Positions 1 through 64,000 are shown, counted from the first letter of the stretch. The stretch: 64,000 bases of DNA from Candidatus Heimdallarchaeota archaeon (GCA_011364965.1 RDOB01000003.1:128001-192000); one strand, 5' to 3'. Notes: a model not told the origin generated them from the sequence alone. Made by a program: numbers and translations.

Positions 1-3
1 AAA

Positions 4-1050
4 ATGGAAAATAATAATGAAATTAATGTTATAAAAGGTTTTAATCACAAAACAGGAGTACATTGCACTTCTAGTGCACTTAGGAATATATTTGAGTTTT
101 ATGGACTGAAATTGAGCGAAGAAATGATCTTTGGAATAGGAGGAGGTTTAGGATTAGGATATTTAAAATTCAAAAATCAAAACCCAATGATTGGTGGACG
201 TCAAAATGATTTTGAAAAAAACTTAGCCAAGCTAATGAATACTCCTTTGAAGATTTACAGAACAAAAGACAAAGAAGAGGGTTGGAACCATCTACGATCG
301 TATCTCGAAAATAATAAACCGATGGCAATTAATATTGATATGGCATACTTACCATACCATAAAGGAGACCTTCCAAGGGAGGATTATCATTTTGGCATGC
401 ATACAGTAGTTGTTTGTGGATATAATCCTAAAAAAAATACTGTTTCCCTCGCTGATACTGCTTATGAAGAAATTCAAGAGATAACAGTAGAGGAATTATC
501 CGCAGGACGAAACGCATCATATAATAGATGGTTGGATCCTTATAACTTTATTTATGAATTTGACTTCAATCAGAAAAGACCAGATCTAGTAGAAATTATC
601 CCCCAAGCCATAAGAAATAATGGGAATTCGCTACAAAAAAGTAGCAAATTAATGACTTTTATGGGAATTTATAGTGGTCCTAAAGGTCTAAATAAATTTG
701 CAGAGGATCTTGGAACTTGGCCCAAATTATCAAAGAACATATTATTGGAACAATGTAAAGAAATTTCGGGTTATATCTCCCATTATGGCACAGGTGGAGG
801 CTTCTTTAGATTTTTATACAGTCGATTCTTACTAGAGTGTGCAGAACTATTAGAGGATAACAGATTGAGTGATCTTAGTGATAATTACGATAGTTTGGGA
901 AAAGAATGGGAAGATTTTTCAGATCATCTCGAGAAATTCCCTTTAAAAGGTGAAGAAGAGGAAGTTTTAGTATTACAAAAACTCTTAATGAACATAATTC
1001 ACTTAGAAAGAGAGAACGCAAAAAAATTAGCTAATTATTGGCATCCATAG
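4..1050 (+). CDS. BtrH_N/DUF4872 papain-like (C39-related) protein
   Basis: HCTSSAL Cys motif, MIFGIGGGLG, DMAYLPY..HFGMH His motif, C-terminal GTGGGFFRFLY typical of BtrH-like proteins. Confidence 0.75.
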   Translation: MENNNEINVIKGFNHKTGVHCTSSALRNIFEFYGLKLSEEMIFGIGGGLGLGYLKFKNQNPMIGGRQNDFEKNLAKLMNTPLKIYRTKDKEEGWNHLRSYLENNKPMAINIDMAYLPYHKGDLPREDYHFGMHTVVVCGYNPKKNTVSLADTAYEEIQEITVEELSAGRNASYNRWLDPYNFIYEFDFNQKRPDLVEIIPQAIRNNGNSLQKSSKLMTFMGIYSGPKGLNKFAEDLGTWPKLSKNILLEQCKEISGYISHYGTGGGFFRFLYSRFLLECAELLEDNRLSDLSDNYDSLGKEWEDFSDHLEKFPLKGEEEEVLVLQKLLMNIIHLERENAKKLANYWHP

Positions 1051-1080
1051 GAATCCAATTTTTAAAAGGGGTGAATAGTA

Positions 1081-1707
1081 ATGGTAAAAATAGATTTTAA
1101 AAAGGAACTTAAGGAATATTATTCCGGAAAAGCTGGAAGAGTTGTAGTTGTGGATATTCCCAAATTTTATTTCCTGATGATCGATGGTAAAGGATACCCA
1201 GAAACATCACAAGAGTACCAAGACGCCATGGGAACAATCTATCCAATATCTTATACATTAAAGTTTATGATGAAGAAAAAAGGAAAGGATTATGTAGTTA
1301 TGCCTTTAGAAGGTTTATGGTGGGCTGAAGACATGGATGTATTCACTTCTGAATTTATGGAGCAGAAGGAGGAGTGGTTATGGACTTCACTTGTGATGCA
1401 ACCAGATTTTATCACACAGGAGCTTGTTGACAAAGCAATAATAGAGTTGCAAGAAAAGAACAAATCACTTCCTAGCTTGTCTAAATTGCGATTCCAAGCT
1501 TTTGAAGAAGGTAAATGTGTCCAAATTCTTCATCTTGGACCATTCTCGGAGGAAGGTTCTACTATTGAGCTTCTGCACAACTATATTGAAAAAATCGGAG
1601 GTACCTTTGATGGAAAAAAGCAGAAGCATCATGAAATCTATCTTAGTGATCCAAGAAGGACTCAACCTGAGAAATTAAAGACATTAATCAGACAACCTTT
1701 TATCTAA
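1081..1707 (+). CDS. GyrI-like small-molecule binding protein / putative cyclopropyl hydrolase (Lin2189 type)
   Basis: FLMIDGKG.P, PLEGLWW, HLGPF.EE and HHEIYLSDPRR motifs; GGGGTG SD upstream. Confidence 0.85.
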   Translation: MVKIDFKKELKEYYSGKAGRVVVVDIPKFYFLMIDGKGYPETSQEYQDAMGTIYPISYTLKFMMKKKGKDYVVMPLEGLWWAEDMDVFTSEFMEQKEEWLWTSLVMQPDFITQELVDKAIIELQEKNKSLPSLSKLRFQAFEEGKCVQILHLGPFSEEGSTIELLHNYIEKIGGTFDGKKQKHHEIYLSDPRRTQPEKLKTLIRQPFI

Positions 1708-1722
1708 ATCTTTTTTTCTATT

Positions 1723-2382
1723 TCAAACCCATTGAAAGGCGAATTCCTGAAGGATTTTGAGTTCGGCCCGTTTCAATCGTTCTTGCATTGCTACACGTTT
1801 AATACCTAGTTTTGGTGCAAGTTCAGTTAATTTAATTTGCTTGGGAATTCTATAATATCCTGATTTGAAAGCTAATTGAAATGCCTCGAGTTGTTTAACT
1901 GTTAGCAAAGATTGCTGAAATCCAAAGGGAATAGAAGATGTTGATTGAATCTTTACAGATGTGAATCGAACTTTCAATAACTTTAAAAGGTTTTTTAAGT
2001 ATGTTCGATCGGGGGATAATATAGTATGATATTGAAGACCATTAGATATAGTGATTGGTAGAATTGACATATTTCCACTATTAAGAACGGTTTCATAGAT
2101 AGAAGGATAATCCAATTGATGAATAGTTCGTGTCCAGTACAAAATTGGACTGGAATAGGTAATTTCAAACTTTATAATATCCTTAGATTTCTGAATTGCA
2201 TCTATGTATGAACGAATTGATTCTTCATTTCCATTCAAAGCTTCTATATATCCATATCCTTCAGGTAACTGAATTGATACGATTGTGACCCGAACTGGAT
2301 ACTTTTTCGTAAGCTCACAAGAATAATAATCCTTAGAGTATATTACTAACTTGGTATGTATCATCTTATATACACCCGTCAC
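1723..2382 (-). CDS. Bacterio-opsin activator (HTH_10)-type transcription regulator
   Basis: C-terminal LTVKQLEAFQLAFKSGYY.IPK...LTELA..LGI......ERLKRAE. Confidence 0.85.
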   Translation of the reverse strand: MTGVYKMIHTKLVIYSKDYYSCELTKKYPVRVTIVSIQLPEGYGYIEALNGNEESIRSYIDAIQKSKDIIKFEITYSSPILYWTRTIHQLDYPSIYETVLNSGNMSILPITISNGLQYHTILSPDRTYLKNLLKLLKVRFTSVKIQSTSSIPFGFQQSLLTVKQLEAFQLAFKSGYYRIPKQIKLTELAPKLGIKRVAMQERLKRAELKILQEFAFQWV

Positions 2383-2441
2383 TCGACATATTTAAATTAT
2401 AAAACTTATCTTTTTCATCTTTCTATTGGACAAGATTTCCC

Positions 2442-3368
2442 ATGGTCTCCCCATACTCGAAAGCTTATTTGCTAGCTCTTCTGGAAGCTCTTTTCGTCAC
2501 TATTTTATGGAGTTCATCATGGGTGATAATCAAGTTTACTCTAGAAGAAATTTCTCCTTTAATTTTCGCATCGTTCAGGTATCTTCTTGCTTCTAGCATC
2601 TTAATGTTAATAGTTCTTTCCAACTCCGAATCTAGAAACGCGATTCGAACCCAGAATCGTCATTGGTGGAAATATATTTCACTTTATGGCATTATTTTCA
2701 TTGCAGGTACACAAGGAACACAGTTTTTAGCTCTTGATTTGCTTCCAGCAATTACAGTCTCTTTTTTGCTCAATCTTACTCCTTTCGTAGTTATACTCAT
2801 TTCTATTCCCACTATTCGGGAAGTTCCATCAAAATTCGACATTATATTCTTTTTCACAGTTTTTATTGGAATATTTTTCTATTTCTCTACAAAAAATATT
2901 CTCGTAACTGATTTTTTGGGTATATTCATCGCAATAGTAGGTGTTTTGACGAATGCTTTGTCATCGATTCTTGGACGAAAAATTAATCGTGATACCTCTT
3001 TACAACCAATTGTGATTACTGGAATTAGTATGACAATTGGTTCATTTTTCCTAGTAATTCTCGCTTTCCTAATTGAAGGTTTGACGTTTATGGAAACTAT
3101 TTCTCCATTAGCCATAATTGCTATAATTTGGCTGGGAATTGTTAATACTGCTTTTGCTTTTACTCTTTGGAACAAGGCAATGAAGCATATAAGGGCAATG
3201 GACATTTCATTGATAAATAGTACAATGCTACCACAAATAGTGCTACTATCTATCGTTTTCCTAGAGGAACATCCAACTATGTTCGAATGGCTTGGACTAG
3301 GACTAATTGTATTTAGTGTAGCCTTCATTCAATGGAATCAAACAAGGAATAATAATAACAAGCGCTAA
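2442..3368 (+). CDS. EamA/DMT family transporter
   Basis: About 10 TM helices, LWSSSWV.IK, duplicated EamA pattern. Confidence 0.9.
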   Translation: MVSPYSKAYLLALLEALFVTILWSSSWVIIKFTLEEISPLIFASFRYLLASSILMLIVLSNSESRNAIRTQNRHWWKYISLYGIIFIAGTQGTQFLALDLLPAITVSFLLNLTPFVVILISIPTIREVPSKFDIIFFFTVFIGIFFYFSTKNILVTDFLGIFIAIVGVLTNALSSILGRKINRDTSLQPIVITGISMTIGSFFLVILAFLIEGLTFMETISPLAIIAIIWLGIVNTAFAFTLWNKAMKHIRAMDISLINSTMLPQIVLLSIVFLEEHPTMFEWLGLGLIVFSVAFIQWNQTRNNNNKR

Positions 3369-3370
3369 AA

Positions 3371-4324
3371 TCACACGCCTTTCTCTCCAAAGGTAGGTGT
3401 TATTTCTCGACGCAATAAAAACAAAGCAAGAATTATACAAACTAATCCCAACACCTTGAAATAGGATGTAATTACTATTTCTCCTTCTATGGGTACTATG
3501 AGATCCTCAAAAAAGAGAAAGTATGCACCAAGGAATGCTACTGTTACTGAAAGGGAATTGGCTATAGGGGAAACTATTGAGAGTCGGCCTTTCTCAAATG
3601 CAAGCTGTTGAGCAATAATAGCAAATCCATATGTCAATAAAAACATAACTAGTGAATAAATAAAAATAATCAACGGAAAAAAATCAGCAGTATTAATATG
3701 GTTTATAGCAATTAGAAAGCTTTTAGTAAAAAATGTCCCAAATCCGTAAAATGTTCCTGAAAATAATGGGAAAACATATTCCTCATATCCCTCTCCAACT
3801 CGAGCTACAAACATTAAAAATGCCATTATAATAACAAGGATGATTGTCAAAGGGAAGATTGTAAATAAAAGTGGTACATCTACTTGATCATGTATTGAAA
3901 TACTGGAAGGATTAATGGCTATAACATTAGGGGAGAACGCGATTAATAAAAGACCAACAATTAGAATGACAACCCCAATCCATTCTATCGCTTTCAACCT
4001 TTCTTGGAAGATAAAAAAAGCAAAAATAAAAGTAAATAGAAGATTTGTATTCACCAAAGGTTTAACAATAGAAATATCATAATTATTTAATGCGATTGTA
4101 TAAATAAGGAAACCTGAAATTGCAGTAACACCACCCCACATCCAAATGGGTGTTTTTATTAAACGCCAAGTTTCAGGAAAAATATCTTTGAAAAAATTTT
4201 GAATCTTTATACCTCCCGCTTGAAAAATTCCTTTTTTTAAGAGAATAGCAGATCCTCCGCTAACTAGGCCATATAAAAACATAATAAGGAGAATATAAAA
4301 ACTATCCAAAGGAAATTCAACCAT
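3371..4324 (-). CDS. DMT-superfamily (EamA/NIPA-like) membrane transporter
   Basis: W..G...GF..Y..AL....SIVKPL, QLAFEKGRLSIVSPI; ATG at 4324 preferred over TTG at 4342. Confidence 0.7.
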   Translation of the reverse strand: MVEFPLDSFYILLIMFLYGLVSGGSAILLKKGIFQAGGIKIQNFFKDIFPETWRLIKTPIWMWGGVTAISGFLIYTIALNNYDISIVKPLVNTNLLFTFIFAFFIFQERLKAIEWIGVVILIVGLLLIAFSPNVIAINPSSISIHDQVDVPLLFTIFPLTIILVIIMAFLMFVARVGEGYEEYVFPLFSGTFYGFGTFFTKSFLIAINHINTADFFPLIIFIYSLVMFLLTYGFAIIAQQLAFEKGRLSIVSPIANSLSVTVAFLGAYFLFFEDLIVPIEGEIVITSYFKVLGLVCIILALFLLRREITPTFGEKGV

Positions 4325-4347
4325 AATAGTACCTTCAGTCAAAATTT

Positions 4348-4872
4348 TTATTCTTCTTCATTTGATTTAATTGGATTCTCCCCAAGAATGGCTTCACGTT
4401 TGAAAAGATATTCTGTTTCATCATTTGACAAATCAAAACTTTTTTTCCTTTTTTTCTTTTTTAGGGAGACTTCTTTCAAAAGTACTTGGTTCTTTTCTTC
4501 CGTGATAGGGATTATTTGACCATCAGCTATTCTCTTAGATGGTTGTTCTTCTGTATATTCCAAATATTTGATGGAAATGTAATGAGATTGATCGTACTCC
4601 CCGATTCCAGAACTTTCCTCAACAAAAATCCTTAAAGATCCAGGTTTTGCTAATTTAATGAGAGGTACATGTAATTCTAGGTATTCTCGATCAGTTGCAC
4701 CAATATATTGCCCCCTAACCTTTCCAAAGTCATCAAGAAGTCGAACTCGATATCTAGTCAACTGTGTTTTTCGTTCTTCGAGATGTACACGGATATAAAA
4801 TGGAATTGGAATAGAAATCTCGGTAAAAGTATCTCCTGCATCGTCAGCAACTTCAATTTTTGTCAAAAACAT
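4348..4872 (-). CDS. Hypothetical protein (beta-rich N-terminus, Lys-rich patch)
   Basis: 174-aa ORF with AGGTGA SD, same strand and closely spaced to the next gene. Confidence 0.6.
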   Translation of the reverse strand: MFLTKIEVADDAGDTFTEISIPIPFYIRVHLEERKTQLTRYRVRLLDDFGKVRGQYIGATDREYLELHVPLIKLAKPGSLRIFVEESSGIGEYDQSHYISIKYLEYTEEQPSKRIADGQIIPITEEKNQVLLKEVSLKKKKRKKSFDLSNDETEYLFKREAILGENPIKSNEEE

Positions 4873-5127
4873 CTCACCTTGACAGAAGCAAGCTTATTCT
4901 AATAGTATTAATTCTTTGGTCTTAAAATCTTTCTCCCCTGAAAAATATTTCCTGAAATTAAAATAACCTATAAAACAACCAGGAGATCGTGGAAGTAAAC
5001 TGCGTTCATTCAATATTTATAATACGAAAATAAAAAATTTAAAAGGTAAAAATAGTAAAAAAGGTCTCTAATTCCTTTTAAAACATAAATAATTGTATTA
5101 TTATGGAGAAAATCTGGAGGGGATTGC

Positions 5128-5139
5128 AAACAATTGTTT
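5128..5139. promoter_or_regulatory. Palindrome AAACAATTGTTT, putative operator copy 1
   Basis: Perfect 12-bp palindrome in a 384-bp intergenic region; the same core recurs at 5199-5214. Confidence 0.45.
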
Positions 5140-5198
5140 ACGCTCCCACTCACAGAATGAAATGGGATAATTCTTACGGAATGAAATGAAATAAAACG

Positions 5199-5214
5199 AT
5201 TAACAATTGTTAAT
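5199..5214. promoter_or_regulatory. Palindrome ATTAACAATTGTTAAT, putative operator copy 2
   Basis: Perfect 16-bp palindrome sharing the AACAATTGTT core. Confidence 0.5.
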
Positions 5215-5256
5215 TTACGTTTTTAAACTTTATGGAATGTGATTTATTATGCTTAT

Positions 5257-5685
5257 TTAGATATCATTTCTGGCCCGTTTAGAATAATATCGAATTTGGG
5301 GCCAGCTTGTATACCCCTCTCCCTCAAAAAGAGATAAACTTACCTCATTATCTTCTAGAATCAGTGCACAATAAATTTCAATTCCAAATCTACTAAAAAG
5401 CTCCCTTTCAGCTGCCTGTATCAATTTTTTCGCAATTCCTTGATGTTGATAGGCAGGATGAACAGCAAGTCTATTTATCCATCCCTTTCGACCGTCATGT
5501 GTTACTAATACTACTCCTCTTATTTCATTATCGATAATATCCCCCAGAAAGAAAACATTGGATTGCATAAGCTGATTTTTTACTGCTTCAGGTCGATCTC
5601 TTCCTTTTATTCTCGTGGGCAGACCTGATAGCTCCCAAAGACGCAAAACATCCTCATACTGTTCATAAGTTATCTCTTCGATCAT
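5257..5685 (-). CDS. GNAT N-acetyltransferase (YpeA-like)
   Basis: HDGRKGWINRLAVHP.YQHQGIA acetyl-CoA motif. Confidence 0.9.
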   Translation of the reverse strand: MIEEITYEQYEDVLRLWELSGLPTRIKGRDRPEAVKNQLMQSNVFFLGDIIDNEIRGVVLVTHDGRKGWINRLAVHPAYQHQGIAKKLIQAAERELFSRFGIEIYCALILEDNEVSLSLFEGEGYTSWPQIRYYSKRARNDI

Positions 5686-6494
5686 TCAAAAGTCCTTCGA
5701 GCGTCATTCCACTTATTAGATAATATTTCAGCCTTTTCTTCATCAATTGGAGAATGAATGTCAGTTTTCTTGATGGAACTTCCGACTATAGCCCCAGAAA
5801 TATATTCAAAAACTGTATTGAGATTATCAGAGGATAATCCACTTCCTAATATTGGATAAATTCCAGATTGTTTTACAAATTCCGATAATGCTGATTTTTC
5901 AACGAGTTTCCCTGTTTCTGATCCAGATACTATTATTGCATTTGCTTTTCCGCGATTCAAAGCATTTTTCGCTGCTTCAGCTAAGGAGAATTGGCCCAGA
6001 GGAGACGCGTGTTTCACGTGAACATCAGCCAAAATTAATACCTTTGATTTTAAACTCCGTACTTTTCTTTGCACACCATCTGCTACACCTTCAATTATGC
6101 CTTGATCAGTAACGTAAGCTCCTTCCCAAACATTACAGCGGATAAATGAGGATCCAGTAATATGAGCTATTGTTAATGCTTGTTCACATGCATTTCGAAG
6201 AATATTGATACCTAAAGGAAGTTTGATCTCTTTTTTTACATTTTCTACCACTAAAGTCATCATAAGGAGTATTTCATCTTCTATCCGATATTTAGAAAAG
6301 GGAAAGTCGTTAAAGTTTTCAATAAGAATCCCATCATATCCTGTTTTCATTAAAACTCCAGCATCACATAATACAGACTCAATCATTTCTTCTTTTACAT
6401 CAGGATGCTCGATACATTTCCGAAGACAAGGAAGATGAACCATACCTATTAAAGGTTTATTTTTTAAATCCAAAACCGTTGAGGAGCTTTTCAA
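5682..6494 (-). CDS. BtpA/SgcQ family TIM-barrel protein
   Basis: IGMVHL, IENFNDFPF, GINILRN, ADVHVKH, IVSGSETG, AIVGS. Confidence 0.9.
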   Translation of the reverse strand: MKSSSTVLDLKNKPLIGMVHLPCLRKCIEHPDVKEEMIESVLCDAGVLMKTGYDGILIENFNDFPFSKYRIEDEILLMMTLVVENVKKEIKLPLGINILRNACEQALTIAHITGSSFIRCNVWEGAYVTDQGIIEGVADGVQRKVRSLKSKVLILADVHVKHASPLGQFSLAEAAKNALNRGKANAIIVSGSETGKLVEKSALSEFVKQSGIYPILGSGLSSDNLNTVFEYISGAIVGSSIKKTDIHSPIDEEKAEILSNKWNDARRTFE

Positions 6495-6669
6495 ATTTAT
6501 CTAACTCCGATTGAAAATCAATAGTTATATATCTAAGCTCAATGAATATGTGTTTCGATAATATTAATACAAAACATAAAAAGAATTCCGTAACTTCATA
6601 CATTAAACTCAATCTAGTACAATATTTTTTGAAATATTGCTCTTCATAACCTTCCTGGGGATCCTGATC

Positions 6670-6948
6670 ATGATTAAAATTTATCTATATGGACATCTTA
6701 AAAAAATATTTGACCCAAACGCATCATTAGCAGAGAATACAATTATCGAAATACCTTTTAAGAAAAATGAAACATTTGATGGTTTAATTATCAGAATAGG
6801 TTTAAATAATCACCAAATCGGAGACTGCTTTATTAATGGAAAATATGCTCAAAAAACAATAGAAATTTCTGATAATTCAAGAATAGGAATATTCCCAACA
6901 GGAATGCGTTTAATTGATGGCGGATTATATATCAAACTACTTAATTAA
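6670..6948 (+). CDS. MoaD/ThiS-like beta-grasp (ubiquitin-like) protein
   Basis: IKIYLYGHLKK, FING, RIGIFP; GG is internal (IDGG-LYIKLLN); ATG at 6670. Confidence 0.65.
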   Translation: MIKIYLYGHLKKIFDPNASLAENTIIEIPFKKNETFDGLIIRIGLNNHQIGDCFINGKYAQKTIEISDNSRIGIFPTGMRLIDGGLYIKLLN

Positions 6949-7113
6949 AATGTGTGAGATCTATTCTCAAAAAAACTTCAGCTAAGTAAACTATTAATGT
7001 ACTTTAACAGCTCTTGTTAAATGCGTGATGACGGTTTTACCGGCAGATCCAATCGTTATTTCGATTGGAGATGATGAGATCTGGCAAACTGATAATTGGT
7101 CTGAGGAAACCGA

Positions 7114-8046
7114 ATGACTCTTTGCATTTGTGGAAAAAATGGAGCTTTTAAAATACCAAGGAATCGACAAACTCTCTGTATAAAATGTTTTTCTGCAGAG
7201 TTGGAAAGATCGGTCGTTAATCGTCTTCCAAAGCATATCAGGGGACATATTGGTGCAGTTGCCCTCTCGGGGGGAAAAGATAGCATCACTCTTCTGAACA
7301 TTTTAATAAGAAATCAAAAAAAACTTCGTATTCCTGAATTATTTACGATTACCATTGAGGAAGGAATTCCAGAAATCGATGAAAGGAGAGGTAAAATTCT
7401 AAAAAATCTTGAAACAAAATTTCCCAATGTTAAATTTCTTCGATTTTCTTACCAAGACTTATTTGGATATACGTTACCAGAGTTCCTCGCATCAGAGAAT
7501 CAGCGAAAATATAAACATACGCCGTGTGCAATATGTGGGGTTTTAAGAAGGCATGCTTTGATTCGTGCAGCGAATTCTATCCGAGCTGATTTCATCGCAC
7601 TAGGAAATACACTCAATGATGAAGCAGCTACTACATTAATTAATATTATTGGAGGAAATCCAGAAAAAAATTATAGATATTTAATTGAATATAAATCGAT
7701 TGAGGATTTATATAATCCCAAGAGAATTAAACCTCTAGAAAAGTTAGAAGAAGCATCTATAATAGAATATGTTAATATTAATAATTTAGAAACTTTAGAA
7801 GTTACATGTCCTTATTCCAAATATTCTTTACGAAGTGAAGTAAATATCTTTCTGTCCACTCTGAAGCTCAAACATCCAGACTTACTTTTCAATATTACCG
7901 CTGCAGGAAAACGCAAAATTAATACAGAATCTCAAACAAAAATTCTCCAGCAATGTGAGAATTGTCCCTCACTTACACCAAAGCAACAATGTTCAGCCTG
8001 CCGGTTGATAGCCAAGTATTTTGGAGCAAAGGATAATTCTCTATAA
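7114..8046 (+). CDS. tRNA 2-thiolation enzyme, TtuA/Ncs6 (CTU1) family
   Basis: PP-loop SGGKDS, PCAICGVLRR, RIKPL, CPY, terminal Zn fingers. Confidence 0.8.
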   Translation: MTLCICGKNGAFKIPRNRQTLCIKCFSAELERSVVNRLPKHIRGHIGAVALSGGKDSITLLNILIRNQKKLRIPELFTITIEEGIPEIDERRGKILKNLETKFPNVKFLRFSYQDLFGYTLPEFLASENQRKYKHTPCAICGVLRRHALIRAANSIRADFIALGNTLNDEAATTLINIIGGNPEKNYRYLIEYKSIEDLYNPKRIKPLEKLEEASIIEYVNINNLETLEVTCPYSKYSLRSEVNIFLSTLKLKHPDLLFNITAAGKRKINTESQTKILQQCENCPSLTPKQQCSACRLIAKYFGAKDNSL

Positions 8047-8271
8047 TTTTTGTCACTCCAAACAATACATGCAATCCAAAAGGTACAAATATCTTTCTCT
8101 TCATATAATGGATCATTATAAGGAAATTATTCTTCATTAATAGCAAAATAATTAAAAAAATTCTCTCTTCTTTTAGAAGAGGCAGTATATGATATATATA
8201 AGCTCCCTAGTTTTAGTTTTCACATTGAAAAATCTTCTTTTATCTCTCCCCAATTAGTTATGTGACGTTTT

Positions 8272-10143
8272 ATGTCCGAAAAACTCTATCAAGAAATAAG
8301 GGGTCTTCTTCTAGATAAGAAAGACCAGCAAGCTAAGAAGCTGATCAAAAGATCTAGAGAATCCTCTGAAAATTATTCGGTGGAACAGAAGTATTGGTAT
8401 TATTTAATTGAGAATTATTATGCAAGAAATCAAAAAGATTCTGAGCTTAGCTATTCTTTTTTATTAAAAGCTAGTCAAATAATGCCCAAAATTACATTGA
8501 ATGAACATCAAAAAGGAAGTTTCCATGGACAGCTAGGAACTACTTTACAGCAACTAGAACGATACGAAGAAGCCCTAAGAGAATATGAGAAAGCACATTC
8601 CAGTGTCAAAAACGATTTTAAAAGACGAAATCATTATCGTAGATCGATGATCTATTGCTATTATAAAATTGGAGATTTAAAACGGTCGTTCGAGTTTATA
8701 TACAATATATTGGCTTCTAATTTTGCAGAAACAACAATAAATGAATGGGATGCAAACCTTGCATTCTCATGGGATCTTATTAATTTTGCTTCAGACCTAA
8801 AGTGGTTTGATTTAATAATTAATGTTTTAAATACAATTAAATTATCTGAAACGGAAATTTTAGGTCGATCGCATCGTAATTTCTTATTTGCTCTTCTCCA
8901 TCGACAGCAGATGAATCGTGAAGCTTTCAAAGAATATATGGAATTAAGTCTCACTTTATGCCCGAAACTACCATTAGAATTTATCCTTAATCTAAGATCG
9001 AATTTTATCATGTTGCTTGAAAACCCATTCGGAGAATTTGAGCGCACTAAAGAATTACTTCAACAAAACTTACAGGATGTAAAGAAACCCTCCCCCCTAC
9101 AAATAGTTTATCTTAATCGTTTAGGTTCGTGTCTTCGTTTTATTGGGCAGTATGAAAAAGCACTTAAAGTTCTCGAAGAAGCCCTGAAAATCAATACAGA
9201 AAATTTTCAGTATAAATGGCAAGAATCATTTTCGCATAACACCATGGGAATGATTTTTACCTTAATGGGGAAGTCAGATCAAGCATTAAGTCATTATACG
9301 AAAAGTTTGGTGATCTGTGAAGAGATAGATGATTTTTATGGAATGGGATTCACATATGGGGCAATTGGATGGCTTGAATCTATAAAAGGAGATCTTGAAA
9401 AAGCTTTGGAATCATATAAATCTGCCTTTAATTCCTTTAATAAGATAGATTATTCTATACCTCCAGTGATCCTTCTAGCTTACTCAGAAATACTTTCACG
9501 TCAACTACCAAGAGATCCAAGTATTGAAGAAAATCTGGAAAAAGCTAGAAATCAAATTTGGCAAAAACAGCGTCGGTTGGACATTGCACGATATTATAAT
9601 ACTTTGGGAAATATCGCTCTAAACTACAAGCAGCTTGATATGGCCGAGAAAGAATTTTCACTTGCCTTGGAATACTCTGATTCTTTCGAAGTGGAAACTC
9701 AAACACTTTTAGGGATTATTAAAGTTAATTTGGAGCAGTTTATACAGTTAGATTCGGAAGAGCATCTCAAAAAAGCTGAATTATTTTTGAACGACCTGAA
9801 AACAGCCTCAAAAAATTCCTTGTTCATTTCTGGAGAAATGGATTTGATTCTAGGTATTATTAACATGTATTATCAGAATTTTGGACGAGCAGAGGAAATT
9901 TTCTCTCATGTGTTCCAACACGCAAGATCCTATGGCTTTAATTCACTCTTAAACAGAGTAGAAAAACAAAAAAAAGTATTAAACATTTTAAATACTCATA
10001 AACAAATAGAAACTATTTTAGAAGGTTCATATTCGAAAAATGACTTGAAATCTAGTTCAATCCGAGAAGCGATTGCCTATCTAAATGAATTAGGAAATCT
10101 GTTGGGGAGTCATATACGAAAAAATGGAGATAAAGAATCGTAA
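8272..10143 (+). CDS. Tetratricopeptide repeat protein
   Basis: Repeated LG......G.Y..AL.....AL helical motifs. Confidence 0.85.
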   Translation: MSEKLYQEIRGLLLDKKDQQAKKLIKRSRESSENYSVEQKYWYYLIENYYARNQKDSELSYSFLLKASQIMPKITLNEHQKGSFHGQLGTTLQQLERYEEALREYEKAHSSVKNDFKRRNHYRRSMIYCYYKIGDLKRSFEFIYNILASNFAETTINEWDANLAFSWDLINFASDLKWFDLIINVLNTIKLSETEILGRSHRNFLFALLHRQQMNREAFKEYMELSLTLCPKLPLEFILNLRSNFIMLLENPFGEFERTKELLQQNLQDVKKPSPLQIVYLNRLGSCLRFIGQYEKALKVLEEALKINTENFQYKWQESFSHNTMGMIFTLMGKSDQALSHYTKSLVICEEIDDFYGMGFTYGAIGWLESIKGDLEKALESYKSAFNSFNKIDYSIPPVILLAYSEILSRQLPRDPSIEENLEKARNQIWQKQRRLDIARYYNTLGNIALNYKQLDMAEKEFSLALEYSDSFEVETQTLLGIIKVNLEQFIQLDSEEHLKKAELFLNDLKTASKNSLFISGEMDLILGIINMYYQNFGRAEEIFSHVFQHARSYGFNSLLNRVEKQKKVLNILNTHKQIETILEGSYSKNDLKSSSIREAIAYLNELGNLLGSHIRKNGDKES

Positions 10144-10151
10144 CCGATTAC

Positions 10152-11141
10152 CTAAGAATGACCCAATATAGGATGCGGAACGTAATGTTCTTCTAACCGT
10201 CTAATATCATCCTCTGAAAGCTTAATTTCTAATGCCTCTACTGCTTGGTCGATATATTCAACTTTCGTTGCTCCAAGTATCGGAGCAGTGACATAATCCT
10301 TGCTAAAAAGCCATGCTAGTGCTATTTGTGCAGGAAATACCCCCTTTTCATGCGCAATCTCAATAAGTCGGTTTAAAACTTGAAAATCCTCTTTCCTAAA
10401 ATAACGGGATGTGAGATATTTATCTGAAGTACCACGAATAGAGGTTATTTCTTCCCCGCGTTTGTACTTACCTGATAAAAATCCCCGAGCTAGTGGTGAC
10501 CATGGTATCATTGCGATATTCTGATCCTTGCATAATGGGATCATTTCTCGCTCCTCCTCACGATAAACCAGATTATAATGATTCTGCATTGAGCAAAAAG
10601 GTTCTATTCCTAACTGATCTGCTATCCAAAGACTTTTCATGAATTGCCATGCAAACATTGAACTAGCGCCTATATGACTGATTTTTCCCTCTTGGATCAA
10701 ATAATTTAGTGTCTGGAGGACTTCTTGGTAAGAAGTATGGGGATCTAATCTATGGATCTGATATAAATCGATATTTTCCATATTCAGTCTTTCCAATGAA
10801 CCTTTAATGGCTCTTCTGATATGGTATCGGGAAAGTCCACTTTTATTTGGCTTTCCAGCGGCTTCATACCCTTCAATAGGAAAAAAAACTTTTGAAGCAA
10901 TCACAACCTCATCCCGATAAGGATTTAGTAATTTTCCCGTTATTTCTTCAGATTTTCCTTTTGAATAGACATCAGCGGTATCGAAAAAGTTAATACCTGC
11001 ATCTAAAGCCTTTTTAACTATAGGTTCGGCATCAGGTAGCGGTAGAATCCATGATGAAAATGTAGGATCCCCATAGGACATCATTCCCAAACATATACGG
11101 GATACTTTAATACCAGTATTTCCTAAATTTACATATTTCAT
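10152..11141 (-). CDS. Aldo/keto reductase
   Basis: GINFFDTADVY, DLYQIHR, QNHYNL, PWSPLARG. Confidence 0.95.
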   Translation of the reverse strand: MKYVNLGNTGIKVSRICLGMMSYGDPTFSSWILPLPDAEPIVKKALDAGINFFDTADVYSKGKSEEITGKLLNPYRDEVVIASKVFFPIEGYEAAGKPNKSGLSRYHIRRAIKGSLERLNMENIDLYQIHRLDPHTSYQEVLQTLNYLIQEGKISHIGASSMFAWQFMKSLWIADQLGIEPFCSMQNHYNLVYREEEREMIPLCKDQNIAMIPWSPLARGFLSGKYKRGEEITSIRGTSDKYLTSRYFRKEDFQVLNRLIEIAHEKGVFPAQIALAWLFSKDYVTAPILGATKVEYIDQAVEALEIKLSEDDIRRLEEHYVPHPILGHS

Positions 11142-11296
11142 ATATTAAGTCTAAATATTTCTACTAATTAAGTAATTATCTTAATATTGAGAAAGCTGGT
11201 CTACATATTAGCTAAACTGCTTTGATGGATCTATAGGAAATTCTTTTCAGCAAGCCTAAAAGACATACGTTAGAAATTTTTGAGGATGAAACTATT

Positions 11297-12460
11297 ATGA
11301 ATCTTGAAAAAATAAGATCAGATTTTCCGATAACCGATAAAGCAATATATCTGAATCATGCAGCTATAGGCCCCTCACCGATGCCAGTTATTGAGGAGAG
11401 TCAAAAATGGTTAATTAATTACAAGACTTATGGAGAATTATTTTTTCCCTCACTCGCTGATCAACTTGAAGAGCAGAATATTCATCGAAAAACGGTTGGA
11501 AGTTTTATTAACGCTAAAGTTCCAGAAGAAGAAATCGCTTTCACATATAACACTTCCTATGGGCTATCCGCTATCGCTGAGGGAATTCAGTGGGAGAATG
11601 GACAACAGATTATTCTAAATGATCTTGAATATACATCAAATTCATATACATACCAAGCCCTAGCTAAAAAATATAATTTAAGCATTGATATTATTAATAA
11701 CAAACACGGTATTCTCCCTCTAGAAGATTATGAAGAAAAAATTCACGATAAAACACGTCTTATTGCAGTTTCTCACGTTCAATTTAGCAATGGTTTTCGC
11801 TCTGATCTCGGATCCCTCGCACGCCTTGCTCATGAAAATCAAGCTGAAATAATAGTAGATGCTATTCAATCTCTCGGTGCAATTCCTGTCGATGTTCAAG
11901 AAGATCAAGTTGATTATTTAGCAGCAGGAGGATACAAGTGGCTACTCGGACAGTTAGGTACAGGATTTCTATATGTAAAACGAGATCTAGCAGAAAATTT
12001 AAATCCAACCTTCATTGGTTCGATGTCAGATGCTTCTGCATTAAGCTTATCTCATCATGTTTATCAGCCTGCTACTGGAGCGAGACGTTTTCAGGCTTCT
12101 CTTGGACCCAATGCTAATTTACTAGCCAAATCAGTGGACTACATCTCCAAAATAGGAAAAATGAATATCTTTAAACACATTATGAAGCTTACAGATTTAT
12201 TAATAGACTTGATATTCCAAGAACCAAATTTTAAGCTGAGGTCACCAGTGGATAATGCTAATCAGAGGAGTGGAATTATAAACTTCGTTTGCCCTAATGC
12301 TGAATTAGTAGTTTCAAAACTGCGAACTCTTCCTAAACCAATAGCAATTTCACTCCGAGAAGGAGGGCTAAGAATATCTCCGCACTGCTATAATACAGAG
12401 GAAGAAATAAAATTGGCTTTTGCTAGAATTAAAGAATTTTCAAGAGGAATTGGACAATGA
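11297..12460 (+). CDS. PLP-dependent aminotransferase class V (cysteine desulfurase/C-S lyase-like)
   Basis: YLNHAAIGP, VDAIQS.G, GYKWL (PLP lysine), LRISPHCYNT. Confidence 0.9.
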   Translation: MNLEKIRSDFPITDKAIYLNHAAIGPSPMPVIEESQKWLINYKTYGELFFPSLADQLEEQNIHRKTVGSFINAKVPEEEIAFTYNTSYGLSAIAEGIQWENGQQIILNDLEYTSNSYTYQALAKKYNLSIDIINNKHGILPLEDYEEKIHDKTRLIAVSHVQFSNGFRSDLGSLARLAHENQAEIIVDAIQSLGAIPVDVQEDQVDYLAAGGYKWLLGQLGTGFLYVKRDLAENLNPTFIGSMSDASALSLSHHVYQPATGARRFQASLGPNANLLAKSVDYISKIGKMNIFKHIMKLTDLLIDLIFQEPNFKLRSPVDNANQRSGIINFVCPNAELVVSKLRTLPKPIAISLREGGLRISPHCYNTEEEIKLAFARIKEFSRGIGQ

Positions 12461-12636
12461 AACATTTGTATCGCTCTTCATTAATTAACCATTTTCCGTT
12501 TTTGTCTCTTGTTTTAATGATTTTATTTCTTTTATTTATTGATTTATTTATCCTAAATAATGTTTTTTACGTGCTAACAGTAGTTCTATTAACCCTAGTT
12601 ATTTTTCTCATTGAAATTTTTAGGAGATCGACATAA
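12457..12636 (+). CDS. Small 59-aa two-TM membrane protein (absent from the ORF track)
   Basis: ATGA overlap with the upstream stop, GAGGA SD; MKHLYRSSLINHFPFLSLVLMILFLLFIDLFILNNVFYVLTVVLLTLVIFLIEIFRRST. Confidence 0.6.
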   Translation: MKHLYRSSLINHFPFLSLVLMILFLLFIDLFILNNVFYVLTVVLLTLVIFLIEIFRRST

Positions 12637-12714
12637 ATGCCTCATGAAATTTTTTTACAGTAACTGCTCTATTTGGAACAATTTTATTAATGCTACATTC
12701 AAATCACACAAGAA

Positions 12715-13040
12715 AGTCATATGGCGTGTAATTCGAGTGCAACCCATTCATGCCATTCAAACAGGAGTAAGAATAGGAGCTGGAAGGGGATTCTCCCGAT
12801 TCTTAACCTACTTGAGGTTACCTGGTTCAATTTTTCTTCAAATCCCATTTCGTAACTTAACATGGAATTTGAGAAGAACTCTCTTTACTTTTGGAGGGAT
12901 CGCACTCGCCATCTGCGTCTTAGTGGGAGTAATTAGATTTGTTGATGGAGCAGATACATTATTAGCAGATGAACAGACCCTCATCAAAGGCACATCAGAG
13001 AACCGTATCGATGTCCTTCTCAATAATTTCTATAAAAAAG
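12715..13040 (+). pseudogene. Internal fragment of a FtsX/MacB-type ABC permease
   Basis: WRVIRVQPIHAI...PFRNLTWNLRRTLFTFGGIALAI is the junction of duplicated FtsX halves; both ends missing; boundaries approximate. Confidence 0.65.
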
Positions 13041-13065
13041 ATCAGTGGACGGTTTTCCGCAAATC

Positions 13066-13362
13066 ATGTCAAAATTTCACTCCATTAATGGGTTCCTTTC
13101 TCTTATTGAACTAATTGTTTTAATCGTTTTAATAGTTGTTATCTATGCAGCTCACAATGTTCATAAATTTTTTGATTATCCATCCTTACCCATAGATGAT
13201 CCGACCTTTTCAGTTGCTAAATATCCTCCCCCAAAGATGGTGTGTTCTTCCTGCCAGTCCACTTTGCAACTGAATTCGATATATTGTATGACCTGCGGAG
13301 CTGAGGTGCCAACACAGGAATCGTTTCAAGATACCGATCCTCCAAAATTAGGAAAACTGTGA
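13066..13362 (+). CDS. TM + zinc-ribbon protein, possibly a 5'-truncated remnant
   Basis: One TM helix, then CSSC...YCMTCG double CxxC. Confidence 0.55.
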   Translation: MSKFHSINGFLSLIELIVLIVLIVVIYAAHNVHKFFDYPSLPIDDPTFSVAKYPPPKMVCSSCQSTLQLNSIYCMTCGAEVPTQESFQDTDPPKLGKL

Positions 13363-13527
13363 AGATGAATTCTCCACAATGGGGTATAATCCTAGCAGGA
13401 TCAAGGCTGAATTGTGAAAATAAGTTCGCGATTATCACAAAAATATGAGTTGGAATATTTTGCCTCAATAGGTAGTAATCAGGATTGAGGATGAAAATAA
13501 TCTCTATTATTTCATTACCTAGATGCT

Positions 13528-13541
13528 TGACTAGCTAGTCA
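13528..13541. repeat. Perfect 14-bp palindrome TGACTAGCTAGTCA
   Basis: Read directly from the intergenic sequence. Confidence 0.6.
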
Positions 13542-13673
13542 GGTACTCCCCCTTGAGATTAATAGTCCTTACAAATCGAATCTCATAGGCAATGATGTAA
13601 AACTTTAAGTATATTCATTGACAATAGGGTATATTAAGGTGTGAGAGGAATATAAAGTGAGAGGGGTATAAAA

Positions 13674-14987
13674 GTGCAACCATGTGAAAAGTCTAATACA
13701 CTTGAGATTTCTCAAAGGATTGAAAAACCAGTAACACTATCTGAAAATTATCCACGAGAACGCAGCAAGAGTCAGATGGTAAGTCGAGGGGTGTTTGTAC
13801 TGCTTACTTGGTTTGTTATATACTTCTGTTTTGTAGATGCATATATAGTACTTAGAGGTTTCATCCCCTACAACCTGAATTCAATCCAAACATTAAGTAC
13901 TTTATTAGGAGTTCCAATTCAGCTCATCTTAACTGATTTCGTCAATATTTTTTACATCCCCCTATTTCGTCCTGACTGGTTCCAGAGGTTTCAATCATGG
14001 GACAAATATCTTATGTATATCAACGGAGCTCTCTTTATTTTGCTGAATATTGGATTTACTGGTGTAATTGTACTGATTAATCGAAAAAAATCCCGTTCAA
14101 CAATTAGCTTACCACGATTCTTTTTTTTAGCTTATATAGAAACCCTTTTTGTTTTCGTGATAATCAGTGGACCCAGTTATTTATGGGAAGTGCGTATTTG
14201 GACTTTGATTCATGGGAATATTGGAGATTTATTTCTTCTGTATCGAATGAATCCAGCACGGGGTTACTTGGGTTCTAACCTATGCTTCTTAATTGCGAGT
14301 TGCGTGAGTCTTTTATTTTTCCTAGCTGGTGAAAGAGTAACTCACGGAGGAACGATTTTTTTCCATTGGTGCTTAGCATACGCATTTCTATCTGGAGTAC
14401 AAACCCTTTTCCTGAGGGATTTTATTTTTATTACAGTAACACAGGAAATCTTCGTTGCTTATTTCCTACACGTACTTGCAGCGGTATTACTAAGTTCGCT
14501 TGTCTACTATGCGTTCAATATCGGTTTTTTTTTATATTTGATATTTTTTCCTGAACAGATGTCATGGCGGGGAGATTGGTTTTTCTACCTGTTTAACGAC
14601 GTTTTTTTCCTCCTGCAGAATCTTGGGTTCGCAGGTGTGATTTTTTTTCTCAATCGTTTACAACGTGATAAGCACCCCCCGATCAAGATAGTACCGTTCT
14701 ACTATCTATCATTACTGAGTACAGGCTTCTTCCACAGTGTGATGATACTGAAATGGAAAGATTTGTGGACACAAATGCCTTCACATGTCTATGATTCCTA
14801 TGCTATTGGATCAGTCGGATATCTTGTTGAGGGAATCATTGCACCCCTCAATTTGTGCTATTTTGCTGTGGCTTGCGTATGGATAGGACTCCTCCTAGCG
14901 TACACACGACGCGAAGGCTTCTTAAAACAAATTAGAGCCAATTTAGACACGAAGAGTTCAGAGGAGATTCCCAAGACTGGCAATTAA
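13674..14987 (+). CDS. Polytopic membrane protein with internal duplication
   Basis: Two copies of Y..N..F.L..N.GF.GVI...NR followed by a P.F..L segment. Confidence 0.75.
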   Translation: MQPCEKSNTLEISQRIEKPVTLSENYPRERSKSQMVSRGVFVLLTWFVIYFCFVDAYIVLRGFIPYNLNSIQTLSTLLGVPIQLILTDFVNIFYIPLFRPDWFQRFQSWDKYLMYINGALFILLNIGFTGVIVLINRKKSRSTISLPRFFFLAYIETLFVFVIISGPSYLWEVRIWTLIHGNIGDLFLLYRMNPARGYLGSNLCFLIASCVSLLFFLAGERVTHGGTIFFHWCLAYAFLSGVQTLFLRDFIFITVTQEIFVAYFLHVLAAVLLSSLVYYAFNIGFFLYLIFFPEQMSWRGDWFFYLFNDVFFLLQNLGFAGVIFFLNRLQRDKHPPIKIVPFYYLSLLSTGFFHSVMILKWKDLWTQMPSHVYDSYAIGSVGYLVEGIIAPLNLCYFAVACVWIGLLLAYTRREGFLKQIRANLDTKSSEEIPKTGN

Positions 14988-15074
14988 ATTAATCCCCACC
15001 TATTCCAGTAACTATCAGGATTCTTCTAATTTTCCTTTCTATCTTCAGTTTCCTACTATTTCTATAATAAGTTA

Positions 15075-16015
15075 TTATTTTGTTCCTTTTTGAGACAGCA
15101 TTGGAAAATACAATTTCTTCACATATTCTTTGAGCATTCGCAAGTAGAAAAAAGAGGAATAGAAGTCCGAGCTGCTTCACACATGACAGTAATCCAGTTA
15201 AAGGGGATATTATTTGATTCAAAATCATAATATAAGGGAATCACTGTCTCCTCTAGGATCTCGTACAAGCTTATGGCGTCTGCCCAATTTTAAGCAGCTT
15301 GATTACTTTCCTCAATATTTTCGGGGTTGATGGCTCAGCCATTAACACCATTAAATCCTTCAACCCACCATCCATCAAGAATAGAGAGATTTGGGACAAA
15401 ATTCATACTTGCTTTCATTCCAGACGTCCCTGAAGCCTCATTATAGCGTTTTGGAGTATTTAGCCATACATCTACTCCCTATAATAATGCTTTGGTCGTC
15501 TTCAGATCATAATTATCAAGAAAAGCAATTCTGTAACCTAATTTTGCAATTTTTGCATGATTATAGATTTCTTGAATTAATACTTACCCCGAATCATCCA
15601 TTGGATGAGTTTTACCCGCAAAAATAAATTATACTGGTCTATATGGGTCTTCTATCATTTTTTGAAGTCGTTGAAAATCTGAAAAGAGTAAAGTTGCTCT
15701 CTTCTATGTAGCAAATCGTCTTGCAAATCCTATAGTTAAAGTATCTGGATCTAAAGTTAACCCATTTACCAAAGCTGTTTCTATATTCCAATAACAACTC
15801 TTCAAATTAGTACGAGCATTCTCCCGGATGACTTTGAACAGTCGGCCTGTTGCAGTTTTATGATACTCCCAGATTTGATAATCACTAGTAGTATGTCGAT
15901 CGAGCATCTCCTCCCAAAACTCTGATTCATCGTGATGCTCCAACCAATTTTGGTTCACCATTCTATACATATGTTGGTAGATTTCGGTAATAAAACTCGG
16001 AGCATGCACCCCATT
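15075..16015 (-). pseudogene. glgP: Alpha-glucan (glycogen) phosphorylase pseudogene, C-terminal half
   Basis: [67 protein letters not shown]; six in-frame stops (15704, 15629, 15584, 15479, 15335, 15290) and a frameshift near 15140. Confidence 0.93.
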
Positions 16016-16056
16016 TTTTCGTTGTACATTGAGCTCATGCTGATCGGGGTCATGTA

Positions 16057-16296
16057 ATGATTGATTTACCTGGTTTGAAGACTGCAACACTTGATACCTA
16101 TACCTGTACGATTTATGGTTATACTGAATTTTATGCTGATCAACTTGGATTAGAAAACATAAAAAGTAGTGGACGATTCTTATCAAAGATATCTGATAGG
16201 GTTGATTATTCTACAAGATGGTGTTCAGACTGTGGTTCTTCAATCCCTCCTGAAGAAAAATTCTGTCCGAAATGTGGAAAGCAATTAAATTGGTGA
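16057..16296 (+). CDS. Short zinc-ribbon ORF, probably a truncated remnant
   Basis: CSDCG...KFCPKCGKQL at the C-terminus. Confidence 0.5.
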   Translation: MIDLPGLKTATLDTYTCTIYGYTEFYADQLGLENIKSSGRFLSKISDRVDYSTRWCSDCGSSIPPEEKFCPKCGKQLNW

Positions 16297-16502
16297 CTTT
16301 TTCTTTATTCCTTAGAAGGAACGTAAGCAAAACAGCTGTAATTGAAGATAGATCTTCCATTACTCGGAACCAAGCTCCTCTTAGAGAAGAAGAGGAATTA
16401 ATTGAATCTCTTTCGTTTTCTAATTATTTTGGAAATCGTCTCACTTGTCCAGTTTTAGAATTTGTTTCAATAAATGTTTAATTTCCAACTAGAATAGAAA
16501 AT

Positions 16503-17200
16503 CTAGAGCGATTTTTTTCGTTTAAACAGTATTAAGATGATGATTGCTGAAGATGAAATAATTAAAGGAGGCCAATCTGCTCTCGATGTTTTCACAGGAA
16601 TAACAACAAGAACAGTATCACTAATACTGTTTCCAGACTGATCGTATACTTTGCAGATATACGTATAATTACCAGGTGTTAATTCTTCAATCATTACTGT
16701 AATACTACTTCCATTCCAATTTCCAGATTCCATTAGAGAATTATTTCTCGTCTCTTGATACGAAGCAGGATGCAAATCAAATGGATTCCATGTAATTCTC
16801 TTTTCTATAATCCCTTCAACATATATGATGTCGAATGGATGATTTATACTAGGAGGAGTAGTGTCAATAACAGTTACTAAAACAGAGTTGCTAGCGTGAT
16901 TACCTGCATTATCATATAGTATACAGGTATACAGATAATCACCACATTGAAGACTATCGATACTAATCGTAATTGATTCTCCAAACCACGGTCCACTGAC
17001 AATTAGAATCCCATCCCTGTCTACTCGGAAGCTCTCTGCATTAAGGTCAAAAGGATTCCAGTTAAGGCTATTATTAAGTATACCCTCTTCATAAATTATA
17101 TCATCGGGATGATTGATAGTTGGAGGATTTTCATCTGAAATAATTACAACGACTGTATCTGTTATTGAATGTTCTGCTTCATCAAAAACTTCGATAATGA
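16503..17200 (-). pseudogene. 5'-truncated cell-surface protein with tandem Ig-like repeats and a C-terminal TM anchor
   Basis: Open frame with no real start: about 2.3 repeats of D..PP.INHP.DIIY.EG.....WNPFDL...YTC..YD..GN...; ends in hydrophobic stretch + KRKK; 5' boundary approximate. Confidence 0.8.
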
Positions 17201-17757
17201 AACCATATAAATTAATCCTTTTTTTCGGTGTAGGATTTATTTTTGGGATTTTAAGAGAGAATTTAATTCAGGTTCTTATTGAATTGGCAATTCTACCGTC
17301 ATTGTATACTTATTCTCTTCATTTTTTACGAATTTTGTATTCGCCAATAGTAATAGGAATTGGATGGATTTTTGCATTTTATAACGGTATGATAGTTGGA
17401 GAACGGTATTTGAAGTCTACTAATCCTGTAAAAACCAGTTTTTTGGCTGCTATTTTTGTTATGTTGGTCTCTTTTCCGATTGAAGTTACAGTAGTTGCAA
17501 TGAATTGGTGGATTTGGTAAATCCTGGGAATGCCCTTATTCATGGAAATTCCTTTAATGACTCCATTTGGTTGGGGAACCGCAGCATTTATTTTCATTTT
17601 CTCTTTCAAGCTGATTGATCAAAGAATAGAGAGAAATCAAAACAAAATCTTAATATTTTTAGGTTTGATAATTCCTTTGATTGGAGTCCATTTCACCATA
17701 ATTTTTGTTCTAAGAACAGCTTTTGTTGCCTTAGGTAACTTAGGAATACTACTCTGA
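17198..17757 (+). pseudogene. Carotenoid biosynthesis (CruF/DUF422)-like membrane protein with an internal stop
   Basis: ORFs 17113-17520 and 17530-17757 are in one frame, split by TAA at 17518 (WWIW*ILGMP); IGIGW and IPL.TPFGW motifs. Confidence 0.6.
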
Positions 17758-18408
17758 TTTTTCTGATGAATTAAAAGACTTCAACTTTTTCACTGGTACT
17801 CCGCCATATAAGCTATTAGCATCTAGTACCCAATTAGCAGGGACAGTAGATCCCATAGCGACAGTAGTATTATCTCCTATAATAACTCCTGGTAGAATTA
17901 CACAATATGCTCCAATGGTGACGTTTTTCCCGATTCTCAGTCGCTTTCTATACATCTTTTGACTTCGTATGTGGTGACCAGATACGATTGCACCAGTACC
18001 AATTAAAGAATTTTCCCCTACATCAATAAGATCTGGATCCCAAAGAGTTGTTAAGATTGAAACTCCTTTCCTTCGTTTGAATCCAAATAATTGATAAATG
18101 AAATCTGGGATAGGAGAGTGAATGAATAACTTTCTTGTTAAAGTGAGTGCTATATCTAGTGATGTAGCTTGAACAGTCCAGAGTATTAAATTTACTCCAG
18201 TTATTTCCCCTTCTTTAGTTCCCATGGCAATACGGGAAAGTTTATGAGCTGATGCTAATAAAACTAAACTCAATAAATATGTCACTGGAATTGAAATGAT
18301 TACAGAAGGCACTAATCCAAAAGCAAATGAATCAATTATTGTATAAACGAATAAAAACAAAATTAATAATGATAATGTCAAAAGCAATTGAATAGCAAAG
18401 AAAAGCAT
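17749..18408 (-). CDS. Membrane-anchored hexapeptide-repeat (left-handed beta-helix) acyltransferase
   Basis: Two N-terminal TMs; IGKNVTIGAYCVILPGVIIGDNTTV...GGVPVK. Confidence 0.85.
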   Translation of the reverse strand: MLFFAIQLLLTLSLLILFLFVYTIIDSFAFGLVPSVIISIPVTYLLSLVLLASAHKLSRIAMGTKEGEITGVNLILWTVQATSLDIALTLTRKLFIHSPIPDFIYQLFGFKRRKGVSILTTLWDPDLIDVGENSLIGTGAIVSGHHIRSQKMYRKRLRIGKNVTIGAYCVILPGVIIGDNTTVAMGSTVPANWVLDANSLYGGVPVKKLKSFNSSEKSE

Positions 18409-18430
18409 AATTTACACCATTTTTCACTTA

Positions 18431-20092
18431 TCAGATCATTTCAGGGTTTGTAGAGGGGGCAAGATGACCAAATACTTCCTCTGCAATATTAATTGCACCA
18501 TCAAATACAGATCGTGTACCATTCCACGTTTTTAATTCCTTTGAGTAGGTTTTACAAAATCTAGTCAGAAATTCAGTTAATGTTCTTTGAAGCTCAGGAT
18601 CCTGTTTATTACTAAATAAGGCAGCTGAAACACCTGTGTTCTTCTCTTTATCAGTTAATATAAAATGATTTCCGTGACGTACAAGGTTAAGGTCTCCTTT
18701 CTCCTTCATAGTTTCATTCATAAATGAAGCAACCGCAGTTAAGGCACCAGATAATAAAGTGAGTTCCGTTGAGATATCTATCTTTTGAAAACTGTAATCG
18801 AAGATAGGTAATCCACCTTCTTCGATAACAAGTAACAATGTAAAGTCAAGAGGTTTGTAACTGTCAGATACCCAAAATAAGGGGAAAGCTGCTAAAATAG
18901 CTAAAATAGTGATTAAATAGGTAATTATCTCCACGTTCTCAATTTCTGGAGGTAAGATCCAATAACCGATAATATAACCGATTCCCAACCCTACAACAAG
19001 GGATATAAATCCCATGGCGTAATATCGTCCTAAACCATCACGAGGTGACAAGTCGGCCCATAAAGAGGAATCTAAAGTGGGATGTAAAAATGAAAATGAT
19101 ACACCAATGCTTAAAGCAGCTACTATAAAGCTATTCGGGGTTTTTTCTAAACCAAAAATCAATGAAGCAAAAACAATTCCGTAGATTGCTACAACAATTA
19201 AATTTTTCCGTCCGAATCTATCCGTAAAGTATCCAGCAGGTAAAATTGCAAGTAGGTCTCCTACTAAAACAATGAACCAAAAACTCTTATCGATAGGAAG
19301 ATCAAATTCTCCAACGGATGGTATTTCTATAATCCACGAAATATTTAGCACTTCTGCTCCAAGTTGTGAAAAACTTGCAAGAACAATTCCCAACATTGTG
19401 TAGAGGAGGATATGTGTACTAAGATAAGCACGTACTGATCTTCTATTTATAATTTTATGAAATCGAGTAGGCCATTTATCATTTTTCCAACTTAACATAT
19501 TACGAGTTAATAAATAAAAACATATTGTAAGCAAAATGCCAAATATGCCCACAATAGATAATATACTCACAAAACTGTGACTTAAATATTCTGTATCATT
19601 GAATCTAGATGAGTAACCTCCCCCAAAGAGAATTGCTACTATGCCTAGGATAATAAAAGAAAAGATAATGTACGAATATATTCTTCCGCGTTTCCACATA
19701 TCAGAAAGACCAGCGAACAGAGTACCACTACTTGTTAATAGTAAACTAAAGAAAAATGCCAAACTAGCTAAACCTATTATTAAAAAAAGGCCTTCTTGCA
19801 AGACAAATACGAAAAATATTACACTCAAGGAACTACCTGACATTCCAATTAGAATAGATGTTCGTAAATATCTTGGTTCTTGATCCAATTTAACCCCCGT
19901 ATAATAAATTACAAAAATCACTAATATAAGTATCAAGATCAAAAGTAATGCTCCTAATCCTGCAAATGGATTATTAGCAGAGCTTTCTATATAATTAATA
20001 ATATCAAAAGAATAGATCAACACTAATAATGTGGCTAATAACCAAGTGAAAACACTAGGAATAATGACAATTAATTTGGTTCTTAATTTCAT
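18431..20092 (-). CDS. MFS transporter fused to a C-terminal longin-like domain (paralog A)
   Basis: About 12 TMs, motif A GYFTDRFGRK; last ~140 aa LLVIEEGGLPIFDYSF...LLSGALTAVASFMNE...FLTRF...WNG...F. Confidence 0.8.
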   Translation of the reverse strand: MKLRTKLIVIIPSVFTWLLATLLVLIYSFDIINYIESSANNPFAGLGALLLILILILVIFVIYYTGVKLDQEPRYLRTSILIGMSGSSLSVIFFVFVLQEGLFLIIGLASLAFFFSLLLTSSGTLFAGLSDMWKRGRIYSYIIFSFIILGIVAILFGGGYSSRFNDTEYLSHSFVSILSIVGIFGILLTICFYLLTRNMLSWKNDKWPTRFHKIINRRSVRAYLSTHILLYTMLGIVLASFSQLGAEVLNISWIIEIPSVGEFDLPIDKSFWFIVLVGDLLAILPAGYFTDRFGRKNLIVVAIYGIVFASLIFGLEKTPNSFIVAALSIGVSFSFLHPTLDSSLWADLSPRDGLGRYYAMGFISLVVGLGIGYIIGYWILPPEIENVEIITYLITILAILAAFPLFWVSDSYKPLDFTLLLVIEEGGLPIFDYSFQKIDISTELTLLSGALTAVASFMNETMKEKGDLNLVRHGNHFILTDKEKNTGVSAALFSNKQDPELQRTLTEFLTRFCKTYSKELKTWNGTRSVFDGAINIAEEVFGHLAPSTNPEMI

Positions 20093-20205
20093 AACTTTGG
20101 CTTCCTTCTAATTGATTTTAATTTCTGTATGTACTCATTTTTTCCTTTTCTTTCAATCTTTTAGCTTCGATTATTTAATCCAATAACCATGAATTGTCAG
20201 ATAAA

Positions 20206-21843
20206 TTAACTCCTGAAAGATTTTGAAGGTAATAGAGGTCCAAATATTTCCTCTGCATACCCAATCCCTTTCTCAAACGCATTAGGCTGTCCAACCCACT
20301 TTTCAATTTCACTGTGATGAGATTTAGTAAATTTAACAAGAAATTGGTTCAAACTGCTTTGTAACTCAGCTGATGCTTTATTAGCAAAGATAGTGCCAAT
20401 AATATCTCCTTTAGAAGTGCTAATACGTGTTTGTACAATTAAAACATGACCATGACGCACTAAATCTAACGTTGCATGCTGTTCGTCTATTTCTTCAAAA
20501 AAAGTATCTATAGCAGAAAGTGCCCCTGCAACAAGAGCTAAATCTTTCTGCGAGATCTGTTCTTTATGATGGAAATCGTAATCAAATAGCAACATTCCAC
20601 TTCGCGTGACCAAGAGTAGATAGATATCCAAAGGGGGAAATGAATCGTTCATATAAAATAAAGGTAGGAGACTCAAGACTGCAAAGAAGAAAAGAATATA
20701 GCTTATATTACTAGAATCTGCTGTTATAAATGGATTGATGAATAATCCCAGCAATAATCCAGTTCCTATTCCTTGAAGAAGCATGACAAACCCTAGAGCA
20801 TTATAACGGCCAAGTGAATCTAAAGGACTTAAATCACACCATACGGTACTATCAATTGTCGGATGCATTGTAGAAAAGCTCCCACCCAAAATAAAAGCTG
20901 ATAAGTAAAACATGAAAGGATTATTACTTAGAGCTACAATTAATGCTGAAAGGACTATTCCGTAAACCCCGATGATAATCAAATTCTTCCTACCTATATG
21001 GTCAGCAATTAAACCATTAGGAAATACCAATAAAACATCTCCAAAGAAAACAAAAAGCCAAAAGAGCTTATCCTGATTAGCTTGAAATATGGAAAACCAG
21101 GGAGTATCAACTAAGAGGTTAGGAAATTTTATCTGACCTATTTCTGGAATTGTGATAAACGCAAAACCTAGCATCACATAAATAAAATAATGAGAAATTA
21201 AATAAGCTTTTGTAGGTCTTCGACTCAGAATTTTCTGTAACTTAGTTGGAAATTTATCATTAACCCACGGATCAATTGACCGACTGAATACATAAAAAAC
21301 TAAAGCTACAAGAATAGACAATAATCCTGTTAATATCAAAGGAAAATGGAAATCTAAAAAGTTAAATTCGGCAAATAACATAATTGTAATTACTGCAAAC
21401 ATACTCATGAATAATGCTCCTGCGTATAGACGTCCGCGATTATGTGCCTCAGAAAATCCAGAAAAGAATGAAGCTGTAGCTGTTGTACCCACTCCCAGAA
21501 AGAATCCCATGGCTGGAAGAGCAATAAGCAGAATACCGAAATAAATTGTTCCTAGAATTACTAGAAACAGAGAAATTCCAATTGATACCAAGGAGATTAC
21601 GATTAAGGATTTTAAATGTTCGGGATTCTTGTCAATAATCATCCCAGTTCCATATAAAGCACCTGTAGCTACTATAGCTGTAATAAGTAAGATAAAATAG
21701 GCTGGGTTAAAAGGAATGTCTCCAATAATCAATATCGGTGCTGTTTCAAGAAGATCAAGAGAGTAAACTAGCAAGAATATGGCTGTAATTAGCCACATCA
21801 TACTAATCGGGATCATTATTGTAAGAGATCTTAAAAATTTCAC
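20206..21843 (-). CDS. MFS transporter fused to a C-terminal longin-like domain (paralog B)
   Basis: About 12 TMs, GLIADHIGRK; C-terminus LLLVTRSGMLLFDYDF...LVAGALSAIDTFFEE...FLVKF...WVG...F. Confidence 0.8.
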   Translation of the reverse strand: MKFLRSLTIMIPISMMWLITAIFLLVYSLDLLETAPILIIGDIPFNPAYFILLITAIVATGALYGTGMIIDKNPEHLKSLIVISLVSIGISLFLVILGTIYFGILLIALPAMGFFLGVGTTATASFFSGFSEAHNRGRLYAGALFMSMFAVITIMLFAEFNFLDFHFPLILTGLLSILVALVFYVFSRSIDPWVNDKFPTKLQKILSRRPTKAYLISHYFIYVMLGFAFITIPEIGQIKFPNLLVDTPWFSIFQANQDKLFWLFVFFGDVLLVFPNGLIADHIGRKNLIIIGVYGIVLSALIVALSNNPFMFYLSAFILGGSFSTMHPTIDSTVWCDLSPLDSLGRYNALGFVMLLQGIGTGLLLGLFINPFITADSSNISYILFFFAVLSLLPLFYMNDSFPPLDIYLLLVTRSGMLLFDYDFHHKEQISQKDLALVAGALSAIDTFFEEIDEQHATLDLVRHGHVLIVQTRISTSKGDIIGTIFANKASAELQSSLNQFLVKFTKSHHSEIEKWVGQPNAFEKGIGYAEEIFGPLLPSKSFRS

Positions 21844-21952
21844 GGATAAGATGCCTCAGGATTGCAGTTTGATTGAGGAAAAAAAGTCCAAAACTCTAAT
21901 TAAAAAATGCTTCTGTTAAATTAATTAATAGGATTCTTCCCAGAAACGGAAA

Positions 21953-23002
21953 ATGGTTAAAATGAACGATTTGGAATTATATAATTTAGTAAAAGAGCTT
22001 GCAGAAATACCAGGGCCGGTGGGTAGGGAATCTGAGGTTCAAAAATATCTTTCAATGGAATGGGAACAGAACGGGTTTGAGACCTCATATGATAAGGTTG
22101 GTAATTTATATGGAAAATCTTTTGGTTCTGGGAAACGTTGGGCTATCGTATCTCACGCGGATTCGATCGGATTTATTGTCCAGAAAATATTAAGAAATGG
22201 TTTCATTAAAGTTGCATTTAATACTGCGGCAACAAATCCGGATGCAAGATTTTTAGCGGGAACTCCAGTTAGATTTCTTACAAATGATAACAAAATGGTC
22301 ATTGGATATTTTGGATTAAGAAGTGGGCACTTAGCAGGAGTTGAAGGCAAGAGGAAACCTATTTTATTTGAGGATATGTTTATAGATGTTGGAGTAGATT
22401 CAAAAGAGGAAGTAAATTCTCTTGGTATCGATATAGGATCAGCTGCGGTATTTTATTCTCCTGTTTTCAAATCTCAAAGTAATATTGTTGGACCTTCAAT
22501 GGACAATCGGATAGGAGGTGCTATTCAATGTTTACTAGCAAAGGAAATTAATGCGCAAAATACCTCTTTGAACCTCCATTTAATTTCAACTGTTCAAGAG
22601 GAGATTGGTATGAAAGGTGCTGCAGCCGTGGCAAGAAATTATGAATACGATGGAGTAATTGTGCTTGATATAGGACTAACTGGGGATATACCAACTTCTA
22701 ATAAAGATAATCTTGACACTCGGCTAAAAGGGGGGCCAATAATTGTATATAAGGACTTCTCTATTCATTATTCAGTTGAAATTATACAGGAAATTGAGGA
22801 GTTAGCAAAGACAAATAATATCCCTTTTCAAAGAGCAGTATTTAAAAACTTCAATACTGATGGAGTTCACTTCTTCATGAATGGTTATCCTACAGTAATG
22901 CTTGCTATTCCCTGTCGATATACACATACTAATTTCGAAACTATAAGATTTATAGATGTGAAAAACACGTTGAGTTTATTAAAACTTATTATTACAGTTT
23001 AA
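21953..23002 (+). CDS. M42 (TET-like) aminopeptidase
   Basis: GPVGRE, SHADSIG, MDNRIG, QEEIG.KGA, RYTHT. Confidence 0.9.
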   Translation: MVKMNDLELYNLVKELAEIPGPVGRESEVQKYLSMEWEQNGFETSYDKVGNLYGKSFGSGKRWAIVSHADSIGFIVQKILRNGFIKVAFNTAATNPDARFLAGTPVRFLTNDNKMVIGYFGLRSGHLAGVEGKRKPILFEDMFIDVGVDSKEEVNSLGIDIGSAAVFYSPVFKSQSNIVGPSMDNRIGGAIQCLLAKEINAQNTSLNLHLISTVQEEIGMKGAAAVARNYEYDGVIVLDIGLTGDIPTSNKDNLDTRLKGGPIIVYKDFSIHYSVEIIQEIEELAKTNNIPFQRAVFKNFNTDGVHFFMNGYPTVMLAIPCRYTHTNFETIRFIDVKNTLSLLKLIITV

Positions 23003-23045
23003 GCTTGCTTATTATAATTTAGAATACTTTTTAGCGTGAAAACTA

Positions 23046-24731
23046 ATGTTTATAACACCAGTTACAATGATAAAAATGGGAGGAAGCTTGATTACTTATA
23101 AAAATGATGAACAACGCATTCAGAAATATTTAAAGGAAATAGACCAGTTCCTGTCAGGAAAAGGATCTATTGATAATCTCTATACGACTATATGTGAACT
23201 CATGAATTTTGAAGTACTCAATAAGATCTTTGAGATCCTAAAAAGGTATATAACGGCCAATCCTGATAGAAAAATAATTTTAATACATGGTGCAGGGTCA
23301 ATTGGCCATTCGTTGGTCTTTTATCTAACTAAAGAGAAAAAAAATCTCGAATGCACTTTTCCAATTATAAAATTAGCTGTTGCAATTCAAAATCAAATAA
23401 TTATTAGTTCTGCAATTAAAATGGGATTGAACACGATTTCAATGCCGTCTCATAATGTAATGATAGGAGGATTTTCATCGTCGATCTCTTCAACTTATGT
23501 TAATAGCCCAGATTTATCCGTTTTGGAAGAAATATTATGTAATTCTAATGCGATTCCAGTTTTTTATGGTGATGTTGGATTTTCAAAACGTGGATGGAAA
23601 GTACTTTCTGGAGATATATACTCAAGTTTGCTTATTAGACGATTTAAAGGATTAAGAATTACCAAAGCCATATTTCTCACTAGAGTTGAGGAGAAAACAA
23701 CTGGAATCTATACTGAAGATCCAGTGAACAATACCGCGGAATTTATTTCACGAATAGAAGTTGAACAAACTTCAGTAAAGTGCTATAATGAACATAATAG
23801 ACTTGTCCAATTTAAGAATTATGAGAAAAAAGATGGAAAATTTGATGTTACGGGAGCTATGCAGGGGAAACTTGAAAATTTAATCGATTTGGCAAATAAT
23901 TTTACTAAATCATGGGTTATTGGAATAGATGAATTCTATGAAGCCTTAGAAGGCAAATCTGTTGGAACACGAATTTATAAGACCATTAAGGAAAATATAT
24001 TAATAAAGTTTCTTGGAACGGGAGATGCATTTAATTCAGAAGGATTTAAGAGTGCCTCAACACTTATAGAAACAGAAGGAAGGTATATTCTTCTGGATTG
24101 TGGTCCTCATACTTTATCTGCAATGAAAAAAGCATTTCTTCCAACGAATAACATAGATCTAATCTTAATAACGCATTTTCATGGAGATCATACAGCTGGA
24201 GTTCCTTTTATTCTTCTTGAATCTATGATTCTCAGCAAAAGAAATCATCCTTTAACTATTTGTGGTCCACCTGGCGTTCAAAATGTTATAAAAGCACTAT
24301 ATGAGGCATTATATTCTGAATTATCAACAAAACCACATTCATTTGACATAATATTCTTAGAAATTACTCCTGGTAAGCCAGTTTTCTTTCCCAACCTCAA
24401 GATTCAAGCTATTAAAATGCTTCACACCCCAGAAGCTCTGGGATACATACTGGAGGGAAAGAATATGAAATTAGCTTATTCTGGTGATACAGGGTGGACT
24501 GAATCCTTACTAGAATTGGTTGAGGGTACTGATCTTGCCATAATTGAGTGTAATTTCATTGACCAAGAACATGAATATCATTTAAATTTCCATCAAGTGA
24601 AAAAATTGGCCAAACTCACAAAACGACTTTTCCTTACACACATGGGAGAGGGGGTACGCGATGATCTTGAAGAGTACTTAGTAAATACAAATATCTTCAT
24701 TGCCCACGAAGGAAATATAGAAAGATTTTAA
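23046..24731 (+). CDS. Isopentenyl phosphate kinase fused to an MBL-fold (RNase Z-like) hydrolase
   Basis: N-half KMGGSLIT, HGAGSIGH, GDV, SGD, DVTGAMQGK; C-half LGTGDAF, LDCG, THFHGDH, YSGDT, H motifs. Confidence 0.8.
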   Translation: MFITPVTMIKMGGSLITYKNDEQRIQKYLKEIDQFLSGKGSIDNLYTTICELMNFEVLNKIFEILKRYITANPDRKIILIHGAGSIGHSLVFYLTKEKKNLECTFPIIKLAVAIQNQIIISSAIKMGLNTISMPSHNVMIGGFSSSISSTYVNSPDLSVLEEILCNSNAIPVFYGDVGFSKRGWKVLSGDIYSSLLIRRFKGLRITKAIFLTRVEEKTTGIYTEDPVNNTAEFISRIEVEQTSVKCYNEHNRLVQFKNYEKKDGKFDVTGAMQGKLENLIDLANNFTKSWVIGIDEFYEALEGKSVGTRIYKTIKENILIKFLGTGDAFNSEGFKSASTLIETEGRYILLDCGPHTLSAMKKAFLPTNNIDLILITHFHGDHTAGVPFILLESMILSKRNHPLTICGPPGVQNVIKALYEALYSELSTKPHSFDIIFLEITPGKPVFFPNLKIQAIKMLHTPEALGYILEGKNMKLAYSGDTGWTESLLELVEGTDLAIIECNFIDQEHEYHLNFHQVKKLAKLTKRLFLTHMGEGVRDDLEEYLVNTNIFIAHEGNIERF

Positions 24732-24760
24732 GCTTAAAAAGAAATGCAAATGATATGAAT

Positions 24761-25009
24761 TCAGGTATTATCTGATTTAGGAGTTAGAAACCAGACGATA
24801 TTCTTCCTCTCGCCATCTTTTCCTGCAACAACTTTGTAACTCACTTTACCCTCCATCCTCATTTGTGTCAGAGCCATAGGTATCCGATCAGCACAATCTT
24901 GATTATAGATTTTCACTTCGTTCATTATTTCTTCGGTTGTTCCTTCATTCATATCAGCAAGAATGGTTAAAATCCACTTTTCAGTACCTCTGTACTCTTC
25001 GGTAACCAA
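24761..25009 (-). CDS. Small winged-helix protein
   Basis: ILTILA...GTTEEI...ALTQMRMEGKV...W pattern; GGTGA SD with TTG start. Confidence 0.6.
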   Translation of the reverse strand: MVTEEYRGTEKWILTILADMNEGTTEEIMNEVKIYNQDCADRIPMALTQMRMEGKVSYKVVAGKDGERKNIVWFLTPKSDNT

Positions 25010-25286
25010 CTAATAATCACCGTTAAATGTTATCTAAACTTTCTACTCACTTCTATTAAATATACCCATTTGATTTGATATTTATTACATCGAAGTTAAT
25101 TGAAAACCAGAGTATCAATTAGAAATGAATAAATTCTATTGGAATTATCACCAAACTAATGAATATTGAATAAGCATGTTGTTGCTGAATTTTTTGTTGA
25201 TCATAATCCCAATCTAAAAATCCTATTATTAACAAAAGTTATTATAGAACCCAGATCAAAAAATATTATCAACTGGAGATAGAAGC

Positions 25287-25841
25287 GTGTCCAAAGAAAT
25301 TAAACATATATTGAAATTATTACTCCTTGGGGATGGAGCAGTAGGTAAAACATCCCTAATATTGCGCTATATTGAAAATAAATTTAAAGAAGAATATTCC
25401 ATGTCTCTGGGAGTTGATTTCTTAACAAAAACCGTTAAATTTATTGATGAAAATAACACACAAAGAACTGTTTCCCTGCAAATCTGGGATATCGCAGGCC
25501 AGGCACGTCACGTTTCTTACTCGCATCTCTATTTAAAAGGGGCTCAAGGTGCATTTTATGTGTTCGACTTAACCCGTAAAGAAACATTAATGCAAATTCA
25601 ATCAAGATGGCAATCTCAAGTAGCAAAAGTTTCTCCTCAATGCCTTTCAATTCTGATTGGTAACAAAGCAGATTTAAAGAAGGAACGGGATATTACTAAA
25701 TCTGAAGTAAATCAAATAAAACAATCCATGTATGCAATCGATTTTATTGAAACCTCTGCAAAAACTGGACTAAATGTTGATCAGGCGTTTTCAACGATGG
25801 CAGCTGCTATCTTAAATCTCAAAATAAAAAAATACCTTTGA
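25287..25841 (+). CDS. Rab-like small GTPase
   Basis: G1 GDGAVGKT, SLGVDF, G3 WDIAGQ, G4 GNKAD, G5 ETSAK; no C-terminal Cys. Confidence 0.95.
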   Translation: MSKEIKHILKLLLLGDGAVGKTSLILRYIENKFKEEYSMSLGVDFLTKTVKFIDENNTQRTVSLQIWDIAGQARHVSYSHLYLKGAQGAFYVFDLTRKETLMQIQSRWQSQVAKVSPQCLSILIGNKADLKKERDITKSEVNQIKQSMYAIDFIETSAKTGLNVDQAFSTMAAAILNLKIKKYL

Positions 25842-25850
25842 GGGCTTTGT

Positions 25851-26621
25851 TTGTCACTACAAGACTTTAAAACCATTAAAGCGTTTTTTGTTTTCCAAAA
25901 AGAGAGCGGGAATACTTTATTTACACGCTCATATGAAAAAGAAGATTCTCAGACTCCAGATCCACATCTAGTTGTTGCTTTTTTGACTGCGATGTTCTCA
26001 TTCGCAAAATCTTCATCATTAAGTGATCTAAGAGTCGTAGATATGACTGACCTTCGTTTTTCCTTTATTGAACGTGAGGGTTTAGTCTTTTCAATTCTAG
26101 CATCTGCCTTAGTTAGTCCAATGGATTTACAGTTTAAACTTACTACAATTGCCAGTTTATTCCTAGCAGAATATGGAGATAAAATTAAAAAAATACAGCT
26201 AATAGATACAGAAATTTTCGAACCTTTTTCAGCTCAAGTTGACGAAATCTTTAAAGGCGAAACGAGAGAAATGCTAACCTCCTCAAAAAACGCTGCACTG
26301 TTCTATTTAAAGAAATTAATGCAACAAAACGATATTGGGGTAAGAGGGTGCATGATTGTTTCATTTACAGGTGATATTTTAATCGAACATAATATGGATC
26401 AAAAAAGAATGGCAGGAGCAATTCGATTATTGAATGTAAGCACATATATGAGAAATTTACGATATATGGTTGTTTCTTCTGAAGCTACTAATCTTGTTGC
26501 ATATAAGATTAGCGAAGGGCTATTATTATATGTTGATGGCGATCCCTCAACAGGTTTGGAGAATCTAGTTGTAAGAGTAGCAGAAACTGTCAACCAGATT
26601 AAAGAAATTATCCCACATTGA
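25851..26621 (+). CDS. Longin + roadblock/LC7 fusion protein
   Basis: N-half FVFQKESGNTLF...LVVAFLTAMFSFA...F...Y (longin-like); C-half GVRGCMIVSFTGDIL...LVAYKISEGLLLYV (roadblock-like); 9 bp after the GTPase. Confidence 0.7.
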   Translation: MSLQDFKTIKAFFVFQKESGNTLFTRSYEKEDSQTPDPHLVVAFLTAMFSFAKSSSLSDLRVVDMTDLRFSFIEREGLVFSILASALVSPMDLQFKLTTIASLFLAEYGDKIKKIQLIDTEIFEPFSAQVDEIFKGETREMLTSSKNAALFYLKKLMQQNDIGVRGCMIVSFTGDILIEHNMDQKRMAGAIRLLNVSTYMRNLRYMVVSSEATNLVAYKISEGLLLYVDGDPSTGLENLVVRVAETVNQIKEIIPH

Positions 26622-26652
26622 AATCATGATGATTTGGATAGGATAGAATAGT

Positions 26653-27111
26653 TTGTTTTCACTAGAAATAGCAGAATTAAAGGATATTCCCGAAATTTCA
26701 GATATTATCATTAAAGCATACGAACCTATTGGAAAACTGCTTTCTCGTCCCCCAGGAGCCTTAAATAATTTAGACAAAAAGTTAACTGATTCAGTTTCCG
26801 AGAATGGATTATATAAAATTCTAATGGATGCATCCAAAATTATAGGTACGTTATCTATTAGTTACATTAACGCAAATACCATTAAACTATTTCATTTTGC
26901 AATAACACCTAGTAAACAAAATCTGGGAGTTGGTTCATGGGCGATTTATGAGTTATTAAATCATTTGGAACCTAGTGTGAGAAAGGTCGTTCTTGAAGTA
27001 TATGCTAAAACCCCAAAAGCAAGAAGATTTTATGAAAAACACGGTTTCTCCATATATGGATCAAAAAAAATCAAAAATGAATTAATATACAAATTAAGTT
27101 ATGTAGTTTAA
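26653..27111 (+). CDS. GNAT acetyltransferase
   Basis: AITPSKQNLGVG, ARRFYEKHGF. Confidence 0.85.
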   Translation: MFSLEIAELKDIPEISDIIIKAYEPIGKLLSRPPGALNNLDKKLTDSVSENGLYKILMDASKIIGTLSISYINANTIKLFHFAITPSKQNLGVGSWAIYELLNHLEPSVRKVVLEVYAKTPKARRFYEKHGFSIYGSKKIKNELIYKLSYVV

Positions 27112-27213
27112 ATATATGAATTCCTCATGAAAATATTATTTAAATTCAGAATTACTATTGCGTTATTGAAAGCTTTCATTATTTTGGAATCAATCTTGAA
27201 TTGAGGGTTCTTA

Positions 27214-27687
27214 ATGAAATATGCTGATTTGATAACTAAACCTCCGTTTAATATATTTCCATATAAAAATGCTCCTTCTATAATTGATAAATTAGAATAT
27301 CTTGGGGAAGAATCGTCTCCGTATGAAATTTCTCCTGGAACAGATTTGTGTATCAGTGATACATATTATTCATTAGGTTTTCTTACATATTTACACGCTT
27401 TTGGGAGAGTTGTAAAAAAGGATGATAAATGGTTACTTGACCCTCAAGGGAAGTCATTACCTGATAAACCTTATAGATTTACTTTAATATCTGATGCAGT
27501 AGAAATTTTAAACGTATTGCAAAATGGGCCATTAACAATAGAAGAGATTGCTGAAGCTGTAGAAAATATCTCAGAGGAGAAAATTGAGATTTATTTGAAT
27601 ATCCTCAACTTATTATCTCAAAAGGGAAGAGTTAATCAAGTTTCTAAAGGGTGGGACGCTACATTTCAGTTAATTGAGTGGGATTAA
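27214..27687 (+). CDS. Hypothetical protein with winged-helix-like domain(s)
   Basis: ILNVLQNGPLTIEEIAE...YLNIL...GRV. Confidence 0.55.
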   Translation: MKYADLITKPPFNIFPYKNAPSIIDKLEYLGEESSPYEISPGTDLCISDTYYSLGFLTYLHAFGRVVKKDDKWLLDPQGKSLPDKPYRFTLISDAVEILNVLQNGPLTIEEIAEAVENISEEKIEIYLNILNLLSQKGRVNQVSKGWDATFQLIEWD

Positions 27688-27789
27688 TTCCCACTAATTT
27701 TATTCCAATCTGAGGAATTATAATGTATATTTTTAGACTTGGGATAAATTATACCTCTTAACGAATTAATAGATAAACAGTGAATTTAG

Positions 27790-28857
27790 ATGGAAATAAT
27801 AGAGCAAGAAGTAATTAAAGAAACGCAAAGAGAATTATCAGAACTAATTGGAGTATCTGGACGGGAATCGAAGATAGTTGAATATATTCAAGAGAAAATC
27901 AGAAATTTCGTAGATGAAATGTATATCGATCCATTGGGATCTTTGATAGCTATTCAAAAGGGAACTGAAGAGAAAAATCGGATTATGTTTGACGCCCATA
28001 TTGATGAAATAGGATTAATGATAAATCATATTGAAGAAAATGGATTTCTTCGATTTTGTTTAATAGGAGGATGGGATACGCGAATTTTACTAGGAGCATC
28101 AGTCAAAATAGTTTCAGAAACAGGTGAAATCCTCCCAGGGATAATTGGTTCTACACCTCCACATTTATTATCAGAAAAAGAAAGGAATACTTTGGTTGAA
28201 GTAGACCAAATGTTCATTGATGTGGGTTTAAATAGCAAAAAGGAAATAGAAGAGAAGGGTATACAATTAGGTTCAGTAGGAACACTATATAACCCTTTTG
28301 TAGAGTTTCCTGGTGATTTGATTAGAGGAAAAGCATTTGACGATAGAACTGGCGTAAATATCCTTATTCAGATTATTAAAAAGTTCTCTGCTATTAAAAT
28401 TAGTGATACTCTCCTTTTTAGTTTTACTAGTCAAGAAGAAATTGGAGGAAGAGGAGCCGCTACTGCTGCATATTCATTAAATCCAACAATGGCAATTGCA
28501 ATTGAAAATACGACAGCAGGGGATGTTCCAGGGATTAAAGCTTCCCAATGCCCTGCATATATAGGAAAAGGTCCCGCAATTTCTGTAGCTGACCGATCAT
28601 TAATAGCCAATCAAGGAATTAATGACCGCTTGAAACAAAATGCAGAATTTGAAAATATACCATACCAAATAAAAAAGCCAATCTTTGGTGGAACTAATGC
28701 AGGAAGAATTCATCAGACTCGTGGTGGAATTCCCTCTTCTGTTGTGTCTGTTCCATGCCGCTACATACATTCTTCAACTTCCCTACTCTCCTTAACAGAT
28801 ATTCATAATACTATAAGACTTATTTCAGCTTTTATTCTGAATCCAGCTAAAGTTTAA
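27790..28857 (+). CDS. M42 (TET-like) aminopeptidase
   Basis: GVSGRE, AHIDEIG, KAFDDRTG, QEEIG, GGTNAG, RYIHS. Confidence 0.93.
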   Translation: MEIIEQEVIKETQRELSELIGVSGRESKIVEYIQEKIRNFVDEMYIDPLGSLIAIQKGTEEKNRIMFDAHIDEIGLMINHIEENGFLRFCLIGGWDTRILLGASVKIVSETGEILPGIIGSTPPHLLSEKERNTLVEVDQMFIDVGLNSKKEIEEKGIQLGSVGTLYNPFVEFPGDLIRGKAFDDRTGVNILIQIIKKFSAIKISDTLLFSFTSQEEIGGRGAATAAYSLNPTMAIAIENTTAGDVPGIKASQCPAYIGKGPAISVADRSLIANQGINDRLKQNAEFENIPYQIKKPIFGGTNAGRIHQTRGGIPSSVVSVPCRYIHSSTSLLSLTDIHNTIRLISAFILNPAKV

Positions 28858-28948
28858 GCCCTGAAAAATAAATTTGAGGAAAAGACATAATAATAAAACC
28901 TTTTAGAGGAAATAGTCTAGATTCCTTATCCTATAAGGTGAGGTTAAA

Positions 28949-31333
28949 ATGGCCGAAGAGCCTGTTTTAAGAGATCTTAGAAACCTTAAATCGACTGAGT
29001 TTCAAATTAAATGGAATGCAATCCACAATATCAGTAAATATCTTCAATCTGACCTGAAGCCTGATGATGTCCGCTATAGAATGATTATTAAATCTTTTCT
29101 TCCAATGACGAAAGATCCAGATGAAAAAATACGAGAGATTGTCCTATCAACGCTTCTTAAAGTATTAGAAGATAAAAAACAAACTGAAGCTCTAGTAGCT
29201 CAAAGTCTAGCTGATTCAAACCCTGGAATTCGATCTTTAGCTTTAGAATGGCTTCGAAGTCAAAATCACCCTAGCGTAACAAAATACACAATAGTCGCGT
29301 TATCTGACCCATCTGAGGTCGTACGCAAAACAGCAATTGAAACTGTGATTAAAAATCAATTTGAAGGAATAGAAACTCAACTTCTAAACATGCTCGGAAC
29401 CGAATCGGGAGGATTAAGAAGACAAGTAATTTATGCGTTGGGAAAATTAAAAACGAGTCAAGCAATTGGGGCTTTGATAGATATTATGCAAAATCCCGAG
29501 TATGATGATTGGACTCGAAACCAAGCGAGTTCAGCTCTCGATCATATGGAAGGAGAAGGGATTATTGAGCCCTTTCTTAATAATTTAATAGATCCGAATC
29601 CCTATGTACGAGAAACAGCTGCAGCTTACCTTAACAAGCACAAAGACGATATATTACCTTTCATATTGAAAACGAGTCGTCTAGATTTGATAGGCTTATT
29701 ACAATATGGAACAGATAATACAAAACAGGACTTCAGTTCTATAATATCAAGCTTGAAAAAACAAATGGAATTTGCATTTAAAGATCTGGAATCCCGCATT
29801 ATAGCCAAAGAGCAAATTAAATTTGCAAAATTAGCGGATGAGTTTCAATTCTCCGAAATTGCGCTGAAAACATTGATTGAAAAGGTATTAAATCTCCAAC
29901 TAATTGAACTTCCCAATAATGCTTATTTAACAGAAACTGGTCTTCTTAATCTATTAACAGAGGAATTTAATACCCATTTATCGCTATTTCTTCCTGAAAT
30001 AATTAAAAAGAAACCTTTCAAAGAGGTTCCCTTAGTCAATTTAGAGGAAATCATAATAAAGATACCCAATCTTGTAAAATTAACCGAGAAATTCTTTATT
30101 CATCAAAATTTTTATACAGAACTTCAAGAAGCTTTCTCTAAAACAGGAATGTTAAATATTCAAAATATAATTGAAAAATTATCTGTAAAGAAAGAAATTA
30201 TTGAAACGGAACTAATTCCAAATCTATATTCCGAAGAAGAAAGCTGGATTAATTCTAAAAATGAATTTATTACTCCAGAGTATTTAGATAAGAAGATTAA
30301 GGCAATCTTGGACGATAAAGGGATCCTTTCACTAAAGCGTTTGCTACATGATCTATCGAATCCGAAAATTTCAGAACAATACATGATTGATAGGATTAAT
30401 TCTCGTTATTCAGGAACTTGGTTAAAAGATCTGAAAGTGTTCATCAGTGAAAAACAATTCTTATATATAAAAAAGAATTCCTCAAGGCTTGATGAAGCAC
30501 TAGTTTCTCCATTAATTAAAACCATTGATATAAAATTTCCAGAATTCTTATCCAACTTGCAAAAAGTACTTGATGTTCATACGTACCAAACACGATCAGG
30601 AACTATAATCACAATGGAAAGTTTGCATCCCTCTTTACAACAAGAAATTTTGGGCAAAGGATACATAAACATTGATGATTTTATTAAACTCAATGACCTG
30701 CAAACACAAAAAGAATCGATTAAACCATCAATAATGGATTTTATTAATCAAGAATTCTCAGGACGAATAGATCCCTTAGGAAAATATTTCTTTACTGAAG
30801 ACCTTATTATGAAAGTAAAGAATGAAATAGAAGCACAATCTCGTTTAAATTTCAATATACTTGCTTACAGAATGGAATTATCCAAAGATATCCTTCTAAT
30901 ACTAATACAACAAATCTTATTCGTCAGAGGATTTAGAAACAAAATAGGGGAGTATATTACAGATAAAGGAATTCAAAATGAACTTAATAGCATTTTGGAG
31001 AGTACTCAAGAATTTAAATTATCCGAATTCTATGATATATTAGAAATTACAGAGGACAGGGAAAAAGAGGATCTAGTAAGAGAAATTCTCTCTGAAGACA
31101 CAAGATTATTCATTACGAAAGATCAACTCATGTTTATAACTAAGAAAAGGGCTATTAATAACCTCTTTCGCTATTTGAAGGACCCTATGCAACAAACTCG
31201 CGACATGATCCCTTGGAATGAACTTTCAAAAGCAATGAGACTAACAGAGGAAGAATTGAAAGCAATGCTCAATTCTCTAGTCCAGAATCAATTCCTGCCT
31301 GGAACCATCATTAAAAATGGTTATAAACCTTAA
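28949..31333 (+). CDS. HEAT-repeat protein with tandem UFL1-like winged helices and a PCI-like C-terminus
   Basis: HEAT repeats (L.D.....R..A..AL) over about 230 aa; then about 7 repeats of (Y/F)(I/F)T...L...I.......G.(I/L).(L/I)..L. Confidence 0.7.
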   Translation: MAEEPVLRDLRNLKSTEFQIKWNAIHNISKYLQSDLKPDDVRYRMIIKSFLPMTKDPDEKIREIVLSTLLKVLEDKKQTEALVAQSLADSNPGIRSLALEWLRSQNHPSVTKYTIVALSDPSEVVRKTAIETVIKNQFEGIETQLLNMLGTESGGLRRQVIYALGKLKTSQAIGALIDIMQNPEYDDWTRNQASSALDHMEGEGIIEPFLNNLIDPNPYVRETAAAYLNKHKDDILPFILKTSRLDLIGLLQYGTDNTKQDFSSIISSLKKQMEFAFKDLESRIIAKEQIKFAKLADEFQFSEIALKTLIEKVLNLQLIELPNNAYLTETGLLNLLTEEFNTHLSLFLPEIIKKKPFKEVPLVNLEEIIIKIPNLVKLTEKFFIHQNFYTELQEAFSKTGMLNIQNIIEKLSVKKEIIETELIPNLYSEEESWINSKNEFITPEYLDKKIKAILDDKGILSLKRLLHDLSNPKISEQYMIDRINSRYSGTWLKDLKVFISEKQFLYIKKNSSRLDEALVSPLIKTIDIKFPEFLSNLQKVLDVHTYQTRSGTIITMESLHPSLQQEILGKGYINIDDFIKLNDLQTQKESIKPSIMDFINQEFSGRIDPLGKYFFTEDLIMKVKNEIEAQSRLNFNILAYRMELSKDILLILIQQILFVRGFRNKIGEYITDKGIQNELNSILESTQEFKLSEFYDILEITEDREKEDLVREILSEDTRLFITKDQLMFITKKRAINNLFRYLKDPMQQTRDMIPWNELSKAMRLTEEELKAMLNSLVQNQFLPGTIIKNGYKP

Positions 31334-31360
31334 TTAATTGGTTTTGGAGAATTATACTCA

Positions 31361-32068
31361 ATGGAAAAACTTTTACATATTATAGTTGATCATAGAGAAC
31401 CTAAGGGTTTGAAAAATCGATTAAGAAAATTAGGTATGAGTATTGAAGAAAAACAGCTAGAAATTGCTGATTTCATTATCTCAGATCAAGTTGCATGTGA
31501 AAGGAAGACAGGAATCGATTTGATTGCCTCAATAATGGACAATCGATTATTTGAACAGATAGATCGATTAATTGAGACATATGATCAACCGATATTGATA
31601 CTTGAGGATTTTCCTTCGGCATTCGATCGAGTGGAATGGAAAAAACGTAAAAAACACGTATATGGAGCCCTCACGTATATTTTTTTGAGACGTCAAGTTC
31701 CAGTAGTTCCAACATCCAAGATCGCTGAAACAGCTATAGTTCTGAATCGAATAGCTTCATGGGTTCAAGAAGAACACGAGGATCCAGTGATTGCCAGAAA
31801 ATCTCCCAGAAAAAAATCATTACACGATAATCAGTTATATTTTCTTCAAGGGTTGCATAAGACAGGTAAAAAGAAAGCAGACATTTTACTCAATCAATTT
31901 AAAACACCCGAGGGAGTAATTAGTGCAATACTCGATTCAGAGATTATTTACACTCGAACTGGAAATCCAAAAGGAGTAAAAGGAAGATTTGGTGATTTAA
32001 AAGGATTTGGACACAAATATATACTTGAAAATAGGAAGCTGCTTTCTGAACGTGAAAATAAATCTTGA
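31361..32068 (+). CDS. xpf: ERCC4-domain (XPF/Mus81-type) structure-specific endonuclease
   Basis: IIVDHRE, ADFI, ERKT..DL..SI.D.RL..Q, HhH-like C-terminus. Confidence 0.85.
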   Translation: MEKLLHIIVDHREPKGLKNRLRKLGMSIEEKQLEIADFIISDQVACERKTGIDLIASIMDNRLFEQIDRLIETYDQPILILEDFPSAFDRVEWKKRKKHVYGALTYIFLRRQVPVVPTSKIAETAIVLNRIASWVQEEHEDPVIARKSPRKKSLHDNQLYFLQGLHKTGKKKADILLNQFKTPEGVISAILDSEIIYTRTGNPKGVKGRFGDLKGFGHKYILENRKLLSERENKS

Positions 32069-32084
32069 TTTTCGGTGAAATTTG

Positions 32085-32348
32085 TTAATACCATTTCTTC
32101 TCTTCAACAATTTCCTCATTAGAATAATCACTTAAGAGCTCAAATTCAATTAAATCACTTAATATACACGATTCAAACTGAAATTTACGACAAAAGGATA
32201 TCCAAGGACAATCAGACTCGCAATAGGGGTGGGGAAGTGATTTAAAGTACTCTGATGATTTACGCAATTTGGAAATCAGAATTTCACGGATTGAAGATCC
32301 TTGGTAATCCAAATCCATGTGTAAAATAATTAAATCGGATCTTCTCAC
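32085..32348 (-). CDS. Small hypothetical protein with four Cys
   Basis: AGGTGA SD + GTG; C-x3-C-x5-C-x7-C. Confidence 0.5.
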   Translation of the reverse strand: MRRSDLIILHMDLDYQGSSIREILISKLRKSSEYFKSLPHPYCESDCPWISFCRKFQFESCILSDLIEFELLSDYSNEEIVEEKKWY

Positions 32349-32485
32349 CTGAATCTCACCTTGATTACATTTTATGGAAAAAGCTCTTTATAAAGACTTC
32401 TATGGCTTTTAAATACCTTTCAGGAGAGGGAGATAACCGAAAATGACGAAAATGAGAATCTGAAGACAAAATAATAGATATCATA

Positions 32486-33283
32486 CTATTCATAGCTATA
32501 GCTAAGATCTGGAAATGTAGTATCACGAACTTCGCTGTTATACTGTTGAACCGCTTTCAATATTTGTTCTTTCAAATTTAAATATCTTTTAACAAATTTT
32601 GCTTTGAAATCAAAGTACCCCAGCATATCATAAGTTACAAGAACTTGCCCATCACAATAAGGACCCGCGCCAATTCCGATTGTCGGAATCTGAATTGATT
32701 CTGTTATTTTCTTAGCAACTTTCCATGGAATACCTTCAAGTACTAAAGAAAAAATACCCGCAGATTCTAGCTCCACAGCTTCCTTAAGTAAATATTGAGC
32801 TGTCTCTTCTGTTCGAGCTTGTACTTTGAATCCTCCAAATCGATAATAAGATTGGGGAGTTAGACCAAGATGACCCATTACGGGGATTCCTGCATCAAGA
32901 ATACCATGTATTGCAGCGACACGCTCACTTCCTCCTTCTAATTTAATAGCTTCGGCATTCCCTTCTTGGACAAGTCTAATGGCATTTCTAATTGCTTCTT
33001 CAACAGATATTTGGAATGTACCGAACGGCATATCTCCAATAACCATTGCTCTTTTGACACCTCTAGCAACTGCTTGTGTATGGCGAATAGAGTCTTCTAA
33101 AGTCACTTTCAACGTAGTAGCATGACCATGGACTACCATTCCCATAGTATCCCCCACAAGCAAAAGATCCGTACCTGCCTCATCTAAGATAGAGGCCATC
33201 ACAAAATCGTATGCTGTAAGCATAGTAATTTTATCTTGTCTTTTTTTCATTTCAATAATTTCAGGCGCTGTAACTTTCTTCAA
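32486..33283 (-). CDS. panB: 3-methyl-2-oxobutanoate hydroxymethyltransferase
   Basis: MLTAYD, LLVGDT.GM, GDMPF, KLEGG, GHLGLTPQ, IGIGAG..CDGQVLV. Confidence 0.97.
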   Translation of the reverse strand: MKKVTAPEIIEMKKRQDKITMLTAYDFVMASILDEAGTDLLLVGDTMGMVVHGHATTLKVTLEDSIRHTQAVARGVKRAMVIGDMPFGTFQISVEEAIRNAIRLVQEGNAEAIKLEGGSERVAAIHGILDAGIPVMGHLGLTPQSYYRFGGFKVQARTEETAQYLLKEAVELESAGIFSLVLEGIPWKVAKKITESIQIPTIGIGAGPYCDGQVLVTYDMLGYFDFKAKFVKRYLNLKEQILKAVQQYNSEVRDTTFPDLSYSYE

Positions 33284-33292
33284 ATGATCACC

Positions 33293-34078
33293 TCAAATTT
33301 CTAATGCACTCTCTTCGGAAGCTAGTTTTTTCAAACGAAAAACTATAAATTCTAGAGCTTCTCGTAAAAGCTTTTTATTTTCTAATGTCCCTCTAAGCAT
33401 TTTTATTTGATCAGGAGAGGAGTTTTTCAGTTCCTTAGCTATCTCAATCATTTCAGTAATTGATCGCGTAATATTGTTGGTAATTGAAACGGTAGCAGTG
33501 AGAGATGTCCTAGAGAGAGGATTAAGATCAACAGTTACGATATTTTTCCCCAGATTCCTTAAAGCCATGGATCGATCCCCGTCCTCTAAGGGAACAAAAA
33601 CACAATCGGATTGAGCAATTCCTCTTGAATCAACAATTCGACGTAAATGAGATAGTTCTGGTATTGTTTCTTGCATATCAGGATCTATTCCTAATACCTG
33701 ATCCGCACCTGCGTCGTCAAGAACCTTTTTGATTGCTAATTCCCTTTCTTTTGTTCTATAAAAGAGATTAATCTCGAGAGGCGCCCCTAGCTCTTTACTC
33801 AACGCAACCAGTTCTTTGGGACATAATACAGCAACATTCCCATTTACAGATATTACTGGTTTTTTCGCTTCAAGTAATAATATTACTGCAAGAGTTTCTT
33901 GACGAATAGCAAAATTAGGAGTTCTCTCTCCCAGTAAATAATCAAAAGCTTCTCCACGTCCATGAGCAATTAATCCTGCTTCAGCAACAATATTTTTATG
34001 CATTCCTTCAATTATAACCTCTCTCGTTCTCAGGGATTCATATCTTGGATGATCCTTTGGAATTTCATGTAGAGTAAT
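33293..34078 (-). CDS. Phosphopantothenate synthetase (archaeal PPS); probable ATT start at 34078
   Basis: IPKDHPRYESL..RE, GLIAHGRGEAFDYLLGE, PVISVNGN, PLEDGDR, DLNPLSRT. Confidence 0.92.
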   Translation of the reverse strand: MTLHEIPKDHPRYESLRTREVIIEGMHKNIVAEAGLIAHGRGEAFDYLLGERTPNFAIRQETLAVILLLEAKKPVISVNGNVAVLCPKELVALSKELGAPLEINLFYRTKERELAIKKVLDDAGADQVLGIDPDMQETIPELSHLRRIVDSRGIAQSDCVFVPLEDGDRSMALRNLGKNIVTVDLNPLSRTSLTATVSITNNITRSITEMIEIAKELKNSSPDQIKMLRGTLENKKLLREALEFIVFRLKKLASEESALEI

Positions 34079-34980
34079 TAGTTACACCTCTTGATTGTAT
34101 TTTCACATATTGTTTCGTAATTAATAGGAATTTTCTTTTTTAGAATAATTATATCTTTTAGATTCCGATAAAATATGAAGAATGCTTCTCCAAGCATAAT
34201 TTGTCCTCCAAAAACATTTGCAGGAAGCACAGTTAATTGCTGCTTTAACCTTGGGGAAGCCAAGTTTGCTTCTTTAGTAAATTTAGCGCACAAGAAAATG
34301 AAATTTTCAAATGTTGGCTTTTTTTGCAATTCTGAAATGAGTTCAGTACCCGATTTGTTAATAGCAGCCCTTTTAGCAGAGTTTGTAAGAACTAAAGAGG
34401 TTTTTAAAGGTCCTAAATGTACAGTACCGATATTCCATTCGTTATACCCATTTAAAGATACAGTTTTCCCTATTCCAGGGGCACCCTCTTGAATTCGGAG
34501 CTCTGCACCTCCTTGGTACAGTCCAATAATATCTCCAAGTCCACCCCGTGCTAAAACTTCTGCTGTATGTGCAATTTGAAATAATTTCATATCTGGATAC
34601 CCAAGATCTAGAAATTCATTCACTGCAAACGCTGTGCCGAGTGCACCAGCCGCAGAGGCGCCATACCCCGAGGATAAAGGAATTTCAAATTCATGAGAAA
34701 TTTGGAAATTTTTTAGTTCAACATCTGTTCCTAGTAAATCTAATACTTTAGAGGTGACCAAAGCTTCTTTTCGAGAAATTTCTTGGTGATCATAATAAAT
34801 TTCGATTCTCTCTCGTTTGCTTGGTTGAATTGTTGTTATTACGCCACGATTTATTGATAAACCAGCTCCCCGTGAACCCTTGAAAAGTGGATCAGGATGC
34901 ATATCTCTGATTTCAAAAATTCCTGTTAAATGACCTGCAACCCAATAAGAGACCTTTTTAGACACAAAAAATTCCTTCAC
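34078..34980 (-). CDS. Pantoate kinase (GHMP family, PoK)
   Basis: GHLTGIF, GSRGAG, PLSSGYGASAA, AHTAEV...GLGDI. Confidence 0.92.
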   Translation of the reverse strand: MKEFFVSKKVSYWVAGHLTGIFEIRDMHPDPLFKGSRGAGLSINRGVITTIQPSKRERIEIYYDHQEISRKEALVTSKVLDLLGTDVELKNFQISHEFEIPLSSGYGASAAGALGTAFAVNEFLDLGYPDMKLFQIAHTAEVLARGGLGDIIGLYQGGAELRIQEGAPGIGKTVSLNGYNEWNIGTVHLGPLKTSLVLTNSAKRAAINKSGTELISELQKKPTFENFIFLCAKFTKEANLASPRLKQQLTVLPANVFGGQIMLGEAFFIFYRNLKDIIILKKKIPINYETICENTIKRCN

Positions 34981-35897
34981 TTCAGTGGATATCTTTCAAG
35001 ATGTCGGACTAGATCTGCGATTGCAGAGTTCACAGGAGCTTTCAATCCAAGTCTTTGACTTTCATCAGCAATATATCCATTTAAATAGTCAATCTCGGTT
35101 CTACGACCTCTTTCGATATCTTGAAGCATACTGCACTTGTTATCCTTGGTTTTTTCAATAACCTGTAATATGAAATCTTTAGTTGTTGAAAGATCTTCAT
35201 CTGGGAGGTGATATTTTGCTACAGCAAGGCCTTCTTGAAGAATTGCATCAAAGATCTTTCCTATTGAGCTTTTTTCTAGAATTCTACCATTAGGTACATG
35301 CAATAAAGCACCCAAAGGACATATAGTAGCATTTGTAAGTAATTTATGCCAAATTTTTACTTCCATCGATTGCGTTCTTTTCGTGTCAAAACCAGATTTG
35401 CGCAACATACTCTGTATAAGCGATCCAAAACCATTCTCCTTACCTGCAATTATTCCAAACGTTGTTTTACCAAAAGCCACATGTTTAACGATTCCAGGAT
35501 GGATTAATTCTGCAGCCTCAGTTGTTATTGCACGAAAGATAGAATTCTCGGGTAAACTCTGTTTGAATGCGTTTTCGTTCCCAATTCCATTTTGTATAAT
35601 AAATATCGGAACTTCAGGAGAAATCTGACCCTTTAGTGTTTTTGCAACATTTTTATTATCATAAGCTTTAGTTGTGACTAAAACTGCCTCGGGAGAAATG
35701 ACCTCAGGTTGAAAATCAGCTTTTGCAGGAAAATGTGATATAAATTCGTTTCCATTTTCAATGATACGTAATCCAAATTTATTAATTTCATCTATATGAG
35801 GAGTACGTCCAATTACAGATATATTATGACCTGTATAAGCCATCCGACCAGCAAATAATGATCCAATACTTCCAGCACCGTATATTGCAATACTCAT
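34977..35897 (-). CDS. panE: 2-dehydropantoate 2-reductase
   Basis: GAGSIG, QNGIG, W.KL..N, SMLQD...GRRTEIDYLNG. Confidence 0.95.
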   Translation of the reverse strand: MSIAIYGAGSIGSLFAGRMAYTGHNISVIGRTPHIDEINKFGLRIIENGNEFISHFPAKADFQPEVISPEAVLVTTKAYDNKNVAKTLKGQISPEVPIFIIQNGIGNENAFKQSLPENSIFRAITTEAAELIHPGIVKHVAFGKTTFGIIAGKENGFGSLIQSMLRKSGFDTKRTQSMEVKIWHKLLTNATICPLGALLHVPNGRILEKSSIGKIFDAILQEGLAVAKYHLPDEDLSTTKDFILQVIEKTKDNKCSMLQDIERGRRTEIDYLNGYIADESQRLGLKAPVNSAIADLVRHLERYPLK

Positions 35898-37144
35898 ATC
35901 ATTTTCCTCCTTGAGAAGTCAGTTATGATTATTTCTGCAATTTTGATCCCAATCTGAGTTTTTGAATCACTAATAACTATTGGAGTAGAATTAGGTAGAA
36001 GTATGATAATATCATTTCTCTGGGCTTCAAATCCCTTCCCAAGTTCACCAACCCAATTAGCACATACCATTTGAACCTTATTCTTCTCCATAAAGGCTTT
36101 CGCCCTATTAATTAACTCATCTTCGGAAACTCCTACTTCTGCTTTGTAAGCAACAATATAGAGATCGTGATACCTTTCACGTATGGTTTTTATCATCTTT
36201 TTGGTAGGAGTAAGCTCGAGAACCAAATTTTCTTGTTGAGATTTAATCTTACCAGGTTTGTAAATCGGTTTATAATCAGAGACCGCTGCTACAGAAATTA
36301 AGGCATCATACGAAGTTGATGATAGTTCTTTTTCAACAGCTTCTAGCATATCACTAGTTGATTGGACTACTTGATAAGAAAAGCCTAATGTAGATAAATT
36401 CAAGGAATGGTTTGCCCCTATAATTAATTTAAGCTCTGCTCCAAATTTAATAAGGGCATTAGCAAGAGAATTCGCAGATAAACCTGAAGAGGGGTTGGAA
36501 ATAAACCGAACATCATCCAAAAATTCACGTGTCGCTCCACCAGTTAGAAGGAATTTCTTCCCTTTCAATGGTTTTACGTCATCAATAAGGTTGAAAATCT
36601 GATCCATCAGAACAGAGATTGGGGGAAATTTGTATTTATTTTCAATCTCAGATCGCTTTTGGAAGTGAATACCTAAATTCTGCAATTTTTGGATATTCTG
36701 TTCCATGATGGGATTATCCAATAACACAGTATGGGCAGCAGGCACAATTAACATAGGAATTCCAGCTCCGTAGGCAGCTAAGGCTGCTAATGTAACAGGC
36801 CCATCTGCAATTCCGTGAGCTAGCTTAGCTATCGTATTAGCTGATGCAGGGCATATTAAAAATAGATCAATTTTATAATCAGGATGAAAAGTCCATTTTA
36901 CATGTTCAGATAATCCAGTAATTTCAGTATACGGAGTTTTATCCATACACCAAGTTAAAGAATCGATAGCAACAAATCGAGTTGCTTCTTGAGATAACAC
37001 AACAATAGGTTCACCCGAATACCGGATAATTTCTCGTATTAAATGTGGAACTTCTATTGCAGCAATGGATCCAGTTACACCAATCAAGATTCTTTTTCCT
37101 TCTAATTGGAGACCTTTGGAACCATAAATTTCGGATGTAACCAT
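35894..37144 (-). CDS. coaBC: Bifunctional phosphopantothenoylcysteine decarboxylase/synthetase
   Basis: GVTGSIAA, PASANTIAK.AHGIAD, TGGATRE.LD.VRFISN.SSG, AAVSDY. Confidence 0.95.
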   Translation of the reverse strand: MVTSEIYGSKGLQLEGKRILIGVTGSIAAIEVPHLIREIIRYSGEPIVVLSQEATRFVAIDSLTWCMDKTPYTEITGLSEHVKWTFHPDYKIDLFLICPASANTIAKLAHGIADGPVTLAALAAYGAGIPMLIVPAAHTVLLDNPIMEQNIQKLQNLGIHFQKRSEIENKYKFPPISVLMDQIFNLIDDVKPLKGKKFLLTGGATREFLDDVRFISNPSSGLSANSLANALIKFGAELKLIIGANHSLNLSTLGFSYQVVQSTSDMLEAVEKELSSTSYDALISVAAVSDYKPIYKPGKIKSQQENLVLELTPTKKMIKTIRERYHDLYIVAYKAEVGVSEDELINRAKAFMEKNKVQMVCANWVGELGKGFEAQRNDIIILLPNSTPIVISDSKTQIGIKIAEIIITDFSRRKMI

Positions 37145-37371
37145 TATGATCGATCCCGATTTAGGGAATCCATAGATTCCTTTTAAGAATCAGGGTTTAA
37201 CTCCATTCCTTTGTATAAGTTGAATATACAGTATTGTTTTGATAATACAAAGATGTAAAAAAACCTCAAAACACTTAAGCTTAGATATTTGTTTTCTCTA
37301 AATAGACAATTGAGCATAAATTCCTTGTTGTTTCATTCTATGCCAGAAAAATTGAATCTTGGTGGTCGTGA

Positions 37372-38250
37372 ATGTCGTTAACTCAAATTTTTGGAGATCT
37401 GATTCTCAATAATCCTATAGAAGGTATTTTCTTCACAATTTTTGCATTTTTTGTGGGTATTTTGTCTTCAGTTTTGGGAGTTGGAGGTGGATTCATTACT
37501 ACTCCCTCCTTAATACTTATGGGAGTTCAAGAAGCCTATGCAGTTGGTACAGTCCTTGTAATGATTATTTTTACTGCTTTATCCTCGTCTATAGCATATT
37601 ATCGTAGTTCAAAATTGACTGAATATAGAACAGGACTTCTTGTAGCGATTACTACAGTAATTGGAGCCATAGCTGGTAGTACATTGAGCTCAATAATGGC
37701 AACTCAGAACCCAGCTCTCTTTAGAGTGGTTTTTGCTGTCTGTCTTATTCCCATTGCGATTAAGATGATTATTTTTCCTAAACAACGAAAAAAAGGGGGA
37801 GCTAGCATTGATGAAATAGAGCATGATGAAGTAATTTGGCTTGGTTTTGAGAAAAGAGAATTATATTGCACCATATTAGGATTAATTGGTGGATTCTCAT
37901 CTGGATTACTCGGTATTGGAGGAGGGGTCTTAATGGTTCCAATATTGGTTCATGTGGGCAAATTAAGTATGCATAAAGCTGTTGCAACATCAATGTTCAT
38001 AATGATCTTTACAAGTATTGCAGGAGCTGTTGTAAAACTTGGAATGGGTCAAGTTCATCCAGATCTAGCCTTTTTTCTAATTATAGGAATAATTATAGGA
38101 GCCCAAATTGGGCCTTATATAATCAAACGTATTCAAACCACGCGGCTGCAGCAAATTTTCGGATGCATGATGATTATTGCATTAATTTCTATTGCAATCG
38201 GAAGAGATCAAATCGTAAGGATTATTCAAGAAATTTTCTTATTAGTCTAA
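37372..38250 (+). CDS. TSUP (TauE/SafE) sulfite exporter family
   Basis: Duplicated G..S..LG(V/I)GGG....P motif. Confidence 0.9.
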   Translation: MSLTQIFGDLILNNPIEGIFFTIFAFFVGILSSVLGVGGGFITTPSLILMGVQEAYAVGTVLVMIIFTALSSSIAYYRSSKLTEYRTGLLVAITTVIGAIAGSTLSSIMATQNPALFRVVFAVCLIPIAIKMIIFPKQRKKGGASIDEIEHDEVIWLGFEKRELYCTILGLIGGFSSGLLGIGGGVLMVPILVHVGKLSMHKAVATSMFIMIFTSIAGAVVKLGMGQVHPDLAFFLIIGIIIGAQIGPYIIKRIQTTRLQQIFGCMMIIALISIAIGRDQIVRIIQEIFLLV

Positions 38251-38404
38251 TCTGATAAATGCATCAAACAAAAAAGTAAAAGCACTAGGTTATAAACCCC
38301 TCAAGTTATATATTGAATAGAATATCATATAATAATATGATACAAATGTTCAATTATGAATATAATATTTCTGAACCAGAACGATTTTAAGAGAGGGTAT
38401 ATTA

Positions 38405-38791
38405 TTGAAAAAACATAGGATTTTAGTTGTTGACGATGAGGAGGATACAGTTGAACTAGCACGTATGGTTCTGGAATACGAAAATTATGAAGTTATTTCT
38501 GCTAGCAATGGAGAGGATGCATTAGAACTCCTCAAAGAAAACAGAAATAGACCGAATTTAATTTTATTAGATGTTCTCATGCCAAAAATTAGTGGACTAG
38601 AAGTTTGTAGATGGATAAAAGAGAACAATGAATTAAAAAATATACCAGTTCTACTATTTACTGCAAAGGTAGGTAAAAAAGATAGGCAAGCAGGTGAAGA
38701 AGCAGGGGCAAACGCATATATCAATAAACCATTTAGCGCAGAGGACTTACTAAATCTAATTAAAAAGCATCTAGATAAAGAAGAAAATTAA
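38405..38791 (+). CDS. Stand-alone response regulator receiver (CheY-like)
   Basis: ILVVDDE, LLDVLMP, FTA, KPF. Confidence 0.95.
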   Translation: MKKHRILVVDDEEDTVELARMVLEYENYEVISASNGEDALELLKENRNRPNLILLDVLMPKISGLEVCRWIKENNELKNIPVLLFTAKVGKKDRQAGEEAGANAYINKPFSAEDLLNLIKKHLDKEEN

Positions 38792-38797
38792 CTCAAT

Positions 38798-39121
38798 TCA
38801 AAACCTTAAATTTTCAATAAAAACTCTCATTGATGGAAATCGCTCCCCTAAAGTCACCAAAAAATTCCTTGTGCAATTAACCAAACGAAACGTTAAATTA
38901 ATTCTCCTATCAATATAATCAATTGAGGAATGAATATCAATTCCATAGTTTCGTTGTTCTAGGAATCGGAAAGTGAAATGCCAGCGTTTTAATGACTGAA
39001 GATAGAATTGAAACTGCTCTTCATTCACTACAACTAATAAGTTAGAAGGAGAATTCTGTACAATTGAAATATACCTCTTTCCAGGTTTAATCAAGGAAAT
39101 AAAATTGTCAAGACTAGTCAT
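38798..39121 (-). CDS. Hypothetical protein, faint resemblance to the NuoC/30-kDa subunit fold
   Basis: Abuts the FAH gene; LTFRL...TLGERFPS. Confidence 0.45.
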   Translation of the reverse strand: MTSLDNFISLIKPGKRYISIVQNSPSNLLVVVNEEQFQFYLQSLKRWHFTFRFLEQRNYGIDIHSSIDYIDRRINLTFRLVNCTRNFLVTLGERFPSMRVFIENLRF

Positions 39122-39919
39122 TTAATCTACTCCAATCTCAAGAGTACCAATTGATTGAATTGTGGCTGTAATTTTGTCTTCTCGTGCAAGAGGCCCGACA
39201 CCGCTCGGAGTGCCTGTAGCAATGATATCTCCAGGCTCCAAAGTAGTGATTGTGCTACAATAGCTGATAATGTCAGGGATAGAAAAAATCATTTGACTTG
39301 TATTACCTTTTTGACGGATTTTACCATTGACCTTCAATTCTAAATCCAAATTTTGTGGATTTAAAATTTCATTTTTAAGCACAATAAATGGACCAAGAGG
39401 ACAAAATGTATCAAATCCTTTAGATACAAACCATGGACGTCCTTCTTTCTTAGCAATTGCCTGAAAATCACGTGCTGTAATATCCAGAAGAATAGAATAT
39501 CCAAAGATATAATCTATACTCCTCAATGGCTCTATATTTTTTCCTTTTTTGCCTATTACTACCGCTAATTCTATTTCATGATGGATTTCCTCAACCTCAG
39601 GAGGAAAATATATGTTTCTATTCGGACCCAATAAAGAAGACGGAGGTTTTAAAAACAAAGACGGAATTGGAGGAAGATTTCTTGGTTCAACTCCCATTTC
39701 CACCGCATGGTCTGGATAATTCTTGGCTAAGCAAATAATTTTTGAAGGGTTGTTAATTGGCAAATCTAAGGGAGGAATATTATCTAAAAGTTCATATTCT
39801 GAAGTTTCAATTAAGGAAAAATCGAGAATTATCTCTTTAAGACTACCTAGACTAATATATTTCTTTATAAGAGAGGCTTCTGAAGTGATTACACTATTTT
39901 TAGAAATTCCGATTTTCAT
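39122..39919 (-). CDS. Fumarylacetoacetate hydrolase family protein
   Basis: KNYPDHA.E, HEIELAVVIG, DITARD, KGFDTFCPLGP, TGTPSGVG. Confidence 0.95.
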   Translation of the reverse strand: MKIGISKNSVITSEASLIKKYISLGSLKEIILDFSLIETSEYELLDNIPPLDLPINNPSKIICLAKNYPDHAVEMGVEPRNLPPIPSLFLKPPSSLLGPNRNIYFPPEVEEIHHEIELAVVIGKKGKNIEPLRSIDYIFGYSILLDITARDFQAIAKKEGRPWFVSKGFDTFCPLGPFIVLKNEILNPQNLDLELKVNGKIRQKGNTSQMIFSIPDIISYCSTITTLEPGDIIATGTPSGVGPLAREDKITATIQSIGTLEIGVD

Positions 39920-40152
39920 AAAGGCTCCTCATGTTTATAATTTGGATGGATACGCTCTATAATCTGAATAATAGAATAATATTTATTTATTCTTAATGAT
40001 TTGACGTTAAATCAACTTTGGAACGAGTTCAAAAACTTTCTTTTTAATTCCTCATTCGCCTTCTAGAGATTCGAGATCGGTATAAGCTAAAAAACTTACA
40101 TACAATTGAAGCTTAATAATCAACAAGAGGAAATTATTGATTATTATGAGGT

Positions 40153-41091
40153 ATGAATGTGAAATATCTAGTAACTGGTGGCGCAGGATTCGTCGGGAGC
40201 CATCTAATTGAATCATTACTTGCTGAAAATCATGAAGTGGTATGTTTAGACAATTTCAGCACAGGAAAAGAAACCAATATTGAGGGATTCAAAGAGAATA
40301 TAACAATAATAAATGGAGATATAAGAGATCCAAATAAGGTTCGTGTAGCCCTGAAAGATGTTGAAGCTGTTTATCATCTCGCTGCTCAAATTTCTGTTGC
40401 TAGATCTGTGAGAGAACCAATATTTGATGCTTCAGTTAACATTGAAGGGATAATAAATCTTCTTGAATCGATATTAACATCAGATATTAATCGTTTAATT
40501 TTTGTAAGTACTGGGGGTGCAATTTATGGTGAACCTTTACAAATCCCAGCAACAGAAATAACTGAAGAAAAACCTATTTCACCTTATGGAATAAGTAAAC
40601 TTACTAGTGAAATCTATTTACAATGGTACCATAAAATACATGGGATTTCCTATTCAATTATCAGACCAGCAAACATTTACGGTCCTAGACAAGATCCTCT
40701 TGGAGAGGCAGGAGTCATATCCATATTTCTGGGAAATATTTATTCAAATCAGCCTGTTACAATTTATGGTGACGGAACAGATACTCGTGATTATATTTTT
40801 GTCAAAGATATTGCTAATATTTGTATGAAAGCAATGGAATCTTCATATTGTAACACCTATAACGCAGGAACGGGAATAGAAACTAATTTATTAGATCTTG
40901 TTAAAGTCATTGAAGAAGCTACAGGTCAAAAAGCTGAAAAAGAATTTAAACCTCCCCGACCAGGTGATGTGAAACATATAGCGCTTGATTCTTCAAAAGC
41001 ATTAGATGATTTCAAGTGGAAACCTCAAAATGATCTTCTCAGTGGAGTACGAACCACTTGGAAATGGTTCCTTTCAACGCAGAAGTCCTAA
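40153..41091 (+). CDS. galE: NAD-dependent epimerase (UDP-glucose 4-epimerase-like)
   Basis: VTGGAGFVG, HLAAQ, YGISK, NIYGPRQ. Confidence 0.85.
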   Translation: MNVKYLVTGGAGFVGSHLIESLLAENHEVVCLDNFSTGKETNIEGFKENITIINGDIRDPNKVRVALKDVEAVYHLAAQISVARSVREPIFDASVNIEGIINLLESILTSDINRLIFVSTGGAIYGEPLQIPATEITEEKPISPYGISKLTSEIYLQWYHKIHGISYSIIRPANIYGPRQDPLGEAGVISIFLGNIYSNQPVTIYGDGTDTRDYIFVKDIANICMKAMESSYCNTYNAGTGIETNLLDLVKVIEEATGQKAEKEFKPPRPGDVKHIALDSSKALDDFKWKPQNDLLSGVRTTWKWFLSTQKS

Positions 41092-42098
41092 ATCCCAGCA
41101 ATTATCTTAACTTTTTCCTCTTGCTCTTTTATCCATTTCTCATCTACATTTGGAGACCCAAACCATTTCCAAAATGATCCCACAACTGGAGGATCAAGTT
41201 TGACATCCAATCTAGGATTTTGAGCTACTAAGAAAAATGCTTGCCATAATTCTCCAACAGCAGTTTGGTATAGACGCTTAATTATTTTATCATCTGCTTG
41301 AGCCTTTAATGCTTTGGAATATTGATTTAATCTTTTCTCTGATTCATTTATAGATACAAATGCCGTTAAAATCCACATTTCCCTCTCTGTTTTCACATTT
41401 TTTCTATAAAGATGTTCTGCTAATAATTCTAACTCTTTTCTTGCATTGATTAGCTTTTCGTAATTAAAAGAAGGAATTTGTATTAAATTGGCAAAAAATT
41501 GAAAGAGTTTTATATCTAATTGGTTTAATGAGTCCAATAGGAGAGAAGCAGGACCAATATCAAAATCATTTTTTTCCATTAAAGGAATACATATAGCCTC
41601 TTCGGCTGCTTTTATCAACCAGATGTAGGCGTCTGCTAACATATCCTCTTGAATTCGATTATTCATTCTACTAAGTAAAACCTGTGTTGTTTGACGTTTC
41701 AACTCAATCACTTCAGATTGCCACTTGATCTGAGGAGCTAGTTGAACCCATTCTTTTAAACGACCTCGAGGGTCGTAGATAATGTCAGAATTGCGTAAAA
41801 GTCTTATCACTGTCGCAATTTGCCAATAAGGTACGCTTTTCCTTCCCTCAAGAACATCTGTAAAAAATGATGGAGGAGCAAATGTTAATTTTATTTCATA
41901 TTCATCACTTTCTGATAGATCAGTTACCCTAGTTTCTTTTAAATCCCTTACACCCTCTCTCACTGCCCAAAGGTTGACTGTTGATTCTAGTTCTTGAAAC
42001 TCATCATGAATAAGCAGTCGCCCGATTTCTTGGTGTTGTGCCTCAATTCTCCCCAATAGAGTTGTTATGATGCGATCTAGAGCGATATTATCGATCAA
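41088..42098 (-). CDS. Hypothetical protein, degenerate nucleotidyltransferase-like N-terminus with helical C-terminus
   Basis: IIYDPRG.L motif; canonical GS and DxD residues not visible. Confidence 0.45.
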   Translation of the reverse strand: MIDNIALDRIITTLLGRIEAQHQEIGRLLIHDEFQELESTVNLWAVREGVRDLKETRVTDLSESDEYEIKLTFAPPSFFTDVLEGRKSVPYWQIATVIRLLRNSDIIYDPRGRLKEWVQLAPQIKWQSEVIELKRQTTQVLLSRMNNRIQEDMLADAYIWLIKAAEEAICIPLMEKNDFDIGPASLLLDSLNQLDIKLFQFFANLIQIPSFNYEKLINARKELELLAEHLYRKNVKTEREMWILTAFVSINESEKRLNQYSKALKAQADDKIIKRLYQTAVGELWQAFFLVAQNPRLDVKLDPPVVGSFWKWFGSPNVDEKWIKEQEEKVKIIAGI

Positions 42099-42265
42099 AA
42101 AGATACCTCCTTTTTATTTTATTTCTATTGAACTTCTGATGATATCATTAAAATTATCTTTGTTTTTATAAAATATGAGCTTATAGAGAATTCGGAAAAA
42201 AGGGGGATAATGATTTTTAATAAATTATTATAGCTGTATTCTTGAAGAAAAAGTAGGACTCTACA

Positions 42266-44668
42266 ATGATAAAATATCATTTAAATGTCTCTAAAATTGG
42301 AATAATTTTCCTAGTAATCTTAATTATTCCTAACATTACAGTTAACAGCAATCAAACTCCAACTAAACAATTATCAAATCAATTGAATTCAACACAAGAA
42401 ACCACGAATATTAATGTTCTCGTTGTACTTATGGAAATTCCAAATGACCCCCATCATCCAAGTCATACGACTGATTATTATGAAACCCTATTTTTCTCAA
42501 TGAGTGGTAGTTTGAGCGTTGCGGAATATTTTATGAATACATCTTATGGTGTTGTCCAATTATATGGTATTGTTCTTGGCTGGTATGAAGCAGAGAATGA
42601 ACTCGAGTTTTATGGTGCAGGAAATCGGATTCCTCCAGGTGCTGACACTCAAACCCAGCTTTTAGCAGATGAGGCGAGATTAAATGCCCAGAATTCGAGT
42701 TTCGATCCAGTAAATTTCGATTTATTCATTGTTATTCATTCAGGGGATGGTCAAGAATATTCTGGAAATTCAGATGATATCTGGTCCCACGCTTCGAGCT
42801 TTTGGTACCAAGATAATGAAGGGTGGAAATTATTAGAATACACTATGAATCATGAATTTGTGGATTATGAAACTCCATCTCATGAATTAGGTCACGCGTT
42901 AAAATTCCCAGATCTTTATGACTTATATTACGAACACGATTTTGCTGGGCCTTATGCTATGATGGATGGAGGCCCTGGACATTTTTCTATTTGGAATAAA
43001 TATTATAGTCATGTCTCAAGGGGAGATTCCCCTCAGCTCCTCGCGCAGGAACATAGATATCAGATTCAAAATTATAGTGATGATACTTTCATAACTATTA
43101 ATCCGATAGCATTGGAGCAACCGAGTGGAATCATGTGGTTAGAAATTGGATGGGACTCAACTGGCTTCACAGATCCAAATTATGGAAGAGGATGGACAAT
43201 AAGTGTACGAGAGGATCTTGATTATGATAGGTTTCTCCCTAAACACGGTGTTGTACTAGCTCGTATCCAAGTTGGGCCGAGAAGTACGTATCAAACACAA
43301 GTAACTGCTGATGTGTATCCTCCATGGGATGTCATCGATTCACATCCTGAAACGAGTGAAAATAAAGATGACGCAGCATTTTCTCTGACAGATGGAGACA
43401 TAGTTTCTTATAAGTCTGGAAACGGATGGGCGATGCAAATTATTGAAAAGTACTCTAATTCATCCTATTTAATTCAGATTACAAATGAAACTAATATCCC
43501 TACTGTAAGAATAATCGATAATAATCAAACAATATCTGGAATATTTCCCCTAAAAGCAATCGTAAATAGCTTTATTAATAAGTCAATCGATTTTGCAGAG
43601 ATTTCTATCGATAATGGAGGTTGGAAGCCAATGGAAAAAATCCATGATGAAGAAGGTAACTTTACGTTTAATTGGGACACAACTAATGAACGAGAAGGAA
43701 GTCACTTAATTCGTGTTAGAGCAGGTGACTCTTCTACTATTCCTTATATTGGACATTCTGAATTTATAGTAATTGAAGTTAATAATTCAAAAGGTACAAT
43801 CCTTATTATTGATGATGATCTAGGAAGATCTGCTGAAGAACCAGTCTTAAATGCATTAGATCAGTTGGGGTATAATGGGGATTATGAAATAATTGAAACC
43901 ACATCTTTCTCTGAAGCAGAAGTATCTGCAGAGGAACTGTCAAAATATGACATTATTTTTTGGATTGGTAATCCTTCCATATCACCTCTGAGCAATTCTC
44001 ATATAAATACAGCAGAATTCAACGAAATAAGAAAATATACTCTTCAGGCAACGTTGGAAAATCCTGCTCAGATCATATTCATGTCCAGTTACAATATTTT
44101 TGACTTAAGTAATCAAAATGAAGTTAATAGTCAACAAGTTTCAGAGATTTTCAAAGCTACAAGTCCCCAAAACTTCCGAGCGCCTGTTACTTTGCTGCAA
44201 GGATCTCATTTTTTAGAGAACTTACCAAAGTTTACCTTAGGAGACACTTCCACTTTACGTTCCAATCGTAGTTGTGATGGAGAGGTTGTAGACTTACTTT
44301 CTGGTGCAATACCTATATTGAAGGATATTGATCCAGAATATAATGGATACGATACTAAAGGTTATATCGTTCAACAAGGATTTGTAAAGCTTGTAAATTA
44401 CCTTTTCCAACCTGAGATGGTACCAAATGAAATTTTCGCGGATCTGATTGACAAAACATTAGATTTTCTAATCTCAGGGGAAAATATTGTCACTCAAACA
44501 ACAACTACTAGAACTACAACTTCTATACTAGATTTAGGGGATCTTCTGTTGCCTGCAGGAATTGTTATTGCTATAGTTGGAGGAATTGGAACTGTGGTTT
44601 ACATGAGAAGAGGAATCAGGAAAGAATCTAAGGTATCATCCTACTGGTTGAAATCTGAAAAAAACTAG
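42266..44668 (+). CDS. Membrane-anchored M6-family (immune inhibitor A-like) metalloprotease
   Basis: Signal peptide, HSGDGQE, IWSH, HELGHALKFPDLYD, Ig-like domain, Thr-rich linker, C-terminal TM. Confidence 0.88.
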   Translation: MIKYHLNVSKIGIIFLVILIIPNITVNSNQTPTKQLSNQLNSTQETTNINVLVVLMEIPNDPHHPSHTTDYYETLFFSMSGSLSVAEYFMNTSYGVVQLYGIVLGWYEAENELEFYGAGNRIPPGADTQTQLLADEARLNAQNSSFDPVNFDLFIVIHSGDGQEYSGNSDDIWSHASSFWYQDNEGWKLLEYTMNHEFVDYETPSHELGHALKFPDLYDLYYEHDFAGPYAMMDGGPGHFSIWNKYYSHVSRGDSPQLLAQEHRYQIQNYSDDTFITINPIALEQPSGIMWLEIGWDSTGFTDPNYGRGWTISVREDLDYDRFLPKHGVVLARIQVGPRSTYQTQVTADVYPPWDVIDSHPETSENKDDAAFSLTDGDIVSYKSGNGWAMQIIEKYSNSSYLIQITNETNIPTVRIIDNNQTISGIFPLKAIVNSFINKSIDFAEISIDNGGWKPMEKIHDEEGNFTFNWDTTNEREGSHLIRVRAGDSSTIPYIGHSEFIVIEVNNSKGTILIIDDDLGRSAEEPVLNALDQLGYNGDYEIIETTSFSEAEVSAEELSKYDIIFWIGNPSISPLSNSHINTAEFNEIRKYTLQATLENPAQIIFMSSYNIFDLSNQNEVNSQQVSEIFKATSPQNFRAPVTLLQGSHFLENLPKFTLGDTSTLRSNRSCDGEVVDLLSGAIPILKDIDPEYNGYDTKGYIVQQGFVKLVNYLFQPEMVPNEIFADLIDKTLDFLISGENIVTQTTTTRTTTSILDLGDLLLPAGIVIAIVGGIGTVVYMRRGIRKESKVSSYWLKSEKN

Positions 44669-44685
44669 CTGATTAATTCATTATA

Positions 44686-45585
44686 CTATGTTTCTGAGGT
44701 ATCAGATTTTACATTAAGGTAAATCCCTAATAGAATTAAAGATCCACCAACAATAGTAGAAGGAGGTAATGGTTCTACTAGGATTATAACACTTAGTAAA
44801 CTTGCCCCAACAGACTCTCCTATAACTGATAATGAAACTGTTTGCGCAGATATTTTTTTCATTGCAAAAATGAGCATTGCGTGTCCAAGTAGGCTAGGGC
44901 CGATTGCCAATAGAAAAAACCAAATAAAATCTTCTAGAGGAAAATTAAAAAGATTTTCACTCAGTATTAAGGAATAAAACAATAAAAATATAGAACAAAA
45001 TAAATTCACCATGAAAACATAAGGAATGTTAGGTACACTCCTAGAAGTTCGCATTAATCGACCAATAACAAAATAAAAAGCTATCATAAGAGCACCAATT
45101 AATGCAAGGATAACACCTTCGGGGAATAAAGTGGTCGAATCTTGACTAGAAACCGAACTGATGAAAAATACTCCAACAAACGCAAGAAATAGTCCAATTA
45201 GTTGATAAATTGTAATTTTCTCCTTATATAAGAAAAATTGTATTAACATTACCCATAATGGAGAGGAATTAACGACTATCACAGAAATAGCGACAGTTGT
45301 ATATTGTAAACTCTGAATCCAAGATAAAAAATGAAGAGAAAGGAAAAATCCAGAAATAATAAAATATTTTAGGTAATCCCAACTGAGATATTCTATGATT
45401 TGACTTCGTGCTTTAGAGTAAAGAATTATTGGAATCAATAATATAATAGAAAGAGTTAAACGCCAAAAAGCTATCACAACTGCAGGAGAAGTGCAAAAAC
45501 GAATTAAAATAGCCGCCCAAGAAACCGCAAAAATAGCAAGAAACAAGCTTAGGTGATAGGTTTTCTTAGAATCAGCCATAGGCAT
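44686..45585 (-). CDS. EamA/DMT transporter
   Basis: AVSWAAILIR, IAFWR, LHFLSW..SLQYT. Confidence 0.9.
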   Translation of the reverse strand: MPMADSKKTYHLSLFLAIFAVSWAAILIRFCTSPAVVIAFWRLTLSIILLIPIILYSKARSQIIEYLSWDYLKYFIISGFFLSLHFLSWIQSLQYTTVAISVIVVNSSPLWVMLIQFFLYKEKITIYQLIGLFLAFVGVFFISSVSSQDSTTLFPEGVILALIGALMIAFYFVIGRLMRTSRSVPNIPYVFMVNLFCSIFLLFYSLILSENLFNFPLEDFIWFFLLAIGPSLLGHAMLIFAMKKISAQTVSLSVIGESVGASLLSVIILVEPLPPSTIVGGSLILLGIYLNVKSDTSET

Positions 45586-45735
45586 AGCAAATCACAAATA
45601 GTGTTTTTAAGTCCACGATTTTAACAATAACAGCATTGAAGAATTTTTAAATATTGTTAGGACAACCAAAAAAAATCCCTCTTAAATGGTTTTATCATTA
45701 TTTCTCCATTAAATTCATTAGGATTACGTGACTAT

Positions 45736-46617
45736 ATGTTAAAAATCAATGATTCAAGGAAATTTGCCCCAAGAATAGGTGCGCACAAATCTATCGCGAT
45801 ATCATTAGATTTAGCAGTAGATCGTGCATTAGAAAGCACCTGTGAATGTTTGCAAATTTTCACACGACCTCCACGTCGATGGGAGGCTGGAGAAAGTAGT
45901 TTAACTTCGGAAATAAGAAATAATTTCCTAAAAAAGTGTGAAAAAGCAAATTTCTATGATACAGCTATTCATATGCCTTATCTCCCAAATTTAGCTTCCC
46001 CTGATGACACTTTATATCAAAAATCTATACAAGTACTCTCAGAAGAAATAGAAAAATCATTCTTACTTAAAGCTCCATTCGTTATAACACATTTAGGAAG
46101 TCCTAAAGAGAGAAACGAAGACTTTGCTTCAGAAAGAGTTGCAAAAGCATTAGATATCGCCTTATCCGATCTTAAATCCCCAACAATGGTATTATTGGAG
46201 AATTCCACCGCGCGAAGAAAAAATTGGGGGACTAAATTTAGTCATATTGAAAAAATATTATCCAAAGTAACTAATTCAGCCCATATTGGCGTTTGCTTCG
46301 ATACAGCTCATGCATTTTCTGCTGGATATGATATTCGAACCACAGAGGGTTTACACGCGGTAATTGACACAATAAATGACAGCTTAGGTAAAGAGAAATT
46401 AAAATTAATCCATTTAAACGATTCAAAAGGAAAATTTGGATCTGGAGTTGACCATCACGAACATATTGGACAAGGCAATATTGGAATCGATTGTTTCAGG
46501 GAATTAATGCAGAATCCACGCTTCAAAAGGATTCCAATGATTATTGAAACGCCTAAAGAAGATGATCAGAGTGATATTAATAATATACAATTACTAAAAA
46601 CATTGCGATCAAGTTGA
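45736..46617 (+). CDS. nfo: Endonuclease IV
   Basis: IGAHKS, QIF, H.PYL.NLAS, HLGS, LLEN, CFDTAH, HLNDS, DHHEHIGQG, ETP. Confidence 0.95.
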   Translation: MLKINDSRKFAPRIGAHKSIAISLDLAVDRALESTCECLQIFTRPPRRWEAGESSLTSEIRNNFLKKCEKANFYDTAIHMPYLPNLASPDDTLYQKSIQVLSEEIEKSFLLKAPFVITHLGSPKERNEDFASERVAKALDIALSDLKSPTMVLLENSTARRKNWGTKFSHIEKILSKVTNSAHIGVCFDTAHAFSAGYDIRTTEGLHAVIDTINDSLGKEKLKLIHLNDSKGKFGSGVDHHEHIGQGNIGIDCFRELMQNPRFKRIPMIIETPKEDDQSDINNIQLLKTLRSS

Positions 46618-46662
46618 TTTATGATCTCATCCAAAGTTAAATGCTTAGTGAGAGGTAAATAA

Positions 46663-47220
46663 ATGAAAATATCGATTAAGAATTTGCAAAATAGTTATAG
46701 ATTTATGTACCCGAGACCTACAGTAATAGTAACATCTGGTACAATCAAAAAACCAAGTGGGCTAACAATTGCTTGGAGTATGCCTCTTTCAGTCGATCCT
46801 CCTCTTGTAGGAGTCTCAATCACGCGTAAACGTTATTCATACTCAGTTATAGAACAATATAAAGAGTATGTAATAAATATCCCAAATAGTTCTCAAGTAA
46901 AAGAAGCGCATTATATTGGAACGGTAAGTACAAGAGACACGCCACAAAAAATCAAAGATATTGGATTCACGCTCGAAAAATCTAAAATGGTAGAAGCCCC
47001 CCGAATAAAAGAATGTCAAATTAATCTTGAATGTAAATTAATTGAAATTAAAGCAACAGGTGATCATGATTTATTTATTGGCGAAGTAATTGATATAGCA
47101 ATTGACCCTACAATCACTGACAATTGGGCTTTTAATTTGGCAAAATTCCAACCAATTTATTGGAGACAATCAAAAAGCTCCAAAGAAACATTTAAGTTAG
47201 ATTTATCGCGTGAAGACTGA
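46663..47220 (+). CDS. Flavin reductase-like protein
   Basis: PRPTVIVTS, S.DPP, LEC, GDHDLFIGEV. Confidence 0.9.
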   Translation: MKISIKNLQNSYRFMYPRPTVIVTSGTIKKPSGLTIAWSMPLSVDPPLVGVSITRKRYSYSVIEQYKEYVINIPNSSQVKEAHYIGTVSTRDTPQKIKDIGFTLEKSKMVEAPRIKECQINLECKLIEIKATGDHDLFIGEVIDIAIDPTITDNWAFNLAKFQPIYWRQSKSSKETFKLDLSRED

Positions 47221-47232
47221 GGAAAAAAATCA

Positions 47233-48303
47233 ATGAATGAATTGAGTATCTCAAACCAGCAGGTTTATTTTAAATCAGCTGAAAATATGGAAGAAATCCC
47301 CTCTGAATCGGTAACATTGGTATGTACATCTCCTCCCTACTGGAACGTAAGAGATTACGGAGGAAAACAGATTGGTTACGGCCAAAGTTATCAAGAGTAT
47401 ATAAATTCATTAAATAAAGTTTGGTTTGAATGTATTCGGATTTTACAGCCTAATGGTAAATTCGCAATTAATGTACAGCCATTACCACTGGAAAGTAGGA
47501 GATCAGGATACGGACGAAGAGTTATCCAAAATATCATTTGGGATATCGAAAAATTCATGCGAAAAAATCACTTCTACTTGTCTGGGATGCATTATTGGGA
47601 TAAATCTGAATTCATTTCCAATGTTTCCTGGGGAAGTTATCCCAAAAGTACAAACATAGCGTCTAATACGAGCTTTGAACAAATCTTTGTGTGGGTGAAA
47701 CCAGGTAAGACTCGCAATGTCCCTAAAGAAGATCTTGCGCAAAGCATTCTTCTAAAGGAGGAATGGAGACATTGGGCTGTAAGGTGTATTTGGGATGATA
47801 TTTCTCCTGTCATCAAAATAAACTCAAGAGGAGAAAATAGGTTTGGTCATTCAGCTCCGTTTCCAGAGGATATACCTTATAGATTAATTAGAATGCACAC
47901 AGCATTTAATGAGGTAGTAGTGGATCCATTTCTCGGTTCTGGAACAACATTAAAAGTCTGTCGACTAACAGGACGTAAAGGTATTGGTTATGAGATAAAT
48001 GAAGAATATCGAGAATTAATAGAATCGAGAATAAAAGAAGATTGGGGTATTCCTAAAATACAGCCACAGTATAAAGTATGGGGATCCGAGGACTTCTATA
48101 AAGTTATTGTTGGAACAATGGAGACTGTAAAAATCAATCCCGACATTCATTTTGATGTACTAGTTTCAAAGCTCAAGCAACTCCTACCAGAGAAAATGAC
48201 AATTTCATGGACCGAGCATCTGAAGAAGAAATTCCAAACTGAACACAAAGCAAAAAAGATGGAAAAAAATAAGTCCCTTGACAAATTTTTGAAAATAGAT
48301 TAA
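47233..48303 (+). CDS. Orphan beta-class N4/N6 DNA methyltransferase
   Basis: TSPPY (motif IV) precedes HSAPFP and DPFLGSGTT (motif I); no adjacent REase. Confidence 0.9.
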   Translation: MNELSISNQQVYFKSAENMEEIPSESVTLVCTSPPYWNVRDYGGKQIGYGQSYQEYINSLNKVWFECIRILQPNGKFAINVQPLPLESRRSGYGRRVIQNIIWDIEKFMRKNHFYLSGMHYWDKSEFISNVSWGSYPKSTNIASNTSFEQIFVWVKPGKTRNVPKEDLAQSILLKEEWRHWAVRCIWDDISPVIKINSRGENRFGHSAPFPEDIPYRLIRMHTAFNEVVVDPFLGSGTTLKVCRLTGRKGIGYEINEEYRELIESRIKEDWGIPKIQPQYKVWGSEDFYKVIVGTMETVKINPDIHFDVLVSKLKQLLPEKMTISWTEHLKKKFQTEHKAKKMEKNKSLDKFLKID

Positions 48304-48601
48304 AACACACACAACTATATAAAAGTTCAATAACTTTCTTGCCATTCTACAGCTAGAGAAAATAAGAATCCAGAAATTATATGGATCTGTTTTCAATCAA
48401 ATCAAATCCCCTCATTGCTATTATTTTTTTCTTAATAAACGTATTTTTTTTATATTTTAAAAAATAAAATTTATTCTAGAATACAAGGAGTCAAGTGTTT
48501 ATACTATAGAGAAATGACCCTTTTGCACATACAATGAAGTATCTGATATGGGTTCTAGACACTCAACATTTGACTCTTTGATCGAGAAATACCGAACCAA
48601 A

Positions 48602-48617
48602 CGAAAATGTTTATAAA
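48602..48617 (+). promoter_or_regulatory. Archaeal promoter (BRE + TATA) of the histone gene
   Basis: CGAAAA-TG-TTTATAAA, about 65 nt upstream of ATG 48679. Confidence 0.6.
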
Positions 48618-48678
48618 GAATGACAAAATAGAGAAAATTGCTGGTAAACTACCAGCGGAGAAAAAGGTGAATAATAAA

Positions 48679-48882
48679 ATGGCAGGATTTGCATCCGCAC
48701 GCGTTGAGAAGTTAATTCGCAACGCTGGTGCCCACCGTGTGTCAGCTGACGCTATTGATCGACTGAATGAAGTACTCACCGAGTATGGTACAAGCATTGC
48801 TAAGTACGCAGTCGAAATTGCGCGCCACTCTGGTCGAAAGACCATTAAAGAGTCTGACATTAAATTGGCGGCAACTAAATAA
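48679..48882 (+). CDS. Archaeal histone (HMf-like, 67 aa)
   Basis: ARVEKLIRNAGAHRVSADA...ARHSGRKTIKESDI; AGGTGA SD at 48665. Confidence 0.95.
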   Translation: MAGFASARVEKLIRNAGAHRVSADAIDRLNEVLTEYGTSIAKYAVEIARHSGRKTIKESDIKLAATK

Positions 48883-48889
48883 ATAATCT

Positions 48890-48936
48890 GTACCTAGAAT
48901 CAATCTGGTACGATCCTCTCCCTCCTTTTTTTTATT
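48890..48936 (+). terminator. Hairpin followed by a pyrimidine/T tract after the histone gene
   Basis: GTACC-T-AGA-ATCAA-TCT-GGTAC, then CCTCCTTTTTTTT. Confidence 0.55.
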
Positions 48937-48945
48937 CTACATTGC

Positions 48946-49350
48946 TTAAACATTTGGTTGAGCACGTTCAGTTCGTAATTTCTCGGTTTGAAGCTGCTGA
49001 ATTCGGTCTATTTCTGCTAAAAGTGTCCTAATACTTGTGGGTTTAGTAAAAAAACCGATTGCTCCCGATTCCAGAGCTTCTTTCTCTACCCGTTTTTCAG
49101 CACTTACAAATAATACTTTTGCGTTTGGGTCTTTCTTAAGAATTTCTCTCATAGCAACTAGACCGTCAAGAACAGGCATCCTATAGTCCAAAATGATTAT
49201 ATCAGGTTTAATTGGCAATTGTCCAAATTTCTCGATAGCTTCCTTCCCATTGGATGCACTATCTACTACTTCATGACCCTCCATCATAAGCAATTTAGTA
49301 TATATGAGTAGTAGGTCTCTCTCGTCATCTACTAGGAGGATGCGGGCTAT
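48946..49350 (-). CDS. Stand-alone response regulator receiver; probable ATA start at 49350
   Basis: RILLVDDE lies upstream of the track start; IILDYRMP, VSA, TKP. Confidence 0.88.
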   Translation of the reverse strand: MARILLVDDERDLLLIYTKLLMMEGHEVVDSASNGKEAIEKFGQLPIKPDIIILDYRMPVLDGLVAMREILKKDPNAKVLFVSAEKRVEKEALESGAIGFFTKPTSIRTLLAEIDRIQQLQTEKLRTERAQPNV

Positions 49351-49562
49351 TGTCTTTACCTCTTTAGTTTATTCTTTGATTTAGTTGAAAAATTGTGATT
49401 ACAAATAATCGGGAATGGATGATAGTGTAAGTGTTATTTAAATGTTTAATTATTGTGATTTACTTTATTCAAGCTTGTTTATTAAATCCATCTTTTTAAA
49501 AATTAATATTTCTTCATAACAAGCAGGATTTTACAAAAAATAGATTCCATTCCAGCTTTTAA

Positions 49563-50678
49563 TTAAACCGTTAATTCAGGTTTGCTTAATTCTTCCCCCA
49601 AATAATTCATTAAAGGTACTAAACTGGCGTCCAATCTAGTAATAAATGTACTATGTGGTAAGGAAAGGAAATACCTAAATGAATGGTCGAATGGGATATC
49701 CTCAGTGTTCATTCGTTGGATGAAATCGAATTCAGCCTCATAAGCTGCTCTAAAAGAGGGAAATACAGATATATAGAAAATGTCATGAGCTGATTGTACT
49801 AAAAATGCAGGAGTAAGACTAACATCTATAATGGTAATGGCTTTTTCTAATGACGATTTTTCAGTTGACATGATTGTGATATGTGATAGAAAAGCAATTT
49901 TATAACCTAATTTTCCCAAATTTGGCAAGATTCGTGTTGTTAACATTCCAGTTTGAAGAAAAGTACGAAGCCAACGAGTTGTGGTTGTTTTAGGCTTCCC
50001 TAGCTGATTAGCTATTTTTCTTGGCGAGCTCCCAGGATTGTGAAGCAATGAAAGAAAGACTTCCCACCCTAGTTTAGTAATATTCAATTCTTGGTCAATG
50101 GGAAGAAATATCTGTTTTAAAGGAGAAGTTGGAGATGATTCATCAAGGTAATATTCTAAGCTTCGAGAAAAATCGAGAACTCTTGGAAATTTGGAAAGGA
50201 ATACTGGAAAATTTAATTTATAGTGGGAACTGAATTGAATTTGTTCTTGATAGGCCAAATTATCGAATTTCATCATACTATTAGCCAAATCAGAATAATT
50301 TCGGTTAAAACTACTGATAAATGAGAGGTTACTCTCAACAAGGGAAAAAAAGACACTGGGAATTTCCCTTAAAAAGCTAAATGTCTCAGAAATTTCTCTG
50401 TCAGGACGCTTTGATTCCTTTTGACAACAACTTGATATCGTACGCAAATCAATATTGAATATTTCAGCACCCATAACACTTATATTTGGTAAATAATATT
50501 TACGGAAGTATTTTTGCTTCATTAATCGTTTCTTTATTGTAGCGAAGGTTGAATGTTTTATTCCAACAATAGATGCAATTTCAATATCAGGAGAAGATGG
50601 ATATTGAATTATGCTAGTTAGTACCTTTTTCTCTCTTGTAGAAAGATCATTAGTTAATTTTAACGCATTACCTGGCAT
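49563..50678 (-). CDS. Double HTH/Lrp-AsnC-like regulator (paralog A)
   Basis: Two HTH modules, each followed by a P(N/D)...(M/L)G linker and a beta/alpha RAM-like segment. Confidence 0.65.
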   Translation of the reverse strand: MPGNALKLTNDLSTREKKVLTSIIQYPSSPDIEIASIVGIKHSTFATIKKRLMKQKYFRKYYLPNISVMGAEIFNIDLRTISSCCQKESKRPDREISETFSFLREIPSVFFSLVESNLSFISSFNRNYSDLANSMMKFDNLAYQEQIQFSSHYKLNFPVFLSKFPRVLDFSRSLEYYLDESSPTSPLKQIFLPIDQELNITKLGWEVFLSLLHNPGSSPRKIANQLGKPKTTTTRWLRTFLQTGMLTTRILPNLGKLGYKIAFLSHITIMSTEKSSLEKAITIIDVSLTPAFLVQSAHDIFYISVFPSFRAAYEAEFDFIQRMNTEDIPFDHSFRYFLSLPHSTFITRLDASLVPLMNYLGEELSKPELTV

Positions 50679-50690
50679 TTCTGAAACTTC

Positions 50691-51800
50691 CTAGGAAATT
50701 TGTTTTAACAAATATCCTTCTTGCTCCCTCAAATAATGAACCAAACTAGAAAATGACTCTTTATAATCTTTCAAGGAAATAATATTATCTAACGACATAA
50801 CAATTTTATTTAGATCAGAAGGTAAATTAAATCTATTCATTTCACCAAAGAACCTACCCTCGACCTCTCGTAAATCATAATAATCGTGAAATATGGAGAA
50901 GAATATTATTTTGTCATAAGTTAAAAATAAATCAGTAGGGGAAAAATATTGTTGAATTAATGTCCTGATTTTCTCACGATCAACTTTCTCTAGACCTTGG
51001 ATAGACACTGTCGCAATTAATTGAATATTAAAACCAAGAGTGGTCAAATCAGGTATATATCGTTGCTGATATAAATTGAGACTTTGGAATTTCTTAACCC
51101 ACCTAGTAATCGTATTTCGAGGTTTCGAGAGTTGTTGGCATAAATCTACAATTGTTGCGTTTGGAAATCTTATTAGTGAATCAAATACCTGCCAACCCAA
51201 GGGAGAAATTTGGCTTATATCAACCTCTGTTCCATTAAATATAGGAACAGTAGGAGGATCAGGTACTTTTATTTCCCAAATGTTTGCTAGAGCTTCAGAG
51301 TATTGTAAAAACCTATAAAATCCTCCTGATGGAAATGATATTATATATCGAGTTAAATCCGTTGGAGAAAGCAATTTAAAATCTAAGTAATAATGAACGA
51401 ATGAATGATGAACTATTGTGAAATCTGTATAGTTTCTATTGATCAATATTACTAATGCACGACTCGGAGATGGCTCAATACTAGTCTTTACTACATTATA
51501 TAATTGTTGTAATCGCTCAAACGCATCAGATTCTGATATTGTCGCTAAAGCTTTTGAATTAAGCTTTGCAATTGTTAATGAAAATAATTCAGCACCTAAT
51601 ACCCGAAAATTTGGGACATTAATGGGATATAGGAGTGGAGAGGAGCCCTCAGGTTCTAAAATCTTCTTTTTAACTGTTGCAAAGGTTGATCGCTTCACAC
51701 CTAGTTTTTCTGCAATAAAAGAATCCGAACTCATTGGATAAGACAATAATCCCACTATTACTTGCTTTTGATTTTGGGAAAGTTTAATTGAAACTGTCAT
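50691..51800 (-). CDS. Double HTH/Lrp-AsnC-like regulator (paralog B)
   Basis: Same layout as its neighbour: STFAT.KK, PN...GAE, I..LGW.VF, KP..T.TRW. Confidence 0.65.
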   Translation of the reverse strand: MTVSIKLSQNQKQVIVGLLSYPMSSDSFIAEKLGVKRSTFATVKKKILEPEGSSPLLYPINVPNFRVLGAELFSLTIAKLNSKALATISESDAFERLQQLYNVVKTSIEPSPSRALVILINRNYTDFTIVHHSFVHYYLDFKLLSPTDLTRYIISFPSGGFYRFLQYSEALANIWEIKVPDPPTVPIFNGTEVDISQISPLGWQVFDSLIRFPNATIVDLCQQLSKPRNTITRWVKKFQSLNLYQQRYIPDLTTLGFNIQLIATVSIQGLEKVDREKIRTLIQQYFSPTDLFLTYDKIIFFSIFHDYYDLREVEGRFFGEMNRFNLPSDLNKIVMSLDNIISLKDYKESFSSLVHYLREQEGYLLKQIS

Positions 51801-51977
51801 AATCCGTAAATCCTAATTTTTCAACCTTAAACCGAGTTCCTCTTAAAGACCTTAATAAAATGATGTAACATATTTTTCTTATTTTTAGTATGAAATTCAT
51901 GGTAAATGAAAATATTGGTAAAAAGGATCTAAAAAGGGAACTTCTTTACAAAAAATAAAAAGAGAGTAAAAACAGAA

Positions 51978-52586
51978 TTAAAGTAAATCTAACGCCCCTT
52001 TGAGCTGAGCTTTCTCCTCTTCGGTAAGACCTGCCTCGCTAGGAGTTAACAAATCCGCTTCATCTGCTAACCTCATGGAAATTTGAAGGGATTTCTCAAG
52101 ATAGTAGCTAGCTTTCTCCTCCATGCGTTTATGCTTATAGGCAGTCGATATTATGTATAAACTAGTTGCCATTCCCTTTTCATAACCAATATCTTCAGCT
52201 ACCTCTAAAGCTTCCTCTGTAAAATCGAAAGCTTTTATGAAGTCTTTCCGTTCCATCGCTAAGACCCATGCTAAATTTAATAACGCTTCCGCAATACCTT
52301 TCTTGTAATTATGGGCTCTAGCAATAGCTAAAGATTCCGCAGTAATTTCTAAAAACTTATTAAAGGCATTATTCTTCCAATGGAATATTCCAAGTTGATT
52401 CTTAAGGTCTACTTCTGGTTGGATAAATGAGAGTTTTTCAGCATCTTTAAGTGATTTTTCTAGTAATTGTATCGCTTTTTTGAAAGCACCATCCTCAGCA
52501 ATTGATACTGCCTTCTTTATTACTCCCCTGAATTTGGCTAAGGTCTCAGGATCAATTGTTTTAGCTTCTCCAGACATTTTGTTCAC
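51978..52586 (-). CDS. TPR protein
   Basis: MalT-type TPR helices (NQLGI, GIAEALLNLA). Confidence 0.8.
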   Translation of the reverse strand: MNKMSGEAKTIDPETLAKFRGVIKKAVSIAEDGAFKKAIQLLEKSLKDAEKLSFIQPEVDLKNQLGIFHWKNNAFNKFLEITAESLAIARAHNYKKGIAEALLNLAWVLAMERKDFIKAFDFTEEALEVAEDIGYEKGMATSLYIISTAYKHKRMEEKASYYLEKSLQISMRLADEADLLTPSEAGLTEEEKAQLKGALDLL

Positions 52587-52797
52587 TTAGGTAGCTCTTG
52601 TGTGTTTTAAAGGATGGATGGATTAATTTGAAGAACACTTCTGATACGATATATTCGCTTATCTCTCTAATTTAAGCTCTTCGTTTTTATTTTTTTCTCA
52701 AAGAAAAGAAAGTCTACAAATGTTAGCTTAATTTTCCTTTATAGGAATTCCCCTATCGCAAAGAAAACCTTTAGAACGGAAAAAAAATATTTAGATA

Positions 52798-53538
52798 TTG
52801 AGTAAATCTGCTGTAGCTGTTTTAATAATGAAATTAGAGGAAAATTATACACCAGGCCGATTCCTACAGCGTCCCAATCGATTTTTATCTATAGTCGAAA
52901 TCACAGCTGGAGAAAACTCTACTGAACACGTTAAGGCGCATGTTCCTGATCCAGGACGATTAAAGGAATTATTGATTCCAAACGCAGAAATAATTTTAAG
53001 AAAAAGTGATAATGTATCTAGAAAAACCAATTATTCCCTTGTAGGAGTAAAAAAAGGAAAAATATGGGTAAATATTGATTCACAAATAGCTAATAAACTC
53101 TTTTTATCAGATTTTATGCAGATCCCCTCTTTTCTAGAATACAAAATCATAAAATCCGAATTTACTTTTGGTAGAAGCAGAATAGATTTCCTTTTAGAAC
53201 ATCGAAAAATCCAAAAAAGAGCTTTATTAGAAATAAAAAGCGCTACTTTAGTGGAGAATGGAGTAGCTCTTTTTCCAGACGCCCCAACGGTAAGAGGAGT
53301 CAAACATCTTAATGAATTGATATCATCATTAGATACTGGGTATGAAGCTTTTGTGGTGTTTGTAATTAAAAGAGAAGATGCTATGTCTTTTACTCCAAAT
53401 GTAAAAACAGACCCCATATTTACAAAAACTCTTTTTAAAGCAATGAAAGCTGGAGTAAAGGTAATCACTGTCAAATGTTCTTATGACCCTATAATCAAGA
53501 GAGAACTTTCATTTAAAAACGAAATAGATTTTCTTTAA
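52798..53538 (+). CDS. sfsA: SfsA PD-(D/E)xK nuclease (start may be ATG 52828)
   Basis: RPNRF, HVPDPGRLKE, SRIDF, LEIKS.TL, FPDAPT.RG.KHL.EL. Confidence 0.93.
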   Translation: MSKSAVAVLIMKLEENYTPGRFLQRPNRFLSIVEITAGENSTEHVKAHVPDPGRLKELLIPNAEIILRKSDNVSRKTNYSLVGVKKGKIWVNIDSQIANKLFLSDFMQIPSFLEYKIIKSEFTFGRSRIDFLLEHRKIQKRALLEIKSATLVENGVALFPDAPTVRGVKHLNELISSLDTGYEAFVVFVIKREDAMSFTPNVKTDPIFTKTLFKAMKAGVKVITVKCSYDPIIKRELSFKNEIDFL

Positions 53539-53720
53539 AATAATATGTAGTAGTCAAAATCCATTTAAATTTACGGAATAAAACTCTCATTGCCTTATTT
53601 TTAGATATCAATAAAAAGTAATTAGATCAATCTCATCCATGGATATCTAGAAGAATAACATTTTGACTTCGCAGTTTTTAGCTTATATTGTTGTATTTGA
53701 ATTGTCAACCTGCGGGTAAC

Positions 53721-54824
53721 ATGATGAACTGGAGTCAAGTGATATTTCATATTGATCTTGATTCTTTCTTTGCTTCAGTTCACATAAAATATAACCCTTT
53801 TTTACAAGATTTACCAGTTATAATCGGCGCAGATCCCCGGAATGGAAACGGAAGGGGGGTTGTGTCAACTTGTTCATATGTAGCTCGAAAATATGGTATA
53901 CACTCAGCCATGCCCATCTCGCAAGCTTTTCGTCTTTGTCCAGAGGGAATATATGTATGCTCTGGAAAGCAGATCTCCTTTCCAACATATAATGAGGAAT
54001 CAATCAAAGTGATGGAAATTTTAGAATCATATGCAGATAAATTTCAACAGGCTGGAATAGATGAAGCTTACTTGGATGTGTCAGAATCGTGGAATAGATA
54101 TGGTTCGTCTCCTATGGCACTTGCAAAGATTATTCAAGATAGGATTTTTCATAAATTATCTCTTTCAGTTTCAATTGGCATTTCAGAAACAAAAAGTATA
54201 GCAAAAATAGCTTCGGATCTCGAGAAACCAAAAGGAATTACTTCAGTGCATAATTCCGAATTAGAAGAGAAAATCTATCATTTATCAGTAAGAAAAATCG
54301 TCGGAGTAGGTAAAAAAACTGAAAAAAGTCTTCAGAAGCTCGGAATAATAAATATCGGTCAAATCGCATCATTGTCCAGAATTAAAATCTATTCTTTGTT
54401 GGGAGACTATGGATTATATTTACAGAAGGTAGTTAAAGGCTTAAATGTTCGTGAGGTTGGATATTCCTCTTCAGAGCGTAAATCGATTGGATCCGAACGT
54501 ACATTTGGTAAGGATCAAAGTAATTGGCAATTAATTGAACAACGAGTTAATGAAACCATTCACAGGTTAATTGAAAATTTACATAAGAAAGAATTACTCT
54601 GTAGAACAATAACAATTAAAATTCGTTTTGAAGGATTTGATACCTATACCAGAAGCCATACTTATCGGAATTATATCAATAATGAAAATGTTATTCGAAA
54701 CACGGCAATGTTATTACTCCAGGAATATGTTCATTCATCAAAAAAAGTTCGATTGATCGGAGTACGGTTTTCTAATCTGAAAAGTTGTGAAAAACAAATG
54801 ATTTTAACTTCTTTTATAAATTAA
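53721..54824 (+). CDS. dinB: Y-family DNA polymerase IV (DinB/Dpo4)
   Basis: HIDLDSFFASV, SYVARKYG, IDEAYLD, AKIASD..KP.G; C-terminal PIP-like QMILTSF. Confidence 0.95.
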   Translation: MMNWSQVIFHIDLDSFFASVHIKYNPFLQDLPVIIGADPRNGNGRGVVSTCSYVARKYGIHSAMPISQAFRLCPEGIYVCSGKQISFPTYNEESIKVMEILESYADKFQQAGIDEAYLDVSESWNRYGSSPMALAKIIQDRIFHKLSLSVSIGISETKSIAKIASDLEKPKGITSVHNSELEEKIYHLSVRKIVGVGKKTEKSLQKLGIINIGQIASLSRIKIYSLLGDYGLYLQKVVKGLNVREVGYSSSERKSIGSERTFGKDQSNWQLIEQRVNETIHRLIENLHKKELLCRTITIKIRFEGFDTYTRSHTYRNYINNENVIRNTAMLLLQEYVHSSKKVRLIGVRFSNLKSCEKQMILTSFIN

Positions 54825-54961
54825 GCCCGAAATTCCTATCTAGTACTCGGATAACATAAAAATCCAAATAAGAAGGTTAAAATTATCTGATCGATAAAGA
54901 TAGGGTATAATGTCATTTAACCCTTCCAAGTATCAGATTAAGTAAATGAGGATGAATTCCC

Positions 54962-56539
54962 ATGGTTTATCGATTAACCAAGATGAAAACGAGAACAAAG
55001 ATATTATTTTTTATTATAATCTGGCTATTTTCTGCTTTTTGCGCAGTCCTAGGGTCAATGTTTATTGCCACTGCTATTATTCTGCCAAATACTCCTTATG
55101 AAATTACAAGAAATCCTGTTATTTCAGAAATTCGGCAACAGATGGGACCACTGATCTTTTTAGGATACTGGGATCAAGAAAATGGAATTTATTACCCAAA
55201 CATAACTATTGCTGATGATGGAGAACGTGTTTACGCTCTGACTGATACTGGTCTAAGAATTGAAAATTTTAGATTTTGGTTTGTTGAAGAAGTCAGACAA
55301 AACGGATCGATAGTATATTTTATGGGAGATCCAGATGCTACCGATAACTGGGGAAAACTTGAATTCTACAGTTACTTGGGAGTGATTTGGGAAATTGAGG
55401 CAAAACCTGAGCATATAAATGTCAATTTTAGAACAAAAGAAATTGGATTAAAATATAGGCCAGGTGAGAATTACCCTATATATAAAAGAATAATTGATGC
55501 TCCAGTAGGATCAGAAATTCCCGAAAAACCAGAATTTATTGGAGATTATTTTATTGTTCAAACACGGGGAGTATTGCAATGGTTATCACGGATTATATCG
55601 GATATTTACAATAACCTCCTTGGCGAGTTTCTATTCATTGGTCGAACTCTTCTTACAACTGTAGCAATAGGGGGAGGTATAGGAATTCTTATGGCCTTTT
55701 TTCTTATTATTACTAAATTAGCGCATATATTTGGAGGACAGAGATGGACCTTTTATTTGTTGAAATCTCTTAACGGAAAATTAGGAAAACTAGTCCGATT
55801 TATCCCATTTTTCGACTTTAATGGGGAATTTTTTGTTGAAGAACGATTTGTCGACATTATTGATCTTTCAACAGTAAGATCAACCTTCAGGGAGCTTTTC
55901 AAACAACGATGGTATGATATGATATTTTTTCCAACTGCACTGGCCTCCATCCTAACGATTTTCTTTGTCCAAAATTATCCTGGAGAGGATAAAATTGAAG
56001 CGTTAGCTCTAAGTCCACTAATCTCTCCCATTGTATTAATTTTACTCCTAGTTTACTTCCCAGCCATTTGGGCATATAATGAAGGAGGATTTAAACGGTT
56101 AGAAATCTCTCCCCAAGGAGATATTATTGCTGTAAAACCTTTAGGGAAAATTCTGAGAGATGGATTGGGAATCGTGGTAGGATTTTCTGGTATTATTTCT
56201 CTTGGAGCCTTAGCTGTAGAAGTTACACAAGCAATAGCCAAATATCCAAAATCCACTGGTCAAATAGAAGTTGCAGGGTTCACTTTTGATATTTTTGGGT
56301 TAATTCTCCTAGGTTTTTGGACTATAGGATTATTTCTCCTTCTTTTGGGTTCCATTATTGTTGGATCTTCTTTATTAGCAGCTAATTACCTCCAGTCAGC
56401 TCATCTAGAAACAATTGAAAATATCCGAAAAAGATCTGAAAAGGAAGACCTAATTACCAATTGGGGTTCTGTTTCCTACCAATTTAAACCAAAAGCAGCA
56501 GAAACCATTTATATGAAAGGTGATGAACAAAATCAATGA
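54962..56539 (+). CDS. Hypothetical membrane protein with an extracytoplasmic domain
   Basis: N-terminal TM, ~180-aa soluble region, then several TMs. Confidence 0.7.
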   Translation: MVYRLTKMKTRTKILFFIIIWLFSAFCAVLGSMFIATAIILPNTPYEITRNPVISEIRQQMGPLIFLGYWDQENGIYYPNITIADDGERVYALTDTGLRIENFRFWFVEEVRQNGSIVYFMGDPDATDNWGKLEFYSYLGVIWEIEAKPEHINVNFRTKEIGLKYRPGENYPIYKRIIDAPVGSEIPEKPEFIGDYFIVQTRGVLQWLSRIISDIYNNLLGEFLFIGRTLLTTVAIGGGIGILMAFFLIITKLAHIFGGQRWTFYLLKSLNGKLGKLVRFIPFFDFNGEFFVEERFVDIIDLSTVRSTFRELFKQRWYDMIFFPTALASILTIFFVQNYPGEDKIEALALSPLISPIVLILLLVYFPAIWAYNEGGFKRLEISPQGDIIAVKPLGKILRDGLGIVVGFSGIISLGALAVEVTQAIAKYPKSTGQIEVAGFTFDIFGLILLGFWTIGLFLLLLGSIIVGSSLLAANYLQSAHLETIENIRKRSEKEDLITNWGSVSYQFKPKAAETIYMKGDEQNQ

Positions 56540-56649
56540 AGCTTCTCATCAATTCTCCCTTTAACTTTCTCTACTGAAAGTCACATATACGACTCTCAAA
56601 ACCTAGTCAATTTATAACTTTAAAGATTAGTGGAATATGGGATTAAAGA

Positions 56650-57183
56650 GTGATCAGAAAGGAAGACATTACAGCACTCCAGCAGGAATACGCAAATCTT
56701 GATTCACACGATTACTCAAGTATTTATGAGTATGTAACAAAAGTAATTAGGTATTTTTTGAACAGATCACGGTATGGCATCTTACTTGGATTGGTTGAAC
56801 TCGGATATAATCAAGGAAATTTCGTTGGAGGTTTTCATTTAGTGGGTACAAATGAAATTTATCTCAATAAATCCGCTCTAAGAGTGATGCGTAATGAGAC
56901 AACTTTCGAGCTCTACCAAGCATATTTATTCCATTTATTGCTTCACGAAAGTATCCATGCAATAGGAATTACAAACGAAGGAAAAACACGCGACCTAGTT
57001 CGCAAAATATCTCTCTCACTTTTTGGTTCACGGCATCCGGTAGGGAGATTAGCGATTTTTGGCTTAGGAGCATATTTTCCATATACTTTCAGAGATGAAC
57101 GTTTTGATACAGATTCCCATGAAATCAGAAATCCCGAATATATATTGCTGCGACATCGAGAGAGCGAATTGACTTATATCTAA
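56650..57183 (+). CDS. Small zincin-like metalloprotein
   Basis: LLHESIHAIG..NE (HExxH + E). Confidence 0.7.
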   Translation: MIRKEDITALQQEYANLDSHDYSSIYEYVTKVIRYFLNRSRYGILLGLVELGYNQGNFVGGFHLVGTNEIYLNKSALRVMRNETTFELYQAYLFHLLLHESIHAIGITNEGKTRDLVRKISLSLFGSRHPVGRLAIFGLGAYFPYTFRDERFDTDSHEIRNPEYILLRHRESELTYI

Positions 57184-58355
57184 AGTTTTTTTTCTCTACT
57201 GAGAAATTTCACTGCAGCATTAGCTAGAATTGCTGTTCCGATATACAATACTGAATCATCTATATCAAAATCGGGTGCATGATGTGAAGTAGCGGGATTT
57301 AATTGAACCCCTAAGTAGTAAAAAGCACCTGGGATGGAATCTGAAAAAACTGAAAAATCCTCAGCTCCCATTCCTAATCCTCCTTCAATAATCTTTTCTG
57401 TAGGGAGAATTTCTATAGCAACCTCTCGAAGAAGAGTAACCAATTCGCTATGATTATTAATGGAAGGATAACCCTTAATAATTTTCAATCGATAATTTCC
57501 CCCGAAATTACGAGAAAGCTGAAATGCTCGTTCTAAATCCTTTTGCAGTATTGAACGGACAGATGGATTTAATGAACGGATGGTTCCGTCTAATTCAACT
57601 TTGGGAGGTATGATATTGGCTGCTGTTCCACCGTGAATTTTACCAAAAGATATCACTGCGGGTTCCAAGGGGTCAATTCGTCGACTAATTACTGCTTGAA
57701 CTGCATTAATTACCTGAGCACTAATAAAGATAGGATCAATTCCTAAATGAGGATACGCGCCGTGACAACCTTTTCCTGTGATCTCACCCGAAAAAGTATC
57801 AACAGCAGCAGAAAAATATCCTGATTTTATTTGAAAGACTCCTGATTCTAACTCTGCATTGACATGTTGCCCGATAATAGCATCCACCCCATCCAGTACG
57901 CCATCCTTTAGCATTGCATCGGCACCTCCAACTCCATCTTTATCTTGACCTTCCTCAAAAGGTTGAAAAATAAATTTTATTGACCCTTCAGAGAGATTGA
58001 CCCCTGCTAATAATTTCGCCACTCCTAGTAACATCGCCATATGAGCATCATGACCACATGCGTGCATTACACCTGGAACTTTTGAAGCATATTCAACAGT
58101 TTTTATATCATGAATAGGTAAGGCATCCATATCTGCGCGTAAAGCAATACAGGGGTTTCCCTCACCTAATATTCCTACAAGTCCGGTTCTTCCGATATTT
58201 CGTTGAACTTCAACCCCGAATTCCTCCAAGAGGCTTGAAATATACTCTGCTGTCTTATATTCATTAAATCCTAGTTCAGGATACTGATGAAAATGACGTC
58301 TCCACCCAATGATTGAAGATGAAAGCTCCTTACTCTGTTCTAAAATCGATACCAT
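57180..58355 (-). CDS. M20D amidohydrolase
   Basis: H..PELGFNE, RADMDALP, MHACGHD.H, FQPFEE, AEDF, HH.PDF. Confidence 0.95.
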   Translation of the reverse strand: MVSILEQSKELSSSIIGWRRHFHQYPELGFNEYKTAEYISSLLEEFGVEVQRNIGRTGLVGILGEGNPCIALRADMDALPIHDIKTVEYASKVPGVMHACGHDAHMAMLLGVAKLLAGVNLSEGSIKFIFQPFEEGQDKDGVGGADAMLKDGVLDGVDAIIGQHVNAELESGVFQIKSGYFSAAVDTFSGEITGKGCHGAYPHLGIDPIFISAQVINAVQAVISRRIDPLEPAVISFGKIHGGTAANIIPPKVELDGTIRSLNPSVRSILQKDLERAFQLSRNFGGNYRLKIIKGYPSINNHSELVTLLREVAIEILPTEKIIEGGLGMGAEDFSVFSDSIPGAFYYLGVQLNPATSHHAPDFDIDDSVLYIGTAILANAAVKFLSREKKL

Positions 58356-58459
58356 TTTAATCCCACTATATCATTTAATAAATAAACCCATCTGGTAGGA
58401 CTTAAATCATTTAATCCTAGAACTACATATGGACATAAAAACAAATAGGTGAGAATTAT

Positions 58460-58687
58460 ATGAAGAAAATAGGTGGATTAGCGAAAGGAGTAGGCAAAGA
58501 AGCATTAAATACGGCATTAAATGCTGCAGTTAAAGAAATTATCAATGAAACAGGCGCAAAAGAAATTGCAAAAGAACGATTGCTTGAAGCAGGGAAAAAG
58601 ATCATGGGTGATACAAATATCCCCACGAAGGAAAAAATGCAGAAAGAGTTACTAAAAACTCTCATTAAAAAAGAACTGGGACTATAA
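58460..58687 (+). CDS. Small helical hypothetical protein
   Basis: AGGTGA SD, ATG, 75 aa. Confidence 0.6.
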   Translation: MKKIGGLAKGVGKEALNTALNAAVKEIINETGAKEIAKERLLEAGKKIMGDTNIPTKEKMQKELLKTLIKKELGL

Positions 58688-58840
58688 TTCCAATAAAAAA
58701 ATTAGTCAACTCATTTAGAGCAAGAGAGAGTAATATTCTTAAGCTACTGATCAAGGTTTATATGTTCCTTTTATTATTCTAATCGCAAGCTAGTTCTGTA
58801 AATAAGCAAAACCAAATATTGAAGAACAAAAAGAAGGAAC

Positions 58841-60073
58841 TTAGATTTTTCCTTCTTTTACATCCTGAAGGAACTTTCTAGCAGAATAAATTTCATCCTT
58901 AGTCTTTGAAATTTGCTCTTTAATCTCGGGAAGGACGCTTTTCTCTCCAATCATACCTGAGACAGTACTATATAAATCATCAATTATAATACTATTTGCT
59001 ACAATTACTTTACTAAGCTCATCAACCTGAATACGTTTTTCTCGATCTCTCAAGATACTTCCCAGTTCCTCTAAAAACGCAGTTTGGACACCAATCAGCC
59101 CGAGCTGTATGCTCTCCTCGACTCTTCTGGGAAGATCCACCTTTACTTTTTCTTGTTTATGCTGACGTATTTTATTTTCTAACCACGATTTTATCATTAC
59201 GATCTCAGGGATACCTGAAAGATCTGGTAATTGTCTATCCTTAGGAAAACGCCATTCATGTTGAAGCTGACTAATTAAATCTGATGTTTTAGCTTTTATC
59301 ATTCGCGATAGAGAGTATTCAACAGAGCTTATTATCAACCGATCCATGTTTAACACCAGTGCACGAAAAATGTCATTCAACTGGCCCCATTTGTTTTTGT
59401 TTTCAGGAAGAGTCAGCTCAAGTATACGAGTGGGAAAATACTCGATAATCTTGGAAATCAACCGAAATTCATCATCAATTTTAGATAATCGGCCCGAAGA
59501 TGACACCTCGATTTGTTTCCAATATGGAGGATTAATTTTTATATCACGAATGAGGGTGAACAGATACCTTTGAGGATCATTAATTCTAGAAAGAGAAATT
59601 TGAGATTTAAAATTGATCTTATGTCCTCGGTTATGGATAATTTCTCTATATTCTTGGCGAGCTCGTTTCTCGATTCCCAAGGCGCCAACTAAGAGAATTC
59701 CATATTTCATATCATTAATATTAATTCGAAATTCTTTATCGAACTTTATATCAACAGGTAGCTTTCTATCCCAATCTAAACCGTCTTTACCACGGATAGA
59801 GATATCTTTGCCTTTGGAGTAAAATATAAGTTCATGGTTTCCAATTTGCTGGAACGTAATACCGTCAGAGGCCACAGGAGTAAATTTCACATAGTCATCG
59901 TTGAATTGCTGATATAATAAATGGAAAAGCTCACTCTTACCGAATCCTCGTGGCCCCAGAATCATTAATGGAAGTTTTATTTTACCCTGAAAGAGCTCAA
60001 AATACCCCAGCTCACCATGAATGGAAAATAAGGGAGTTGGAGTCAATTTACGCTCAAGGTGTATCACGAACAA
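58841..60073 (-). CDS. Hypothetical P-loop protein
   Basis: Walker A MILGPRGFGKS; helical C-terminus. Confidence 0.6.
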   Translation of the reverse strand: MFVIHLERKLTPTPLFSIHGELGYFELFQGKIKLPLMILGPRGFGKSELFHLLYQQFNDDYVKFTPVASDGITFQQIGNHELIFYSKGKDISIRGKDGLDWDRKLPVDIKFDKEFRININDMKYGILLVGALGIEKRARQEYREIIHNRGHKINFKSQISLSRINDPQRYLFTLIRDIKINPPYWKQIEVSSSGRLSKIDDEFRLISKIIEYFPTRILELTLPENKNKWGQLNDIFRALVLNMDRLIISSVEYSLSRMIKAKTSDLISQLQHEWRFPKDRQLPDLSGIPEIVMIKSWLENKIRQHKQEKVKVDLPRRVEESIQLGLIGVQTAFLEELGSILRDREKRIQVDELSKVIVANSIIIDDLYSTVSGMIGEKSVLPEIKEQISKTKDEIYSARKFLQDVKEGKI

Positions 60074-60185
60074 TCATTCCTATGAGCATAGGATTTTGAA
60101 AATTTAAAAGTTTTACATTATACTGAATGAAAAAAGGAAGGAGATGAGATCTTAGAATATATTCAAGATACTCCCTTAATTTTTT

Positions 60186-61439
60186 CTAACTTTGAAGCAC
60201 AGGATTGGCTTTTGAAGATGTAATGTTCAACTGCAATGCAAGATATCCGAAAATCACCAGAATCATACAAAGACCACAAAAAGCTAATGTTGAATCCCGC
60301 GAGAAAGCGAAAATTTCGAATACAAATGTTAAAGCTATATACACAAGCGATCCAGTAAATGAGATAATAGAGCTAAATGTGGCTCTAACGTTTGAAGCTA
60401 TTTTCTGCTGCAAATATGACTGCATTAGCGGCGTTCGAATGCCCCGAGTTACTTGAGTAGATAATGAAATAATAAAAACTCCGAAGAGATTTGGCATTGC
60501 TATCAAAGCCCACAAATAACTCATATCAATGACGAGGATAAAGAAAAAACTGTAAGCATAAGAAAATATCCCAATTTTGCTTCGAATTAGCATTGAGCTT
60601 GTTGCTGCTACAATATTAAAGCCAGAAAGAATAAAACCCATTTGCAAAGGCGTAATGAAAAAATCATCTACGAATCGATGTTGGACAGCCCAAAAACCAA
60701 TTTTACCGAAAACTATACCTGTTAAGCTGAAAATTATGATTAACTTAAGCTCATTATTCCTAAATAAACCATTCAACGCATTTCCGATAGCAATTTTGGG
60801 AGACTTTGCTTTCATGCAAGGGGGTTCCCTATAACCAAAATATACTAGAATTGCTTGTAAAATATGACCTAAAAACGCGAAAAATATCGGCAAACGGATT
60901 AAGGTAAAAGTTGCTATGTAACCACCTAAAATAGCTCCAATAGCTGCTCCTACAAACGTTATTGTCATCCTCTGGGACATTATTTGGCCAAATAATCGAT
61001 CTACATCTTTTTGTTTCTGGATTAATAATGAATCATAGATAAGAGCGGTATCGCTTCCAGTTGCAAACGCAAGTCCGATTCCAGCAACGATTTCTGCCAT
61101 TGCAAATGCCAGGAACGTGTTTCCAAATGCATATAACAACATAGCTAAACCAAAGAATCCATGAAAGATAGTAAGTGATCCTTTTCGACTCCAATAATCG
61201 GCAATTGACCCGCTAGGTACTTCCAAAAGTAATAGGGGCAAAACAAATAGTCCTTGAAGGAAAATCATTTCATGGAAGTGCAAACCAGCTTCTTGCCAGA
61301 GTAAGACAATTACTGGTACCAATAAAACTGTGATATCTATCGCAGTTATTTGAAAGATATGAATATTTCTCTTAATATCACTTGATGTAAATTCAGCTCT
61401 TTCTTCAGTTAATTGATTCATCAGAGACATTCTGAACAC
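60186..61439 (-). CDS. MFS transporter
   Basis: LEVPSGSIADYWSRK, TGSDTALIYDSL, RATFSS. Confidence 0.9.
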   Translation of the reverse strand: MFRMSLMNQLTEERAEFTSSDIKRNIHIFQITAIDITVLLVPVIVLLWQEAGLHFHEMIFLQGLFVLPLLLLEVPSGSIADYWSRKGSLTIFHGFFGLAMLLYAFGNTFLAFAMAEIVAGIGLAFATGSDTALIYDSLLIQKQKDVDRLFGQIMSQRMTITFVGAAIGAILGGYIATFTLIRLPIFFAFLGHILQAILVYFGYREPPCMKAKSPKIAIGNALNGLFRNNELKLIIIFSLTGIVFGKIGFWAVQHRFVDDFFITPLQMGFILSGFNIVAATSSMLIRSKIGIFSYAYSFFFILVIDMSYLWALIAMPNLFGVFIISLSTQVTRGIRTPLMQSYLQQKIASNVRATFSSIISFTGSLVYIALTFVFEIFAFSRDSTLAFCGLCMILVIFGYLALQLNITSSKANPVLQS

Positions 61440-61796
61440 AACTTATTACTCATAAAATAATAATTTTAATATTTATTTAGATTATCACCTTCTAACCACA
61501 AATAAAACTAAAAGCAGTGGCATAATCACCATTTAAAGGTGTCATATAAGATTTAAGGAAGATTTGGATGCTGAAGACGAGCAAAAACATTATGGTTGGA
61601 ATGGCAACAAAATCTTCACAAAAAAATTAGGCGTACACGATACCGGGTGTGACGAGTGCCATAAAATTGACACAAGATGTCGCATTTAGACTCATCATCA
61701 ATAATTCCAACCTATTTTTCTCCTTATTCATTTCCTCTTATAAATTTATATTTCGAGGTAATGATCATTTTAGAAAGAAAACCTCCCCTAGATAGA

Positions 61797-63998
61797 TTAG
61801 TTTACAGATATGGAATTATTCCTGCCTTTATCTTCTTGAAGTTTTAATTCACGATCTAATTTTTTTCTCTCAGAGCGGATTTTCCACGCAGATGTTTCGG
61901 AGAATACAACAAGACCGACTAAAATAAGCATTTGGAGGATCAAATATGGATCATTTGTCCAGAGGTAGTTAATCACATACCCCAGAAGACATAGAAGAAA
62001 TATTCGACTTAAATTCCGGCCTATCAATGCAATTACATCTTTAGAATTACGGGCTATGATTGAATACCAATCAAGGATGTTTACAAAAATCAGTTGTACA
62101 GTAAGCATACCTAACGCGTACCATGTCCAAATAGTAAATCCACCAATTGTAAGAATTCCAGTATATCCAACTTGATCCCAGAACATCTCATGAAGGAAAG
62201 TTCCTGCTACATTAAATTGAAACAGAGGCACAGAGTATGATCCCTCTAGATTATTTGTTGTGAGAATAATTATAAAAGCTAGAATGGCCTCGTAGAACGA
62301 CAAAAATAGCATCTCAAATGTTAAAAAGATGGATTTAAGGAATAAAGATATCCCACGTCGAAATGCTGAAGGAGGTGCAGATTGTTGAACCACAATAGGT
62401 TTTTGAAGAATTTCAGGAGGAGGGTGCACTTCAATAGGGCGAGAATAAATTTTTGGAGGAGTCTTTGACATGGATTCTATATGAGGAGTAATCGATTCAG
62501 ACTCCGCTTTATGACGAGGAATAGAACGCATGATTTCTACTGGAAAGTTGAACTTGTCAGGTAAAGCGGAATCCTCAGTAGTGCCAAGTGAAAGAAGAGT
62601 ATAACCGAACAAGGAGCGTAACACATCTCCCCCGAATCTATTGGTGGCTATTTCAGCAATTATAAGCATAGTGATCAGAAGAATATATGCATAACTACGG
62701 CCGATTTGATCAGGGAGAAAAGCAGCAATTAACAAACCTTTCAGAGTTAATAATCTTATTAACCAAGTAATCAAGTCAGATTCGCTATTAAATAACGTAG
62801 GATCTAATGAATTATCTGCTTTATATCGATAATAGATAATTGATCCAATTGCAAAAGTCAATGCAATTAAAGAAAGAAAAATGAAAACACCAGCCTGAAT
62901 CTGAGTATAATCTTCAAAAGAAAACGCGTTAAAGTAGTGATAATGGGAATAAAGGGGGGATAAAAATGAAGGTAAGTACATCCACGGGTATATAAAAGTT
63001 GAGAGGAAAGTAACCAATAACACGAATCCTAATAGTTTTTCGGGTTTAGTTAACTGCTGATAATATGATTTAAAGGAACGGATTTGGGGTTGGGGAGTTG
63101 TATCAGAAACCTGCAATAATTTTGCACCCAAATTGGCAAATAACGGAGCAAGCTTTTCTGTCCAAAATTGGGAATAAAATCGCCTTTCAATAAGGACAAC
63201 AATTAACAGAAAGACGAGAGCGAAGAAAAGAGTATAATGGTGATAATAGTATAACGACATCTTTAGTATTATTGTAGTGATGGTCAAACGGGATATCCAA
63301 ATCAATACCAAATCATCTATTCTACGATTTGCATTTTGTTTGAGAAATAATCTTTCTTTTATTCGGTCAACAATATATCCTTCCCATCCAAAGAGGAGTA
63401 GAAGTAAAATGATTGAACTAATTGCAAGATTATAAGCCCAATTACTGACTTGATCAAAATCTATGACGTAAATATCACTAGAATAGAGCCAGGTATAAAA
63501 TTTATGCATTGAAAAAGGATCATATGTAATTAATGCTAGTAAAGCTAATCCCACAATCCATAGGAAAATCAATCGATAAGCAGTAAAAAGGGGTGATATT
63601 CGATATATGCTTATAAATTTGGATGCAGATTGGACTGTTCCCTCATCAGAATCCTCTTCCCTTTTTGAAGAAGAAAAAGCTTTTGAAACGGTCTTTCTGA
63701 GTGATGTTCCTATCTTCTGTTGGGATTTTGGAGAAAAACGTTCTAATGGTTCAGTAGAATCTAAATCATGATATTGCTCTCCAATTTCAGAAGGACTTCC
63801 GCATTCTTCAATCGCTTTTAAGACATCAGCATACTGAACCTTCTTCCCTCGACATAATTCCTCACTCCGCAAATATATAAAATCATTTATCTCATTGAGG
63901 AGCCCATCAATTTCATTGGGATGAAGTTGAGTATGTTTCCGTAAATATTCTTCCACACTATCAATATATGACCGAATAAAATTCTTCGCATCAATTTC
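61797..63998 (-). CDS. Polytopic membrane protein with N-terminal HAAS/DUF1700-like domain (runs off the window edge)
   Basis: Frame open to the window end; YIDSVEEYL...EI...GSPSEIG..Y; three similar TM modules. Confidence 0.7.
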   Translation of the reverse strand, partial: EIDAKNFIRSYIDSVEEYLRKHTQLHPNEIDGLLNEINDFIYLRSEELCRGKKVQYADVLKAIEECGSPSEIGEQYHDLDSTEPLERFSPKSQQKIGTSLRKTVSKAFSSSKREEDSDEGTVQSASKFISIYRISPLFTAYRLIFLWIVGLALLALITYDPFSMHKFYTWLYSSDIYVIDFDQVSNWAYNLAISSIILLLLLFGWEGYIVDRIKERLFLKQNANRRIDDLVLIWISRLTITTIILKMSLYYYHHYTLFFALVFLLIVVLIERRFYSQFWTEKLAPLFANLGAKLLQVSDTTPQPQIRSFKSYYQQLTKPEKLLGFVLLVTFLSTFIYPWMYLPSFLSPLYSHYHYFNAFSFEDYTQIQAGVFIFLSLIALTFAIGSIIYYRYKADNSLDPTLFNSESDLITWLIRLLTLKGLLIAAFLPDQIGRSYAYILLITMLIIAEIATNRFGGDVLRSLFGYTLLSLGTTEDSALPDKFNFPVEIMRSIPRHKAESESITPHIESMSKTPPKIYSRPIEVHPPPEILQKPIVVQQSAPPSAFRRGISLFLKSIFLTFEMLFLSFYEAILAFIIILTTNNLEGSYSVPLFQFNVAGTFLHEMFWDQVGYTGILTIGGFTIWTWYALGMLTVQLIFVNILDWYSIIARNSKDVIALIGRNLSRIFLLCLLGYVINYLWTNDPYLILQMLILVGLVVFSETSAWKIRSERKKLDRELKLQEDKGRNNSISVN

Positions 63999-64000
63999 GA

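Follow-up and report, generated by a model that had tools for sequence, protein, structure and literature searches.

We analyzed a window of 64,000 nucleotides (the whole stretch of DNA under study) from a Hodarchaeales (Asgard) archaeon and identified in it two genes, A and B, each encoding a transporter of the major facilitator superfamily (MFS) type with a longin domain at its C-terminus. The genes are adjacent on the same strand, A lying 113 nt downstream of B, and their products align end to end with 35% identity (E 1e-106), which puts the paralogy of A and B far above chance. A first-pass annotation made from the sequence alone had described the region as two co-oriented paralogous genes of about 550 codons; the open reading frames bear this out, and the limits it gave for the soluble tails (18431-18855 and 20206-20635) agree with those found here. 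The features of the locus and of the two candidate partner genes are collected in Table 1.

Table 1. MFS-longin genes, their domains and neighboring genes in the window.
Feature	Position	Strand	Basis
Hexapeptide-repeat (LacA/Maa-like) acetyltransferase	17749..18408	-	Pfam Hexapep
Gene A, MFS-longin fusion, 553 aa, ATG start	18431..20092	-	ORF, translation, MFS_1 56.7 bits
A cytoplasmic longin domain, residues 412-553	18434..18859	-	AF2, Foldseek, VIA
A membrane domain, residues 1-411, 12 TM, N-in/C-in	18860..20092	-	hydropathy, K/R loop counts
Gene B, MFS-longin fusion, 545 aa, GTG start	20206..21843	-	ORF, translation, MFS_1 46.6 bits
B cytoplasmic longin domain, residues 402-545	20209..20640	-	39% identity to A tail; in fold alignments
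B membrane domain, residues 1-401, 12 predicted TM	20641..21843	-	hydropathy scan
Ras/Rab-like small GTPase, candidate partner only	25287..25841	+	Pfam Ras 153 bits, translation
Longin-roadblock fusion protein, 256 aa, candidate partner only	25851..26621	+	Fuz_longin_1, roadblock profile

The acetyltransferase gene sits 22 nt downstream of A and is likely to form one transcription unit with it. In most relatives, the nearest homolog detected downstream of A is likewise a hexapeptide transferase on A's strand. The best solved relative of the enzyme is the E. coli galactoside O-acetyltransferase (E 9e-10). A substrate clue from the resemblance to LacY-LacA was considered and rejected, as only generic O-acetyltransferase matches were obtained, all below every NCBIfam cut-off; therefore, no substrate is proposed on this basis.

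Both membrane domains score above the Pfam MFS_1 (PF07690) cut-off of 33.4 bits, with matches that cover mainly the C-terminal half. The hydropathy scan placed 12 transmembrane (TM) segments in A and 12 in B, where two of the 12 segments overlap their neighbors and one expected helix falls under the threshold. Lysine and arginine residues of A are gathered in the loops on one side of the membrane (three at the N-terminus, three each in the TM2-3, TM4-5 and TM8-9 loops, eight in the central TM6-7 loop at residues 196-223, and two in the TM10-11 loop), and the loops on the opposite side hold 0-1. According to the positive-inside rule, both termini of A and its tail are thus cytoplasmic. Hydropathy and the positive-inside rule together give the layout of an MFS protein, namely two halves of six helices each, a long cytoplasmic loop between them and both termini inside. 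A motif A-like sequence is found in the TM8-9 loop (TDRFGRK in A, ADHIGRK in B), and motif A (G-x-x-x-D-R-x-G-R-K/R) is absent from the TM2-3 loop, which reads GVKLDQEPRY in A and GMIIDKNPEH in B. The first-pass description of about 12 TM segments followed by a soluble domain of about 140 residues, with motif A intact in the C-terminal half and degenerate in the N-terminal half (KLDQEPR, IIDKNPE), is therefore accurate. Judged from the sequences, the missing N-terminal motif is a deviation inside the MFS and no ground for exclusion from it. Across 70 family members, the G..D..GRK residues of the TM8-9 loop and the glycines of TM11 are 94-99% conserved (83% for K296), which points to a functional carrier that works by alternating access. 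With the membrane domain as query, phmmer gave no match among PDB sequences at E 0.1 or better, so that no substrate class can be proposed; NCBIfam yielded only a sub-threshold superfamily match (TIGR00880, 41 bits against a cut-off of 131), and the ESM Atlas feature search returned generic bacterial MFS clusters only. Both proteins are best described as divergent MFS-type solute carriers of predicted activity.

The two tails share the pattern LLLV..G..FDY.F / GAL.A...F..E / L.LVRHG / W.G...F....AEE.FG, which the first-pass annotation had quoted and which is present in both translations; a conserved extended motif, FG(H/P)L.PS, follows the last helix. Neither tail was assigned to a family by Pfam or NCBIfam. 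For the longin sequence families Sybindin (PF04099) and Fuz_longin_1 (PF19036), no tail exceeded the gathering score: the B tail reached 15.8 bits with Sybindin (E 0.015, cut-off 25), and the A tail gave no match. The best PDB profile matches were the TRAPP longins Bet5, TRAPPC1 and Trs23 (E 0.015-0.1).

An AF2 model of the A tail built from a 150-sequence alignment reached a pLDDT of 90.9 and a pTM of 0.85; an earlier run with a 12-sequence alignment had given a pLDDT of 55.6, and the fold searches used the 150-sequence model only. DSSP assigned strands to residues 6-12, 18-23, 59-62, 65-71 and 78-83 of the model and helices to residues 30-51, 88-110 and 116-130, that is, the longin order β-β-α-β-β-β-α-α with no N-terminal helix. 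Foldseek matched the model to TRAPP Bet5 (3cue_C, E 1.3e-5, TM 0.68). The VIA matches included the longins of VAMP7 (Z 13.4), Bet5 (Z 13.3), Sec22 (Z 12.8) and Mon1-Ccz1 (about Z 11.9), as well as a Lokiarchaeota longin (8yqg_B, Z 11.4). In total, solved longins (VAMP7, Bet5, Sec22, synbindin, Mon1, Ccz1, Fuzzy, SRX) aligned at Z 13.4-11 over 120-134 of the 142 residues, whereas roadblock/MglB matches were weaker and shorter (Z 9-10.9 over 92-108 residues), and the top structural matches were longins throughout. The B tail is a member of the alignments that gave this fold. On these models, the C-terminal tails can confidently be assigned as longin domains, and the earlier identification of them as such stands.

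The longin family to which the tails belong is large and without a Pfam assignment, with about 1400 representative clusters at E 1e-3 or better. The tails are strongly conserved, more so than the membrane domains (71% versus 60% among A orthologs, 55% versus 48% among B orthologs), and B is the faster-evolving of the two. The same longin module is found at the C-terminus of unrelated proteins, including HerA, KaiC and MinD-type ATPases and TPR proteins, and, by fold, also of response regulators. The GP motif of GAP-type longins (FLCN, NPRL2, SMCR8/C9orf72), which sits immediately before β2 (PMC12290439), is not present in either tail: A reads EEGGLPIF, with G-L-P, and B reads SGM(L/C)xF, without proline. 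The G-L-P is conserved in A orthologs, and the wider longin family conserves only the glycine. GAP-type longins also carry a catalytic arginine finger beside the GP motif; the conserved arginine of A and B is that of LVRHG, in the β3-β4 turn (glutamine in some orthologs), and it is not conserved in the wider family.

MFS-longin fusions were identified in at least six Asgard families, where 'MFS transporter' is their only annotation. The fusion is genuine and spans the Asgard phylum. Literature searches combining longin with MFS, major facilitator, Asgard or Hodarchaeales returned no description of it, in keeping with the first-pass remark that no characterized example was known. We regard MFS-longin as a new combination of domains that could plausibly provide a longin platform anchored in the membrane.

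Duplication into A and B is confined to Hodarchaeales. The locus of the window occurs in marine, estuarine or mangrove sediments. The two genes are adjacent and co-oriented in at least 12 genomes, with the paralogs 35-39% identical; among genomes of the same family, A orthologs share 57-68% identity and B orthologs 41-56%. Five genomes of this family possess A alone, in the same synteny. Conservation of the tandem pair in relatives, which the first-pass annotation had proposed as a check, was found: family members keep the pair, though B is missing from five syntenic loci. In another family, f14, separate tandem duplicates arose and were retained independently (g25). A third Hodarchaeales paralog also exists, with no GTPase within 5 kb in four loci; at two of these, an ORF of 608-626 aa lies upstream.

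The Ras-like GTPase of the window has the motifs G1 GDGAVGKT, G3 WDIAGQ and G4 NKAD and is without a C-terminal Cys. Its gene, on the opposite strand, is separated from the pair by 3.4 kb and two or three unrelated genes. The longin-roadblock gene begins 9 nt after it; the product matches Fuz_longin_1 at residues 10-115 (E 4.7e-4) and a roadblock profile at residues 153-254 (E 2.9e-9), and its orthologs match the profile of the MFS-longin tail family with E values down to 7e-14. A gene block composed of A(-B), IPK-MBL, a small wHTH-like ORF, Ras and longin-roadblock is kept in 12 of 13 loci of the Hodarchaeales family, a count that represents one family and that inheritance alone may explain. 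The block persists despite gain and loss of B and of a gene for an M42 aminopeptidase. Proximity to a GTPase in this genome was discarded as evidence, being uninformative: the genome encodes about 50 small GTPases in its 2.97 Mb, and for 13.7% of all long ORFs the distance to such a gene is 5 kb or less.

Neighborhoods in other lineages were also compared. On a Thorarchaeota-type contig, a small GTPase gene lies 82-88 nt from the MFS-longin gene and is followed by a TIR-roadblock gene. In family f14 (genera g45 and g65), the MFS-longin gene has a canonical roadblock gene directly beside it in all five loci, and this roadblock is in each case the best Robl_LC7 match of its genome, among 10-18 per genome; a GTPase gene is located about 3 kb away in four of the five. 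The Thorarchaeota-type and f14 GTPases group in a single clade (support 99%), and the GTPase of the window belongs to a different clade. A MinD/CbiA-longin gene elsewhere in the genome under study (C12:41572-43263), of the same longin family, is clustered with a GTPase and two roadblock genes, and about 2-3 of the 17 members of the longin family elsewhere in this genome are next to GTPases. Phylum-wide, most MFS-longin loci have neither a GTPase nor a roadblock neighbor. About nine of 14 orthologous groups of loci have no GTPase within 5 kb; about five have one, an excess estimated to be only marginal for groups that were defined after the data had been seen. Most characterized longin and roadblock dimers bind small GTPases; the longins of SNAREs and adaptins function without them. 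The cross-lineage neighborhoods lend some independent support to a roadblock/GTPase connection and do not support the specific model of a solute-sensing transceptor considered below. The putative link of MFS-longin proteins to a GTPase is drawn from gene neighborhood only.

A complex prediction for the A and B tails gave an ipSAE of 0.51, compared with 0.00 for the best of three controls. Of 80 solved complexes, 58 attained the pass mark, as did 2 of 110 mismatched pairs; the scores of 0.60 or less at that mark came from seven of the 80 solved complexes and from both passing mismatches, and the A-B value, which falls in this band, is therefore a weak pass. The runs agree in at least 87% of contacts, with a partner pLDDT of at least 77. 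Since solved longin heterodimers exist, the pass may come from model memory. The score does not tell A-B pairing from A-A or B-B pairing. The tails are weakly predicted to pair. The longin heterodimer envisaged in the first-pass annotation retains this weak pass in its favor but is not obligatory, as A occurs without B in five relatives.

Among known systems, the TRAPP pair Bet5/TRAPPC1 and Trs23/TRAPPC4 (3CUE, 2J3T, 7B6D) comes nearest to the tails among solved structures in Foldseek and gave the sole sequence-profile matches close to significance, and in it two diverged longins together make a GTPase-binding surface. However, TRAPP is a multi-subunit Rab GEF with soluble longin subunits, whereas the longins of A and B are covalently joined to a 12-TM carrier, and the sequence identity of the TRAPP longins to the A and B tails is only 11-18%. 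The longin SNAREs (VAMP7, Sec22b, Ykt6) have the best structural Z and likewise a longin tethered to a membrane protein, and by analogy the longin may have a regulatory or adaptor role in both. The longin of SNAREs precedes the SNARE motif, onto which it folds back, and a single TM anchor; in A and B, which have no SNARE motif, the longin comes after a polytopic transporter.

In the lysosomal modules SLC38A9-Ragulator-Rag and PQLC2-C9orf72/SMCR8/WDR41 (for the second, see PMC12290439), a carrier is physically associated with longin/roadblock proteins whose targets are small GTPases. Similarly, in three Asgard lineages MFS-longin genes repeatedly have roadblock and GTPase genes in their vicinity. 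The lysosomal carriers, however, belong to other transporter families and bind their longin/roadblock partners non-covalently, whereas here the longin is fused, and the GP motif of GAP longins is absent from A and B; the analogy would be a functional one. Asgard longin/roadblock proteins of the same phylum and the same fold have been solved (PDB 8YQG, 9JUE). Asgard longin modules are described as fused to GTPases, TRAPPC3 and two-component domains, and a fusion to a transporter or another polytopic membrane protein is mentioned neither in Liu et al. 2020 (preprint, 10.1101/2020.10.19.343400) and Tran et al. 2024 (PMC10933270), both scanned for pertinent terms, nor in any other paper that the literature searches returned. 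SLC26/SulP-STAS, ClC-CBS and Trk/Kef-TrkA proteins resemble A and B in joining a polytopic carrier to a small α/β cytoplasmic domain, but the fold and presumed partners of their tails differ from those of the longin tail. Such carrier tails often dimerize and regulate transport. To our knowledge, no characterized tail of this kind is a longin.

The reading we prefer, with a probability of roughly 0.4, is that the paired longin tails form a membrane-fixed platform on which roadblock/longin proteins and a Ras-like GTPase dock, and which is coupled to the carrier. The MFS-type carrier would hold the longin domain at the inner face of the membrane, and the tails would pair, A with B here and A with A where A alone exists. 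Soluble roadblock/longin proteins and a small Ras-like GTPase would then dock on the paired longins, and the activity or conformation of the carrier would be coupled to the state of the GTPase. Such coupling could run either way, as regulation of transport or as recruitment of the GTPase to the membrane.

The GTPase would be superfluous if the tail were a self-contained regulatory or oligomerization domain comparable to the STAS, CBS or TrkA-C tails, which dimerizes the carrier or gates it by folding back onto its cytoplasmic face, with the synteny reflecting inherited order. The lack of a GTPase or roadblock neighbor at most MFS-longin loci agrees with such a domain, and so do the addition of the module to many unrelated proteins, as expected of a generic dimerization or adaptor module, the weak pass of the A-B pairing (0.51 versus 0.00) and the conserved FG(H/P)L.PS motif past the last helix. 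However, the roadblock adjacency in f14 and the adjacency of both GTPase and roadblock genes on the Thorarchaeota-type contig are unlikely to be due to chance, and characterized longin/roadblock proteins are mostly GTPase partners; we consider a self-contained tail a serious possibility at less than even odds. Pairing itself would be dispensable if A and B were ordinary tandem paralogs with diverged substrates that act as independent monomers, and their tandem order the trace of a recent local duplication. MFS carriers are usually monomers, and the duplication is lineage-specific, with the faster-evolving B missing from the five syntenic loci. Yet the two genes, though only 35-39% identical, still lie side by side in the same orientation in at least 12 genomes, a second tandem pair was retained in f14 (g25), and the tails pass, if weakly, as a pair, all of which makes independent monomers unlikely.

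The first-pass annotation had gone further and proposed a transceptor, in which the longin heterodimer relays transporter occupancy to a GTPase. In the full form of this reading, the membrane domain would detect a solute, whether or not it also transports it, and the paired A and B longins would serve as a GEF or GAP for the nearby Ras-like GTPase, a prokaryotic parallel to SLC38A9-Ragulator-Rag or PQLC2-C9orf72/SMCR8. All points in favor of the longin platform apply to it as well. Moreover, motif A is degenerate in the N-terminal half, the membrane domain shows strong divergence and lower conservation than the tail, as in sensor-type carriers, and an M42 aminopeptidase gene adjoins the pair here and in several other genomes. 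However, this gene is not constant in the syntenic block, the conservation of G..D..GRK and of the TM11 glycines speaks for a working carrier, neither tail has the GP motif of GAP longins, and some genomes have only A. We therefore judge a transceptor of this kind rather improbable; taken as a whole, the first-pass reading is borne out in part.

Asgard archaea possess dozens of small GTPases, together with longin/roadblock proteins, and their GTPases are without eukaryote-style lipid anchors. Under the longin-platform reading, a longin-transporter fusion found throughout the phylum is a testable candidate for a membrane receptor of the Asgard GTPase machinery, and it offers an entry point to the question of whether transporter-coupled GTPase signaling, as in SLC38A9-Rag and PQLC2-C9orf72, predates eukaryotes. 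It is a long shot that MFS-longin proteins are the prokaryotic equivalent of eukaryotic lysosomal nutrient-sensing modules, and perhaps their forerunner; the conformation of the carrier would then gate a membrane-fixed longin (hetero)dimer, which, with a roadblock or longin-roadblock protein, would switch or recruit an anchorless Ras/Rab-like GTPase. Even without a GTPase role, the fusion would represent a new class of regulatory tail for MFS carriers, and the longin family defined here is a large one that has so far been without a Pfam model.

Genes A and B are spaced by 113 nt, and their products align end to end with 35% identity (E 1e-106). Both proteins pass the Pfam MFS_1 cut-off, and a hydropathy scan gives 12 transmembrane (TM) segments in each. 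In A the K/R-rich loops all lie on one face, thus the C-terminal tail of ~140 residues is assigned to the cytoplasm, as are the N-terminus and the long central loop. The first-pass annotation had described two adjacent, co-oriented paralogs with this layout, which is borne out, and every motif it quoted is found in A or B. The source genome (2.97 Mb, 87% complete; the window is C11:128001-192000) has its closest protein matches under the names Hodarchaeales/Hodarchaeota or Heimdallarchaeota, and public annotation of the family reads only 'MFS transporter'. Among 70 family members, conservation is 94-99% in the motif A-like TM8-9 loop (G..D..GRK; 83% for its lysine) and at two glycines of TM11, and no conserved intramembrane charged residue was found; this combination suggests a working alternating-access carrier with a varying or as yet unassigned substrate. 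The tail is better conserved than the membrane domain among orthologs of A (71 vs 60%) and of B (55 vs 48%).

Features of the window, in gene order, and of other loci (C12 and C13, other contigs of the source genome; L093 and L094, loci of relatives)
Feature	Position	Strand	Details
Hexapeptide acetyltransferase		-	consecutive with A and B
A, MFS-longin	18431-20092	-	553 aa; ORF and translation
B, MFS-longin	20206-21843	-	545 aa; ORF and translation
M42 aminopeptidase		+	next after B
IPK-MBL fusion	23046-24731	+	amino-acid-kinase/isopentenyl phosphate kinase and RNase Z-like metallo-beta-lactamase domains, one ORF
wHTH-like ORF	24761-25009	-	82 aa
Ras-like GTPase	25287-25841	+	G1 intact, G3 with Gln, G4/G5 present
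Longin-roadblock protein	25851-26621	+	256 aa; 9 nt past GTPase
GNAT			next after longin-roadblock gene
C12, roadblock	38577-38891	-	cluster 38577-43263
C12, roadblock	38900-39241	-	same cluster
C12, small GTPase	40072-40617	-	same cluster
C12, MinD/CbiA-type ATPase with longin module	41572-43263	-	563 aa; same cluster
C13, GTPase-roadblock cluster	49163-51347		one of several
C13, two large longin-module genes	140375-145561		divergent
L093, ORF upstream of third paralog	10452-12329	-
L094, ORF upstream of third paralog	10417-12240	-

Neither Pfam nor NCBIfam assigns the tail to a family (Sybindin comes closest, at E 0.015, under its cut-off); at the sequence level its family is one that Pfam does not cover. 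AlphaFold2 on a 12-sequence alignment was unsure (pLDDT 55.6), and 150 diverse sequences gave a model with pLDDT 90.9, pTM 0.85 and the element order beta-beta-alpha-beta-beta-beta-alpha-alpha. Foldseek against the PDB ranks the TRAPP subunits Bet5, Trs23 and TRAPPC1 on top (E 1.3e-5 to 5e-5, TM ≤0.68), followed by AP-2 sigma, Mon1/Ccz1 and Sec22b. An independent all-against-representatives structure alignment favors the longins of VAMP7 (Z 13.4), Bet5 (13.3), Sec22 (12.8), Mon1-Ccz1 (~11.9) and Lokiarchaeota (8yqg, 11.4); alignments to roadblock/MglB proteins are weaker (Z 9-10.9) and shorter. The sole near-significant matches of the tail profile among PDB sequences are TRAPP longins (E 0.015-0.1). 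Because model, both structure searches and profile agree, the predicted tail is solidly a longin domain at the fold level, as first proposed.

A profile of 12 tails, compared with 1.84 billion representative proteins, retrieved 1400 clusters (E ≤1e-3); the module is C-terminal in 121 of 138 cases, in hosts of widely differing lengths. At least 14 ORFs of the source genome carry it, joined to HerA-type or MinD/CbiA-type ATPases, TPR repeats or unknown regions; partners among representative matches include KaiC-type ATPases and other MFS carriers, and, in the Atlas, models sharing its fold are joined to response regulators and V4R domains. Given such diverse partners, the longin module is a general add-on. 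Liu et al. (10.1101/2020.10.19.343400) noted that longins of a related, 'NPRL2-like' type are fused to two-component domains. Of the divergent C13 neighbors, one encodes an 872-aa HerA/DUF87 ATPase whose copy of the module is internal; in the product of the other (853 aa, family unknown) the copy is C-terminal.

Full-length MFS-longin relatives occur in six coded Asgard families (f1, f3, f11, f14, f27, f30). A maximum-likelihood tree built on 70 members supports Hodarchaeales A at 99 (13 rows) and B at 100 (9 rows), both nested in one 23-row clade of Hodarchaeales-type sequences (support 99), with a third paralog group just outside, so the A/B duplication is lineage-specific. At L093 and L094 the third paralog has a same-strand ORF of 608-626 aa 4-77 nt upstream. 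A second, independent tandem duplication is kept in genus g25 of f14 (L068, L069, L070, L082); its co-oriented members (547-559 aa, 190-240 nt apart) each form their own clade. Near-identical copies of window positions 17700-22000 (40-97% of sampled 31-mers) occur in environmental runs of seven studies labeled marine sediment, estuary, mangrove, sediment or 'soil' metagenome, none RNA.

The first-pass annotation held that the two tails heterodimerize. Complex prediction with deep alignments gave the A tail plus the B tail an ipSAE of 0.51 (best of three controls, 0.00), with contact agreement between runs of at least 87% and partner pLDDT of at least 77. Calibration on 80 solved complexes and 110 mismatched pairs had 58 of the former and 2 of the latter at this mark, and scores up to 0.60 belong to seven of the 80 complexes and to both passing mismatches; the predicted pairing is thus a weak pass. 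Since longin heterodimers are among solved structures, the score may reflect memory of them, and it cannot separate A-B from A-A. The B-then-A tandem recurs, with its genes adjacent, in 12 or more genomes of the Hodarchaeales family, and five genomes (G011, G023, G058, G026, G008) have an A-type gene alone between the same flanking genes, which speaks against an obligatory heterodimer.

Of 13 loci of this family, 12 keep the block with the GTPase, with B and M42 gained or lost; its retention may be inheritance alone. The IPK-MBL fusion (kinase domain, NCBIfam IPPK_Arch 84.5 bits, under the cut-off of 120) is conserved at 44-53% identity in 12/12 syntenic family loci. The wHTH-like ORF, which has no family match and resembles small winged-helix proteins, shows 52-67% identity in relatives and is always divergent and upstream of the GTPase gene. 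In the source genome, Ras-superfamily small GTPases number ~50 and roadblock-like ORFs 12, and 13.7% of its long ORFs lie within 5 kb of a small GTPase. Because of this background and possible inheritance, 40 further MFS-longin loci from other lineages were surveyed, and at most of them no GTPase is nearby. In groups of loci set post hoc, with the data already in view, a Thorarchaeota-type contig has a small GTPase 82-88 nt from the MFS-longin gene and adjoined by a TIR-roadblock gene, and in g45 and g65 of f14 a canonical roadblock gene abuts the MFS-longin gene in 5/5 loci, in differing orientations, with a GTPase and second roadblock ~3 kb off in 4/5. This abutting roadblock is the best Robl_LC7 match of its own genome (10-18 per genome) in all five. 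The GTPases of the Thorarchaeota-type contig and of f14 fall into a single clade with support 99, separate from the window's GTPase, and on C12 two roadblock genes and a GTPase gene share a cluster with a MinD-longin gene of the same longin family. Together these gene-neighborhood observations make a functional connection of the carriers with roadblock/GTPase modules plausible, at a probability of roughly 40-45%.

The narrower proposal, a solute-sensing carrier whose A-B longin heterodimer acts on the GTPase, is an unlikely, minority possibility; the fusion with longin tails observed in the first pass is confirmed, and its interpretation is partly supported. The GP motif marking GAP-type longins (PMC12290439) was not found: the residues G-L-P are conserved in A, and the proline is missing from B. 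The closest structures to the tail are TRAPP core longins, and the closest functional analogies are longin SNAREs and the eukaryotic carriers SLC38A9 and PQLC2, which recruit longin/roadblock-GTPase machinery non-covalently. No longin-transporter fusion is described in the literature searched; MFS-longin combines known parts into a new domain architecture. The family is a candidate membrane receptor for the Asgard longin/roadblock/GTPase machinery.
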